Origin: Parcubacteria group bacterium GW2011_GWA1_56_13
GTDB lineage: Bacteria > Patescibacteriota > Minisyncoccia > Phycocordibacterales > Phycocordibacteraceae
Direction: 5' to 3'
DNA: 37,658 nt
Assembly (NCBI GenBank): GCA_001004905.1
Contig: LCRY01000002.1
Location: forward strand, 69,747-107,404
Within the stretch, counting starts at the first letter, position 1. The number at the start of each line of letters is the position of its first letter. The position numbers and the translations under genes are program-made. Positions 1 through 37,658 of the stretch are shown piece after piece. The notes under the pieces are model-generated. The model was given only the letters and a program-made list of their open reading frames with translations, was not told the origin of the DNA and searched no databases.

Positions 1-1
1 G

Positions 2-670
2 GACGAGTACGAGATAACCAAAGAGGACGAGCGCATCGTTGTGTTCCGTGGCGGCAGGGGCGGTCTCGGCAACGCGCGCTTCAAGAGCTCGACCAACCAA
101 AACCCCTTTCAGCAGACGGCCGGCAGGGCGGGGAAGGGCGGGAATATCCACCTCACGCTCAAAATAATCGCCGATGCGGGGCTTGTGGGCCTGCCGAATG
201 CGGGGAAGTCCTCGCTTTTAAACGCGCTCACGCGGGCAAAGTCGAAGGTGGGCGTATACCCGTTCACCACGCTCGAGCCGAACCTGGGCGATTTCCACGG
301 GCGCATTCTCGCCGATATTCCGGGCCTCATCGAGGGCGCCTCGTCCGGCCGAGGCCTCGGCATCAAATTTCTCAAACACGTCGAGCGTACGGGCATTCTC
401 CTGCATCTCGTTTCCGCGACCCAGGAGGACCCTCTCGCGGCATACCGCGAAGTGCGCAAAGAGATAGAGTCCTTCGGTCACGGGCTTGCCGAGAAGCGCG
501 AGATACTCGTCCTGTCAAAAATAGACCTCGTTTCGCCTGAAGAACGCGAAACAAAAGTGCAGGCACTTGCTAGAGATATCGGCAGGGAAGTGCTTGCCGT
601 AACGGTCGAGGACCCGACAGTGCTCAAAACGTTCTCCGACCGGCTCACGCGCATGCTCGCGGAGGTCTAG
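2..670 (+). CDS. obgE: GTPase ObgE/CgtA (5'-partial, runs off window start)
   Basis: Gly-rich GGRGGLGNARFKSSTN, G1 GLPNAGKSS, YPFTTLEPNLG, DIPGLIEGA, GLGIKFLKHVERT, SKID. Frame is open from position 2. No long C-terminal domain. Confidence 0.95.
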   Translation, partial: DEYEITKEDERIVVFRGGRGGLGNARFKSSTNQNPFQQTAGRAGKGGNIHLTLKIIADAGLVGLPNAGKSSLLNALTRAKSKVGVYPFTTLEPNLGDFHGRILADIPGLIEGASSGRGLGIKFLKHVERTGILLHLVSATQEDPLAAYREVRKEIESFGHGLAEKREILVLSKIDLVSPEERETKVQALARDIGREVLAVTVEDPTVLKTFSDRLTRMLAEV

Positions 671-703
671 GCATTTCGGGCGGGAAGTTATACTCTAGGG
701 GAA

Positions 704-778
704 ATGGCTGCCTATCGCCCCACCACCCCATTAGAAATAAAACCCATTTCTAATGGGGCAAGTCGGTTGACTATATGA
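704..778 (+). other. 24-aa uORF (MAAYRPTTPLEIKPISNGASRLTI), probable displaced 5' end of gatB
   Basis: TATACT at 689-694, ATG at 704. YRPT mirrors GatB YIPT(IGLE). TGA 776-778 overlaps the gatB ATG at 775 (ATGA). Confidence 0.5.
726..758. repeat. REP-like palindrome CCCCATTAGAAAT-7nt-ATTTCTAATGGGG
   Basis: Perfect 13-bp arms at 726-738 and 746-758. Confidence 0.8.
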
Positions 779-2193
779 AAAAACAGTACATCCCAACCAT
801 AGGATTGGAGGTGCATGCTGAGTTAAAGACGCGGACCAAGATGTTCTGCGACTCCAAAAACGACCCCGACGAGACGCGGCCGAACACGCACGTCTGCCCG
901 GTGTGCATGGCGCATCCGGGCACGCTGCCCGTCATCAACCGCGAAGCGGTCCGCCACATCCTGCGCATCGGCACGGCCGTCGGCGGCACGCTCGCCGATT
1001 TCACCGAGTTCGACCGCAAAAGCTATTTCTATCCCGACATTCCGAAGGGGTACCAGATAAGCCAGTACATTCATCCGCTTGTCGTGGGCGGGAAACTCAC
1101 GGGAGTCGCGCTCACGCGCGTCCACTTGGAGGAAGACACGGCGCGTTCCATCCATTCGGGCGGGAAAAGCCTGGTAGATTTCAACCGCGCCGGCATCCCG
1201 CTTATGGAACTCGTGACCGAACCGGTCATCCCCGACGCGGAGACGGCGGGAAAATTCGCGCGCGAACTCCAGCTCCTCCTGCGCACCCTCGGCGCCTCCG
1301 AAGCGAACCTGGAGAAGGGAGAAATGCGTATCGAGGCGAACATTTCGATATCAAAAAGCGGCGATTTCGGGACGAAAGTGGAGGTGAAAAACCTCAATTC
1401 CTTCCGCTCCGTCGAGCGCGCCATCGCGTTTGAAATAGAGCGCCAAACGGCTCTCCTTTCGGAAGGAAAAAAAGTGGAGCAGGAGACGCGCGGGTGGAAC
1501 GAGGAAAGGCAGGAAACCTTCCACCAGCGCTTCAAGGAGGGAAGCGCCGACTACCGGTATTTCCCGGAGCCGGATCTTCCGAAATTGTTCCTATCGGAGG
1601 TCCCCGGGTTCTCCAAAGAGGCGGTCCGCGCGACACTGCCGGAGCTGCCCTGGGAGCGGCGTACGCGATACGCATCGGCATACGCGCTCAAAGAAAGCGA
1701 CATCGCGTATCTCGGCGCGACGCCGGAACGCGCTACATTTTTTGATATGGTCGCCAAGGCGCTCGACGACGATACTGAATTGGTGACCCGTGCGGCGAAT
1801 TACATTATCTCGGACCTCGCCGGCATATACGCGAGCCGAGGCCGCGAAGATTTCGCATCCCTCGATGCGCTTGCCTTCGCGAAACTCATGCGCCTTGCCG
1901 CCGACCACACGCTTTCTTCTCGCGGTACCAAAGACACCCTGCGCATCATGGTTGAGAAAGGAGGAGACCCTGAAGCGATAGCGAGGGAGCATGGCCTCGT
2001 GCAGATCCACGATGCGGGAGCTTTGGCCGCGGCGGTGGATGCGGTCCTCTCAAGAGAAGGGAAAGCGGTGCAAGAGTATAAAAGCGGCAAACAGGCGGCC
2101 CTGCAGTACTTAATAGGGAAGTCCATGAAAGAGAGCGGCGGGGCAGGAAACCCGGAAAGCATCCGTAAGCTCATAACCGAGAAAGTGGGCTAG
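775..2193 (+). CDS. gatB: Asp/Glu-tRNA amidotransferase subunit B
   Basis: IGLEVHAEL, CPVCMAHPGTLP, FDRKSYFYPDIPKGYQISQ, HLEEDTA, DFNRAGIPLMELVTEP, VEVKNLNSF, DYRYFPEPDLP. Confidence 0.98.
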   Translation: MKKQYIPTIGLEVHAELKTRTKMFCDSKNDPDETRPNTHVCPVCMAHPGTLPVINREAVRHILRIGTAVGGTLADFTEFDRKSYFYPDIPKGYQISQYIHPLVVGGKLTGVALTRVHLEEDTARSIHSGGKSLVDFNRAGIPLMELVTEPVIPDAETAGKFARELQLLLRTLGASEANLEKGEMRIEANISISKSGDFGTKVEVKNLNSFRSVERAIAFEIERQTALLSEGKKVEQETRGWNEERQETFHQRFKEGSADYRYFPEPDLPKLFLSEVPGFSKEAVRATLPELPWERRTRYASAYALKESDIAYLGATPERATFFDMVAKALDDDTELVTRAANYIISDLAGIYASRGREDFASLDALAFAKLMRLAADHTLSSRGTKDTLRIMVEKGGDPEAIAREHGLVQIHDAGALAAAVDAVLSREGKAVQEYKSGKQAALQYLIGKSMKESGGAGNPESIRKLITEKVG

Positions 2194-2242
2194 TTGTACA
2201 CAGCCCTTCCATACCAGCCGAGATACGGCTATACTGTCCGGA

Positions 2243-3010
2243 ATGGAGCAGATTCTCATCGGAGAAAAGAACTACATATCGTCGAAACGAGCTGCCCAGC
2301 TGACCGGGTATGCGAAGGACTATATCGGACAGCTCTGCAGAGAGGGGAGAGTGCCGGCGCGGCTCGTCGGCCGCAGTTGGTATGTACTTGAATCGGCGAT
2401 ACGCGACCACCGTTTTGGGGCATCTGAAAAGGAAAAATCCGTGCGATCAGCGCCGCTGTCTTCGCCGACGTGGGAGTCCCCGCGCTACGAAGCGTCTTCG
2501 GAAGAACTCCTTCCTTCTTTGAACCGGCCCCAAGCTGTCGAACTCTCCACCGAACCTGCGCCCGTCGCGCCGGAAGTATCACAACAGCATTTACAGGATT
2601 CGTGGCGCGCATGGTTCGAACGAGTAGGTAACTCCGGCGGATCGGACGTTTCAGAACCGAGAAACGAGCCGGAAATCGTTTCTACGGAAATTCCGACAGA
2701 GGAGACAAGAGAACCGGAGACAGAAGAAGTGAATATACCCATTCGTACGGTCTACGAACTGCCGCCCGATGACCTTCTACCTCGCCATCACGTGACCGAA
2801 GTACGGAACGACGAAGAATTCGTGCAAGAACAGCAGGAAAGAAGGCCTGCGAGAGGAAGAGGTGCGGTAAGGACCATTCAAATAACGGGGGTGCTTATTG
2901 CGATAGTGCTTGCTGGACTTGCAGTAATTGGGACGGGATATTTTGATACATATATACCCTCGGATAGCCAAGTCGGTATAATTGCCGGAGTTGCTTCGTA
3001 TAATAGATAG
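2243..3010 (+). CDS. Protein with N-terminal HTH (HTH_17/excisionase-like), acidic linker and C-terminal TM helix
   Basis: YISSKRAAQLTGYAKDYIGQLCREGRVPARLVGRSWYV. Hydrophobic ITGVLIAIVLAGLAVIG near the C-terminus. TATACT 7 nt before the ATG. Confidence 0.8.
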   Translation: MEQILIGEKNYISSKRAAQLTGYAKDYIGQLCREGRVPARLVGRSWYVLESAIRDHRFGASEKEKSVRSAPLSSPTWESPRYEASSEELLPSLNRPQAVELSTEPAPVAPEVSQQHLQDSWRAWFERVGNSGGSDVSEPRNEPEIVSTEIPTEETREPETEEVNIPIRTVYELPPDDLLPRHHVTEVRNDEEFVQEQQERRPARGRGAVRTIQITGVLIAIVLAGLAVIGTGYFDTYIPSDSQVGIIAGVASYNR

Positions 3011-3850
3011 CATAATTGCTCAATTTCTTGTCTCGGATAGACACATCACGGTTACATTAACAGAGAAACTGACCAAAAAGTGCTATACGAGAAATATTGG
3101 CCATAAACCACTGCTTGTGTCGAAAAAGCGTCCACTCCGGGCAATAACTGACTATTTTGGGCATTCTGTCAGTGATTTATGTCGCACAATGTTTTCAATA
3201 TTTTACGACGCACGCAAAATCAATAAAAACTCGCGAAAAAATAGACGTTCGTGATAAGTATTAGTTTAGTGTCTGATATATCTAGGAAATGCTAATTATA
3301 ATTTGGATTCAGCAACTGCGTACTGGTCTTGATTTTTAAATTTTTCCGGTTTTGAGCGTGCTGAAAACTCACGAAAATGAGTTTTTTACAGGTTCATGTA
3401 CGGTATATTCTTCACTCAAGGCGACCTGTAAACCTGCTACAGGTCATAAAATGACCTACCAAGGATTAACTCTCCATTTTAAGCCAAAACCCCACTTTGG
3501 CATTTTCCCTTACGTTTGTTGCCGATGATTTTTAAAATTCAGAGTTTGATTTGATATGAATCAGATCTGCAAGAACACTTGTTATGGAATATTTATAAGA
3601 TACAGCAAATAAACCGGATTTTATCTCGATAAGCCGAGATATTTGTATAGAGCAAAAGGCGCTTAACGTGCATAAAGTGTGTACATCAGGTTGGTAAAAA
3701 GAGGGGCAATAGCGCATTGCTCTTGATCCTGGCTCCGTTTTGGAAGCGGTCCTTGTTGATAACAAAGAGCCACTTATCCCCAGTGGTCAAAAATTTCTAC
3801 GTAATATTGCTGAGAAATCAAGTAAACTATTAGTGATTATAGCGATTTCC

Positions 3851-6800
3851 ATGGCTCCTTTTTTCAACGAAAAATCGCAAAAAAATATTCAAATTCCCGA
3901 AGCCGCAAATCTCTCTGGGTACAGCAAGGGATATCTCTCCTACCTGTGCCGAACGGGAAAAATACTTGGGACGTACTCCCACAACGAGTGGTCCGTCGAT
4001 CTTGCATCTCTTGAGGGGTTCATGAGAAGCCAGTCCGAGCGCAAAGAAGCCCGGGCCCGCTCGCTCGCAAGTTCCCGCGCGATCGAGTACCAGAGCCGCC
4101 GCCCGCCGTCTCCCGCCTCTAACGTTCCCGCAGTCGTCCATGCGCCTCCTCCCGCGCGCAGGAGTAAATACGGATTTACGAAACCAGTATTTACTCCAGC
4201 AGAAACGACGGTGGGTTCACCATCTCTCTTTTCTAAATACGCGGCAGGCATGACGGCACTCGCCGTCATCACGCTTTCGGCGCTTGCCGCGCATACTCTC
4301 GTACCGCCGATCGCCGTCCGCGTCGCTTCTCTCACGAAGGACGCCGCTTTCGATGTCAGAATCGTCTTTGGCGACGTGTCCGCGCGCATTGCTGAAAAAG
4401 TCGAAGAAGCGCGAAAGGTCGAACATGCGCACACGCCGCTCGCTCTCGCGGATGTTCGAGCGCTTGCACAACCGGATCTTTCGGCGCTACGTATGAACGT
4501 TGATAGTGCGCGACGCGTCAGTGTTTCGATGGAAGCGATCGTGGCAGGCACGCTTCCAGCTTCGACAAGAATGAGTATGGACGGTGAGTTACGAACGCTC
4601 GCGCGCGATGCGTATCATCTTCTGACTTCGCCATCGGCTACTTTTGACGCGCTCATGGGTGCGCATGCCATCCTCGGTGAACGCGCGTACACCGCGACGG
4701 TTGCTTCATTCTCCACGTATCGTTCGCTCATTGACACATTAGGCGAGCGGTCGCTGGCACTCGCCGTCTCCGCCCGCGACCTCCTCTCCCGCGCCCCCCG
4801 CTTCGTCTCCGACCTGAACCTCGCCCTGGGCTCCGCAATCGTCAACGCCTCCCACGCGGCGATACGCGCCGACGCGTCGCTTGCATACGGCCTCTCAAAG
4901 GCGGCGCCGAAGAGCGCCGCCGCTCTCGCCGCGCTTTTCGGCACCGCGGGCGACACGCTCGCCCGCACCACGGCGCGCATTCCCGCCCTTGCCACCTCCT
5001 TCTTCCTCGATACCGCCGCTCTTCCATCCGAGCTTGCCCCCACCATCGCAGAAGCGGTCTTCGACGCAGAATACCGCGCCGCCGAGCGCTTCCTGGCCCT
5101 CTCTGACCGCACCGCGCGCCTCTCCCTCGCCTCGCTCTTTGCCGCCGGACACTTCGCACAGGATTCGCTCGCCCTCCTGCGCGCCGCTCCTCCCGCCCTC
5201 GACGACGCGTACCTCGGCACCATCGGCAAAGGCGCTGTCGCCATCAACCAGGCGACCGCACCGCTCCTCGCTGCCATCGCCCCGTCTCTCTCCGCGGGCG
5301 AAGAGCTCGCCCTCGCCACATACCAAACTATCCAGAACCTCTTCGATGCCACCAACCGCATGCTCGCCCTCCTGCTTGGCCCGCCGCCCGTCGTCGTCTC
5401 GAACCCTCCTCCCACACGCTCGGTCCTCACCACGCTCTCCGCCAGCACCACGCCCGCCACATACACCACCATCGTCCAGGGCATCTCCCTCGCTTCGCTC
5501 GACCAGTCGCTCGCCACGCTTCGGGCAAACATCATCGCCGAGGTTTCCGGCATGATCAATCCGGTCGCCACTCAGGTGGCATACGACCACGTCTTCAAAT
5601 ACACCGAGACCGCCCCCTTCAACGGCGGCTCGGTCGAGAACGACGTCTCCGCACCCTTCTTCACCGCAAGCGATGCGGACGGGACGAACGCCTTCGCCGG
5701 CACCTTCTCCGCCGGCACGACGACGGTGAAGAATCTTGTCGTGACCAATACGAGCACAAGCACGTTCGCGGGCCCTCTTTCCGTTGCCGGCGCCCTCACC
5801 GTGACCGGAACCACCACCGCTGCCGGATTCATATCGACAAACCTCGGAGTTGCCCTCGCCCCCGCCTATACCTTCCAGGGCGATACCGGCACCGGCTTCT
5901 GGTCTCCCACCGCCTCCACCCTCGCGCTCTCGACCGGCGGCGTCGAACGCCTGCGCATCGACGCCGACGGCAACGTGGGCATCGGCACCTCTTCTCCCGA
6001 CGCCCTCCTCTCGCTCCAGCAAGTCACCAACGGCACAACCTTCCTAAGCGCATACCGCGTGACCGACATCGCCCCTTCAGGCGACTTCATCTCCTTCAAA
6101 CAGAACGACGGCACCACGCTCTTCCGCGTGGACAACTCGGGCAACCTCCTTGCCGGCGGCATCATCAACTCCGGCTCCCAGACCATCACGTCCACGAGCC
6201 AGCCGCAGTTCCGCATACAGTACGACCCTTCAAACGAAATCACCTTTGCCGCAGGAGTGACCGGCACTACCACTGTCGGCTTAAACGGCACCGCCCCCGG
6301 CCTTGCCTTCACCCCCCAGTCGAACCTCGTGAACCAGTTCAACTTCACCAATGCGTCGAGCGACTCCGTGCTCTCCATCGATACGGTGAACAAGCGGGTG
6401 GGGGTGGGGACGACGAGTCCGTGGGCCCAACTCTCGGTGAACCCGAACGGCATCACGGGCCCCGCATTCGTCGTCGGTTCCTCAACCGCGACAAACTTCA
6501 TCGTGACGAATGCGGGAAAGGTCGGTATTGGTACCGCTGCGCCGTCGAATCAATTGAGTGTCGCAGGTTCCATTGATCTGGGTACGATGGGTAATTTTCT
6601 TACCGGCTATGGCCGCTCTATTTCCTGGTCAACTGCTGGTACAAGCCATAATGACAGCGCATCTCTCATGGCACTTTCAGGCAATATACTAAAAATCAGG
6701 GGCTCCGGAGCTATTACGTTAAATGAAGATAATTCAGGCAACGTCGGCATCGGGACGACGAGTCCGTGGGCCCAACTCTCGGTGAACCCGAACGGCATCA

Positions 6801-7852
6801 CCGGCCCGTCGTTCGTCATTGGCTCTTCGACCGCCACCAACTTTATCGTGACGAACAAGGGAAATGTGGGCATCGGCACGACGAATACATATACGAATGG
6901 CACCGGTAATTTAACCGTAAACAATTTTTTGCAAGTCGGAAATTCAATTCAGGGTTTAGGTGGCGGCAGCCAAGGCGACCTGTTTCTTGGCGGCGGTACC
7001 GGCAACTCACAGGTTTATATCAATGCCGGCGCCATAGGTTCTATCGTAAGCGGCGGCATTAGTTTGGGAGAAACAAATAATTATTGGAGCAATGCGTTTA
7101 TTGCCAGCACCATTACATTTGGCAGCGCGGGAGCGGGAGACACCGGCCTCTCCCGCATCTCGGCAGGCAAAATCGGCGTTGGCACCGGCACGGCAGGAAG
7201 CTCGGCAGGGACTCTGATAGCAAACACGGTCGGCATCGGGACGACGAGTCCGGGAGCGAAGCTGCATATCGAGGGTGGTACATCGGGCAGCTCGTTCGCC
7301 TCTATGTATCTAATCAACAATACGGCATATTCTGCTGGTTCTGCCGTAAGGATTTCGCTCGCCCCAGATTCAGCATATGGCTCGAATCCCGCTACCTACG
7401 CTCCGTACATTGAAAGCTACGCACAAAATGACGCAAGCAAGGCTGGTCTTGCATTTGCGACATATAACGGGGCCGGTTTTCCAGAAGAGAGACTAAGGAT
7501 TACAGCTGCTGGCAACGTCGGCATCGGGACGACGAGTCCGAGCACTCGTCTGCATATCGTTGACTCAAATCCTGTCGGTGCCGCGAATACGGTTGCCAAT
7601 CAGGACGTACTTACGGTGGACAGTAATACCTACGCGTATATAAACCTTCGTTCCCCTTCTTCCGGCACCGACATAGCGGGAGGTATTTTGTTCAGTGACG
7701 ACGCGAGGGCGCGGGGAGGAGTCATCTACAACCATCGGGAGTCTAACGCGGTATCTGACCGCTTGGACTTTTTGACCTCTGCCGGCACGAGAATGTCAAT
7801 CAACTCCTCCGGCAACGTCGGCATCGGCAGGGGCGCTCTTGGACGTGTATAA
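3851..7852 (+). CDS. Giant surface/fibre protein, N-terminal part (HTH, TM, Ala/Leu helical stalk, GNVGIGTTSP modules); frameshifted at ~7829
   Basis: ATG 3851 preferred over TTG 3740. HTH IPEAANLSGYSKGYLSYLCRTGKI...WSVD, TM YAAGMTALAVITLSALAA, 8 GNVGIG-type repeats. The ORF ends just after a broken repeat. Confidence 0.8.
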   Translation: MAPFFNEKSQKNIQIPEAANLSGYSKGYLSYLCRTGKILGTYSHNEWSVDLASLEGFMRSQSERKEARARSLASSRAIEYQSRRPPSPASNVPAVVHAPPPARRSKYGFTKPVFTPAETTVGSPSLFSKYAAGMTALAVITLSALAAHTLVPPIAVRVASLTKDAAFDVRIVFGDVSARIAEKVEEARKVEHAHTPLALADVRALAQPDLSALRMNVDSARRVSVSMEAIVAGTLPASTRMSMDGELRTLARDAYHLLTSPSATFDALMGAHAILGERAYTATVASFSTYRSLIDTLGERSLALAVSARDLLSRAPRFVSDLNLALGSAIVNASHAAIRADASLAYGLSKAAPKSAAALAALFGTAGDTLARTTARIPALATSFFLDTAALPSELAPTIAEAVFDAEYRAAERFLALSDRTARLSLASLFAAGHFAQDSLALLRAAPPALDDAYLGTIGKGAVAINQATAPLLAAIAPSLSAGEELALATYQTIQNLFDATNRMLALLLGPPPVVVSNPPPTRSVLTTLSASTTPATYTTIVQGISLASLDQSLATLRANIIAEVSGMINPVATQVAYDHVFKYTETAPFNGGSVENDVSAPFFTASDADGTNAFAGTFSAGTTTVKNLVVTNTSTSTFAGPLSVAGALTVTGTTTAAGFISTNLGVALAPAYTFQGDTGTGFWSPTASTLALSTGGVERLRIDADGNVGIGTSSPDALLSLQQVTNGTTFLSAYRVTDIAPSGDFISFKQNDGTTLFRVDNSGNLLAGGIINSGSQTITSTSQPQFRIQYDPSNEITFAAGVTGTTTVGLNGTAPGLAFTPQSNLVNQFNFTNASSDSVLSIDTVNKRVGVGTTSPWAQLSVNPNGITGPAFVVGSSTATNFIVTNAGKVGIGTAAPSNQLSVAGSIDLGTMGNFLTGYGRSISWSTAGTSHNDSASLMALSGNILKIRGSGAITLNEDNSGNVGIGTTSPWAQLSVNPNGITGPSFVIGSSTATNFIVTNKGNVGIGTTNTYTNGTGNLTVNNFLQVGNSIQGLGGGSQGDLFLGGGTGNSQVYINAGAIGSIVSGGISLGETNNYWSNAFIASTITFGSAGAGDTGLSRISAGKIGVGTGTAGSSAGTLIANTVGIGTTSPGAKLHIEGGTSGSSFASMYLINNTAYSAGSAVRISLAPDSAYGSNPATYAPYIESYAQNDASKAGLAFATYNGAGFPEERLRITAAGNVGIGTTSPSTRLHIVDSNPVGAANTVANQDVLTVDSNTYAYINLRSPSSGTDIAGGILFSDDARARGGVIYNHRESNAVSDRLDFLTSAGTRMSINSSGNVGIGRGALGRV

Positions 7853-10800
7853 AACTGGATCTAATGACCCACTGGTCCAATTTGGGAGTTGGGGACTCAC
7901 AGATAACCATGCTGTAACACTGATGAACGGAGCTGGAGAATTAGATCTCTTTGTATCTGGGGCGAGCGACACCTTCATGCTCGGGACAACGCAGGGGGAT
8001 GTCGGAATGTTCTTTACTTCAGGTGACGATTTCCACCTAGGCAATAAGAACGCCTCGCCGTACGTGACTGTCAAAGACGGCGGCAACGTCGGCATCGGGA
8101 TATTAAGTCCCACGGCGCTATTAGATGTGAGTGCTGCAGCAGCGAGCACCGATATAGTGAGAATAAGAGCCGGTGGCGCTGGGATTTCATTAGGCACCAA
8201 CGCTTCCGGGTTCGGCCTCATAGGAAATACAGCATTTGGAAGTGTCATTACAATAGATACAAGCGGCAACGTCGGCATCGGCGATACCACGCCGAGCTAC
8301 AAACTGGAGGTTAACGGAGATTTTAATGCCACGGCTGTCTACTCAAACGGCGTCCTCCTTTCGCCGGGCACGGGTTCCAACTGGTCGGTAAGCGGCTCCG
8401 ACATCTATCGCTCGGCAGGAAACGTCGGCATCGGGACGACGAGTCCGCAAAGCTTACTGCATTTAAGCAGTTCAAGCATAGATGGTGTTCATTTTAGACT
8501 TGAAAGCGCAGATACCGGCGGAAACGTATGGGAAATCATTTCTACCGGTTCAAATAACGACGGCGGCGCTGGTAATTTGAGGTTCTATAACGGCATAACC
8601 GGAGTGGGGCCGGTATTTACAAGCACCGGCAACGTCGGCATCGGGACGACGAGTCCGCAAAGCCCGCTCCATATCGAGAACGGCAGTCCGCTCATCGTGA
8701 CTTTTGACAATGACGCCGCTATGTCTGCGTCACGGCCCGCATGGGCAGCAGGCGCGACGGGTGCGCTATATGAAATAGGTTCTATCACAAGCTATTCGGG
8801 GACTATAGTGAACGACGTTACGGCGCGCTTGGTAATCGATGCTTCCGGCCTCGTCGGCATCGGGACGTCGACGCCGGGGGCGAAGTTGGAAATTTATGAT
8901 GACACTTTTGGGGGCGCGACACCGCTCGCGGTCTACGGTAACTCGGACAACATTACCATTACGGATATTTCGACAAACAGACAAAACCAAGGTTCGTTAC
9001 TCTATATTTCTACGCCCAATGAGTTGAGCAACAGTAATAGCATTGGTATGTTCGGCGTCGGAGATGCCAGCGACACGGGGCAGAAAGGCAACTTGTTCCA
9101 CATTACGCAAACCGGCAACGTCGGCATCGGGACGACGACGCCAGGGCGAGCATTACATGTTCTTTCATCAGGAGATCAGGCAATATTTGAAGGCACGGGA
9201 AACGCAGGTGTGGATATTCGAGCACAAGGTGCTGAGGCCGGTAATTTAGCTTATCTTGACCTCGCGACTAACAGCACCGGTGTTGCCACCCCGGATTACA
9301 ACGTCCGCATCGCTGGCTACGAAGACAACAGCCTTAGAATTTATTCCAGCGACACAAATGAACGCATCCGAATGACAAGCGACGGCAACGTCGGCATCGG
9401 GACGACGAGTCCATGGTCTATAGCAACTAACTATGGAACTCTGGCTATCGGCGGGACTGACGGTGGGGGTCTTCGGTTTGGGAAAAATAACGGCGGTACA
9501 GCCCGATTCTATGCTGATGACGGAGGCATGTTCCTTCAGGTAGCAAGTACAACTCTTCCCATGGTATTTGCGACGGGAGGTAACGAACGCATACGTATTG
9601 ATAAAGACGGCAACGTCGGCATCGGGACGACAAGTCCTGCGGCACAAGGTTCCGGAGCATCGCCGCGCATTTTAGAGGTTTATGGCGGAAGTGATGTCGG
9701 GATGCTTAATCTTAGTAGTAGTGCCACCAGCGACGGTTCTTCTGCTGGTGCAGTGGCTTTTATCACGAGTGCCAGTCCATCTGCAGACAAGCGTCTTGGT
9801 CTTGTCGTCGGCGCAAACGACGGCAGTTCAGCGGCATCGACGAATGGACGGCTTACTTTCTGGACAAATAATGCAGGAACAATTGCCGAACGGATGAGAA
9901 TAGATAAAAGCGGCAACGTCGGCATCGGGACGACGGACACGAGCACCTATAAGGTGAACGTGAACGGTTCGCTCAACGCCACGGAGATCCGCGTGAACGG
10001 AGTAGTGCTAAATCCCGGCACCGGCTCCAACTGGACGGTGAGTGGCTCTGACATCTACCGCCTCGCCGGCAACGTCGGCATCGGCACGACGAGCCCGGCT
10101 AGCCTCCTTCATGTAAACGGTCCTGGAACGTTTACGCCTTTTGGCGGCTCTGATGCGCGCCAAGTCGTCATCACGACGCCCGGTGGGACCGATGGAGGTA
10201 TCGTTCTAAGTGCCAACTCGTCAGATGCGACGACGAGAGTGGATATTTCAAGAGTAAGCGGTGATTTGACATTCGCCCTCGGTTCAGGAACGGCCGAAAG
10301 AATGCGCATCACCTCTTCCGGCAACGTCGGCATCGGGACGACGACACCGTCGAATAAATTGACCATATATACCGGCAATATCGCGAACGCCAATGAGGGG
10401 ATATCGCTGACACGGGGCGCAGTCGGCGCGCCGCAGGACAATGTGTTCGGGATGCGCCTCAAGTCGGATGCTTCCGGGAATTACCGCGGAGCGTTCACGA
10501 TAACGAGCAATATCGGCAATCCCGAAACCGAGGCCTTGACGATCGGCACTGGCGGCAACGTCGGTATCGGGACGACGAGTCCGGAGACATTGCTCGATGT
10601 AAATAAAACCGTAGCAGGTGGAGAAGTGCAGCTGAGGGTAAAAAATCCTTCCAATTCTGCATCTGCAGCGGCCTCTGTAATAGTCGAAGTAGGCGGTTCG
10701 TCTGCGACGGGAGACGCCCGCTATGTAACTTCGGATGGGACTACCTACTGGGCATTTGGGCAAGATATAAGTGCATCAAATGCCTTTAAGATTTCTCAGA

Positions 10801-11303
10801 ATGCCGCGCTTGGCACAAACGACTTTTTGACAATTCTAACGAGCGGCAACGTCGGTATCGGGACGACGAGCCCGCAGGCTTTGTTGCATTTGAACAGTAC
10901 GGGGAACACGGTTTTAACAATAGAATCCGTTGGAGATAATAATCCTGCCATAAGATTCCGGTCAAACGACATTCAAAAGGCAGTTTTAGGTTATGACAAA
11001 GACATTGATGCTTTCAAAATATCTCACAGCGAATCGGGAACATCGTTCACAGACAATCAGTTGATTATAAAAAGCGGCAACGTCGGCATCGGCACGACGA
11101 CGCCGACCTCGTACGTCGGAGCAACGCGCGTACTGGACGTTTATAATGCGGTCGATACTTCTATTTCTATCGGCAAGGCGGGAAAGAATTACGAATTTTT
11201 CTTAGGCAGTGACAATGCTTTGACATTCCGCGATAGCACCGCGGGCGTAGTCCGAATGCTGATTTCCTCTTCCGGCCTCGTCGGCATCGGGACGACGAGT
11301 CCG
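5969..11303 (+). repeat. Dispersed in-frame ~30-bp repeat, consensus GGCAACGTCGGCATCGGGACGACGAGTCCG, ~23 copies
   Basis: Copies start near 5969, 6395, 6515, 6737, 6860, 7223, 7511, 7811, 8082, 8265, 8418, 8628, 8847, 9114, 9384, 9609, 9912, 10068, 10320, 10554, 10845, 11076, 11274. Confidence 0.9.
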
Positions 11304-13013
11304 GCCACCTTGCTTGAGGTAGGCGGCTCGACCAACAACATCACCTTCGACGGATACAAGAACTGCACGGGATACACCAGCAACAGCAACGGCCTCCTCG
11401 CCTGCACGGCTTCAGACCAGCGCCTAAAGCAGGACATCAGCCCGCTCGCGGGAGCGAGCGGGCTTGCGGCCATCGGCGCACTGAATCCCGTCTCCTTCTA
11501 TTGGAAACCCGCGGCCGAGCGCGGAACGAACGAGCAGTTCGGTCTCATCGCCCAGGATGTCCGGAACGTATTCCCGAATCTTGTTACCACCACGAACCCA
11601 ACTCCGCTTGCGCCCGACGGCACGCTCACCATCGACTACCAGGGCCTCATCGCCCCGATGGTCCTCGCGATACAGCAGTTGGATGCGCGGACAAAATTCA
11701 TCGTGAGCGCCGCATCGTCCACCGCGCTTACGGTCGGCAACGCGGGCGACATCGGCGTCGGAACGTCGATCGCCGGCATCTCCGCCAAGTTCTCCGTCTC
11801 GGGAAATGTCTTCGCGACTTCATATGAGACCGCCAATATTCCCGCAACGTCCTTTACGCTCGGCAGCACGAATTCGACAAGCTCACCGCAAGCGACCTTC
11901 ACGGCGCAGATACCGAGCGCGGTTCTGACCGCGCTCGGTTCTGTGGACCTGTACAAACTCGCGACGTATAACCTTTCGGGCATTTCCGCGCTCGCGCTCG
12001 CGCTTGAAGAACAAGAAGCACGCATCACCTCTCTTGAGTCACGCGTCGCGGCGCTCGAGAACGGGACCATCACTTCGACCAGCGGCACGACATCTCTTTC
12101 CACCACCTCGCTCACTGACGCGCTCAATACTCTCGGCGTGTTCATTAAGAGCGGCTTCGCCCAGTTCGGCACGCTCGTCGCCGACCGATTCGTCGCCGCC
12201 GCCGATTCCGCCGGCACCGCCTCTGCCGGCACGGTTACCATCCTCGCGGGCAATACCGTCGCGCAGGTCAACAACGCGTACGTGACGCCGGCAACCAAAG
12301 TATTCATAACGTTCACCGCTCCGGTTACGGGCTCCTGGTACATCAACGACAAAAAAGCAGGTTCGTTCAAAGTGGTGCTCGCAAACGCGCAAACGACGGA
12401 CGCCTCATTCGATTACTTCCTCGTGCAGACCGAGGGGCAGATGGCGACCACCACGACGACTATCTCCGGACCGAGCGTGGAATTGAGCGGCGGCACTACC
12501 GCCACTTCGCAAACTACGACCACCTCGACTACGCTCACTGCAGGCACGACGGACACGTCAACCACTACCGCAACCTCGACTGTAGGAACGACCGGTCCTA
12601 CGGCAACGACAACTCCCTCCTCGAGCGACACCATCGCACCAGTGGTCACGCTCAACGGCGACGCCGCCATGCAGATAACGGTGGGCGACACCTTCACCGA
12701 CCCCGGCGCCACCGCCTCCGACCCTCCGACTGATAGCTCGGAGCAGGCGACCGACCTCACGGCACATATAACTGTATCGGGTGCGGTTAATACCGCCACC
12801 GCAGGGCTCTACACCCTGACCTACTCCGCCACCGACGCGGCGGGGAATACCGGCTCCGCCTCCCGCGTCGTGACGGTGGCCGCCCCCGCAACTTCGACAA
12901 GCTCACCGCAGGCAAGCTCGCCATCTGACGGCACTACCACGACCACCATCGACACAACCACCTCTTCGACCGACACGACCTCCGCCCCTCCAGTCGACAC
13001 CACCTCTCCATAA
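7839..13013 (+). CDS. Giant surface/fibre protein, C-terminal part (15 GNVGIGTT modules, peptidase S74 intramolecular chaperone, coiled coil, DUF5011-like Ig, Thr-rich tail)
   Basis: SDQRLKQDI...LNPVSFYWK...GLIAQDV...IDYQGLIAPMVLAIQQL (S74). DTIAPVVTLNGD...FTDPGATASD...GLYTLTYSATDAAGN (Ig-like). It continues the upstream ORF in another frame, so TTG 7839 is probably not a true start. Confidence 0.85.
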   Translation: MDVYKTGSNDPLVQFGSWGLTDNHAVTLMNGAGELDLFVSGASDTFMLGTTQGDVGMFFTSGDDFHLGNKNASPYVTVKDGGNVGIGILSPTALLDVSAAAASTDIVRIRAGGAGISLGTNASGFGLIGNTAFGSVITIDTSGNVGIGDTTPSYKLEVNGDFNATAVYSNGVLLSPGTGSNWSVSGSDIYRSAGNVGIGTTSPQSLLHLSSSSIDGVHFRLESADTGGNVWEIISTGSNNDGGAGNLRFYNGITGVGPVFTSTGNVGIGTTSPQSPLHIENGSPLIVTFDNDAAMSASRPAWAAGATGALYEIGSITSYSGTIVNDVTARLVIDASGLVGIGTSTPGAKLEIYDDTFGGATPLAVYGNSDNITITDISTNRQNQGSLLYISTPNELSNSNSIGMFGVGDASDTGQKGNLFHITQTGNVGIGTTTPGRALHVLSSGDQAIFEGTGNAGVDIRAQGAEAGNLAYLDLATNSTGVATPDYNVRIAGYEDNSLRIYSSDTNERIRMTSDGNVGIGTTSPWSIATNYGTLAIGGTDGGGLRFGKNNGGTARFYADDGGMFLQVASTTLPMVFATGGNERIRIDKDGNVGIGTTSPAAQGSGASPRILEVYGGSDVGMLNLSSSATSDGSSAGAVAFITSASPSADKRLGLVVGANDGSSAASTNGRLTFWTNNAGTIAERMRIDKSGNVGIGTTDTSTYKVNVNGSLNATEIRVNGVVLNPGTGSNWTVSGSDIYRLAGNVGIGTTSPASLLHVNGPGTFTPFGGSDARQVVITTPGGTDGGIVLSANSSDATTRVDISRVSGDLTFALGSGTAERMRITSSGNVGIGTTTPSNKLTIYTGNIANANEGISLTRGAVGAPQDNVFGMRLKSDASGNYRGAFTITSNIGNPETEALTIGTGGNVGIGTTSPETLLDVNKTVAGGEVQLRVKNPSNSASAAASVIVEVGGSSATGDARYVTSDGTTYWAFGQDISASNAFKISQNAALGTNDFLTILTSGNVGIGTTSPQALLHLNSTGNTVLTIESVGDNNPAIRFRSNDIQKAVLGYDKDIDAFKISHSESGTSFTDNQLIIKSGNVGIGTTTPTSYVGATRVLDVYNAVDTSISIGKAGKNYEFFLGSDNALTFRDSTAGVVRMLISSSGLVGIGTTSPATLLEVGGSTNNITFDGYKNCTGYTSNSNGLLACTASDQRLKQDISPLAGASGLAAIGALNPVSFYWKPAAERGTNEQFGLIAQDVRNVFPNLVTTTNPTPLAPDGTLTIDYQGLIAPMVLAIQQLDARTKFIVSAASSTALTVGNAGDIGVGTSIAGISAKFSVSGNVFATSYETANIPATSFTLGSTNSTSSPQATFTAQIPSAVLTALGSVDLYKLATYNLSGISALALALEEQEARITSLESRVAALENGTITSTSGTTSLSTTSLTDALNTLGVFIKSGFAQFGTLVADRFVAAADSAGTASAGTVTILAGNTVAQVNNAYVTPATKVFITFTAPVTGSWYINDKKAGSFKVVLANAQTTDASFDYFLVQTEGQMATTTTTISGPSVELSGGTTATSQTTTTSTTLTAGTTDTSTTTATSTVGTTGPTATTTPSSSDTIAPVVTLNGDAAMQITVGDTFTDPGATASDPPTDSSEQATDLTAHITVSGAVNTATAGLYTLTYSATDAAGNTGSASRVVTVAAPATSTSSPQASSPSDGTTTTTIDTTTSSTDTTSAPPVDTTSP

Positions 13014-13017
13014 TTCA

Positions 13018-13044
13018 CCACTTGGCGGTCTCACCGCCAAGTGG
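13018..13044. repeat. REP-like palindrome copy 1 (CCACTTGGCGGT-CTC-ACCGCCAAGTGG)
   Basis: Perfect 12-bp arms, 3-nt loop, upstream of the transposase. Confidence 0.9.
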
Positions 13045-13250
13045 ATTGTCAACTGAGTGGTATAAAATGCAGTTATGGGCACGAGGAAAAAAGCTTTTAC
13101 AAACGGAGAATTCTTTCATATTTACAACAGAGGCGTTGATAAGCGCACTATCTTCAGCGACGGTCATGACCAACACAGATTTTTCACAAGCATGATCGAA
13201 TTCAATACCATAGATCCGATAGGAAGCTTGTATGAGAACTCCTTTCACCA

Positions 13251-13273
13251 ACTTGGCGGTGAGACCGCCAAGT
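13251..13273. repeat. REP-like palindrome copy 2, inside the transposase CDS (ACTTGGCGGT-GAG-ACCGCCAAGT)
   Basis: 10-bp arms; translated as QLGGETAKS. Confidence 0.9.
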
Positions 13274-13524
13274 CAGAAGAACGATTGGTCAATATCATTG
13301 CTTTTTGTCTGAATCCAAATCATTTTCATTTTATTCTGGAACAATTAACGGATAGGGGTATCAGTGAATTTATGAGGAGATTGAGCGGTGGATATACCTG
13401 GTATTTCAATAATAAATATGAAAGAAGCGGTTCTTTATTTCAGGGCGTATTTAAAGATGTACATATCGATTCCAATGAGTACTTGCTCCATCTCAGCGCC
13501 TATGTGAACTTAAATGATCGGGCC

Positions 13525-13557
13525 CACCAACTTGGCGGTCTCACCGCCAAGTTGGTG
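13525..13557. repeat. REP-like palindrome copy 3, inside the transposase CDS (CACCAACTTGGCGGT-CTC-ACCGCCAAGTTGGTG)
   Basis: 15-bp arms; translated as HQLGGLTAKLV. Confidence 0.9.
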
Positions 13558-13735
13558 AGCAGTAAGTCGAGTTGGGAAGAATATACAAATGGAGGAAACG
13601 AGGGAATTTGTGAAAAAGAAATTGTCCTAGGTCAATTCAAGAACACGGGCGAGTATAAGAAATTTGCACTCGATTCTCTCGATGCGATTATACGGAGAAA
13701 AGCAGAGCCAAAAGAGCTTGATATATATTTGGAAT

Positions 13736-13766
13736 AGTCACTTGGCGGTGAGACCGCCAAGTGACT
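13736..13766. repeat. REP-like palindrome copy 4 (AGTCACTTGGCGGT-GAG-ACCGCCAAGTGACT)
   Basis: 14-bp arms, overlapping the transposase stop codon. Confidence 0.9.
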
Positions 13767-13853
13767 GTATTGGGCGGTTCGATCAAAGCAGTAGACGGTT
13801 TCCATAGGGTTCCATAGGGTACAATGGAGAGGTCGGGACTCATTCGCCATTCC

Positions 13854-13888
13854 TTATTCTGAATTCTTAATTCTCTATTCCTAATTCT
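13854..13888 (+). repeat. Heptamer tandem repeat (TAATTCT-like x5)
   Basis: TTATTCT GAATTCT TAATTCT CTATTCC TAATTCT just upstream of gap. Confidence 0.7.
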
Positions 13889-13896
13889 CGCATCTT

Positions 13897-14919
13897 ATGG
13901 CCATTCGCGTCGCTATTAACGGGTTCGGGAGGATAGGCCGCGCATTCGCCCGCCGCTCGCACGGTCGTGGCGTTACGATCGTTGCGATAAACGATCTTGG
14001 TTCGCTCGAGAATCTTGCCTACCTCCTCACCTATGACACTGTGTACGGCCGAGCGCCCTTCACCGTGGAGGCAAAAGACGGGAAACTGATACTCGACGGC
14101 AAAGGGGCGAAATTCTTTTCGGAAAAAGACCCGGCGAACCTTCCGTGGAAAGACCTCGATATCGATGTCGTCGTCGAGTCGACTGGATTCTTCACCGACT
14201 ACGAGAAGGCGCGGGCGCATGTCACAGCGGGTGCGAAGCGCGTGGTCATCACCGCGCCGGTGAAGGGGAATTCAAGCGCCGGCGCAACGGTTCTCGTCGG
14301 TCTGAATGAGGAGAAACTCGCGACGTGCGAGATAAGCTCGAACGCGTCATGTACGACGAACTCCGCAAGTCCGGTCATCGCCATTCTCGACGAAACCATC
14401 GGCATCGAGAAAGCGATACTCTCCACGGCGCATGCATATACGGCGAGTCAGTCCATCGTGGACAGTCCCTCGAAGAAGGACAAAAAAGAGGGAAGAGCGG
14501 CGGCGCAAAACATCGTGCCGACAACGACCGGCGCCGCGATAGCCGTTACCGATGCGTATCCGCAATTGACAGGAAAGTTCGACGGCATAGCATTGCGCGT
14601 TCCCGTTCCGGCCGGATCCATCGCCGACATTACGTTTCTCGCGAAGCGCTCAACGACCGCGGAGGAAGTGAATGACATCTTGCGCGAGGCCGCAAAAAGC
14701 TCCCGCTGGCAGGGTATCTTCAAGGTGACCGATGAGGAGCTCGTGTCGAGCGATATCATCGGCGAGCCCTACGCTTCCATCGCGGACCTCGGCATGACGC
14801 GCGTGGTCGACGGCACGCTGGTGAAGGTGCTTACGTGGTACGACAACGAAATGGGGTACACCGAATCGCTCGTCAGGCATGTGCTCGCCGCCGCTAATAG
14901 TTCGACCAACTCACCATAA
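13897..14919 (+). CDS. gap: Type I glyceraldehyde-3-phosphate dehydrogenase
   Basis: AINGFGRIGR, SNASCTTN, NIVPTTTGAA, WYDNEMGY. Confidence 0.98.
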   Translation: MAIRVAINGFGRIGRAFARRSHGRGVTIVAINDLGSLENLAYLLTYDTVYGRAPFTVEAKDGKLILDGKGAKFFSEKDPANLPWKDLDIDVVVESTGFFTDYEKARAHVTAGAKRVVITAPVKGNSSAGATVLVGLNEEKLATCEISSNASCTTNSASPVIAILDETIGIEKAILSTAHAYTASQSIVDSPSKKDKKEGRAAAQNIVPTTTGAAIAVTDAYPQLTGKFDGIALRVPVPAGSIADITFLAKRSTTAEEVNDILREAAKSSRWQGIFKVTDEELVSSDIIGEPYASIADLGMTRVVDGTLVKVLTWYDNEMGYTESLVRHVLAAANSSTNSP

Positions 14920-15420
14920 ATGCCCAAGATTTTCATCGCCGCCGACCACGCCGGATTCGCGCTCAAGAACGCGCTCGTCGAGCACATCCGCATGCTCGGA
15001 TACGACGTGGAAGATATGGGAGCGTTCTCTCAGGATCGCGACGATGACTATCCGGATTTCATGATGCCGCTTGCCGAACGCGTCGCAAAAGAAAACGCGC
15101 GCGCCGCGGATGCCGCGCGCGGCATCATCATCGGCGGCAGCGGACAGGGAGAGGCGATGTGCGTTAATCGAGTGAAAGGCGTCCGCGCCGCCGTATTCTA
15201 CGGGCCAATGCGCGTAACAGAGGCGCTTGACGTCGAAGGAGGCCGCTCCGAGGACGGCTTTGACGCGGTGCGACTTCCGCGCCGACATAACAACGCGAAT
15301 ATACTCTCCATCGGCGCCCGTTTCGTTTCCGGGGACGAAGCCGATGAAGCAGTCCGCATCTTCCTTGAGACCCCTTTTTCCGGTTCGCCGCGCCACGCGC
15401 GCCGGCTCGCGAAATTCTAG
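14920..15420 (+). CDS. rpiB: Ribose-5-phosphate isomerase B (RpiB/LacA/LacB family)
   Basis: IAADHAGF, DDYPDF, GIIIGGSGQGE, HNNANILSIGARF, RHARRL. Confidence 0.93.
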   Translation: MPKIFIAADHAGFALKNALVEHIRMLGYDVEDMGAFSQDRDDDYPDFMMPLAERVAKENARAADAARGIIIGGSGQGEAMCVNRVKGVRAAVFYGPMRVTEALDVEGGRSEDGFDAVRLPRRHNNANILSIGARFVSGDEADEAVRIFLETPFSGSPRHARRLAKF

Positions 15421-15423
15421 CGC

Positions 15424-16122
15424 ATGAATCTCGTCGTCCCGGCCGTGCTCCCCATCTCGTCCAAGGACTTTGAGGAAAAACTTTCCTTGCTCACGCGCAT
15501 CGCTTCGGTCAGCCGGGTGCAGATAGACGTCGTGGACGGTACCTTCGCGGCACCGGCGTCCTGGCCGTATACCGCTCCCGCGGAACTGCAGCGCCGGGTC
15601 AAACGCAATGCAATGCTGCCGGCGCTCGACCGGATCGAGTACGAGATCGACCTCATGTGCTTCGACGCCGAACATGCGGCGGCGCCGTGGCTTGCGCTCG
15701 GCGCCACACGTCTCACTTTCCATGCAAAAAGCGCGGTGGACGTGCCGCGCCTGCTCGCATCCGCGCGGAAACGCTATGGTTCTTTCGTTTCTTACGGCCT
15801 GGCGCTCGATATTACGGACAATATCGCGCTCGTCGAACCCTTTATCGGCGAACTATCCTACGTGCAGTTCATGGGCATCGCGCACATCGGAAGGCAAGGC
15901 GAGCCGTTCGACGAGCGCGTTTATGAGAAGGTGCGCACATTCCACCTATGGCATCCGGAGGTTGCGATACAGGTTGACGGCGGTATTTCCTTCAAGTCCG
16001 CGAAAAAGCTTGTCGCGCTCGATGTCACCAATCTCGTCATCGGCTCCGCCATTCTGCGCGCCAAGGATCCCGCCGCCGCCCTTGAGGCATTCGAGACGTT
16101 CACCACGCCGTATGGTGTGTGA
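15424..16122 (+). CDS. rpe: Ribulose-phosphate 3-epimerase family protein (divergent)
   Basis: VPAVL, QIDVVDGTF, VQFMG...GRQGEPF, IQVDGGI, LVIGSAI; lies between rpiB and tkt. Confidence 0.85.
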   Translation: MNLVVPAVLPISSKDFEEKLSLLTRIASVSRVQIDVVDGTFAAPASWPYTAPAELQRRVKRNAMLPALDRIEYEIDLMCFDAEHAAAPWLALGATRLTFHAKSAVDVPRLLASARKRYGSFVSYGLALDITDNIALVEPFIGELSYVQFMGIAHIGRQGEPFDERVYEKVRTFHLWHPEVAIQVDGGISFKSAKKLVALDVTNLVIGSAILRAKDPAAALEAFETFTTPYGV

Positions 16123-16163
16123 TGTTTGAAAAAGCGGCGGTTCCCCGTGCTACCCTATACGAT

Positions 16164-17021
16164 ATGGCACTTACGGACGAACAAGTGCGCGCACTCGAAA
16201 AGCACGCGGAAGCTATCCGGGAGACGGTCATCCAGATGCTCGTCGCCGCGGAGAGCGGACACACGGCCGGCCCCTTGGGCATGGCGGATATCTTCACCGC
16301 TTTTTATTTTCATATACTCGCGCACGACCCGAAAAAGCCGGACTCCGAGGAGCGTGACCGCCTCATCCTGTCGAACGGCCACATTTGCCCGGTGCGATAC
16401 GCCGCGATGGCGCATGCCGGCTACTTCCCCGTCGAAGAATGCCTCACGCTCAGGAAATTCGGCAGCCGGCTGCAGGGACACCCCGAGCGCCTGCGCCTTC
16501 CCGGCCTCGAAACGACCTCGGGACCTCTCGGAGAGGGCCTCTCGCAGGCCTCCGGCATCGCGTATGCCTTCCGCATGGACGGAAAAAAACAGCACGTCTA
16601 CTGCCTCATGAGCGATGGCGAACAGGAAGAGGGGAATGTTTGGGAAGCGGCCATGTTCGCGGGGAAATACAAGCTTTCGAACCTGACGGCGGTCATGGAC
16701 CGCAACAATATCCAGATAGATGGCATGACCGAAGACGTCATGCCGCTCGAGCCCGTCGCGGAAAAGTACCGCGCGTTCAATTGGCATGTTCTTGAAGTGG
16801 ATGGGCACAATATCGCCGCATTCATAGCGGCGGTGGAAGAGGCGAAGGCCATCTACGAAAAGCCGACCCTGGTCATCGCGCATACGATTCCCGGCAAGGG
16901 CGTATCCGAAATAGAATCCGACTACCGCTGGCACGGCAAGCCGCCGTCGAAAGAGGAAGCAAAACGATTTTTGAAGGACATCCGCACGATGAGCGGCAAG
17001 GTCCCGCACGAATATGCTTAA
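16164..17021 (+). CDS. Transketolase, N-terminal (TPP-binding) subunit
   Basis: SGHTAGPLG, RDRLILSNGH, LQGHP, GPLGEGLS, SDGEQEEGNVWEAA, DRNNIQIDG. ATG 16164 chosen because it follows a -10-like TGCTACCCT. Confidence 0.95.
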   Translation: MALTDEQVRALEKHAEAIRETVIQMLVAAESGHTAGPLGMADIFTAFYFHILAHDPKKPDSEERDRLILSNGHICPVRYAAMAHAGYFPVEECLTLRKFGSRLQGHPERLRLPGLETTSGPLGEGLSQASGIAYAFRMDGKKQHVYCLMSDGEQEEGNVWEAAMFAGKYKLSNLTAVMDRNNIQIDGMTEDVMPLEPVAEKYRAFNWHVLEVDGHNIAAFIAAVEEAKAIYEKPTLVIAHTIPGKGVSEIESDYRWHGKPPSKEEAKRFLKDIRTMSGKVPHEYA

Positions 17022-18003
17022 TCCGGACGCGCACCTCCACGAGAAGCTGTTCACGGACGAGCTTCCGAAGGCGGCGACGCGCGACGGATTCGGCAAGGGA
17101 GCCGTCGAGGCGGGGACGGCGGACGCGCGCGTCGTCGTCTTATGTGCCGACCTCAAAGAATCCACGCGCGCGGAAGAATTCGAGAAGGCATTTCCCGAGC
17201 GCTTCGTCGAACTGGGCGTTGCGGAGCAGAATATGGCGGCGGTCGCCGCCGGCATGGCGCTCGCGGGGAAAATCCCGTTCATCGCGAGCTACGCGGTATT
17301 CAGTCCGGGGCGCAATTACGAGCAGATCCGCACGACCATCGCGCTGAACGAAGTGCCGGTCAAGATATGCGGCATGCATGCGGGCGTTTCTGTCGGGCCG
17401 GACGGCGCCACCCACCAGATGCTGGAGGATATCGGCATGATGCGGATGCTTCCGGGAATGACGGTCATCGCGCCCGGGGATGCGGAAGAAGCGAGAAAGG
17501 CGGTCGTAGCGGCGGCCCGTCTGGAAAAGCCCGTATATCTGCGTTTCGGGCGTTCGGCGACGTCAGCATTCACGACGGAGGAAACGCCGTTTGCGGTCGG
17601 CAAAGCGCTCGCGCTCTGGAACTCCGATGCCCCGAAAGCGGCACTACTCTCAACCGGTTCGTTGAGCTATGAGGCCCTGCTCGCGGTGCACGCGCTTGAG
17701 AAAGAAGGAGTGGAGACCCTCGTTCTTCATGTACCGACGATAAAACCGCTCGATACAGAGGCGATATTGGACGCGGCACAACGGGCGGGCCGCGTCATTA
17801 CGGTCGAAGAGCATCAGGCCATGGGCGGTTTCGGGAGCGCTGTGGCGGAATTCCTCGCGGAACACCACCCGGTGCCCGTCCGCCGGCTCGGCATCAGGGA
17901 CCAGTTCGGCCAATCAGGTGCTCCGGAGCAGCTTTTGGAACACTATGGGCTTGATGCGAGCGCCATCGTCAATGCCGTCAAGCATCTCATCGGTGGCCTA
18001 TGA
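17014..18003 (+). CDS. Transketolase, C-terminal subunit
   Basis: ATRDGFG, GVAEQNM, GPDGATHQMLED, PVYLRFGR, TVEEHQAMGGFGSAV. Confidence 0.95.
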   Translation: MLNPDAHLHEKLFTDELPKAATRDGFGKGAVEAGTADARVVVLCADLKESTRAEEFEKAFPERFVELGVAEQNMAAVAAGMALAGKIPFIASYAVFSPGRNYEQIRTTIALNEVPVKICGMHAGVSVGPDGATHQMLEDIGMMRMLPGMTVIAPGDAEEARKAVVAAARLEKPVYLRFGRSATSAFTTEETPFAVGKALALWNSDAPKAALLSTGSLSYEALLAVHALEKEGVETLVLHVPTIKPLDTEAILDAAQRAGRVITVEEHQAMGGFGSAVAEFLAEHHPVPVRRLGIRDQFGQSGAPEQLLEHYGLDASAIVNAVKHLIGGL

Positions 18004-18058
18004 GTTTTAAATGCACAAGCTGCGAGGCAAGCCGGACGGACCGTTGCGGTAAACGCGT

Positions 18059-18223
18059 ATGAAAGAAAAAATAAACTCCTATTTCGCGGTACTGCTCATA
18101 ACCATCGCGGGCGCGGGCGCGGCGCTTCTCATCGTCCATGTCGCGTACGACAACGCGTTGGCGAACTTCGGCGGAAGGGAAGCGGCCTACGCGCCGCTTC
18201 AAGAATCGATCCTGGGGCAGTGA
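18059..18223 (+). CDS. Small single-TM hypothetical protein, 54 aa (below the ORF-track cutoff)
   Basis: MKEKINSYFAVLLITIAGAGAALLIVHVAYDNALANFGGREAAYAPLQESILGQ; its stop abuts the stop of the convergent pfkB gene. Confidence 0.65.
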   Translation: MKEKINSYFAVLLITIAGAGAALLIVHVAYDNALANFGGREAAYAPLQESILGQ

Positions 18224-19101
18224 TCAGAACGACTCGACCCGGTACGCTGTCGGCGCTTCCGCGAGAAATTTCTCAAGCGCATCGCGGGTGAGAAGACCTT
18301 TTTGCGCGCCGACATGCTGAACGACCGACATGGCATTCACCGGTCCCCACGCGAGTGCCTCGGCAAGCGGCTTGCCGAGAGCAAGCGCGACGACGACGGT
18401 AGAAGTCATCGCGTCGCCGGCACCAGTACGGTTCTTCGGCGGCGTCGGGTCGGGGTACATCGGCACTTTGAGCATTTGCTCGCCGTCGAACGCGTACGCC
18501 CCGTTCGGGCCGTCGGTGAGGAGCGCTATCTTCGGGCCGAGCGCGCGCATGTCCCGCAAGAGTTCTTGTATGTCGCTTTCACCTGCCTTCGCAGGCAGGC
18601 CGACCCCGAGTATGCGCTCGGCCTCTTCTTTATTTACGGCGACGAGTTCGGCTGCGGCATAAAGCTCCGCCAATTTTTCTTTACCCATTTTTATCTGGAA
18701 CGTGCCGGGCTGGAATGCGAGTTTCGTTTCCGGGTGTTTACGAAGCCACTCCGCAAGTTCGGCATGGAATGCCTCCGTGTGCTCGGCGACGGAGGACAGG
18801 TACATCCATTTCGGCGGCGTGATATTTTCCGGAACGCGGTACGGGTACGCTTCATGTCGGACCAGGATGGTGCGCTCGGCGTCGTAGCAGAGCACGTAAT
18901 GATGATTGGTCGGGATGCCGTCATTAACGGCGACGTATTCCGTGTTGACGCCTTCTTTCGCGAAGGTGGCGAGGATTTCCTCGCCGAAGCGGTCCCTGCC
19001 GACATTTGAAATGAAACCGGCCGACAGACCGAGGCGGGCGGCGGCGACCGCCGCATTTGAAACTCGTCGACGACCGTGTCGCCGATGGCAATAAAGTCCA
19101 T
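18224..19101 (-). pseudogene. PfkB/ribokinase-family carbohydrate kinase with a 5' deletion and frameshift (or assembly error)
   Basis: The N-terminus MDFIAIGDTVVDEF (ATG 19101) is out of frame with SNAAVAAARLGL...VNKEEA...TDGPNGA...RTGAGDA. Junction at ~19060. Confidence 0.85.
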
Positions 19102-19124
19102 GCGTAAAGTGTAACATGGCGCAC

Positions 19125-19230
19125 CGCGCGGCAGTGCATTTTTTCGGTACGACCGTCGTTTCCTGCTGGAAACACGTCTCGCTCTCGGGCCGTCGCTCTG
19201 CGAGAGCCCGAAAAAATGCACTGCCGCGCG
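19125..19230 (-). repeat. Fold-back element A (23-bp perfect terminal inverted repeats, structured core)
   Basis: CGCGCGGCAGTGCATTTTTTCGG ... CCGAAAAAATGCACTGCCGCGCG. Inner hairpins GTTTCC-TGCT-GGAAAC and TCTCGC...GCGAGA. Confidence 0.85.
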
Positions 19231-19239
19231 AGAGCGGAA

Positions 19240-19335
19240 CAGAGCGGATATTTTGCGAACGTGCGCAAGCGCGACGGCGCGAGCCAGAGCAAATTTTCAG
19301 CGGAAAATTATGCGGTTCGCAAAATATCCGCTCTG
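19240..19335 (+). repeat. Fold-back element B (21-bp perfect terminal inverted repeats, 54-nt core)
   Basis: CAGAGCGGATATTTTGCGAAC ... GTTCGCAAAATATCCGCTCTG; core almost identical to that of 24136-24233. Confidence 0.9.
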
Positions 19336-19358
19336 TGAAGCCATGGTACTATTTTTAT

Positions 19359-20354
19359 ATGACCGATCTTGTCGCGGTAGCGCGCTCGCTTTTTGGAGAA
19401 GGCAAAGGGCTCTTGGCCGCCGATGAGAGCGTGCATACCGCGACGACGCGCCTCGCAAGCTTTGGCATCCCTGCGGGTGCGGAGATGCGCCGGCAGTTCC
19501 GCGAGCTCTTTATCGGCGCGGAGGGCATCGAACGATATCTCTCGGGCGTCATCCTCTTTCCCGAGTCGCTTACCGAAAAGGGAGATGACAAAAAGCCGTT
19601 CCCGAAATCGCTCGCCACGCGCGGCATCCTGCCGGGCGTGAAAGTTGACCTCGGCCTGGAGCCCATTGCCGCGAGCCCGCAGGAATTCATTACGAACGGG
19701 CTCATCGGCCTTCCGGAGCGTCTCGCGGAATACAAAAAGCAAGGGGCGGTGTTCAGCAAATGGCGCGCGGCGTTCCGTATTGACGGCGATACACTGCCGT
19801 CAGCCGAGGCGATGCATGAGAACGCGAAGCGCCTCGCGAGCTACGCGAAAGAGGCGCAGACGGCGGGTCTCGTGCCGATACTTGAGCCAGAAGTGCTCTA
19901 TGAGGGAACGCATAGTCGGCAAAGGTCTCGTGCGGCCATGGCGCAGGTATTCCAAATCCTTTTTTCGGTGCTCGACGAGCATGCGGTCGATTGCGCGGGT
20001 ATGGTTCTCAAGACCTCCATGGCGCTCTCGGGGAACGACAGCGGCAAGCGCGACACGCCGGAGGAAGTCGCGCTTGATACGCTGGGTTCGCTCTTGGAGC
20101 ACGTGCCGAGGCAGATCGCGGGGGTCATGTTCCTTTCCGGCGGACAAACCCCGGATCAAGCGACGGAAAATCTCGCCGCGATAAGCGGCAGGGCAAAGGA
20201 AATAGACGCTCCATGGCCACTCACGTTCTCGTACGCGCGCGCCTTGCAGGAAGAGGCACTCGCCCTCTGGAAAGGGAAAGAAGAGAACGTGTCCGCCGCC
20301 CGCGAAGCATTTCTTGCCCGCCTCGCCAAGGTGTCCGCGACCCTAAGCGCCTAG
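19359..20354 (+). CDS. Class I fructose-bisphosphate aldolase (Glycolytic family)
   Basis: GKGLLAADES, PGVKVDLG, FSKWRA, GLVPILEPEV, VLKTSM, FLSGGQT, WPLTFSYARALQ. ATG 19359 lies 6 nt after TGGTACTAT. Confidence 0.93.
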   Translation: MTDLVAVARSLFGEGKGLLAADESVHTATTRLASFGIPAGAEMRRQFRELFIGAEGIERYLSGVILFPESLTEKGDDKKPFPKSLATRGILPGVKVDLGLEPIAASPQEFITNGLIGLPERLAEYKKQGAVFSKWRAAFRIDGDTLPSAEAMHENAKRLASYAKEAQTAGLVPILEPEVLYEGTHSRQRSRAAMAQVFQILFSVLDEHAVDCAGMVLKTSMALSGNDSGKRDTPEEVALDTLGSLLEHVPRQIAGVMFLSGGQTPDQATENLAAISGRAKEIDAPWPLTFSYARALQEEALALWKGKEENVSAAREAFLARLAKVSATLSA

Positions 20355-20398
20355 GGAAGAATTGCGTTTTATGCCGGGTTCCGCTATATTCAGGTCCT

Positions 20399-21014
20399 AT
20401 GCTTACACTCGCGGTTGAAAAGCGTCCGGAAAGCGCAAAGGCGCCGGCGTTGCGCCGCGCCGGGATAGTCCCCGGCGTTGTGTATGGCGCGCATTATGCG
20501 GCGATGCCGATATCAGTCCAAGCAAGCGCCTTTGAAAAAGTGCTCCGCGAGGCGGGAGAGGCGGCTATCGTTTCGCTGTCCGGGCTCGGCGCACGTTGAT
20601 TTCTACGCGGTAACCAAGGGGGAGAAAGTCGAGGTGGCCATCCCGCTCGTGTTCGTTGGAGAATCGTCGGCGGTAGAAGCAGGGGCGAACTTGGTAAAAG
20701 TGTTGTACGAGCTCGAGGTCGAGGCGGATCCGATGAATTTGCCGCCGCACATCGAGGTGGACGTCTCTGTGCTCGCCGCGCTCGGCGACCGCATCCAGGC
20801 CAAGGACCTGCCGCTCCCGAAGGGAGTCACCCTCATGTCCGAACCCGAGGACGTCGTGGCGCTCGTTCAGGAGGTCGTGGAAGAGAAAGTGGAGGAAGTC
20901 GCCGCACCAGCGGATATCGCTTCGATCGAGGTCGAGAAGAAAGGCAAAGAAGAAGCCGCCGCGGAAGGAGCCGCGGCCGCTCCTGCGCCCGAAGAAAAGC
21001 CAGCCAAAGCATAA
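20399..21014 (+). pseudogene. rplY: 50S ribosomal protein bL25/Ctc with an internal deletion and frameshift (or assembly error)
   Basis: MLTLAVEKR...LRRAGIVPGVVYG...SLSGLG in one frame, HVDFYAV...VEVAIPLVFVGES...LPPHIEVDVS in another. The segment normally preceding HVDF is missing. Junction at ~20591. Confidence 0.88.
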
Positions 21015-21096
21015 GTGGCTGCCAGGCGGCGGCTACTTTTTGCCATACCACCACGCCAATTTCAGGATGAAATGGGCGTGGTGGTATACTTTCGAC

Positions 21097-22458
21097 ATGG
21101 TTCGGAGGGCCTTCATAGCTTGTATGTTCCTTACTGCCGCCTTCGGCGGCGTTTTGGCCCTGTCGAGCGCCGCGGCGGCCCAAGATCTCACGCCAGCTGA
21201 ACGTGCTGCGCTTCAGGCCCAATACGACCAACTCCAAAAGGAAATCGAGGCGCAGCAGAAGATCATCAAGGAGACGCAAGCAAAGAAAAACACTTTGCAG
21301 GGCGACGTTACACTGCTGAATGCGCAGATCAAGGCGGCACAGTCGCAGATTGACGCGAAAAATATCGTCATCAAACAGCTCGCCGCGCAGATAGCGAAAA
21401 AGAGCGCGGTTATCGGACAGCTCTCGGACCGCATCGAGCGCGGGAAGGAATCTCTCGGTTCGATCCTGCGCCAGACGCAAATGCTGGATGATTACTCGGT
21501 CGTAAGCGTGGCCCTCGGCGCGCAGAACGTCTCCGAATTTTTCGGCGACCTCGACGCTTTCGTTTCTCTCAAGACCGACCTGCGTGATCTGTTCGCCGAC
21601 ATTCGCGCAGCGAAAGCGCAAACCGAGACCGAGAAAGCCGAATTGGCGCTGAGGCAGAACCAGACCGCGGATGCGAAATACGAAGTGGAAACGCAGCAGA
21701 AACAGATTGCAAGCAATAAAACACAGAAACAGCAGCTACTCGCCATAACCACGAACCAGGAGGCCCAATATCAGAAAGTGCTTGCGGAACGGCAGGCAAA
21801 GGCCGCCGCGATACGTGCCGCCCTGTTCCCCCTGCGCGATGCGAGCGCCATTTCATTCGGAACGGCTCTGCAGTATGCGCAACAAGCGCAACGACTGACC
21901 GGCGTCGACCCAGCGCTCGCGCTCGCCATCCTGACCCAGGAGTCGAACCTCGGCGCGAATGTCGGGCAGTGTTATCTCACGAACGACGCGACGGGCGCCG
22001 GCGTAGGGAAGAATTCGGGCACGCCGTTCGCAAAGGTCATGGCACCGATACGCGACGTGCCCCCGTTCCTTGCTCTGGCAAGCCGGCTCGGATTCGATCC
22101 GCACCGACAGGTCGTTTCGTGCCCGATATTGAGCGCCGGGGGATGGGGAGGCGCTATGGGACCAGCTCAATTCATCCCTTCTACATGGGCGCTGTACGCC
22201 GGCCGCGTCGCGAGCGCGAACGGAGTGCCGATCGCCAATCCCTGGGATCCGAAGGATGCCATCATAGCCATGTCATTCCTTCTTGCCGACAATGGCGCGA
22301 GCACAGGGGGCTTTACGGCGGAATTCACCGCGGCGGCCCGCTATTACGCCGGCTGGGGCGGCGCCGCGACCACGGCAGGCAAGACCTATGCGACTCAAGT
22401 CATGAACACCGTAAAAAACGTCATACGGCCGAACATCGATTTCCTTTCGAATACTTAG
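21097..22458 (+). CDS. Secreted coiled-coil protein with a C-terminal lytic murein transglycosylase (SLT_2/MltB-like) domain
   Basis: Signal peptide, long Gln/Lys coiled coil, AILTQESNLG, GAMGPAQFIPSTW, NPWDPKDAI. ATG 21097 follows TGGTATACT. Confidence 0.88.
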   Translation: MVRRAFIACMFLTAAFGGVLALSSAAAAQDLTPAERAALQAQYDQLQKEIEAQQKIIKETQAKKNTLQGDVTLLNAQIKAAQSQIDAKNIVIKQLAAQIAKKSAVIGQLSDRIERGKESLGSILRQTQMLDDYSVVSVALGAQNVSEFFGDLDAFVSLKTDLRDLFADIRAAKAQTETEKAELALRQNQTADAKYEVETQQKQIASNKTQKQQLLAITTNQEAQYQKVLAERQAKAAAIRAALFPLRDASAISFGTALQYAQQAQRLTGVDPALALAILTQESNLGANVGQCYLTNDATGAGVGKNSGTPFAKVMAPIRDVPPFLALASRLGFDPHRQVVSCPILSAGGWGGAMGPAQFIPSTWALYAGRVASANGVPIANPWDPKDAIIAMSFLLADNGASTGGFTAEFTAAARYYAGWGGAATTAGKTYATQVMNTVKNVIRPNIDFLSNT

Positions 22459-22567
22459 TGTCGTTTGGTAAAAAGAAGCTCCTCACGTCGTTGTCCACTG
22501 TCGGCAGGATCCGGGAAATTCCCGCGGCGGCCGTACGGTACAATAAACGGCATCCTAACTAACCATT

Positions 22568-23153
22568 ATGCAAAAAAGAGACCTGCTTTCATCGGTTGTT
22601 TCTAAGCTTCCTGGTATTCTCGTTCTCGTCGTCGCTTTCGCCTCGGTCGCCTTCGCCTGGACCGGCCCCACCGGCACCGCACCCTCCAACAACACGCCCC
22701 CGCCGATAAACACGAGCGCCACGGCACAGACGAAGGCGGGAGGTATCAATTTTCAGAACTACGCCCACTTCACCGGCTACGGCACCGATTCCTGGTTACC
22801 TGCGCGGCCCGCTCTACTTTAACAGCGCCCTCTACGACGAAAACAACGCCGGCTACTACCTCGACCCGAACGGCACGAGCCGGATGGGCCAGGTGAACGC
22901 CGACAACACCTATACATACGGAAACGAGAACGCGAACGACTACTATATCCGCGCTTCGGGGAAATGGGCGAGCCAGCTCGGGGGCGGCGTGTCGAGTGTC
23001 GGCTTAAGCTGCTATGATGCGGCAGCTTCCTGCTGGCCCGGGAGCGGCACTAAGACTGACCGCTATTGCCAGGTGTGCGTTAACGGCGTCTGCTCCGGAT
23101 ACACCAATACGGGTAGCATACGGGATGCTTGCGACTACGGCGGATGGTACTGA
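22568..23153 (+). pseudogene. Secreted/anchored adhesin-like protein, frameshifted by a small deletion
   Basis: Signal/TM, then WTGPTGTAPSNNTPPPIN and ...GYGTDSWLP. It continues in another frame as YLRGPLYFNSALYDENNAGYYLDPNGTSRM...DYYIRASGKWASQL plus a Cys-rich tail. The two frames share TTACC at 22796-22800. Confidence 0.7.
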
Positions 23154-23175
23154 TTTTAAAAAGTAACTTTATATC

Positions 23176-23736
23176 ATGGAACAAACGTCACGTATGCCAA
23201 AAATATTAACCGTCATTCTCATCGCCGTCATAGCAGGCGGAGCCGGATGGTGGGCGGGATATTCGCAGGCGCTCGGTTTCGCGAAAGAACGCCTCGCAGG
23301 ATATCAAGTGGTCCCGCTCCCTCCCGACTCTAAAAACTTAACAGGCACCATCGAGCGTATTGATGGCGGCATGATATACGTGCGAACGCTCTTCGTAAAC
23401 CCGCTTGAAAAAGACGGGGCGAACATGGTTGCTCTGGCAACCACCGCCTCGACGACCATCGAGAAATTCGTACTGAAAGATTCCAAATCTTTTGAAACGG
23501 AAATGACGGCCTTCGCCAAAGCGGCGCAGAAAAACGCGGTCGCGCCTGTGCCCCCCGAACCGTTCACTCGGCAGGCAATACTTCTCTCCGATTTGAAGCC
23601 CGGTGAGTCAGTGTCCGTCACCACCGCCGAAAATGTCGTGGGCGCAGCGCGTCTTACGGCGACCTCGATATCTGCTACCTCGCTTATTGCCAGCTTGCCC
23701 GCCGGGCCGCAAACCTCGACCGGCAGTGCGCAATGA
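23176..23736 (+). CDS. Membrane-anchored hypothetical protein (possible OB-fold; [12 protein letters not shown] motif)
   Basis: N-terminal [12 protein letters not shown] and [11 protein letters not shown] patterns. Confidence 0.7.
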
Positions 23737-23833
23737 AACGCGCTTGTTTCCTCCTCCCCAGTCCCCGATTCGGTCGTCGTCAATAATCCCGCCGGTCTTC
23801 CAGGAATGGCGGGTCCGTGCTATCATCCGCGGG

Positions 23834-24082
23834 ATGAAAAAAGATATCCATCCGGCGGATTACCGCCCGGTCGTCTTTAAAGACCTCGCCTCGGGCGCGG
23901 AATTTCTCATTGGCTCGACCATCGCGACCACCGAAACGACGAAATTCGAGGGCAAAGAGTATCCGAAAGTGACCGTCGAAATATCGAGTAAGTCCCATCC
24001 GTTCTATACCGGAGAAGAGCGTACGCTTGATAAGGCCGGCCGCGTCGAGCGTTTCAAACAGCGCGCCGCAAAGAAAAAGTAG
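23834..24082 (+). CDS. rpmE: 50S ribosomal protein bL31, zinc-free type
   Basis: [40 protein letters not shown]; no Cys. Confidence 0.96.
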
Positions 24083-24135
24083 GGCGGCTCAACGGGCGGG
24101 GTGTTTTCGGGGCACGGAATATTTTCCTGCTGGAA

Positions 24136-24233
24136 GCAGGACAGATATTTTGCGGACGTGCGCAAGCGCGACGGCGCGAGCCAGAGCAAATTTTCAGCAG
24201 AAAATTATGCGGTCCGCAAAATATCTGTCCTGC
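24136..24233 (+). repeat. Fold-back element C (22-bp perfect terminal inverted repeats; same family as B)
   Basis: GCAGGACAGATATTTTGCGGAC ... GTCCGCAAAATATCTGTCCTGC; core 53/54 identical to B. Confidence 0.9.
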
Positions 24234-24263
24234 GGAGCATCTTATTTCGTGCTTTACTTACGC

Positions 24264-24420
24264 TATGGAATACTCTCCAGAATTTAAGAAGAATTTCGCG
24301 ACCCCGGTACCACAGCCGCGCGGACGCGGCTGGCTACGGGGCGGGACTCGGCATATCGTACGATAATCTTTACATGAGCGTATGGAATACTCTCCAGAAT
24401 TTAAGAAGAATTTCGCGACC
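24264..24420 (+). repeat. 40-bp perfect direct repeat of the prfA 5' end flanking a 77-bp hairpin-containing insert
   Basis: TATGGAATACTCTCCAGAATTTAAGAAGAATTTCGCGACC at 24264-24303 and 24381-24420. Confidence 0.92.
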
Positions 24421-25335
24421 GCGTACCTTGCGGAGGAATACGAACGCCTGGAAAAGGATATAACGGATGCGGTGCACGCCGCGGCCGCCGATGCCGAGCT
24501 GAAGCTCATGGCGGAGGAAGACGCTGCCCGGCTCCGGGAGCGCCAAGCCACCATCCTCGCCGAGATAGAACAGATACTCGCGAAGGAAAAAGAAGAAGTG
24601 GCCAAGCCGGTCTCGGTGGTGATGGAATTGCGCGCCGGCGCGGGCGGCGACGAGGCGGCCATCTTCGCGCGCGACTTGAAGGAGATGTACCAGAAATACG
24701 CCGAACGGCACGGATGGAAGACCCGTTTAATAGACGACCTCACGATCGAAATAGCGGGCTCGGGCGCCTACGAGGCGCTCCGCTATGAGACCGGCGTCCA
24801 CCGCGTCCAGCGAGTGCCGCTCACCGAGAAATCGGGCCGCATCCACACTTCGACCGCCTCCATCGCCGTCCTGCCTATCCGCAGCAAATCGAAGATAGAG
24901 ATACAACCCGCCGACATAGAGATGGAATTTTCGCGCAGCGGCGGCGCGGGCGGACAGAACGTGAACAAGGTCGAAACGGCTGTGCGGCTCATCCACAAGC
25001 CGACCGGCATTGACGTGCGCTCCTCCTCCGAGCGTAGCCAGAAAGCGAACCGCGATAAGGCCCTCCAGATCCTCTCCGCGAAGCTCGAACAGCTCCATGA
25101 ACAAGAAGAGGCGAAAAAACACGCGGCACAGCGCAAGGCGCAAATAGGCACCGCCGACCGCTCCGAAAAGATACGCACCTATAACTATCTGCAGGACCGC
25201 GTTACCGACCACCGGCTCAAGGAATCGTGGCACAACCTCCCCAAGATACTGGCGGGGAACATCGACGACATCGTGGACGCGCTTCATGCCGCCGCAGCCG
25301 GCGCCGGTCTCGGCGCGGCATCGGAAGACGAATGA
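24382..25335 (+). CDS. prfA: Peptide chain release factor 1
   Basis: [28 protein letters not shown] (PxT motif marks RF1), [28 protein letters not shown]; follows rpmE. Confidence 0.96.
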
Positions 25336-25405
25336 TAGTCGCGAGGGGCATGCGCCTCGCTCTTTGCTTGCATTCAAGGCCGTTTTCAAGTAAAGTGGCC
25401 CGATA

Positions 25406-26104
25406 ATGGCCAGCAATGCCAACACGGCAGACGTGAAGCGCCTCTTTGACACAGGGGCGCATTTCGCGCAGGTAAAGAGCCGTCGGCACCCTTCGATGAA
25501 GCCATTCCTCGTGGGAGCGAAAGGGAGGCAGGAGATCATCGACCTGGCGAAGACCGGCGAGCAGATAGAAGCGGCGAAAACCGTCATGGCCGCGCTCGCG
25601 AAAGAAGGAAAAACGGTCCTTTTTGTGGGAGGGAAAGTGGAGATCGCCGGACTCGTGAAGAATGCCGCGCAGGCGATCGGCGCGCCGTACGTGGCAACGC
25701 GCTGGCTTGGCGGTACCATTTCCAACTGGAGCGAGATAAAGAAGCGCATCGACCGGCTCACGGAACTTTCCGAAAAGACGGCGGCAGGCACGCTCGCTAA
25801 ACAGCATACCAAGCTCGAGCTCGTGAAGCTCGACCGCGAGAAAAAGCGCCTTCTCGGGCGTCTTGACGGTATCACTACGCTCACCAAGCGACCCGACGCT
25901 CTTCTGGTCGTGGACACCAGGCACGAGAAGCATGCGGTGAAAGAAGCGAACGACGCGGGTATTCCCATCATCGCCATCATGAGCTCGGATTGCAATCTTT
26001 CAGATGCGGCGTACCCGATAGTCGCGAATGATACATCCCGAAAAACAGTGGAGCTCATACTCACCGGCCTCACCGAGGCGTTCGCGAAAGGGCAGGCCGC
26101 ATAG
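25406..26104 (+). CDS. rpsB: 30S ribosomal protein uS2
   Basis: GAHF...HPSMKPF, IIDL, RWLGGTISNW, PDALLVVD, AVKEA, PIVAND. Confidence 0.96.
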   Translation: MASNANTADVKRLFDTGAHFAQVKSRRHPSMKPFLVGAKGRQEIIDLAKTGEQIEAAKTVMAALAKEGKTVLFVGGKVEIAGLVKNAAQAIGAPYVATRWLGGTISNWSEIKKRIDRLTELSEKTAAGTLAKQHTKLELVKLDREKKRLLGRLDGITTLTKRPDALLVVDTRHEKHAVKEANDAGIPIIAIMSSDCNLSDAAYPIVANDTSRKTVELILTGLTEAFAKGQAA

Positions 26105-26170
26105 CGCGCGATAGGAGTTCCCGAAAATCTCCCGTCTCGCGGCCGCGTGTGCTATTATCTTTGAACCATC

Positions 26171-26623
26171 ATGGAAATTACGACCGACAGCATCAAACAA
26201 TTGCGCGAAATGACCGGCGTGTCCGTTATGCAGTGCAGGAAAGCGCTCGAGGAAGCGAAAGGCGACGTCGAGAAGGCCGCGCTCGTGCTGCGCAAGCATT
26301 CGGGTGCGTCCGCCCGCAAAAAAGCGGACCGCGAACTCAAAGCAGGCATCGTGGGAAGCTACGTCCACGACGGAACGGTGGGCGCCATGGTTCTGCTTTC
26401 CTGCGAGACCGACTTCGTCGCCAAGAATCCGGAATTCGCCGCGCTCGCGAAGGAATTCGCCATGCAAGTCGCCGCCATGGACCCCGAGAATGAAGAAGAA
26501 CTTTTGGAACAGCCGTTCATCAAAGACGCCGGTAAAACGATGCGCAATCTGCTTGAGGAGGCGACGCAGAAATTCGGCGAGCGTGCCGATGTAAGCCGTT
26601 TCGAGCGTCTTTCCGCCCGCTGA
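26171..26623 (+). CDS. tsf: Elongation factor Ts (short form)
   Basis: IKQLREMTGVSVMQCRKALEE, CETDFVAKN, AMQVAAMDP, LLEQPFIKD; follows rpsB. Confidence 0.95.
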   Translation: MEITTDSIKQLREMTGVSVMQCRKALEEAKGDVEKAALVLRKHSGASARKKADRELKAGIVGSYVHDGTVGAMVLLSCETDFVAKNPEFAALAKEFAMQVAAMDPENEEELLEQPFIKDAGKTMRNLLEEATQKFGERADVSRFERLSAR

Positions 26624-26628
26624 TCCGC

Positions 26629-27051
26629 ATGGCCCATCTTATCTTTATCGTCGCCGCGCTCGGGCTTCTCGCCGGGTTTCTCGCGCTTACGGCCTATGAG
26701 GCGCGGCGTGGGACGCGTTTGTATGCGGCGCAGCGGGCGCGCATGGATGCCAACATCAAGCGCGTAGAATTCATCCTCGCGCATATCGATCTTGCCGAGT
26801 TTATCCGGGGCGAACTGCGGCATCTGGCGAGCCGCGTCGGACATGATATCGTGCACTTCTCGCTGCTCGCGGTGCGTTCGATAGAGCGTCTCCTTACCCG
26901 CCTCGTCCGACGCCTGCGCGCGGATCCCGAGGTCGATGCGGCGCCCCGCGAGACAGCACGGGAATTCGTCAAAACACTTTCCGATTTTAAGGACAACCTG
27001 AAAGTGACACATCCAGAAATACCCAAGATATCCGACAAAGAACTCGATTGA
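26629..27051 (+). CDS. Membrane-anchored hypothetical protein
   Basis: N-terminal TM, ATG 5 nt after tsf, codon usage typical of the window. Confidence 0.7.
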   Translation: MAHLIFIVAALGLLAGFLALTAYEARRGTRLYAAQRARMDANIKRVEFILAHIDLAEFIRGELRHLASRVGHDIVHFSLLAVRSIERLLTRLVRRLRADPEVDAAPRETAREFVKTLSDFKDNLKVTHPEIPKISDKELD

Positions 27052-27057
27052 ACGACC

Positions 27058-27130
27058 GCCGCCTTAGCTCAGTTGGAAGAGCAGCTCACTTGTAATGAGC
27101 AGGTCCCCAGTTCGACTCTGGGAGGCGGCT
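27058..27130 (+). tRNA. tRNA-Thr (anticodon TGT)
   Basis: Acceptor GCCGCCT/AGGCGGC, D-arm GCTC...GAGC, anticodon arm GCTCA-CT-TGT-AA-TGAGC, T-arm CCCAG-TTCGACT-CTGGG. CCA not encoded. Confidence 0.96.
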
Positions 27131-27795
27131 CAAAGAACGGATGTCGAGGTCGCGAGCGCGCCCTTGGGGAATTGCTTCTCAAGGTCGCCCAGAGACGTGA
27201 ATCCGTAGGAGTGTTTGCCGTTGATGACGAACGCGGGAAGCGAATTGCGCACCTTCGTGACCGTGATGAGCGTCCGCAGGGCGCCGAGGTCGAGATTGTA
27301 GTCAAATGAATAGACGCGAAGCGCCGGGTAGGTATTGCGCAGATATGAAAGAGCATATCCCGCCTTGTCGCAGTCGGGACAGTCCCCGGCATTGCTATAG
27401 AAATAGAGCACGGTAACCGGCTTCGTGCCGCAGGCCTCCGCGATCTTCCTTGTCAGGAGGTAATCCCGTATTTCGAGCAGGGAATACTGCTCCTTCAGCC
27501 GTATCACCTGTGCGTCGTCGCTGCCCAGCTGGCCTTCAGCATATGAGAGGCGGTTGCCGAAGTCGGCGAGTTCGCTCGTGAGGGTAGTTGAAGACGCATT
27601 GCTGTCACACGGCGCGGCCTCCAGCAGGGAAAATTGCGTGTCCAGGGAGATGGTATCGATGGACAATTGGTCTTCTATTGCTGAGAGTTCGGCTATGCGT
27701 GCGCGATTGAGATAATTGATACTGTACGCCACCGTGCCGACCAGCACGATGGTAATACCGAGGGCTATGAGCGCGTTGCGGGCGACAAGCGACAT
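27130..27795 (-). CDS. Membrane-anchored protein with a thioredoxin-like CxxC domain
   Basis: N-terminal TM, VLYFYSNAGDCPDC, VYSFD, LPAFVING; ATG at 27795. Confidence 0.75.
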   Translation of the reverse strand: MSLVARNALIALGITIVLVGTVAYSINYLNRARIAELSAIEDQLSIDTISLDTQFSLLEAAPCDSNASSTTLTSELADFGNRLSYAEGQLGSDDAQVIRLKEQYSLLEIRDYLLTRKIAEACGTKPVTVLYFYSNAGDCPDCDKAGYALSYLRNTYPALRVYSFDYNLDLGALRTLITVTKVRNSLPAFVINGKHSYGFTSLGDLEKQFPKGALATSTSVL

Positions 27796-27800
27796 ACAGA

Positions 27801-29039
27801 TCAGTAGCGCCAATTGCGGCGCTTCCCGAACACGACGTCGCTTGTCGCGCGAATGAGCCAGATCGGCACGATAAAACCATAGAGGAACGTATAAGAAATA
27901 AGTCCGAACGCGATATTCCCGGGCGTCTTTGAAATGCGTTTGCCGATGGCGATGAGGGTGATAGACGTAAGCAGTACAACGACCGCGAGGCTCAGGTAGA
28001 AGTTCACGGGGAAGTAGAACCAGTCGAAGGTTCCATGAGGCAGGAGGGCGTAGGAAAGCGGGATGCCGGCCCGGATCTCAAGTGCGGCGATCATGCGCTC
28101 AACGGAGAGGAAGAGCATCAGAAGGAAAAGTCCGATGCCGCTTGATATCGCGACGAGGGCGATCGGGAGCACCAACATGCCGAGCCCGCTATGGCGGCGG
28201 CTGCCGATGAGGCCGCGATATTCGCCCAAGATATTGCGGAGAAAACCGCTCGTCCAGCGTGTACGTTGCTTGACGAGGCCGGTAACGGTCGCGGGTGCCT
28301 GGGTGTACACCCGCGCCTTGGGAGCATTCTCTATCCCGTAGCCCGCCTGCTGGATGCGCAGCGCCATTTCCATGTCTTCGGTCTGATGCCCGTAGCGGAA
28401 TCCACCCAACTTTTCTACGATCTCGCGCCGGTAAAAGGAAAAAGGCCCCGGAGTAACGTAGAGGCCGTTGATGGAGGCGAAGGCGTGACGGAGCGTGATG
28501 CCAAAGGAGTATTCGGCGTTCTGCATATATTGGAGCATATTGCCGGGCCGGTGTACCGACATGGCGGCGGTTGCCGCCATGACCTTCGGGTCGTCAAAGC
28601 ATGCAATTATTTCGCGCAGCGCATCCGGCTCGACGAACGAATCGGCATCAAGGCAACCGACGAGGTGTGCGCGTGTCTGCGCAATGCCGGCGTTCAACGC
28701 CGTATGCTTCCCGCCGTTTTCTTTGCGCACGATGCGCACCTGCGGATGCCCCGCGAAGCGCTGCATCTCCGTCGGCGTCGCGTCGGTCGAACCGTCGTCG
28801 ACCAGGACAACCTCCAGCTTTTCTTTCGGATAATCCAGCGCAAGGAGCGAATTGCAGGTCGCGGCGACCGTCGCGGCCTCGTTCCAGCAGGGCACGATAA
28901 CGGCGACGGACGGAAGTGCTTCGCGTCGCGCCCGCGCGCGCGCCGCGCGCGCGGGCTTGGAGAGCAAGGTAACCAGCACGAACGACTCGAAGAATATCGC
29001 GATGAAAAGAAACGGGTAGGCCAGCATTTCCGGACTCAT
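27801..29039 (-). CDS. Processive GT2 glycosyltransferase (PgaC/IcaA/cellulose synthase-like)
   Basis: VIVPCWNEA, VDDGSTD, NGGKHTALN, LDADS, TEDME, QRTRW, C-terminal TM helices. Confidence 0.92.
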   Translation of the reverse strand: MSPEMLAYPFLFIAIFFESFVLVTLLSKPARAARARARREALPSVAVIVPCWNEAATVAATCNSLLALDYPKEKLEVVLVDDGSTDATPTEMQRFAGHPQVRIVRKENGGKHTALNAGIAQTRAHLVGCLDADSFVEPDALREIIACFDDPKVMAATAAMSVHRPGNMLQYMQNAEYSFGITLRHAFASINGLYVTPGPFSFYRREIVEKLGGFRYGHQTEDMEMALRIQQAGYGIENAPKARVYTQAPATVTGLVKQRTRWTSGFLRNILGEYRGLIGSRRHSGLGMLVLPIALVAISSGIGLFLLMLFLSVERMIAALEIRAGIPLSYALLPHGTFDWFYFPVNFYLSLAVVVLLTSITLIAIGKRISKTPGNIAFGLISYTFLYGFIVPIWLIRATSDVVFGKRRNWRY

Positions 29040-29077
29040 GATGGCGTCACTGTAGCATAATCTGCTATATTTTCACC

Positions 29078-29797
29078 ATGAAGCAGCTGGGCCGCCTCCA
29101 CCCCATCACCATCGCCGTCCGCGAGATGGCGGACATTTTCGGCCGCATGGGATTCGGCGTCGTCCAGGGCCCCGAGCTTGAAACGGAGTGGTACAACTTC
29201 GACGCCCTCAATATCCCCGGCGACCATCCCTCACGCGATATGTGGGACACCTTCTGGATACACACCAAGGAAGGCGAGGAACGCAAAGTCCTGCGCACAC
29301 ACACCTCTCCCGTGCAAATACGCTGGCTCGAAAAGCACGGCGCACCGACGCGCATCATCGTGCCGGGGAAAGTATTCCGCAATGAAGCGACCGATGCCAC
29401 GCACGAGGCGCAGTTCTATCAGCTTGAGGGACTCGTCGTGGATACCGCTGTCACGCTTGCACACCTGAAAGGCACACTGGATCGGTTCTGCAGAGAGTAT
29501 TTCGGCAACGACGCGAAGATACGCCTGCGCCCGAGCTTTTTCCCGTTCACCGAACCCTCGGTCGAGGTGGATGTGTGGTTTCCGGTAGAGCAGAAATGGC
29601 TTGAGGTCATGGGAGCAGGTATGGTCCATCCGAAAGTGCTCCGGAACGCCGACATTGATGCGACAAAGTACCAAGGGTTCGCCTTTGGTCTTGGTGTTGA
29701 GCGTTTCATCATGATCAAGTACGGCATACCGGATGTACGGCTCTTCCATTCCGGAGATATCCGGCTCAACTACGCGTTTGACGAAAAACCGCTATGA
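29078..29797 (+). CDS. pheS: Phenylalanine--tRNA ligase alpha subunit (lacks the N-terminal coiled coil)
   Basis: GRLHPIT, NFDALNIPGDHPSRD, LRTHTSPVQ, DATHEAQFYQLEG, RPSFFPFTEPS, GFAFGLGVER. Confidence 0.97.
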   Translation: MKQLGRLHPITIAVREMADIFGRMGFGVVQGPELETEWYNFDALNIPGDHPSRDMWDTFWIHTKEGEERKVLRTHTSPVQIRWLEKHGAPTRIIVPGKVFRNEATDATHEAQFYQLEGLVVDTAVTLAHLKGTLDRFCREYFGNDAKIRLRPSFFPFTEPSVEVDVWFPVEQKWLEVMGAGMVHPKVLRNADIDATKYQGFAFGLGVERFIMIKYGIPDVRLFHSGDIRLNYAFDEKPL

Positions 29798-31566
29798 AAG
29801 TCTCGTTGAAATGGCTCCAGACGTATTTCGATGCGGCTCTCCCTTCGGCAGAGAAGGTGTGCGATGCGCTTACGTTCCATGCGTTCGAGATAGAAGAAGC
29901 GTCAGACGATATGCTCGACGTAAAGGTGCTGCCGAACCGAGCGGCGGATTGCCTTTCGCACCGCGGCATCGCGAAAGAGCTGTCGGCTATCCTCGACGTG
30001 CCGCTTAAAGACGACCCGCTTCGCGCGCCGCTTCCCGTTCTCCCCCCGACCAGCGAGCTTACGGTCCGTATCGAAGATCCGAAAAAATGCTTGCGGTATA
30101 TGGGCGCGCTCGTGAGCGGAGTAAAGGTAGGCCCGTCGCCCGCGTGGCTTCGAGAAGCGCTTGAGGCGGTCGGCGCGCGCTCGATAAATAACGTCGTGGA
30201 CGCGACCAACTACGTAATGCTCGACATCGGCCAGCCGCTCCATGCGTTTGACGCCGCAAAGCTCGCGCAAAAAGACGGCGCGTATGCCATCAGCGTCCGC
30301 ACCGCCAAAAAAGGCGAGACGATGACCACGCTCTCGGGAGAAGCGTGCGTGTTCACTTCGGAAACGCTCGTCATTGCCGATGCAAACACAGATGTTGCCG
30401 TCGGTATCGCGGGAGTGAAAGGCGGGAAGATGGCGGAGGTCACCTCCGCGACAACCGACCTCGTCATCGAGTCGGCGAATTTTGACGGCACGGTAACCCG
30501 CCGCTCGGCGCAGGCGCTGCGGCTCTTTACCGACGCCTCACAGCGGTTCCAGAACCGTCCGTCGCCGAAACTCGTCGCATACGGCATGCGCGACGTGCTC
30601 GCGCGTATCCAAGACATCGCGGGAGGGAAGGTGGCCGGTGTTGTGGACGTATATCCCGCAAAACCGGAAACAAAATCGGTTTCAGTTACCCTCTCGCACA
30701 TCAACGGCCTTCTCGGCTCCCGCTTTTCAGCGGACGAAGCGTTGGATATTTTTAAACGACTCGGCCTTTCGGCACGGGCGGACGGCGACGGTTTCACCGT
30801 CACGCCTTCTTTCGAGCGCACGGACATCGTCATTCCCGAGGACCTTGTTGAAGAGGTGGGGCGCATCCTCGGGTACGACCGCATTCCCACGACCGAACTG
30901 CCGCCCATCTCCGGCACGCCGGACCAGTCGTGTTACCGGGGCATCGAATTGGTCAAGGACTTTCTCGCAGAACGCGGTTTCTCGGAAATATCAACGCAAT
31001 CATTCGCGAGGAAAGGAGAAATCCAGCTCGCCAATCCACTTGATGTGTCAAAACCGGCGCTGCGGGCAAGTCTCCGCGAAAACATGAAAGAGGCACTTAC
31101 GCGCGCAACACACGTCGCACCACTCATACTCACATCGAACGAAGAACCAAAACTGTTCGAGATAGGAACCGTATTCCGGAAAAACGGTGAGAAAATAGAA
31201 ATAGAAACGTCCGAAACGGTGGCGGACCTGCCGCAGATCGCCAGTGACGCATCGTATGAACCAAAGCAATATCGGCTTGGTGTTTTTAAGCCGTTTTCTG
31301 TATATCCATTCATCGTTCGGGACGTTGCTTTCTGGGCGCCGAGCGAGACGTCGCCAGCCGATATTGAAAAAATACTCCGCGAGAATGCGGGCACATTCCT
31401 CGTTCGTACCGACCAATTCGATCGGTTTGAGAAGGACGGGAGGGTTTCCTATGCTTTCCGGCTCGTGTTCCAATCCAGGGGACGCACGCTGACCGACGAG
31501 GAGATACATGGCGTCATGGACGGAGTTGGAAAAGCGCTTGCCCGGGCCGGCTTTGAGGTCAGATAA
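29794..31566 (+). CDS. pheT: Phenylalanine--tRNA ligase beta subunit (reduced, no B2 domain)
   Basis: MKVSLKWL, PNRAADCLSHRGIAKE, INNVVDATNYVMLDIGQPLHAFD, DLVEEVGRILGYD, FDX-ACB RTLTDEEI. Confidence 0.96.
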   Translation: MKVSLKWLQTYFDAALPSAEKVCDALTFHAFEIEEASDDMLDVKVLPNRAADCLSHRGIAKELSAILDVPLKDDPLRAPLPVLPPTSELTVRIEDPKKCLRYMGALVSGVKVGPSPAWLREALEAVGARSINNVVDATNYVMLDIGQPLHAFDAAKLAQKDGAYAISVRTAKKGETMTTLSGEACVFTSETLVIADANTDVAVGIAGVKGGKMAEVTSATTDLVIESANFDGTVTRRSAQALRLFTDASQRFQNRPSPKLVAYGMRDVLARIQDIAGGKVAGVVDVYPAKPETKSVSVTLSHINGLLGSRFSADEALDIFKRLGLSARADGDGFTVTPSFERTDIVIPEDLVEEVGRILGYDRIPTTELPPISGTPDQSCYRGIELVKDFLAERGFSEISTQSFARKGEIQLANPLDVSKPALRASLRENMKEALTRATHVAPLILTSNEEPKLFEIGTVFRKNGEKIEIETSETVADLPQIASDASYEPKQYRLGVFKPFSVYPFIVRDVAFWAPSETSPADIEKILRENAGTFLVRTDQFDRFEKDGRVSYAFRLVFQSRGRTLTDEEIHGVMDGVGKALARAGFEVR

Positions 31567-31626
31567 TATGCACTTTTCGCCCTCCAAATAGGTGGTTTTT
31601 ATGATAGAATAGGGGCACCCGGAAAC

Positions 31627-33729
31627 ATGGCTAAAATGGCTCAAAACGAGGACAAAAAGCGCGGCGCCAAGGGCGCCGCGGGCCATGCATACGACGCTTC
31701 CTCCATTACCGTTCTTGAGGGTCTCGAACCGGTCCGAAAGCGCCCCGGCATGTACATTGGGACGACGGGTCCCGACGGCCTCCACCACCTCATTAACGAG
31801 ATATTCGACAACGCACGTGACGAGGCGATGGGCGGTTTTGCGGACGAGATAGAGGTCGCGCTCTTGCCCGACGACTACGTGCGCGTCGCCGACAATGGGC
31901 GCGGCATTCCCGTCGGCATCCACCCCAAGACAAAGGTTTCCGCCCTCGAGACCATCATGACGACGCTCCATGCGGGCGGCAAATTCGACCACGAGGCGTA
32001 CAAGGTTTCAGGCGGCCTTCACGGCGTCGGTGCATCGGTCGTGAACGCGCTTTCAGAGCATACGAAAGTGATCGTCCATCAGGACGGCGGAATGCATCTC
32101 CAGGAATACAAGATAGGCAAGCCGGTCGCGCGAGTGAAAAAAGTCGGCTCGTCAAAGGAACATGGCACGGTCGTCATCTTCAAGCCGGATATTGTCATCT
32201 TCAAGGAGGGTATCGAATGGAATTGGGAGAAGATACTCACGCATCTGCGCCAGCAGGCATACTTGGTGAAGGGCGTTCGCATCGGCGTCATTGACGCGCG
32301 CCAAAGCAAAGCAAATGCCATCGGCGAGGTCGAAGGGTTGTTCCTCCATGACCGGAATCTCGACGTACCATCGATGACCTTCTATTTCGAGGGCGGGCTG
32401 AAGTCGCTCGTCGCGTTTTATAACAGCCATCAGGTCCCGGTACATAAGAATATTTTCTATGTTGACCGCGAAACGGACGGCGTTGGTGTCGAGGTCGCCC
32501 TGCAATACGTCGACGACATTACCTCAAGGATCACGGCGTTCGCGAACAACACATATAACAGCGAGGGTGGTACGCATACCACCGGCTTCAAGATGGCGCT
32601 GACCCGTGCGCTCAATACGTACGGCCGCAACGCGAATATCCTGAAAGAGAAAGACGAGAACTTCACGGGCGACGATGTGCTCGAAGGCATTACCGCAGTC
32701 GTCTCGGTCAAGCTTGCCGAGATCCAGTTCGAAGGACAGACGAAAGCCAAGCTCGGCTCGGTAGAAGCGCAGGGCGCCGTCGCGGCGGTGTTCGGCGAGG
32801 CGCTCGCCGCTTTTCTCGAGGAGAACCCGGACGATGCGCGCGCCATTATCAATAAAGTGCTTCTTGCATTGAAAGCCCGCAAGGCGGCGAAAGCGGCGAA
32901 GGATTCGGTATTGCGCAAGGGCGCCCTCGAGGGAATGACCCTTCCCGGGAAGCTCGCCGATTGCCAGACGAAAAGCGCGGAAGAAGCCGAGCTGTTCATC
33001 GTGGAAGGCGACTCGGCCGGCGGCTCGAGCAAGCAGGGTAGGGACCGCAGAACGCAGGCAATCCTCCCGCTTCGCGGGAAGATCCTTAACGTGGAGCGCG
33101 CGCGCATCGACCGCATGCTCGCCTCGGTCGAGATCCGCGCGCTCGTCATCGCCATGGGCACCGCCATCGGCGACGTGTTCGATATTTCAAAACTGCGGTA
33201 TCACAAGATAATCATCGCGACCGATGCCGACGTTGACGGGGCTCACATTAGGACGCTTCTGCTCACGCTTCTTTACCGGCACTTCCGGCCGATTATCGAG
33301 GGCGGCTTCGTCTATATCGCACAACCGCCGCTCTACAAGATCACCAAAGGGAAAGCGCTCGCGTATGCGTACTCCGATAAGGAAAAGGAGGAAGTGCTGA
33401 AAGAACTCGGTGTTGGCGCGGGCGAGAGCGCACCGGTAAGCGAGGATGCGGAAGAGTTTCCCGCCGGAACCGCGGAAAGCGAAATTGCGGAAACGGCCTC
33501 AAAAAAACCGGCGAAAGTGAACATCCAGCGCTATAAAGGCCTCGGCGAAATGAATCCGAGCGAACTCTGGGAAACGACCATGGACCCGACGCGGCGCGTA
33601 CTGAAGCAGGTGCATATCGAGGACGCCGAGGCGGCCGACCGCATTTTTGACATTCTCATGGGCACCGACGTCGCGAGCCGGAAATCTTTTATTCAAAGTA
33701 ACGCAAAGTTGGCCAATCTGGACGTGTAG
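31627..33729 (+). CDS. gyrB: DNA gyrase subunit B
   Basis: VRKRPGMYIG, DNGRGIPV, LHAGGKF, SGGLHGVGASVVNALS, VEGDSAGGS, PLRGKILNV, DADVDGAHI, QRYKGLGEMN. Confidence 0.95.
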   Translation: MAKMAQNEDKKRGAKGAAGHAYDASSITVLEGLEPVRKRPGMYIGTTGPDGLHHLINEIFDNARDEAMGGFADEIEVALLPDDYVRVADNGRGIPVGIHPKTKVSALETIMTTLHAGGKFDHEAYKVSGGLHGVGASVVNALSEHTKVIVHQDGGMHLQEYKIGKPVARVKKVGSSKEHGTVVIFKPDIVIFKEGIEWNWEKILTHLRQQAYLVKGVRIGVIDARQSKANAIGEVEGLFLHDRNLDVPSMTFYFEGGLKSLVAFYNSHQVPVHKNIFYVDRETDGVGVEVALQYVDDITSRITAFANNTYNSEGGTHTTGFKMALTRALNTYGRNANILKEKDENFTGDDVLEGITAVVSVKLAEIQFEGQTKAKLGSVEAQGAVAAVFGEALAAFLEENPDDARAIINKVLLALKARKAAKAAKDSVLRKGALEGMTLPGKLADCQTKSAEEAELFIVEGDSAGGSSKQGRDRRTQAILPLRGKILNVERARIDRMLASVEIRALVIAMGTAIGDVFDISKLRYHKIIIATDADVDGAHIRTLLLTLLYRHFRPIIEGGFVYIAQPPLYKITKGKALAYAYSDKEKEEVLKELGVGAGESAPVSEDAEEFPAGTAESEIAETASKKPAKVNIQRYKGLGEMNPSELWETTMDPTRRVLKQVHIEDAEAADRIFDILMGTDVASRKSFIQSNAKLANLDV

Positions 33730-34443
33730 CTAGAGAACCTGCACATTTGCGGAGGAGGTGTTGTTGCCGGTATTGGATTCCGTGACCGAACCGTCATAAT
33801 TGACCGTGACGGCTATGGTCTGCGTCGAAGCCGTGCGCGCGTCGGTGACCCACGCCACATACGTGGCCTCGGCACCCGGGAGCATGGATTCAAGATTATC
33901 AAACTTTTGATCCTGGCCGGGAACGGAAACGTTCAGATTCCATATCCCGGTCACGTTCGTACCGTTATTTTTTACGTTGAATTTGACCGCAGGTTTATAT
34001 CCGGAAGGGACCGACGCGCTGGGAACGAAGCACTGTTGGGAATCACAGGTGACGTATCCGACCGCACTGATTTGCACCGCAAGGTCAGGAAGGCCGTAGG
34101 GCGCGGGAGGCGCGGGTGCCGTGACAATAGGGTAGGAAGGTTTGCTTGGCTTAGCGGGACTTACTTGGGTCGTGGTGGCAGACGTGGTTGTCGCGGTGCC
34201 AAATGGGATGGTTGTCGAGGCGGTTGGCGTAGGTACGACCGAAAGCGAGGAATCGGGTGCGGGAGTAAGGACCGAGCCGAGATAGACCGCCGCCGCGCCG
34301 ACGCCGTTCACCACCGTCGGCACAAAGCGCGTGGAATAGATAGCAAGCCATACGCCGGCTCCTACGAGCGCGATAAAACCGACCATAGCAAGGCCATTAA
34401 CCGCCGCCTGGCGGGCAGGAGAGATTGGTTGGCTGCCGTTCAT
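33730..34443 (-). CDS. Membrane-anchored protein with a Thr/Pro linker and a CARDB-like Ig domain
   Basis: N-terminal TM, LPDLAV, FNVKNNGT, VTESNTGNN (CARDB-like end). ATG 34443 preferred; 34470 is possible. Confidence 0.72.
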   Translation of the reverse strand: MNGSQPISPARQAAVNGLAMVGFIALVGAGVWLAIYSTRFVPTVVNGVGAAAVYLGSVLTPAPDSSLSVVPTPTASTTIPFGTATTTSATTTQVSPAKPSKPSYPIVTAPAPPAPYGLPDLAVQISAVGYVTCDSQQCFVPSASVPSGYKPAVKFNVKNNGTNVTGIWNLNVSVPGQDQKFDNLESMLPGAEATYVAWVTDARTASTQTIAVTVNYDGSVTESNTGNNTSSANVQVL

Positions 34444-34454
34444 ACGATGCGTCC

Positions 34455-34578
34455 CATATACCATAGACATTTTTCTATGTCAAGTTTTTCGTTCGTTAGC
34501 TTTCCTTACGGAGCCGTGCGCAACACCCCGTCCTTACGGTCTCCAGACCTTGACATTGTCAATAGTATAGTGTATTTA
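34455..34578. promoter_or_regulatory. Probable divergent sigma70-type promoter region
   Basis: Minus strand TTGACA-17nt-TATATG before ATG 34443. Plus strand TTGACA at 34550, within the palindrome TTGACATTGTCAA. Confidence 0.45.
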
Positions 34579-34591
34579 TGGGAAAGACAAT

Positions 34592-35257
34592 ATGGAGAGG
34601 ATTATTGAGGCCATGGCACGGCTTATTCAGGCCGGCAAGCGAATCTATGCGCGGAAGTTGAGCTTCCTCGGGCTCTTCGCTATCGCGTTTTTCGGCAGTG
34701 TCTCGATTCTCGGAGCACTTGGCCTTTTGCCCGATGCGCCACAGGCGCCCTCCGCTCCGGCGATCGTGTCGGAAGACAGCGTGAGCACGAATACTGCATC
34801 TCCGCTCATCGCCGAATTGCCGGTGAGGATAGAAATTCCCAAGATCAAGCTTGCGGCGCCCATCATGAACCCGGCGACGACCGACATTGCGGCCCTGGAC
34901 GCGGAGCTCCTGAAGGGGGCCGTGCACTACCCGACGTCCGCAAAACTCGGCGAAACAGGCAATATCCTTCTCTTCGGCCATTCAAGCTACTTGCCGATCG
35001 TTGGAAATCGGGCGTACAAAACCTTCAACGGCATCCAGAAACTCGCGGCGGGCGACGTTGTAACCGTCTATTCCTCTGATACGGCGTATACCTACCGGGT
35101 GCGGACCGTCGCGAAGGAAAGCGCCAGTGATGCACTCATCCCGCTCGCGGTCACCGGAAGGGTCCTCACGCTCTCGACGTGCGATTCTTTCGGTGCAAAA
35201 ACGGACCGCTTCGTTGTGGTCGCAGATTTTGTTGAAAGCCATCCGATTTCTATCTAG
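34592..35257 (+). CDS. Sortase family protein
   Basis: N-terminal TM, RIEIPKI, GAVHYP, GNILLFGHS (His), LTLSTC (Cys), DRFVVVA (Arg). Confidence 0.93.
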   Translation: MERIIEAMARLIQAGKRIYARKLSFLGLFAIAFFGSVSILGALGLLPDAPQAPSAPAIVSEDSVSTNTASPLIAELPVRIEIPKIKLAAPIMNPATTDIAALDAELLKGAVHYPTSAKLGETGNILLFGHSSYLPIVGNRAYKTFNGIQKLAAGDVVTVYSSDTAYTYRVRTVAKESASDALIPLAVTGRVLTLSTCDSFGAKTDRFVVVADFVESHPISI

Positions 35258-35290
35258 ATAGAGGCCGGATGGCTCTCCGCAAAGGGAGAG

Positions 35291-36607
35291 ATGTTCTTTC
35301 GATCCATAACCAGCCGCTTGCGCGGCCATCAATGGGAGAATGCGATGAACGCGACGAGAAGTTGGTGGCATAGAGGGTGGTATCACGAACACAAGGCGAG
35401 AGTGTTTCTTGCCTTTTTGCTGGTGGTAGCCATTCTGCTTACCGTGTGGTCTCGCTGGGACTGGATTTCCGCAAAGCTGGCATCGGCCCCACCGACACCC
35501 GAACAGTTAGGGGAATTGCAGAAGCTCGGCAAGGGATTACAACAGTCGGCGATAAACGGGCCGGTAAATGCTCCGAACGGAGCGACACCCGCAGATTCTC
35601 CGGTGAAAGCTATCGCGCCGAAAAAATCAAAGTCGCGCAGCAAAGGCGACGATAAGAGTAAAACCGTGCCGGCAACAGCAGTCGCGGTCAGCTCGACCTC
35701 CGGCGGAGCGACGTGGCGGCACTTTGGTGCCGACAAGGCGTATACGAGCCGCGCAGCGGCGATCGCCGATGCGCCCCGCGTTCTTCGCCAGGCGGGGTAT
35801 CCGGAACCGGTCGTGTCGCTTCTAACCGAGGCGATGCAGAAACCGGGGACGGCGACCCACGTGACGAACGGCATGAAGCTCGACTTCATGCGTTCCGGGA
35901 AGTCCGCCTTGTGGCGGAATGTAGCGGTGCAGTTCGAAAAGCCGCCGATGAAAGAAAGCATGGAGTACGCGGCTCCGTCCGAGGAATGGACCGTCGAATT
36001 TGACGGAACAACGTGGACGGTCGGCATACCGAAGGTGTGTCAAAACATCTACGGGAAGAAGGCATTGTCCCGCATCGTATCCGCGCCCGCAGCTGCGCCC
36101 AAGCCCTACGTAACGAGTGAGTGTCCGCAGGGGTGGACGTACAGAACGCTCATCTACAGCTTGTCATCCCCTAAGATGACGGACACTCTTCGTGCGGCGG
36201 TGAAAGCGCAGATCGATGCGGCAAAAAAACGCATCACCGACGGCTCGTCCCTAAATCTGTATCTGACGGATGCGCTATCGCGGACGCTCGGTACTCGATT
36301 GTGGGACGAGATGAGAACCGACACGGCCAAGATTGATGGCGATATCGTCCTGAGCTATCTGAACGAGGACTTTGCGTCGGGGAAATTGCAGCCCCAACCG
36401 CTCGGTGTCATCCACCTGAAGAACGGTAAAGGCATCTTCCGGTTCGCCGAAGATCCGCGGTCGCACTCCGGAATCGATACGGTCTGGCCGGACGAAGTCT
36501 TGTCACCATTGCCTTCAGGAGTCGGGAATGACGTCAGGCCGCGCATCAGGTTCCACAAAAGCGAGATCCTGACATGCAAGTTCTTCTCGGTCGGCATCGC
36601 CCCGTAG
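35291..36607 (+). CDS. Membrane-anchored hypothetical protein, 438 aa
   Basis: SD-like AGGGAG before the ATG, TM VFLAFLLVVAILLTVW; no recognised domain. Confidence 0.75.
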   Translation: MFFRSITSRLRGHQWENAMNATRSWWHRGWYHEHKARVFLAFLLVVAILLTVWSRWDWISAKLASAPPTPEQLGELQKLGKGLQQSAINGPVNAPNGATPADSPVKAIAPKKSKSRSKGDDKSKTVPATAVAVSSTSGGATWRHFGADKAYTSRAAAIADAPRVLRQAGYPEPVVSLLTEAMQKPGTATHVTNGMKLDFMRSGKSALWRNVAVQFEKPPMKESMEYAAPSEEWTVEFDGTTWTVGIPKVCQNIYGKKALSRIVSAPAAAPKPYVTSECPQGWTYRTLIYSLSSPKMTDTLRAAVKAQIDAAKKRITDGSSLNLYLTDALSRTLGTRLWDEMRTDTAKIDGDIVLSYLNEDFASGKLQPQPLGVIHLKNGKGIFRFAEDPRSHSGIDTVWPDEVLSPLPSGVGNDVRPRIRFHKSEILTCKFFSVGIAP

Positions 36608-36622
36608 GGCGGCTGGTTCGGA

Positions 36623-36660
36623 CCGTTGGAACGTACATGTACGTTCCAACGGCTCCCTTT
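36623..36660 (+). terminator. Perfect 30-bp palindrome, possible intrinsic terminator
   Basis: CCGTTGGAACGTACA|TGTACGTTCCAACGG, 15 nt after the stop codon, followed by CTCCCTTTT. Confidence 0.5.
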
Positions 36661-36701
36661 TCCGGAACATCTCCTCGGAGGTGCCCCGGAAATAGGAGCA
36701 T

Positions 36702-37658
36702 ATGCGCATACCCATACGACACTCTATCGCTCTCACACTGATTTTTATGATTTTCGCGCTTTCGCGCGGCTTTACCTTGTCCGAGATACACCAACTGCCT
36801 TTGTTCACCCCTTTGCACGCCCGCGCCGACGGCGAATTTTTTAGCGGCGATTTCGGTGGCGACATCGGCGCGGCCGTCGGCGGCGACGCCGGTGCTTTTG
36901 CGGGCGATATAGGGACCGCCGTCGGCGGCGATGCGAGCGGTTTTGTAGGCGATATTGGAACTGCTGTCGGCGGTGATGCTTTTACGGACATAGGAACTGC
37001 CGTCGGCGGCGATGCGTTTACGGTTGGTGATATCGGAACTGCCGTCGGCGGCGATGCGTTTACGGACATAGGAACAGCCGTCGGTGGCGATGCCAGTACG
37101 CCTCCGGTTACTACGGACACCGGAGCGAGCATCCCGCCTCCCATTGAAACGATCGTAGTCATACCGCCGCCCGCGCCCGTCTGCACGCTTTCCGCATCCC
37201 CGACCTCCGTTGTAGGCGGTTCTGCTTCAACACTTTCGTGGACGACGGCAAACGCCGCGGATTTCAGTATTGATAACGGCGTCGGCTCCGTTACACCCGT
37301 CGAATCCGGCTCGACATCGGTCGCTCCGGCGGTGACCACGACGTACACCGGTACGGCGACCGGCCCCGGCGGTTCGGTGCAATGCGCTGCAAGTGTAACG
37401 GTTACGGTCACGCCCCCGCCTTCGCCCGTGCTCGCTTGTACGCTTGCCGCCGACCCTACTTCGGTTACGTCCGGCTCTTCTTCCACCCTCACTTGGACGA
37501 CCGAGAATGCGACGGCCTTTAGTATTGATAACGGCATTGGCTCCGTCACCCCCGTGTCTGGTGGCTCGGTTACTACGCCCGCAGTAAGTGCCAATACGAC
37601 ATTCACTGGCAGCGCGACCGATGCTGTCGGGGGTACGATAACGTGTGCGGCGACCGTA
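36702..37658 (+). CDS. Secreted surface protein (3'-partial): DIGTAVGGDA tandem repeats, then Cys-bounded PKD/Ig-like repeats
   Basis: AGGAG SD, ATG 36702, open to the window end (absent from the ORF track because it has no stop). Hydrophobic leader, 6 Asp/Gly repeats, two CTL.A.PTSV..G..STL.WTT.NA..FSIDNG.GSVTPV domains. Confidence 0.85.
   Translation, partial: MRIPIRHSIALTLIFMIFALSRGFTLSEIHQLPLFTPLHARADGEFFSGDFGGDIGAAVGGDAGAFAGDIGTAVGGDASGFVGDIGTAVGGDAFTDIGTAVGGDAFTVGDIGTAVGGDAFTDIGTAVGGDASTPPVTTDTGASIPPPIETIVVIPPPAPVCTLSASPTSVVGGSASTLSWTTANAADFSIDNGVGSVTPVESGSTSVAPAVTTTYTGTATGPGGSVQCAASVTVTVTPPPSPVLACTLAADPTSVTSGSSSTLTWTTENATAFSIDNGIGSVTPVSGGSVTTPAVSANTTFTGSATDAVGGTITCAATV

Follow-up and report, generated by a model that had tools for sequence, protein, structure and literature searches.

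The locus described here raises the question of why a surface-fibre gene should repeatedly spell one short protein motif in nearly the same codons, and whether the segments between these repeats are exchanged at them. The window, i.e., the whole stretch of DNA analyzed, comprises 37,658 nt (contig LCRY01000002.1, positions 69,747-107,404, GCA_001004905.1) from Parcubacteria group bacterium GW2011_GWA1_56_13. The host is an ultra-small groundwater bacterium of the candidate-phyla-radiation (CPR). In the assembly, the fibre gene is divided into two ORFs (Table 1). Contigs from the source-sample runs X1 and X3 (one each) contain 11 additional bases 3' of position 7827, at the depth of the fibre gene itself, and the library protein P0001 is continuous across the ORF break. 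The two ORFs are therefore one gene, with a product of about 3,100 aa, and the split at 7827 most likely arose from loss of 11 bases in the assembly; the modules lie inside one gene, as the first-pass annotation had assumed, once this is corrected. Breaks in the Logan contigs of the source-sample runs fall at joints.

Homology identifies the product as an N-terminally membrane-anchored, trimeric beta-helix surface fibre of the phage-tail-fibre or Bdellovibrio MAT kind. The first ORF matches PHROG tail fiber 9942 at E 1.6e-26, as well as PHROG 18345, and its conserved N-terminal block is common to a paralog. For the beta-helix stalk, a match to PHROG 9942 has an E of 4e-49. The Peptidase_S74 match scored 57.7 bits (cut-off 22), and the S-D-x-x-x-K motif is readable as SDQRLK in the translation of the second ORF. 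In phmmer searches, the fibre matched Bd2133 (8OND; E 1e-6), and its joints aligned to GNLGLGTAAP, GLVGINTAAP, and GNVGIGATAP, located at sub-domain starts. The joints are spaced as in Bd2133, with one residue more than in the MAT consensus as printed. By this alignment and the PHROG 9942 match, GNVGIGTTSP-x3-L is identified as the recurrent capping-loop motif that bounds successive beta-helix sub-domains of the stalk. The homotrimeric state is presumed from family membership, and the fibre most likely functions in binding of a host cell.

Table 1. Features of the fibre gene and its Y1 neighbour (window coordinates).
Feature	Position	Strand	Remarks
Fibre gene, first ORF	3740..7852	+	HTH-like stretch, hydrophobic anchor, conserved N-terminal block, modules 1-7
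Joint 1	5969..5998	+	GNVGIGTSSP; non-canonical 3' half; same spelling type in paralog
Joint 2	6392..6421	+	KRVGVGTTSP; chimeric (5' half non-canonical, 3' half canonical)
Joint 3	6515..6544	+	GKVGIGTAAP, codons non-canonical
Joint 4	6737..6766	+	canonical 30-mer, exact
Joint 5	6860..6889	+	GNVGIGTTNT
Joint 6	7223..7252	+	NTVGIGTTSP
Joint 7	7511..7540	+	canonical 30-mer, exact
Broken joint	7811..7840	+	11 bases absent after 7827 in assembly; the two ORFs fuse when restored
Fibre gene, second ORF	7839..13013	+	modules 8-22, S74 domain, Ig-like domain, Ser/Thr-rich tail
Joint 9	8082..8111	+	GNVGIGILSP
Joint 10	8265..8294	+	GNVGIGDTTP
Joint 11	8418..8447	+	1 mismatch to canonical 30-mer
Joint 12	8628..8657	+	canonical 30-mer, exact
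Joint 13	8847..8876	+	GLVGIGTSTP
Joint 14	9114..9143	+	3 mismatches
Joint 15	9384..9413	+	1 mismatch
Joint 16	9609..9638	+	2 mismatches
Joint 17	9912..9941	+	GNVGIGTTDT
Joint 18	10068..10097	+	2 mismatches
Joint 19	10320..10349	+	2 mismatches
Joint 20	10554..10583	+	1 mismatch
Joint 21	10845..10874	+	2 mismatches
Joint 22	11076..11105	+	3 mismatches
Joint 23	11274..11303	+	GLVGIGTTSP; final joint ahead of S74 region
Peptidase_S74 intramolecular chaperone/autoprotease domain	11412..11585	+	PF13884, ORF2 aa 1192-1249, E 1.4e-15
Bacterial surface Ig-like domain	12648..12878	+	E 3.5e-21
Y1 perfect hairpin 1 of 4	13019..13043		fold z -9.35
IS200-like Y1 (HUH) gene	13075..13737	+	fibre-gene neighbour
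Y1 perfect hairpins 2-4	13246-13273, 13525-13552, 13735-13762		two inside the Y1 coding sequence

The amino-acid pattern ..VG[IV]G returned 23 joints from 5969 through 11303, all of them direct repeats, so that the array of GNVGIGTTSP-type joints described in the first-pass annotation is real, as are its three exact copies. The canonical 30-mer, GGC AAC GTC GGC ATC GGG ACG ACG AGT CCG, occurs 13 times at ≤3 mismatches and was absent from 100 shuffles. The canonical codon was used in 18/21 (GGC), 17/18 (AAC), 20/23 (GTC), 19/23 (GGC), and 21/22 (ATC) cases at codons 0-4, and in 16/23 (GGG), 18/20 (ACG), 16/18 (ACG), 11/14 (AGT), and 15/20 (CCG) at codons 5-9. The relative use of the same ten codons in the genome, computed from 419 long ORFs, is.48,.54,.39,.48,.54,.18,.43,.43,.07, and.52, and the locked GGG and AGT are thus rare codons. 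Pairs of joints with the same residue shared the codon at frequencies of 0.56-0.90 (0.22-0.50 expected) over codons 0-9, an excess that was absent at the conserved flanking Ile -4 (0.33 vs. 0.39 expected) and Leu +13 (0.18 vs. 0.28 expected). The lock has sharp edges: it takes in the third base of codon -1 and stops short of the last position of the Pro codon, which is free, giving a conserved 29-mer, C-GGC-AAC-GTC-GGC-ATC-GGG-ACG-ACG-AGT-CC. In the relatives G054 and G021 the protein motif is spelled with mixed codons, and since many fibre genes use free codons for it, the protein can be made without the word.

Each of the 22 modules corresponds to a complete beta-helix sub-domain (31-131 aa). 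Together they have a GC3 of 0.548, where 0.678 is expected from their residues and the codon use of the genome. The corresponding values are 0.697 for the N-terminal part, 0.756 for the C-terminal part, and 0.850 for the joints. The gene is a compositional mosaic, with per-module GC3 ranging from 0.38 to 0.87 against 0.65-0.70 expected (chi2 141.5, df 21, p 7e-20). This heterogeneity peaks with boundaries placed at the joints, the true partition being reached by 0/1548 circular shifts, and drops once boundaries are moved 5-10 codons off them. The highest values (0.81-0.87) belong to multi-copy modules; GC-biased conversion could alternatively cause this, in which case the AT-rich modules would not be foreign. 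The first-pass claims that the modules are AT-richer than their flanks and that protein-level selection is insufficient to fix the synonymous sites agree with these figures. Its description of the modules as mostly unrelated holds for BLASTP, where only two pairs were found at E<=1e-4, but not for the weak periodic similarity (22-27%) that runs through them.

Module-bounded homology was found in the paralog and in relatives. Window positions 5381-6420 match the paralog at 79%, and this homology terminates at the 3' edge of joint 2; in the two genes alike, the end-point is 1 base away from the edge. The paralog has two additional modules ahead of a common 41-aa module, and every middle module differs between the two genes. 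In relative G007, a 274-bp module is present twice with 100% identity, 5 kb apart and with joints at both ends. Blocks of 504-620 bp (80-91% between genes) lie at different offsets and also end at joint edges. Altogether, 335 of 427 HSP ends fall ≤15 nt from a joint edge (random placement, mean 77.5, max 101), a clustering partly built in, as HSPs traverse the conserved joint and most of the count comes from the 41-aa module family; when only HSPs ≥170 nt are taken, the number is 25/61. The motifs thus separate variable segments, and end-points coincide with them in the paralog, the relatives, and the GC3 change-points. In-frame gain, loss, copying, and replacement of modules at the joint, largely as suggested in the first-pass annotation, find support in the GC3 partition, the paralog boundary, and identical modules copied joint to joint at non-adjacent places in relatives. 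No near-identical copies of the unique modules of the window were found elsewhere, so no recent exchange is seen for this gene. With joints masked, no between-species match ≥85% was obtained except for one close pair, and for modules 14-16 the best non-self protein relative among 1.84 billion representatives was 39-48% identical, with metagenome contigs giving at most 43%.

The word itself is not restricted to this genome. At least 120 genome stretches, from CPR, DPANN archaea, and predatory bacteria, contain the exact 29-mer, and at least 120 viral stretches a 24-mer of the joint; the family is very widespread and patchy. The word is present also in genes with a GC3 of 0.16-0.3. In 17 genome loci with GC3 <0.35, the canonical codon made up 59-76% at codons 0-8 (94 non-ascertained joints), against 10-24% predicted from the codon use of the same gene. 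In 30 viral loci (141 joints), the canonical codons were likewise kept against the codon use of the gene itself. There, a specific base is kept, not merely G or C: the T of AGT stands at 0.90 (range 0.89-0.96), and the alternative G/C base is rare (0.02-0.07). Genome and viral loci alike had been selected by a single exact match; one joint of this kind was dropped from each locus, and within-gene homogenisation could inflate the rest. As other bacteria, archaea, and viruses have the same 29-letter word in their fibre genes, it most likely marks seams of module exchange.

We consider it rather probable that ordinary homologous recombination uses the joint as an in-frame seam, in the way described for T-even tail-fibre motifs. 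The word would provide a stretch of perfect homology at which modules are joined in frame, within the gene, between paralogs, or with fibre DNA of foreign origin, cellular or viral, and modules would thereby be duplicated, lost, or replaced; a dedicated enzyme would be unnecessary. The spelling would persist as only joints matching the common word keep exchanging. We infer both recombination at the joint as the cause and the force preserving the spelling from these patterns. Retention of an exact word across domains by such a second-order benefit is theoretically weak, and a homology of 27-30 bp is close to the minimum that RecA-type recombination requires.

Several other explanations were weighed. 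Ordinary codon bias with protein-level selection fits the observation that eight of the ten joint codons are the commonest of the genome for their residue; however, fixation lies well above usage frequencies even for GGG and AGT, conserved neighbours are unlocked, and the same codons recur in AT-rich, low-GC3 loci, and this explanation was rejected as having next to no probability. Concerted evolution only, with joints homogenised by short-tract, possibly GC-biased conversion as a by-product of protein conservation and without module movement, is unlikely but deserves more weight. It agrees with the within-gene homogeneity of joints, with some genomes having their own spelling (ACC ACC in G030, GGC AAT GTT GGG ATT in G039), with the high GC3 of joints and multi-copy modules, and with a second common joint type that departs from the canonical one by G-to-C changes only. 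Within-genome conversion, however, cannot hold one word across phyla and viruses, and neither the retention of a specific base nor the module-bounded rearrangements follow from it. Somewhat more doubtful is a sequence-specific nucleic-acid function of the 29-mer apart from recombination, e.g., a translation pause or an mRNA/DNA binding site. Exact conservation regardless of host codon usage, edges that disregard codon borders, and the two rare codons would suit such a function, whereas the word showed no significant fold (z -0.1 to -1.5), matched no Rfam family, is dispensable for the protein, and has no evident factor that bacteria, archaea, and viruses would all share. Another explanation is that fibre genes, whole or in large part, were recently transferred horizontally and that the joints are identical because they are young. 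This would be in line with the patchy family and the atypical module GC3; yet the modules beside identical joints are host-adapted (GC3 0.16-0.3) or beyond blastn detection, and synonymous sites of joints and modules ought to age together, which makes this very improbable.

Least credible apart from codon bias is a dedicated site-specific enzyme, the Y1 (HUH) protein or another recombinase, that cuts and joins at the joints in the manner of integrons or shufflons. In its favour, fibre genes in G000 (two cases), G007, G014, G030, G010, and G006 have an orthologous Y1 gene (≥54% identity) on their downstream side. The gene in the window belongs to the IS200/IS605-like type, with a Y1_Tnp match (PF01797, 28.8 bits, cut-off 23), HFH and YVNLN readable in the translation as H-x-H and Tyr helix, and cognate hairpins at the gene ends; its NCBIfam REP_Tyr_transpos score of 27.6 is below the cut-off of 80, and it is therefore not an equivalog of RayT. 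However, a Y1 gene was found in only 1 of 77 diverse canonical-joint loci, and no recombinase recurred among 110 neighbouring ORFs. Y1 genes have their own perfect hairpins with compensatory changes, whereas the joints, all direct repeats, gave no hairpin fold (z -0.09 to -1.53, with the Y1 hairpin as positive control). The Y1 gene most likely stands outside the joint mechanism. The first-pass annotation had correctly noted that no dedicated recombinase was in view; its proposals of a repeat-spacer system or capture site, and of the HUH transposase as a candidate partner, were not supported, and a search of the genome for silent cassettes found none, the 30-mer being confined to its two fibre genes.

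If the joint is a recombination seam as we favour, fibre modules would be exchanged in frame within the gene and among paralogs, cells, and viruses, and the system can be compared with several known ones. Integron cassettes and shufflons are repeat-bounded, reorderable units that depend on a recombinase of their own and on sites that are structured or inverted; neither these nor IS200/IS605-driven systems correspond to the joints, for which no recurrent linked recombinase and no structured site were found. In Neisseria pilE/pilS and Borrelia vlsE, conserved DNA brackets variable coding segments that undergo segmental exchange by general recombination, from silent donor cassettes in one genome and within the lifetime of a strain; the present genome differs in that no such cassettes were found. 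As to diversity-generating retroelements, which pair a reverse transcriptase with a template/variable repeat pair, no reverse transcriptase was seen among the ORFs looked at near the fibre gene.

Closer in protein architecture are the MAT fibres of Bdellovibrio bacteriovorus, which include S74 and non-S74 types (Caulton et al. 2024, PMC10769870, PDB 8OND). They share with the window protein a cellular, phage-tail-fibre-like trimeric beta-helix, an S74 chaperone with SDxxxK, and a recurrent beta-helix loop motif (printed consensus V-G-G/N-pi-X-X-P-X-X-X-L), and their tips have been swapped over evolution (PMC10769870). All 21 MATs start with a signal peptide followed by a conserved ~130-aa beta-rich N-terminal domain (PMC10769870), whereas at the N terminus of the window protein an HTH-like stretch is followed by a hydrophobic anchor, and about 470 residues extend beyond the S74 domain. 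Conservation of the motif at the DNA level is not treated in the parts of PMC10769870 drawn on here. The mechanism that we favour is of a kind previously described for T-even phages, where recombination occurs at motifs of the distal tail-fibre protein gp37 and at glycine-rich motifs of gp38 (Tetart et al. 1996/1998 in Trojet et al. 2011, PMC3157838). In these phages, short conserved glycine-rich motifs split hypervariable host-recognition segments, exchanges fall in or near the motifs, and a 'networked' pool of exchangeable parts has been proposed (PMC3157838). The joint exchanges proposed for the fibre gene, which is from an uncultivated organism, are read from sequence comparison. The present case differs in that a cellular gene of a CPR bacterium has 23-24 seams in roughly 9 kb, in that the units are whole beta-helix sub-domains, and in that one exact 29-nt word recurs in different bacterial phyla, in DPANN archaea, and in viruses, irrespective of codon usage.

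The 30-mer encoding the GNVGIGTTSP-type joint was found in 13 copies on the plus strand at up to three mismatches, with no copies in 100 dinucleotide-preserving shuffles. At the protein level, the pattern ..VG[IV]G gave 23 joints, from 5969 to 11274-11303, with a spacing of 123-651 nt. Several codons are nearly fixed across these joints (e.g., AAC 17/18, ATC 21/22, GGG 16/23, and AGT 11/14), and the repeated joint with near-identical codons described in the first-pass annotation was thus recovered. With the 419 long ORFs of the 704-kb genome as codon-usage reference (the two fibre ORFs excluded), eight of the ten joint codons rank first for their residue, yet with a relative use of just 0.39-0.54 genome-wide, and GGG (0.18) and AGT (0.07) are rare. 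Pairs of the same residue had the identical codon at frequencies of 0.56-0.90 versus 0.22-0.50 expected, far above what usage predicts, and only at codons 0-9. The excess was absent at a conserved Ile four codons upstream of the joint (0.33 vs 0.39 expected) and at a conserved Leu at +13 (0.18 vs 0.28 expected). Conservation extends to the third base of the codon before the joint; the DNA word thus ignores codon borders. Since the excess stops at the joint and leaves these conserved neighbours unlocked, the proposal that synonymous sites are fixed beyond selection on the protein is supported.

As assembled, the fibre gene consists of two ORFs (3740-7852 and 7839-13013) overlapping just past the joint at 7811. 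In Logan contigs from two runs of the source sample, at a depth equal to that of the gene, 11 additional bases follow 7827; they restore the joint at 7811-7840 and fuse both frames. In addition, one 2,734-aa library protein matches residues 714-1363 of ORF1 (100%) and 1-1724 of ORF2 (99.25%) as a single chain. The split is therefore most likely an assembly deletion of 11 bases inside the repeat, and the array belongs to one gene, as the annotation had assumed. Source-sample contigs end at joints, so the joint word tangles assemblies and explains assembly breaks in such fibre genes; apparent module skips in these contigs had sides of 20-43 nt and trace to repeats or to DNA of other organisms. 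Within ORF2, the library protein has 13 more residues than the assembled sequence. In the Ser/Thr-rich tail (12957-12980), the source-sample contigs differ slightly in repeat length, with 15 different letters between positions 12980 and 12957. The flanks at 3010-4000 (upstream spacer with the start of the fibre gene) and 13013-13800 (the IS200-like Y1/HUH gene) are AT-rich, with a GC of 0.37-0.41 versus 0.57 for the genome. The gatB gene adjoins the fibre gene in the window (region 775-3010) and at three other, Parcubacteria-type loci (L045, L073, and L068).

The modules are AT-richer, as had been noted: their silent-site GC3 was 0.548 versus 0.678 expected from their residues, with 0.697 in the N-terminal part, 0.756 in the C-terminal part and 0.850 in the joints. 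Single modules ranged from 0.38 to 0.87 (expected 0.65-0.70; chi2 141.5, df 21, p 7e-20), and GC3 jumps between adjacent modules (e.g., 0.81, 0.38, 0.87, 0.52). With the joints removed, heterogeneity peaked when boundaries were placed at the true joints, a peak reached by 0 of 1548 circular shifts, and it faded within 5-10 codons of boundary shift. BLASTP among the 22 modules gave two related pairs, and at this level the description of the modules as mostly unrelated holds. Weak periodic similarity persists between them, however, which makes them remote members of a single repeat fold rather than strictly unrelated sequences.

Rearrangements were observed to be bounded by joints. The only fibre paralog of the genome (2,418 aa) has 13 joints of the same DNA type, and within the genome the 30-mer is confined to these two genes; of the targets of the suggested genome search, silent cassettes are therefore absent, and the paralog is the one other gene with the 30-mer. 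The two genes have the N-terminal block and the first module in common, and their 79% DNA match stops one base from the joint edge in both. The paralog has two additional modules ahead of a shared 41-aa module, which is present twice in the window, and all other middle modules differ. The joint at 6392 is chimeric: its 3' half is canonical, its 5' half is not. Among relatives, two copies of a 274-bp module with 100% identity, each running from joint to joint, lie 5 kb from one another in the genome G007, and blocks of 504-620 bp with 80-91% identity were found between different genes at different offsets, ending at joint edges. Within arrays, 335 of 427 HSP ends lay at most 15 nt from a joint edge versus a random mean of 77.5 (maximum 101), a clustering to which one module family contributes most and which partly follows from the construction of HSPs; among those of at least 170 nt, the count was 25 of 61 ends. 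With joints masked, between-species module matches of at least 85% identity, indicative of recent transfer, were absent except in the close pair G005/G014 and in paralogs. Modules 14-16 had relatives of at most 43% identity in a metagenome scan (one 60% stretch over 43 aa), and among 1.84 billion proteins they matched the gene itself and otherwise sequences of at most 48%; near-identical copies of the window's unique modules were found in none of the cross-species, protein and metagenome searches.

Loci L019 (G005) and L022 (G014), from two species, are ~87% identical around the fibre gene, but their module arrays, upstream of the last joint region, differ completely. A single open frame of ~18 kb (~6,000 aa) with some 50 joints was identified at G007:C1:56424-74396 (L014/L015), and the second fibre gene of this genome is spread over three contigs, each ending inside joints.

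Pfam searches of ORF2 identified a Peptidase_S74 chaperone domain and a surface Ig-like domain, and the PHROGs matches were to tail-fibre families. A PDB sequence search gave Bd2133 of Bdellovibrio (8OND; E 1e-6), and the window joints align to its motifs GNLGLGTAAP, GLVGINTAAP, and GNVGIGATAP. The paper on mosaic adhesive trimer (MAT) fibres describes trimeric beta-helices interrupted by a recurrent capping-loop motif, and exchanged tips, and its residue numbers place the first two of the aligned motifs at the start and end of the first beta-helix sub-domain; its Supplementary Fig. 18, a capping-loop alignment, may bear on the joint motif (PMC10769870). From this alignment and motif placement, the joint is a structural boundary loop and each module one beta-helix unit. 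At the N terminus are an HTH-like stretch and a hydrophobic segment; a similar HTH_17-like N-terminal stretch followed by a hydrophobic segment was seen in the small ORF at 2243-3010 and in both fibre proteins. By analogy with its relatives, the fibre, which belongs to a candidate-phyla-radiation (CPR) bacterium, probably binds the host. A literature search limited to main texts returned no description of GNVGIGT or the 17-mer core, and among the matches listed for Patescibacteria episymbionts, tail fiber was not mentioned. Little is known of how ultra-small episymbionts and predators recognise their hosts, and a giant fibre assembled out of exchangeable modules would be a leading candidate for the host-range determinant.

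The word occurs at up to three mismatches in 15 of 60 relatives, three other families among them. The motif is encoded in 35 of the 60, in some with free codons (G054 and G021), so the protein does not need the canonical spelling. An unbiased draw of 400 genomes of the phylum gave 90 encoding GNVGIGTT, and the 150 matches listed included 12 exact canonical words in nine genomes of seven families. The exact 29-mer was identified in at least 120 stretches of a species-representative genome collection, labelled as many CPR classes, Woese- and Pacearchaeota, Bdellovibrionales and others. Such labels on third-party assemblies need care and are partly unreliable: G007 (L016/L017 = L049/L061) belongs by genome placement to the window's genus and is labelled 'uncultured Candidatus Saccharibacteria'. 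Ribosomal protein L31e is present in four archaeal-labelled genomes. The 24-mer was found in at least 120 viral contig stretches; with 22 of 60 ORFs scanned, the fibre-gene loci included a major head protein gene in the viral L210 and a virion structural protein gene in L157, which comes from a giant-virus MAG. The word could serve as a simple probe for such fibre genes in metagenomes.

The Y1/HUH gene directly downstream belongs to a multi-copy family with five copies in the genome, and orthologs are located after fibre genes within the window's genus. Of 77 diverse loci, just one has a gene of this type; perfect hairpins of its own accompany every Y1 gene, whereas the joint does not fold. 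These observations point away from the HUH enzyme, put forward as a candidate in the annotation, as the shuffler, and it was rejected in this role. No recombinase recurs among 110 neighbouring ORFs, in line with the initial statement that no dedicated one is in view.

Hairpins of the Y1/HUH gene (13075-13737, plus strand)
Feature	Position	Location
Hairpin 1	13019-13043	bracketing the gene
Hairpin 2	13246-13273	inside the gene
Hairpin 3	13525-13552	inside the gene
Hairpin 4	13735-13762	bracketing the gene

The bracketing hairpins have a perfect 10-11-bp stem, ACTTGGCGGT-NNN-ACCGCCAAGT; loops alternate between CTC and GAG, and the inner hairpins encode HQLGGxTAK. Four or five hairpins with the same spacing, and with different but compensating stems, were seen at the paralog and in G014. 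The hairpin sequence is particular to each of the five Y1 genes of the genome, and solo copies are located elsewhere, at C2:290124, C2:331948, C2:129277, and C2:376681. At the same downstream spot, the Y1 genes of L019 and L022 differ (37% identity) and point in opposite directions, with ~32-bp palindromes on their flanks.

We favour, with some reserve, the reading that the joint is an in-frame seam for general homologous recombination. The earlier idea of a recombination site through which modules are exchanged in frame is supported by the module-bounded homology and the GC3 change-points at joints, but a capture site or a dedicated repeat-spacer system is not supported, as no recombinase recurs. 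Gene conversion, with the spelling of the joint as a mere by-product, is an improbable alternative. Independence of the spelling from host codon usage was seen at 17 genome loci with a fibre-gene GC3 below 0.35 outside joints, from which one ascertained joint per locus was dropped: the remaining 94 joints had the canonical codon in 59-76% of cases at codons 0-8 versus 10-24% predicted from their own gene, while the Pro codon was almost free and flanking GC3 was near 0.2-0.3. Viral joints likewise keep the canonical codons against host usage (53 of 120 loci, those with at least three joints). At each site one particular base is kept, with the other G/C base at 0.02-0.07 and the T of AGT at 0.90-0.96, which speaks against conversion with a GC bias being the only cause. 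Another nucleic-acid function of the word is slightly less probable still, given a joint that does not fold and matches no Rfam family, and the remaining rivals have small odds.

One exact DNA word is thus found in cells of two domains and in viruses, against local codon usage, and this sharing can be measured as a footprint either of gene flow or of selection acting at silent positions. Beyond the recombination seam, a more speculative and rather doubtful proposal is that the 29-nt word acts as an 'adapter standard' across domains, by which fibre genes of CPR bacteria, DPANN archaea, Bdellovibrio-like bacteria and viruses would form one global pool of host-recognition modules, the exact spelling being held by a frequency-dependent advantage in that only genes with the commonest word would draw on the pool. 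If true, episymbiotic and predatory cells and viruses would exchange host-recognition modules. The principle of the favoured reading, recombination at an in-frame seam, is known from T-even tail-fibre and adhesin genes (PMC3157838). Those genes are phage-borne, whereas here a giant fibre gene is cellular and one word spans domains and viruses, which would extend motif-guided shuffling of fibre genes beyond phages to cells.

Follow-up and report, generated by a model that had tools for sequence, protein, structure and literature searches.

The window, that is, the whole stretch of 37,658 nt from Parcubacteria group bacterium GW2011_GWA1_56_13 that was analysed in this study, probably holds a REP/RAYT-type ('REPtron'-like) module of Patescibacteria (CPR) with intragenic cognate hairpins that are kept alike by concerted evolution. 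The module would consist of a leaderless Y1 HUH single-stranded DNA (ssDNA) transposase gene bounded by two cognate palindromic hairpins of 23-35 bp, with two further copies of the cognate hairpin placed in frame, in what would be two flexible surface loops of the encoded protein. Judging from the fold, from the association of gene and hairpins and from the homologous enzymes E. coli TnpA-REP and IS608 TnpA, the enzyme would bind the hairpin in its ssDNA form and cut next to it. The four slots would be kept alike by copying at the DNA level, with enzyme-mediated cut-and-rejoin between hairpins, short-patch conversion and template switching as the candidate mechanisms; an 11-nt core (4 bp, a 3-nt loop and 4 bp) is replaced far more quickly than the protein changes, and the foot ACTTGG/CCAAGT persists.

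Hairpin copies in the window

A search of the window with the pattern ACTTGGCGGTNNNACCGCCAAGT returned exactly four copies of ACTTGGCGGT-NNN-ACCGCCAAGT with zero mismatches, starting at 13020, 13251, 13530 and 13740 (13020-13042, loop CTC; 13251-13273, loop GAG; 13530-13552, loop CTC; 13740-13762, loop GAG). Successive copies are spaced by 231, 279 and 210 nt, and 100 dinucleotide-preserving shuffles gave 0 matches to the pattern, the chance expectation being 0. The hairpins, including their outer stems, and the associated gene and promoter features are as follows:

13018..13044, no strand assigned: upstream hairpin U, a 12-bp perfect stem with loop CTC; left boundary of the module
13058..13066, + strand: putative -10 box of the extended type, TGgTATAAA, with 8 nt between its end and the ATG; no Shine-Dalgarno motif
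13075..13737, + strand: Y1 HUH transposase-like (RAYT-like) gene encoding 220 aa, with a Pfam Y1_Tnp match and a fold match
13251..13273, + strand: internal hairpin I1, a 10-bp stem with loop GAG, translated in frame as LGGETAK (residues 59-66)
13522..13560, + strand: internal hairpin I2, a 15-bp perfect stem (17 pairs, 1 mismatch) with loop CTC, translated in frame as HQLGGLTAKLV
13736..13766, no strand assigned: downstream hairpin D, a 14-bp perfect stem with loop GAG; right boundary of the module

The U hairpin begins 5 nt past the stop codon of a giant upstream gene (1724 aa), and the D hairpin shares 2 nt with the TAG stop codon of the Y1 gene. Copies 2 and 3 are both translated in the same frame of ORF 13075..13737, giving HQLGGETAKS and HQLGGLTAKL, respectively. 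The outer stems of the four hairpins are unlike yet paired, with 12/0, 10/0, 17/1 and 15/1 pairs/mismatches for U, I1, I2 and D (the window is locus L102 in the survey described below); folded as ssDNA, the same four hairpins reach -15.5, -11.7, -19.9 and -17.2 kcal/mol, with z-scores of -9.4, -5.7, -6.5 and -10.4. No GTAG/GTGG guide tetranucleotide was found adjoining any of the four window copies, the foot of which is (C)ACTTGG. A first-pass annotation, prepared from the sequence alone, had described four palindrome copies with loops CTC, GAG, CTC and GAG at distances of about 230, 280 and 210 nt, with copies 2 and 3 translated, with outer stem extensions that differ between copies 1, 3 and 4 and still pair, and with no apparent GTAG-type foot; the exact matches and the stem counts agree with that description in every detail.

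The in-frame spacing of all four copies was also considered as a potentially meaningful feature, as 231, 279 and 210 are each divisible by 3. The flank-to-internal spacings of other loci are not, and the regular spacing in the window is attributed to chance.

The transposase gene and its product

The encoded protein matches Pfam Y1_Tnp PF01797 (IS200-like) with 28.8 bits vs a cut-off of 23 (E 1.5e-6). Its HUH motif is His83-Phe-His85 (13321-13329) and its catalytic residue is Tyr143 (13501-13503); His83, His85 and Tyr143, as well as Asn147 (Tyr+4), are invariant across 81 aligned sequences. An AF2 model of the 220-aa protein, built on this 81-sequence alignment, reached a mean pLDDT of 86.8 and places Tyr143 inside helix 134-145. 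The top Foldseek PDB match of the model is 4er8_A (E 1.7e-5, TM (target) 0.64), the E. coli REP-associated tyrosine transposase with bound REP hairpin, followed at ranks 2-12 by IS608 and ISDra2 TnpA; a PDB sequence-profile search with the protein returned nothing at E <= 0.01. The Pfam match above the cut-off and the best fold match uphold the initial call of a RAYT-like transposase, and the further claim that copy 3 lies just past the catalytic Tyr proved accurate, its start being 8 residues after Tyr143.

The peptides encoded by the hairpins (residues 58-66 and 151-159) are located in coil with dips in pLDDT in the AF2 model. According to the alignment and the model, the I1 peptide occupies a coil of variable length ahead of the HUH strand; the I2 peptide is modelled as a low-confidence coil. 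More than 5,000 protein clusters match the transposase, the best ones at 68-78% identity, and where the clusters are named by source they are assigned to Parcubacteria, Patescibacteria, Minisyncoccia or RayT. The GC content of the transposase gene is 0.40 vs 0.57 for the genome.

Predicted promoter region and transcript

At the family level, the right foot of U stands directly 5' of a -10-like hexamer. A TAnnnT motif ending 3-12 nt (mode 6 nt) ahead of the ATG was found in 58 of 69 U-bearing loci, compared with 18 of 124 random ATGs in the control, and is preceded by TGn in 41 of those 58 loci; a Shine-Dalgarno-like motif is present in 2 of the 69. Because the -10-like hexamer is close to the ATG and Shine-Dalgarno-like motifs are rare, the transposase gene looks leaderless or near-leaderless from its sequence. 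Additionally, the TTGGnn of the left foot is positioned exactly 17 nt upstream of the -10 hexamer in 28 of 60 loci, and in roughly half of the family's loci the U hairpin itself looks like the promoter, with TTGGnn as the -35 element, a 17-nt spacer and a TGn-extended -10 box. In the window, the distance between hairpin and putative -10 box is ~13 nt longer than in these canonical loci, so that the U hairpin cannot supply the -35 element there.

A simple sigma-70 consensus scan of positions 12900-14000 found no site at U or at TGgTATAAA, and a single promoter-like site inside the ORF, no more than in shuffles. A terminator scan of the same interval found none, and Rfam returned only sub-threshold matches to the FsrA terminator-hairpin (20-23 bits vs a gathering score of 80). 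Putative self-regulation of the transposase gene is plausible, since the upstream hairpin adjoins or overlaps the predicted promoter.

Hairpins at homologous places in relatives

To extend the comparison beyond the window, 80 homologous Patescibacteria loci were fetched (the best 80 of 568 confirmed matches), and a hairpin was scored at each of the four homologous places when it comprised at least 8 pairs and at most 1 mismatch. In this set (81 loci, from the best 80 of 568 matches), hairpins were found at U in 69 of 78 assessable loci, at I1 in 49 of 81, at I2 in 55 of 81 and at D in 66 of 81, with a median of 2 nt from the stop codon to the D hairpin; 31 loci carry the full set of four, and 2 have no hairpin at any site. 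By comparison, control windows held a hairpin in 22 of 1037 cases when placed at random within ORFs and in 71 of 1525 cases in flanks.

Across the 81 loci, the foot ACTTGG/CCAAGT is mostly kept and the 4+3+4-nt core (the inner 4 bp plus the loop) varies, with a total of 44 distinct perfectly paired core types among these loci drawn from the best 80 of 568 matches. Two sites of the same locus share their inner 6 bp in 197 of 280 pairs, compared with 822 of 28161 (2.9%) for sites of different loci. The hairpin-coded peptides vary while the pairing persists (LGGETAK, LGSPTSK, LGHPMSK, LRGSTPK and others). None of the 81 genes is broken: internal stops number 0, the alignments are collinear, and no segment is inverted or deleted. 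The I1 hairpin is missing in 32 of the 81 loci and the I2 hairpin in 26, with the catalytic residues still intact; the internal copies are therefore dispensable for the protein.

Since the cores differ between loci yet agree within a locus, and mismatches are copied as well, the selected (kept) unit is the DNA palindrome and not the peptide. The first-pass annotation had placed cognate palindromes both around and within the coding sequence and had proposed to test whether homologs each have a palindrome of their own at the two corresponding internal positions, one that changes along with the flanking copies. Both points come out in its favour in the family: hairpins recur at U, I1, I2 and D, and the co-variation is seen over the 81 loci. 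The outcome named there as contrary, a conserved peptide lacking palindromic DNA, is the opposite of what these loci contain.

Copying between slots and turnover of the core

Within a locus, an imperfect hairpin reappears at several slots with its mismatch unchanged, inverted copies included (L014, L029, L025 and L037). In a paralog of the window's gene within the same genome, C2:243917-244573, the sequence ACTTAGCGGT-NNN-ACCCCTAAGT with a C.C mismatch is present at three slots (U, I1, I2), and the hairpin at the fourth, D, joins a ACTTAGCGGT-type left arm to a window-type right arm. Where two slots of one locus share a stem, their loops nearly always either match exactly or are exact reverse complements of each other. 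Compared with the other sites, the U loop reads direct in about as many loci as it reads inverted, and the I1, I2 and D loops are ~70% direct among themselves, which matches the expectation with TAA and TGA barred in frame. Alternating loop orientation was considered as a design feature and rejected: it is real in the window, but orientations are mixed across loci, and because both direct and inverted loops occur across loci, the CTC/GAG alternation in the window is probably a matter of chance. On the sense strand, the 81-locus survey counted 24 G.T vs 23 A.C mismatches, giving no sign of selection on the sense RNA. The mismatch spectrum is also compatible with some RNA role.

The pace of core turnover is illustrated by loci L049 and L067, the proteins of which are 87% identical and the three coding segments of which have similarities of 0.89, 0.88 and 0.91. 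All four hairpin cores differ between the two loci, and only the 4+3+4 nt (11 nt) between the feet are replaced. The nucleotide homology of this pair extends from the left foot of U to the right foot of D. The module thus spans from hairpin to hairpin, and change in the core far outpaces change in the protein. Two core types at alternate slots were observed in locus L041, with GTGC at U and I2 and AAGC at I1 and D. These two types are the commonest among 50 such hairpins in the 600-kb genome of this locus, which has two close RAYT genes and includes one hairpin whose left and right arms are of different types, one of each. Overall, concerted evolution of the four hairpin slots is well supported.

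Distribution within the genus and in other genomes

Of the 18 same-genus genomes, five were found to have a close homolog (63-71% identity). In G010, G006, G007 and G014 it is located between a giant surface-protein gene and gap, as in the window, with all four hairpins (cores CGGT, CGGT, GGGT and AGGC, respectively), and the spacer between the giant gene and gap holds the window's subfamily in G000, G010, G006, G007 and G014. Other Y1 subfamilies occupy this spacer in G013, G005, G016, G035 and G031, in the opposite orientation and with their own hairpins, some of them internal. The relatives that the first-pass annotation had suggested searching for empty sites do include module-free spacers: in G017, G034 and G003, the giant gene and gap are 77, 68 and 83 nt apart. 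These three spacers are too diverged to align with the window, and exact insertion boundaries and the target sequence are not derivable from them. The GC content of the relatives' genes is 0.35-0.43 vs 0.48-0.61 in their hosts. Within-genome paralogs are 50-75% identical and the closest pairs are found between genomes; presence and absence at one site is therefore seen, with no recent transposition.

The window's genome, that of an ultra-small groundwater bacterium, comprises 704 kb on 7 contigs with a GC content of 0.57 and has five Y1 genes (two close paralogs and three distant ones). The paralog C2:243917-244573 is 71% identical to the window's transposase. Each of the five genes is flanked by its own hairpin family, and one of the distant genes has an internal copy too. 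A genome-wide count, which the first-pass annotation had put forward as a check, showed the window's hairpin to be few in number: the window-type family has 5 extra hairpins at 4 places, directly past stop codons. Across the families of this genome, solo hairpins occur at 1 to 4 places per family, likewise directly past stop codons, and one solo place carries the tandem form ACTT[GGCGGTgaaACCGCCTT]GGCGGTctcACCGCCAAGT. Same-foot hairpins number 50, 34, 14, 13 and 7 in five other genomes. Cognate flanking hairpins are also present at nearly all of a further 40 distant Y1 genes (28-42% identity) taken from genomes of the same order; an internal cognate copy is present at about +160 to +205 in 7 of the 40 and a second one at about +442 to +472 in 2 of the 40, and the hairpin sequences of these distant genes are unrelated to those of the window.

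Possible roles of the internal hairpins

For the internal copies, we favour a role as cis-acting sites over a passenger status, and either of these over roles at the RNA level or the shuffling of gene segments. The favoured reading is held tentatively, at somewhat less than even probability: I1 and I2 may be extra binding sites in cis for the enzyme, which would hold and damp its own gene when the DNA is single-stranded during transcription or replication.

The main alternative, though somewhat unlikely, is that the internal hairpins are functionless passengers, that is, in-frame insertions or conversions of the module's REP in permissive surface loops that are renewed by homogenisation of same-foot hairpins. 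The homogenising process in this case would be template switching, short-patch conversion or by-products of the enzyme, and Rickettsia palindromic elements (RPEs) inside genes would be comparable. The location of both hairpins in variable-length, low-pLDDT coil agrees with such a status, as does the absence of I1 from 32 and of I2 from 26 of the 81 loci with intact catalytic residues; furthermore, the loops flip freely, and mismatches are copied along with the hairpin, pointing to mechanical copying rather than selection for pairing. Passengers would not be expected, however, to fill the same two slots in subfamilies of 30-40% identity that have unrelated hairpins, foot included (L132, L137, L149 and L151), nor to share one reading frame for both internal copies; no third internal position recurs (the control gave 22 of 1037 windows), and pure neutrality predicts decay as the rule in a gene that tolerates hairpin loss.

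It is unlikely, though conceivable, that the 11-nt core is a mobile cassette. The Y1 enzyme would then cut at the foot and paste cores between foot-bearing slots, and the in-frame copies would serve as a protected master archive; these ORF-protected copies would re-seed the flanks as well as the REP population across the genome and so keep all of them matched.

A role at the RNA level appears improbable. In E. coli, REPs act as terminators or 3'-end stabilisers, and by analogy D and the solo copies would have one of these functions, with I1 and I2 slowing translation or acting as RNase entry or stability elements. The stems are strong, and D and the solo copies begin a few nt past stop codons (family median 2 nt, similar in the window's genome), both of which would suit this reading. 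If the mRNA is leaderless, however, transcription starts downstream of U and leaves this hairpin out of the RNA, yet U changes along with the other slots. Mismatches compatible with G.U pairing are not in excess over A.C on the sense strand (24 vs 23), no T-run follows the stems, the terminator scan was empty, the loops occur in both orientations, and no Rfam family reached its threshold; all of these weigh against an RNA function.

The first-pass annotation had suggested that substrate hairpins split the gene into segments that could be excised, inverted or exchanged; the four hairpins would then be recombination sites, and the segments cassettes passed between copies. HUH enzymes such as IS608 TnpA are able to cut and rejoin strands, and both the differing core types among slots (L041, L018, L067, L052 and L059) and the chimeric hairpins (G040:C30:324 and the D hairpin of paralog C2:243917-244573) could be taken as traces of such exchange. 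This suggestion found no support and is now regarded as very improbable: the segments of L049 and L067 are equally similar (0.89, 0.88 and 0.91) with only the 11-nt cores replaced, which argues that the core moves and not the segment, and the 81 genes are without exception whole, with every segment present and in the same orientation. The identity matrices of the three segments (before I1, I1 to I2, after I2) correlate with r 0.18-0.23 in a family tree that is star-like at this sampling. This concordance is no worse than that of the two halves of one segment, since the halves of the middle segment give r 0.06, with nearest-neighbour percentiles alike and the same star-like tree at the same sampling. 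At the level of assembled contigs, which are blind to rare rearrangements, X1 and X3 span the whole module unchanged (window 12600-14200), and X1, X3, X5 and X6 contain no joints at hairpins, the two joints listed being matches to diverged paralogs. Finally, the reading in which selection keeps the peptide QLGGxTxK and the palindromic DNA is a by-product can draw on the I2 foot codons, which encode the well-conserved His151, Leu153, Lys159 and Leu160, but it has next to no probability, being contradicted by the 44 paired core types through which pairing is kept as the inter-foot peptide varies freely, by the within-locus agreement across 81 loci, by the presence of the same sequence in the non-coding flanks, and by loci with one core type using that type at both internal sites (P0080, P0089, P0025 and P0067).

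Comparison with known systems

REP/RAYT systems are known mainly from Proteobacteria, and their repeats are extragenic by definition. The window's module resembles REPtron/RAYT systems (E. coli TnpA-REP 4ER8, Pseudomonas REPIN-RAYT) in its Y1 HUH fold with one catalytic Tyr, in a gene flanked by cognate palindromic hairpins that are also dispersed after other genes, and in the several enzyme/hairpin pairs of one genome, each with its own hairpin type. It differs from them in that the window's family has in-frame cognate hairpins inside the gene at two conserved positions, in that the stems are perfect palindromes with a 3-nt loop, and in that the foot ACTTGG/CCAAGT is common to many CPR lineages and is not species-specific. 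The window's hairpins are also without the GTAG/GTGG guide, which in classical REPs is situated 5' of the hairpin foot, as described in excerpts of PMC6006769. The window's genome has few solo copies, unlike the >100 copies per genome given for classical REPs in excerpts of PMC2817692, and the window's family has paralogs, a patchy distribution and low GC, unlike classical RAYTs, which are single-copy and vertically inherited according to general background and to parts of PMC5581495. The window's family lacks two features of a RAYT in the strict sense, namely the GTAG guide and single-copy vertical inheritance. Term searches in PMC6006769 and PMC2817692 yielded no mention of intragenic REPs in RAYT genes, one preprint on CPR does no more than name the KEGG family of these transposases, and the portions of the literature that were searched contained no published description of a RAYT-type gene with in-frame cognate hairpins in Patescibacteria/CPR.

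The initial proposal of a distinct HUH element has been softened to a variant of the REP/RAYT arrangement, with the in-frame hairpins and the missing GTAG foot upheld. The patchy distribution in the genus, the few solo copies, the paralogs, the low GC and the lack of a GTAG/GTGG guide all count against a REP/RAYT module.

IS200/IS605 TnpA enzymes act on ssDNA substrates, with subterminal hairpins (imperfect, and different at the left and right ends) at the element ends and insertion 3' of a fixed tetra- or pentanucleotide, and in IS200 the left-end hairpin is used in expression control. The window's module shares the fold of these enzymes (IS608, ISDra2) and the presence of hairpins at both ends of a short element. 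In contrast to IS200/IS605 elements, its two ends carry the same palindrome and not distinct left and right structures, it has no tnpB gene, it has hairpins inside the ORF, and near-identical element copies are missing within a genome, where paralogs are 50-75% identical.

RPEs offer another parallel, being palindromic repeat DNA that is translated within proteins and tolerated in loops; the palindromic DNA of the window is likewise translated as part of a protein, in loops. RPEs are ~100-150 bp long and scattered over unrelated genes, and we know of no transposase for them. The window's element, unlike RPEs, measures 23-35 bp and stands at fixed positions in the gene of its own presumed enzyme, with matching flanks. 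Lastly, template-switch correction of quasipalindromes, as this mechanism is generally understood, would explain the perfect stems, the one-step compensatory changes and the loop flips; it acts within one hairpin, however, and gives no account of the same core in four hairpins 200-280 nt apart.

Conclusions

The present case comes from a family of >5,000 protein clusters in ultra-small Patescibacteria in which the presumed enzyme substrate is written into the enzyme's own reading frame at fixed places. All hairpin copies of a locus change together, with a conserved foot around an 11-nt core of fast turnover. In the literature searched, as far as its text was covered, in-frame cognate hairpins at fixed places within a transposase gene have not been found described so far. 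For the annotation and assembly of CPR genomes, these findings mean that palindromes within genes can be real and not errors.

As a natural system of ~750 bp with four sites and a gene that looks leaderless, the module is suited to studying the recognition, copying and homogenisation of hairpins by HUH enzymes. The same compact module is suited to asking whether a transposase regulates itself via structures inside its own gene. If the reading of the in-frame copies as an archive of mobile cores were true, the module would represent a self-referential transposase gene and a new kind of HUH-driven concerted evolution.

Y1 genes and hairpin families elsewhere in the genome

The genome carries four further genes of the Y1 type outside the window, all on contig C2:
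C2:243863-244611, second RAYT paralog, 71% identical
C2:148778-149233, distant Y1 transposase-like gene
C2:65331-65732, minus strand, distant Y1 transposase-like gene
C2:189702-190334, distant Y1 transposase-like gene

The second paralog has its own hairpin, ACTTAGCGGT-NNN-ACCCCTAAGT, at the upstream (U) and both internal (I1 and I2) positions, with a conserved C.C mismatch, and its downstream hairpin (D) is chimeric, the right arm being of the window's type. The C.C-mismatched type was also found at two loci in other genomes (L014 and L051). The three distant genes (28-39% identity, range for the three) are each flanked by their own hairpin family with a 10-bp stem and a 3-nt loop (ATACAAGGT, TTTAGGACAC and TGTTCAACAC); the gene at C2:148778-149233 additionally has an internal hairpin copy and a downstream doublet.

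A tandem or nested hairpin, ACTT[GGCGGTgaaACCGCCTT]GGCGGTctcACCGCCAAGT, was seen at C2:187083-187120, also outside the window, with a stop codon immediately before it. This form looks like the product of a duplication, at the foot, of a 17-nt unit made up of TT and the inner hairpin of 15 nt; the duplication may hint at the position of the DNA cut. In another genome (G040:C11:13194-13782), seven hairpins cluster within ~600 nt; they share the ACTTGG/CCAAGT foot, and their cores are of at least five types. Together they form a BIME-like array, here in the genome of a CPR bacterium.

Across all RAYT loci compared (L102-L125), the GC content of the RAYT gene was 0.35-0.43 whatever the GC content of the host (0.48-0.68), with two distant RAYT genes at 0.50-0.53. 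The low value is maintained even at loci whose synteny suggests long residence.

Genomic setting of the module

The window's module lies between a giant gene and gap, and the features on either side are:
7839-13013, plus strand, ORF of 1724 aa in which a GNVGIGTTSP-like motif recurs many times
13767-13896, AT-rich spacer from hairpin D to gap

In the ORF, residues 1192-1249 make up a Peptidase_S74 (endosialidase chaperone) domain and residues 1604-1680 a bacterial surface Ig-like domain; its Thr/Ser-rich tail ends 5 nt left of hairpin U. The ORF appears to encode a giant protein of a surface or fibre-like type. Contigs assembled from two public runs (X1 and X3) have a 15-letter difference at 12957-12980.

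In the spacer on the gap side, a direct repeat, GGTTCCATAGG, is present twice at ~13803-13826, and ATTC(C/T)T-like units follow one another at ~13850-13890. The length of this spacer, ~130 nt, exceeds that of the spacers at the congeners' empty sites (68-83 nt). Downstream of gap, rpiB-like (LacAB_rpiB) and ribulose-phosphate 3-epimerase-like genes at 14920-16122 form an ordinary sugar-phosphate gene cluster.

In at least 10 of the 23 same-genus genomes (gap loci L103-L125), the position just upstream of gap carries Y1 modules; these belong to several subfamilies and occur in both orientations. The site looks like either a hot spot for Y1 modules or a very old one at which they have been replaced.

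What the first reader, a model, noticed from the sequence alone, without database searches (positions are those of the whole stretch)
19125..19335. Back-to-back pair of ~100-nt fold-back elements from one divergent family between divergent promoters
Seen: A (23-bp perfect arms) and B (21-bp perfect arms) are 9 nt apart and have different arm sequences. The reverse complement of A still shares the core motifs of B in the same order: AG(A/C)GCGACGGC(C/G)CGAG, then the hairpin TTT(C/T)C-AGC(A/G)-G(G/A)AAA. Arms vary freely while inner motifs persist, the opposite of classical MITEs, where the TIRs are the conserved part. Inference: a structured ssDNA or RNA element recognised through its core, such as a non-autonomous HUH substrate, an attC-like folded site or an undescribed ncRNA.
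Basis: partly seen in the sequence, partly recalled or inferred. Interest (0 to 1): 0.75.

Follow-up and report, generated by a model that had tools for sequence, protein, structure and literature searches.

The report
Palindromic insertion elements in tiny bacteria
The two adjacent hairpins are real, diverged copies of a small Y-folding palindromic DNA element that has spread through the genomes of ultra-small (CPR/Patescibacteria) bacteria, even in frame inside essential genes, much as the palindromic elements of Rickettsia do.

Summary
Observation confirmed. A (19125-19230, minus polarity, 23-bp perfect arms) and B (19239-19336, 22-bp arms, not 21) lie 8 nt apart (not 9). C (24136-24233) is a third copy. 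A profile built only from 28 copies in other genomes finds A, B and C at E 7e-14 to 1e-19.

The genome holds 11 copies. 26 of 41 related genomes have matches, and a core pattern occurs in over 117 public records, nearly all labelled Patescibacteria. No Rfam family matches. The fold is a three-way junction: a free-sequence outer stem and two small hairpins with fixed loops (GACG, AGCA). Covariation is strong (91% of cells paired against 61% in shuffles; 37 of 38 pairs change on both sides).

Copies are present or absent at orthologous sites. Two sit in frame in dnaE and one in prmC, and copies cluster in pairs. I read this as a non-autonomous, RPE-like mobile element recognised through its core as a folded single strand. 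The enzyme is unknown. Five HUH/Y1 paralogs are the only transposase-type genes found of the five families searched, and their link to the element is weak.

The arms are not free: they are homologous and evolve by compensated changes. This scan had already found this family on other DNA of the same genome (e1-1046856, e1-1046857).

The parts
19125..19230 (-). Element A, 106 nt, family (B-type) polarity on the minus strand. Arms 19125-19147 and 19208-19230. P2 core motif about 19184-19199. P3 hairpin about 19152-19178.
   Evidence: R1 E 8.7e-22; foreign-copy HMM E 6.7e-14. Copies at the same kinase/aldolase spacer in G007 and G010.
19239..19336 (+). Element B, 98 nt. Arms 19239-19260 and 19315-19336. 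P2 hairpin GCGC-GACG-GCGC at 19269-19280 followed by GAG. P3 hairpin with AGCG loop at 19289-19313.
   Evidence: E 4.1e-20; E 1.5e-16. No second CM match in the G007 or G010 locus, and their spacers leave no room for a B-like copy.
19231..19238 (.). 8-nt spacer AGAGCGGA between A and B. Its letters recur as the first 8 letters after AC in B's left arm.
   Evidence: Read. Flank statistics.
24136..24233 (+). Element C, 98 nt, closest relative of B (87 of 98 identical; the five arm differences are all compensated transitions).
   Evidence: (E 7.0e-21).
24094..24135 (-). Remnant (P3 half) of an older copy of opposite polarity, directly upstream of C. G017 and G005 hold full copies of that polarity at this locus.
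   Evidence: nhmmer E 5.1e-4, model positions 57-87. Synteny (L021, L043).
18224..19117 (-). pfkB-family kinase ORF left of A. The real start, ATG at 19101 (MDFIAIGDTVVDEF), is in another frame. About 125 nt are missing compared with G007 and G010, so the gene looks broken.
   Evidence: (PF00294, match starts at profile position 41).
19360..20354 (+). Class-I fructose-bisphosphate aldolase gene right of B (ATG at 19360, or 19344).
   Evidence: PF00274, E 1.8e-99.
13075..13737 (+). One of five Y1_Tnp (HUH, RAYT-like) paralogs of the genome. A candidate trans-acting enzyme, not shown to be linked.

Best explanation
A and B are two diverged copies of a family of about 95-105-nt non-autonomous palindromic insertion elements. 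The family is widespread in Paceibacteria-type CPR bacteria. It behaves like the Rickettsia palindromic elements: many copies per small genome, in intergenic spacers and in frame inside genes.

One strand (the polarity of B) folds into a Y. P1 is a long outer stem whose sequence is free but whose pairing is kept. P2 is a 4-bp covarying stem with a GACG loop, flanked by AG and GAG. P3 has an AGCA-type loop on a T/A-rich stem.

Shown: family membership, the fold with covariation, presence/absence at orthologous sites, coding insertions and clustering.

Inferred: the element moves as a folded single strand that a trans-acting enzyme recognises by the core. The most likely enzyme is one of the genome's Y1/HUH paralogs. 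The alternative is its single tyrosine recombinase.

Inferred history here: A is old, since G007 and G010 hold a copy at the same spacer. B is a later insertion, a close relative of C, placed right beside A in the spacer upstream of the two divergent genes. The 'variable arms, constant core' pattern comes from different constraint: pairing only in P1, sequence in the core.

The confidence given is for the mobile-element reading. For the HUH enzyme alone I give about 0.35.
For: Family:
- The R1 model finds 11 places in the 704-kb genome.
- It has matches in 26 of 41 genomes searched: own, 14 of 24 of the same genus, 11 of 16 other families of the order. Counts run from 0 to 17 per genome.
- A 23-base core pattern gives more than 117 stretches in public genomes, nearly all titled Patescibacteria, Parcubacteria, Paceibacterota, Kaiser-, Adler-, Nomura- or Yonathbacteria.
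- An HMM built from foreign copies finds A, B and C.

Structure:
- 91.4% of cells are paired against 61.3% in shuffles. 37 of 38 pairs change on both sides. The covariation score is 0.684 against 0.182 (0 of 500 shuffles reach it). Slid controls give 0.08-0.12.
- G:T/T:G 83 against A:C/C:A 20.
- Same-locus pairs keep their pairing: L018/L019 show 6 compensated and 0 lost pairs, E/L044 show 4 and 1, G031/G037 show 17 and 4.

Mobility:
- F and G lie in frame in dnaE, adding about 83 residues that most relatives lack. G005 has a CM hit in the same loop.
- E lies in frame in prmC. G014 has two copies there and G024 has one.
- Sites filled in G005/G014 and in G012 are empty in G000.
- No B-like copy is seen in G007 or G010.

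Clustering:
- Two adjacent pairs among 11 copies. The chance of two or more is 0.0002 over the whole genome, or 0.02 if copies are confined to 70 kb.
- Other pairs or triplets occur in G014 and G037.
- C abuts a remnant of an older copy.

Enzymes:
- 5 Y1_Tnp and 1 tyrosine recombinase.
- 0 hits to DDE_3, rve, DDE_Tnp_1 or the TnpB zinc-ribbon domain.
Against: - No autonomous partner or consistently linked gene was found.
- Y1 genes and elements co-occur loosely: both 22, element only 4, Y1 only 7 (G001 has 10 Y1 matches and no element), neither 8, of 41 genomes. These genomes are kin and are not independent.
- Only E lies within 1 kb of a Y1 gene, and no Y1 gene is flanked by copies.
- The Y1 proteins score 34 and 27.6 bits against a cut-off of 80 for the RAYT model.
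- No empty allele or excision joint was seen in the four metagenome runs laid. No recent movement is therefore shown.
- Same-locus copies in different species keep their pairing through many compensated changes. A dead selfish copy need not do that. This points to selection on each copy, or to a repair bias that re-perfects palindromes.
- Flanking direct repeats are weak: 5 nt or more in 3 of 34 copies against 0.23 expected, and none in 18 of 34. A GAGCGA-type repeat would fit a DDE-type duplication as well as an HUH cleavage word.
- The covariation counts were made on an alignment fitted to the model.
Confidence: 0.8

Rival explanations
1. Folded single-strand recombination site. The element works like an integron attC site or the CTX-phage attP hairpin. 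Its stem forms a duplex site that the host's single tyrosine recombinase recombines with a matching genomic site.
For: A second branch of the family (type II: H, I, L038, L039 and others) shares the P2/P3 core and sits just 3' of tRNA genes in the same orientation: 4 copies in my loci and 7 of 33 in public records, against 0 of 47 for type I. In H, I, L039, L155 and L197 the right arm of P1 duplicates 11-19 nt of that tRNA's 3' end, and the left arm is its complement. In L161, L196, L216 and L038 a 7-nt CACAAAG/C word at the tRNA end is duplicated the same way. A direct repeat of the target around the insert is the classic mark of integrase action. The genome has one tyrosine recombinase.
Against: For type I, the kind A and B belong to, the test fails. 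In 49 copies the longest right-arm copy upstream averages 5.5 nt against 5.1 in the control, and 8 nt or more occurs once in each. P1 sequences differ between copies, so one recombinase could not read them as a fixed site. There are no conserved R-box-like ends. No integron integrase was sought or seen.
Confidence: 0.15
2. Structured non-coding RNA or cis-regulatory RNA transcribed from each copy.
For: Strong covariation and a three-way junction with fixed loops. Wobble pairs favour one polarity. Type II copies follow tRNA genes in the tRNA's orientation and could be co-transcribed.
Against: Type I copies lie in both orientations to their neighbours. Of 20 intergenic copies, 10 are opposite to both flanking genes, 5 are the same as both and 5 are in other arrangements (crude ORF heuristic). 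F is antisense and G is sense inside dnaE. Copies are gained and lost between close species, with 0-17 per genome. A and B lie upstream of TGnTAnnnT words placed a few bases before the start codons, so they are probably not in the mRNAs (inference). No Rfam match.
Confidence: 0.07
3. Host-serving DNA site: a binding site for a nucleoid, replication or transcription protein. It would be kept by selection at each locus and spread secondarily, as proposed for REP/BIME or ERIC-type repeats.
For: Same-locus copies in different species, and even in different families of the order (G031/G037), keep the fold through 4 to 17 compensated pairs. The kinase/aldolase spacer holds a copy in three genomes, exactly between the two start regions.
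Against: 15 of 41 related genomes have no match at all. Copies inside dnaE and prmC loops are hard to see as regulatory sites. Sites are empty in close relatives with no evident replacement. A template-switch repair bias that perfects quasi-palindromes could keep the pairing without any function (established knowledge, recalled, not tested here).
Confidence: 0.1

Closest known systems
Rickettsia palindromic elements (RPE-1 to RPE-10; Ogata et al. 2000 and 2002, as summarised in passages of PMC10969869 that I read)
   Same: Both are short palindromic repeats in a reduced genome, with many copies, no transposase of their own, and frequent in-frame insertion into unrelated and even essential genes.
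   Different: Different phylum, and no sequence relation was tested. This family is about 100 nt, against about 150 bp stated for RPEs. It has a Y-shaped core with two fixed hairpin loops and strong covariation across a whole order. A sister branch duplicates tRNA 3' ends. The review describes RPEs by a conserved encoded peptide. Here the conservation is in the nucleic-acid structure.
REP/REPIN elements with RAYT (REP-associated tyrosine transposase; NCBIfam NF047646; GTAG/CGTC-tagged REPs, PMC3733652, search listing and abstract start only)
   Same: Hairpin-forming repeats thought to be handled as single strands by a Y1/HUH enzyme. The genome carries Y1_Tnp paralogs. A CGTC word is present (complement of the GACG loop).
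   Different: In REPINs the arms (the REPs) are the conserved part and the loop varies. Here it is the reverse. The CGTC word is in a loop, not at the hairpin foot. No Y1 gene is flanked by copies. The proteins are far below the RAYT cut-off (34 against 80 bits).
Classical bacterial MITEs (Correia, ERIC, RUP and others; review PMC10969869)
   Same: Size, non-autonomy, intergenic and occasional intragenic copies, patchy distribution between close genomes.
   Different: No conserved terminal inverted repeats, no clear target duplication, and no related full-length IS in the genome.
Integron attC sites and CTX-phage folded attP (recalled, not read here)
   Same: The idea of a site recognised as a folded single strand by structure more than by sequence. 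The type II branch shows target duplication at tRNA ends.
   Different: attC has conserved R boxes at its ends, imperfect pairing with extrahelical bases, and sits in cassettes next to intI. None of this is seen for A or B.

Membership tests
This CPR palindromic element family (as defined by models R1/R2 and the foreign-copy HMM) | P1 outer stem plus P2 (AG, 4-bp stem, GACG loop, GAG) plus P3 (AGCA-type loop), in that order | tested here: met
   A, B and C score E 6.7e-14, 1.5e-16 and 1.4e-19 with an HMM built from 28 copies of other genomes. R1 E-values are 8.7e-22, 4.1e-20 and 7.0e-21.
Rickettsia palindromic elements (RPE) | Palindromic repeat inserted in frame in protein-coding genes | tested here: met
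   F and G in dnaE (1,178-aa open frame). E in prmC. Relatives lack the inserts.
Rickettsia palindromic elements (RPE) | Sequence homology to RPE-1 to RPE-10 of Rickettsia | not tested
   No RPE sequence was at hand. The taxa are unrelated, so I claim likeness of behaviour only.
Classical MITE | Terminal inverted repeats conserved between copies | tested here: not met
   The outer roughly 10 bp of P1 show no conservation between copies. The first 12 modelled pairs all change on both sides.
Classical MITE | Target-site duplication of fixed length | tested here: inconclusive
   In 34 copies with arms of 12 bp or more, 18 have none. 5 nt or more occurs in 3 against 0.23 expected. 2 nt or more occurs in 10 against about 4.7 expected.
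Classical MITE | Related autonomous IS with the same ends | tested here: not met
   No DDE_3, rve, DDE_Tnp_1 or TnpB zinc-ribbon hit in the own genome. The core-only hits in G037 belong to a roughly 200-nt repeat that shares no sequence, and so no conserved gene, beyond the repeat itself.
REP/REPIN-RAYT | Conserved REP arms with a GTAG or CGTC tag at the hairpin foot; variable loop | tested here: not met
   The arms vary and the core is conserved. CGTC (complement of GACG) lies in the P2 loop.
REP/REPIN-RAYT | A RAYT gene, usually flanked by REPs | tested here: not met
   Five Y1_Tnp genes, at 34 and 27.6 bits against the cut-off of 80 for NF047646. None is flanked by a copy; the nearest is E, 824 nt from C2:148745 with an RRM gene between.
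IS200/IS605-type non-autonomous element (PATE) | Single-strand hairpins bound by a Y1 HUH transposase; insertion 3' of a short fixed word; no duplication | tested here: inconclusive
   Wobble asymmetry favours one strand. The left flank ends in A in 20 of 34 copies, and GAGCGA-type words flank some copies. The enzyme link is weak.
Integron attC | R''/L''...L'/R' boxes (conserved ends), extrahelical bases, neighbouring intI | tested here: not met
   Perfect 22-23-bp arms without conserved end words. The one tyrosine recombinase is on another contig.
Any Rfam 15 family | Score at or above the family's gathering threshold | tested here: not met
   The best match at B is MIR6297 at 28.5 bits against a threshold of 114. 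In nine further loci only tRNAs pass.

The most novel reading that the evidence does not exclude
The conserved Y core is the handle of a minimal single-strand DNA insertion system of CPR bacteria. An HUH/Y1 enzyme, or the lone tyrosine recombinase, moves roughly 100-nt hairpins. In the tRNA-linked sister branch the outer stem is a target mimic: its left arm is complementary to the 7-19 nt of target that end up duplicated. Insertion sites there would be chosen by base pairing, with the stem as a natural programmable part. A and B would be members of a branch that has lost or relaxed that targeting.
Probability: 0.15. Interest if true: 0.85.

Novelty: new variant of a known kind. Interest (0 to 1): 0.6.

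Why it matters
Genomes of 0.5-1 Mb under strong streamlining are not expected to tolerate selfish repeats. Yet this family reaches 17 matches per genome and sits inside dnaE and prmC. That makes CPR bacteria a second, independent case of the Rickettsia phenomenon of palindromes remodelling proteins.

The fixed core, with covariation across an order, marks a specific partner protein that is not yet known. Finding it would explain how these elements move. They apparently do so without any of the four other transposase families I searched for (DDE_3, rve, DDE_Tnp_1, TnpB zinc-ribbon domain).

The shared core also ties together two things this scan had noted separately in this genome: palindromes in genes and tRNA-tail insertion elements.

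In practice, a covariance model of the family would help genome annotation. It would flag spurious ORFs, odd protein insertions and assembly breaks in CPR genomes assembled from metagenomes. The Logan contigs of all four runs laid break at these copies.

Tried and rejected
1. Arms derived from the target (inverted copy of the flank). For type I, no copy of the right arm lies upstream beyond the control: 49 copies, mean 5.5 against 5.1 nt. B and C share 17 of 22 arm positions, so arms travel with the element. Rejected for type I. It holds for part of type II.

2. Known RNA family. Rfam E-value scan of 18900-19600 and gathering scan of nine loci: nothing but tRNAs.

3. Expression. No RNA holder was listed for window 18700-19900, so nothing can be said.

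4. Empty alleles within populations. Contigs of four metagenome runs were laid on 17500-25500. Contigs break at the repeats. One soil contig joins B to C (skips 4,897 nt), which may be repeat collapse. No precise excision joint was seen.

5. Canonical promoters or terminators at A/B and C. 0 promoter-like sites at A/B. One terminator-like site each, at the level the shuffles give.

6. Clean boundaries from filled against empty intergenic sites. The flanks are too diverged to fix a duplication.

7. An autonomous partner via core-only hits in G037 and G017. These gave only a roughly 200-nt non-coding repeat and a larger multi-hairpin variant.

8. A solved-structure relative of the Y1 protein: 0 hits.

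9. A phylum-wide draw with R2 gave 4 of 151 genomes, the own genome included. Only 27 candidates per genome were scored, so this undercounts.

10. Prior description. Four literature searches found no description of this family among the papers listed. Subscription papers and supplements were not seen.

11. One search failed on coordinates. I repeated it on a larger locus.

Full report
**What is there**

The window is G000:C2:69747-107404, from a 704-kb, 7-contig genome of 56% G+C.

At 19125-19336 there are two perfect inverted repeats:
- A has arms 19125-19147 and 19208-19230 (23 nt, 60 nt between).
- B has arms 19239-19260 and 19315-19336 (22 nt, 54 nt between).
- 8 nt lie between A and B.

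Each strand of each element folds far better than its shuffles (z -7.8 to -9.7, 0 of 200 shuffles).

A third copy, C, lies at 24136-24233.

To the left is a pfkB-family kinase ORF on the minus strand. To the right is a class-I fructose-bisphosphate aldolase gene on the plus strand.

**It is a family**

- A scan of the genome for perfect inverted repeats (at least 14 nt, spacer 20-150) lists 17. Five of them share this core: A, B, C, D and E.
- A covariance model from those five finds 11 places in the genome, A to K.
- The model has matches in 26 of 41 genomes searched: own, 14 of 24 others of the genus, and 11 of 16 other families of the order. Counts run from 0 to 17 per genome.
- An HMM built only from the 28 aligned copies of other genomes finds A (E 6.7e-14), B (1.5e-16) and C (1.4e-19) in the window. 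The A/B likeness is therefore not a chance pairing.
Of the 80 loci listed, nearly all are titled Patescibacteria or CPR lineages: Kaiser-, Adler-, Nomura-, Yonath- and Niyogibacteria, Paceibacterota, Parcubacteria. A few third-party labels name other phyla.
- A phylum-wide draw gave 4 of 151 genomes, the own genome included. Only 27 candidates per genome were scored.
- Rfam 15 has no match.
- Four literature searches found no description of the family among the papers listed.

**Anatomy**

The 40-row alignment fitted to the model shows a three-way junction:
- P1 is the long outer stem. Its outer 10 or so pairs have no conserved sequence. Its inner part is a moderately conserved GATTTTT.GGG / CCC.AAAAATC.
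- P2 is a 4-bp stem of any sequence closing a GACG loop, preceded by AG and followed by GAG.
- P3 is a T/A-rich stem with an AGCA-type loop, followed by TA.YGC.

Counting pairs gives:

| Measure | Observed | Control |
|---|---|---|
| Cells paired | 91.4% | 61.3% in shuffles |
| Pairs changed on both sides | 37 of 38 | – |
| Covariation score | 0.684 | 0.182 in shuffles (0 of 500 reach it) |
| Score with partners slid | – | 0.08-0.12 |

The caveat is that the alignment was fitted to this structure.

Wobble pairs are one-sided: G:T/T:G 83 against A:C/C:A 20 in B polarity (39 rows, after dropping one reverse-strand echo). This suggests that the strand of B polarity is the one whose fold matters.

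**The arms**

They are not free. B and C differ at 11 of 98 positions. Ten of these are five compensated arm pairs, all transitions, and one is in the P3 loop. The arms are therefore inherited with the core and diverge faster.

Copies at the same locus in different species show the same regime (synteny, counts):

| Pair | Compensated pairs | Lost pairs |
|---|---|---|
| L018/L019 (G005/G014) | 6 | 0 |
| E and its G014 counterpart, inside prmC | 4 | 1 |
| G017/G005 | 5 | 3 |
| G031/G037 (two families of the order) | 17 | 4 |

The 'variable arms, constant core' pattern thus reflects pairing-only constraint in P1 and sequence constraint in the core.

I also tested whether arms are copied from the target. 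For 49 type I copies, the right arm has no copy upstream beyond the control (mean 5.5 against 5.1 nt). I rejected that idea for this type.

**Mobility**

- F and G (C2:110409-110494 plus strand, 110532-110626 minus strand) lie inside the 1,178-aa dnaE frame, with no stop. In an alignment of 11 DnaE sequences, G000 has about 83 extra residues in one loop. G006, G017, G023 and G007 have none there. G005 has a model hit in the same loop.
- E lies in frame in the prmC linker. G014 has the counterpart of E plus a second copy. G024 has one copy there. Nine of 24 genus members have a short linker.
- Sites filled in G005/G014 and in G012 are empty in G000. At the first, the two genes overlap by ATGA in G000.
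- A has counterparts in the same spacer, in the same orientation, in G007 and G010. No second model match is seen in those two loci, and their spacers leave no room for a B-like copy. B therefore looks like the later arrival.
- Comparing spacers suggests that B went into a roughly 15-nt spacer with a 2-nt GA repeat. This is an inference, not firm.
- Copies cluster. A/B and F/G are two adjacent pairs among 11 copies. The chance of two or more such pairs is 0.0002 genome-wide, or 0.02 if copies are confined to 70 kb. G014 and G037 have further pairs and a triplet. C abuts a remnant of an older, oppositely oriented copy (24094-24135; E 5.1e-4).
- Within populations I saw no empty allele.

**Not an RNA gene, not attC**

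By a crude ORF heuristic, 20 intergenic type I copies fall as follows: 10 opposite to both neighbours, 5 the same as both, and 5 in other arrangements. In dnaE, F is antisense and G is sense.

A and B lie upstream of TGnTAnnnT words that sit a few bases before the start codons. Words of the same pattern stand at the same spots in G007 and G010. The consensus scan calls no promoter there.

The ends carry no conserved attC-type boxes.

**The enzyme**

The genome has five Y1_Tnp (HUH) paralogs, one of them in the window at 13075-13737, and one tyrosine recombinase. It has no hit to DDE_3, rve, DDE_Tnp_1 or the TnpB zinc-ribbon domain.

That makes an HUH enzyme the leading candidate by elimination, and it fits a single-strand fold. 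But the link is weak:
- Over 41 genomes the table is: both 22, element only 4, Y1 only 7, neither 8. These genomes are kin.
- No Y1 gene is flanked by copies.
- The two Y1 paralogs scanned are far below the RAYT cut-off (34 and 27.6 against 80 bits).
- One of them, the paralog near E, has no solved relative by sequence.

Flanks show a bias: the left flank ends in A in 20 of 34 copies, and the right flank starts with G in 16 of 34. GAGCGA-type direct repeats occur in 3 of 34 copies against 0.23 expected.

**A sister branch**

H, I, J and K, together with L038-L041, share P2/P3 but have a short P1 and a longer P3 base.
- H, I, L038 and L039 lie just 3' of tRNA genes, in the tRNA's orientation.
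- In public records this holds for 7 of 33 such copies, against 0 of 47 type I copies.
- In several, the right arm duplicates the tRNA's 3' end (7-19 nt) and the left arm is its complement.

It keeps open a folded-site recombination mechanism.

**Relation to earlier notes**

This scan had already described D (e1-1046856) and E (e1-1046857) in this genome as an undescribed RPE-like family. My results agree.

They add:
- the A/B/C copies;
- the Y-core with its statistics;
- the in-situ compensated evolution;
- the clustering;
- the enzyme inventory;
- the shared core with the tRNA-linked elements.

**Verdict**

This is a real, ordinary-in-kind but undescribed family. It is an RPE-like palindromic mobile element with an unusually conserved structured core. 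Its mechanism is still open.

Noticed in passing
window 18224-19117 (minus strand), especially 19040-19101: The pfkB-family kinase looks broken. The start MDFIAIGDTVVDEF (ATG at 19101) is in another frame than the rest. About 125 nt (roughly 42 codons) present in G007 and G010 are missing.
   Followed up: partly
window 24265-24303 and 24381-24419: A 39-nt direct repeat duplicates the 5' end of the gene that starts at 24381, around a 77-nt filler. Summed depth of metagenome contigs spikes in the 24175-24441 bin and stays raised in several bins out to 25242. This suggests a widespread repeat or another small insertion.
   Followed up: no
G000:C2:306885-306979 (H), C4:43894-43974 (I), and loci L038, L039, L155, L197: A sister branch with the same P2/P3 core sits just behind tRNA genes. 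Its right stem arm duplicates the tRNA's 3' end and its left arm is the complement.
   Followed up: partly
prmC linker in G023, G001, G006, G007, G005 (loci L111, L124, L123, L119, L109): Alleles without the full element carry a short hairpin of 6-12-bp arms (ATGTAGGAC...GTCCTACAT type, with compensated changes) at the same spot. This may be a footprint, a reduced copy or another mini-palindrome family.
   Followed up: no
G037 loci L138, L139, L141, L142: A roughly 200-nt non-coding repeat (at least 4 copies) contains the same P2/P3 core inside a larger conserved context, with an extra upstream hairpin.
   Followed up: partly
G000:C2:148745-149434 and window 13075-13737: The genome has five 220-240-aa Y1_Tnp (HUH, distantly RAYT-like) paralogs, and relatives have up to 10 matches. 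One lies 0.8 kb from E. The window's copy follows a 1,724-aa repetitive protein gene (7839-13013).
   Followed up: partly
G000 dnaE, about 30 residues downstream of the F/G insert (locus L046): A second insertion, seen only in G000 among the 11 aligned sequences, of 16 residues (IGTFGSADLSTSSPSF) that matches no family model.
   Followed up: no
G000:C2:378357-378442: An 18-bp perfect inverted repeat whose arm reads like a tRNA T-arm/acceptor tail (TTCGAATCCCACCCTCTC). It lies next to a weak family hit at C2:378274-378331.
   Followed up: no
window 19258 to 24156 (run X5): One soil-metagenome contig joins the left part of B to the core of C, skipping 4,897 nt. This may be assembly collapse of the repeat or a B/C recombinant.
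   Followed up: no
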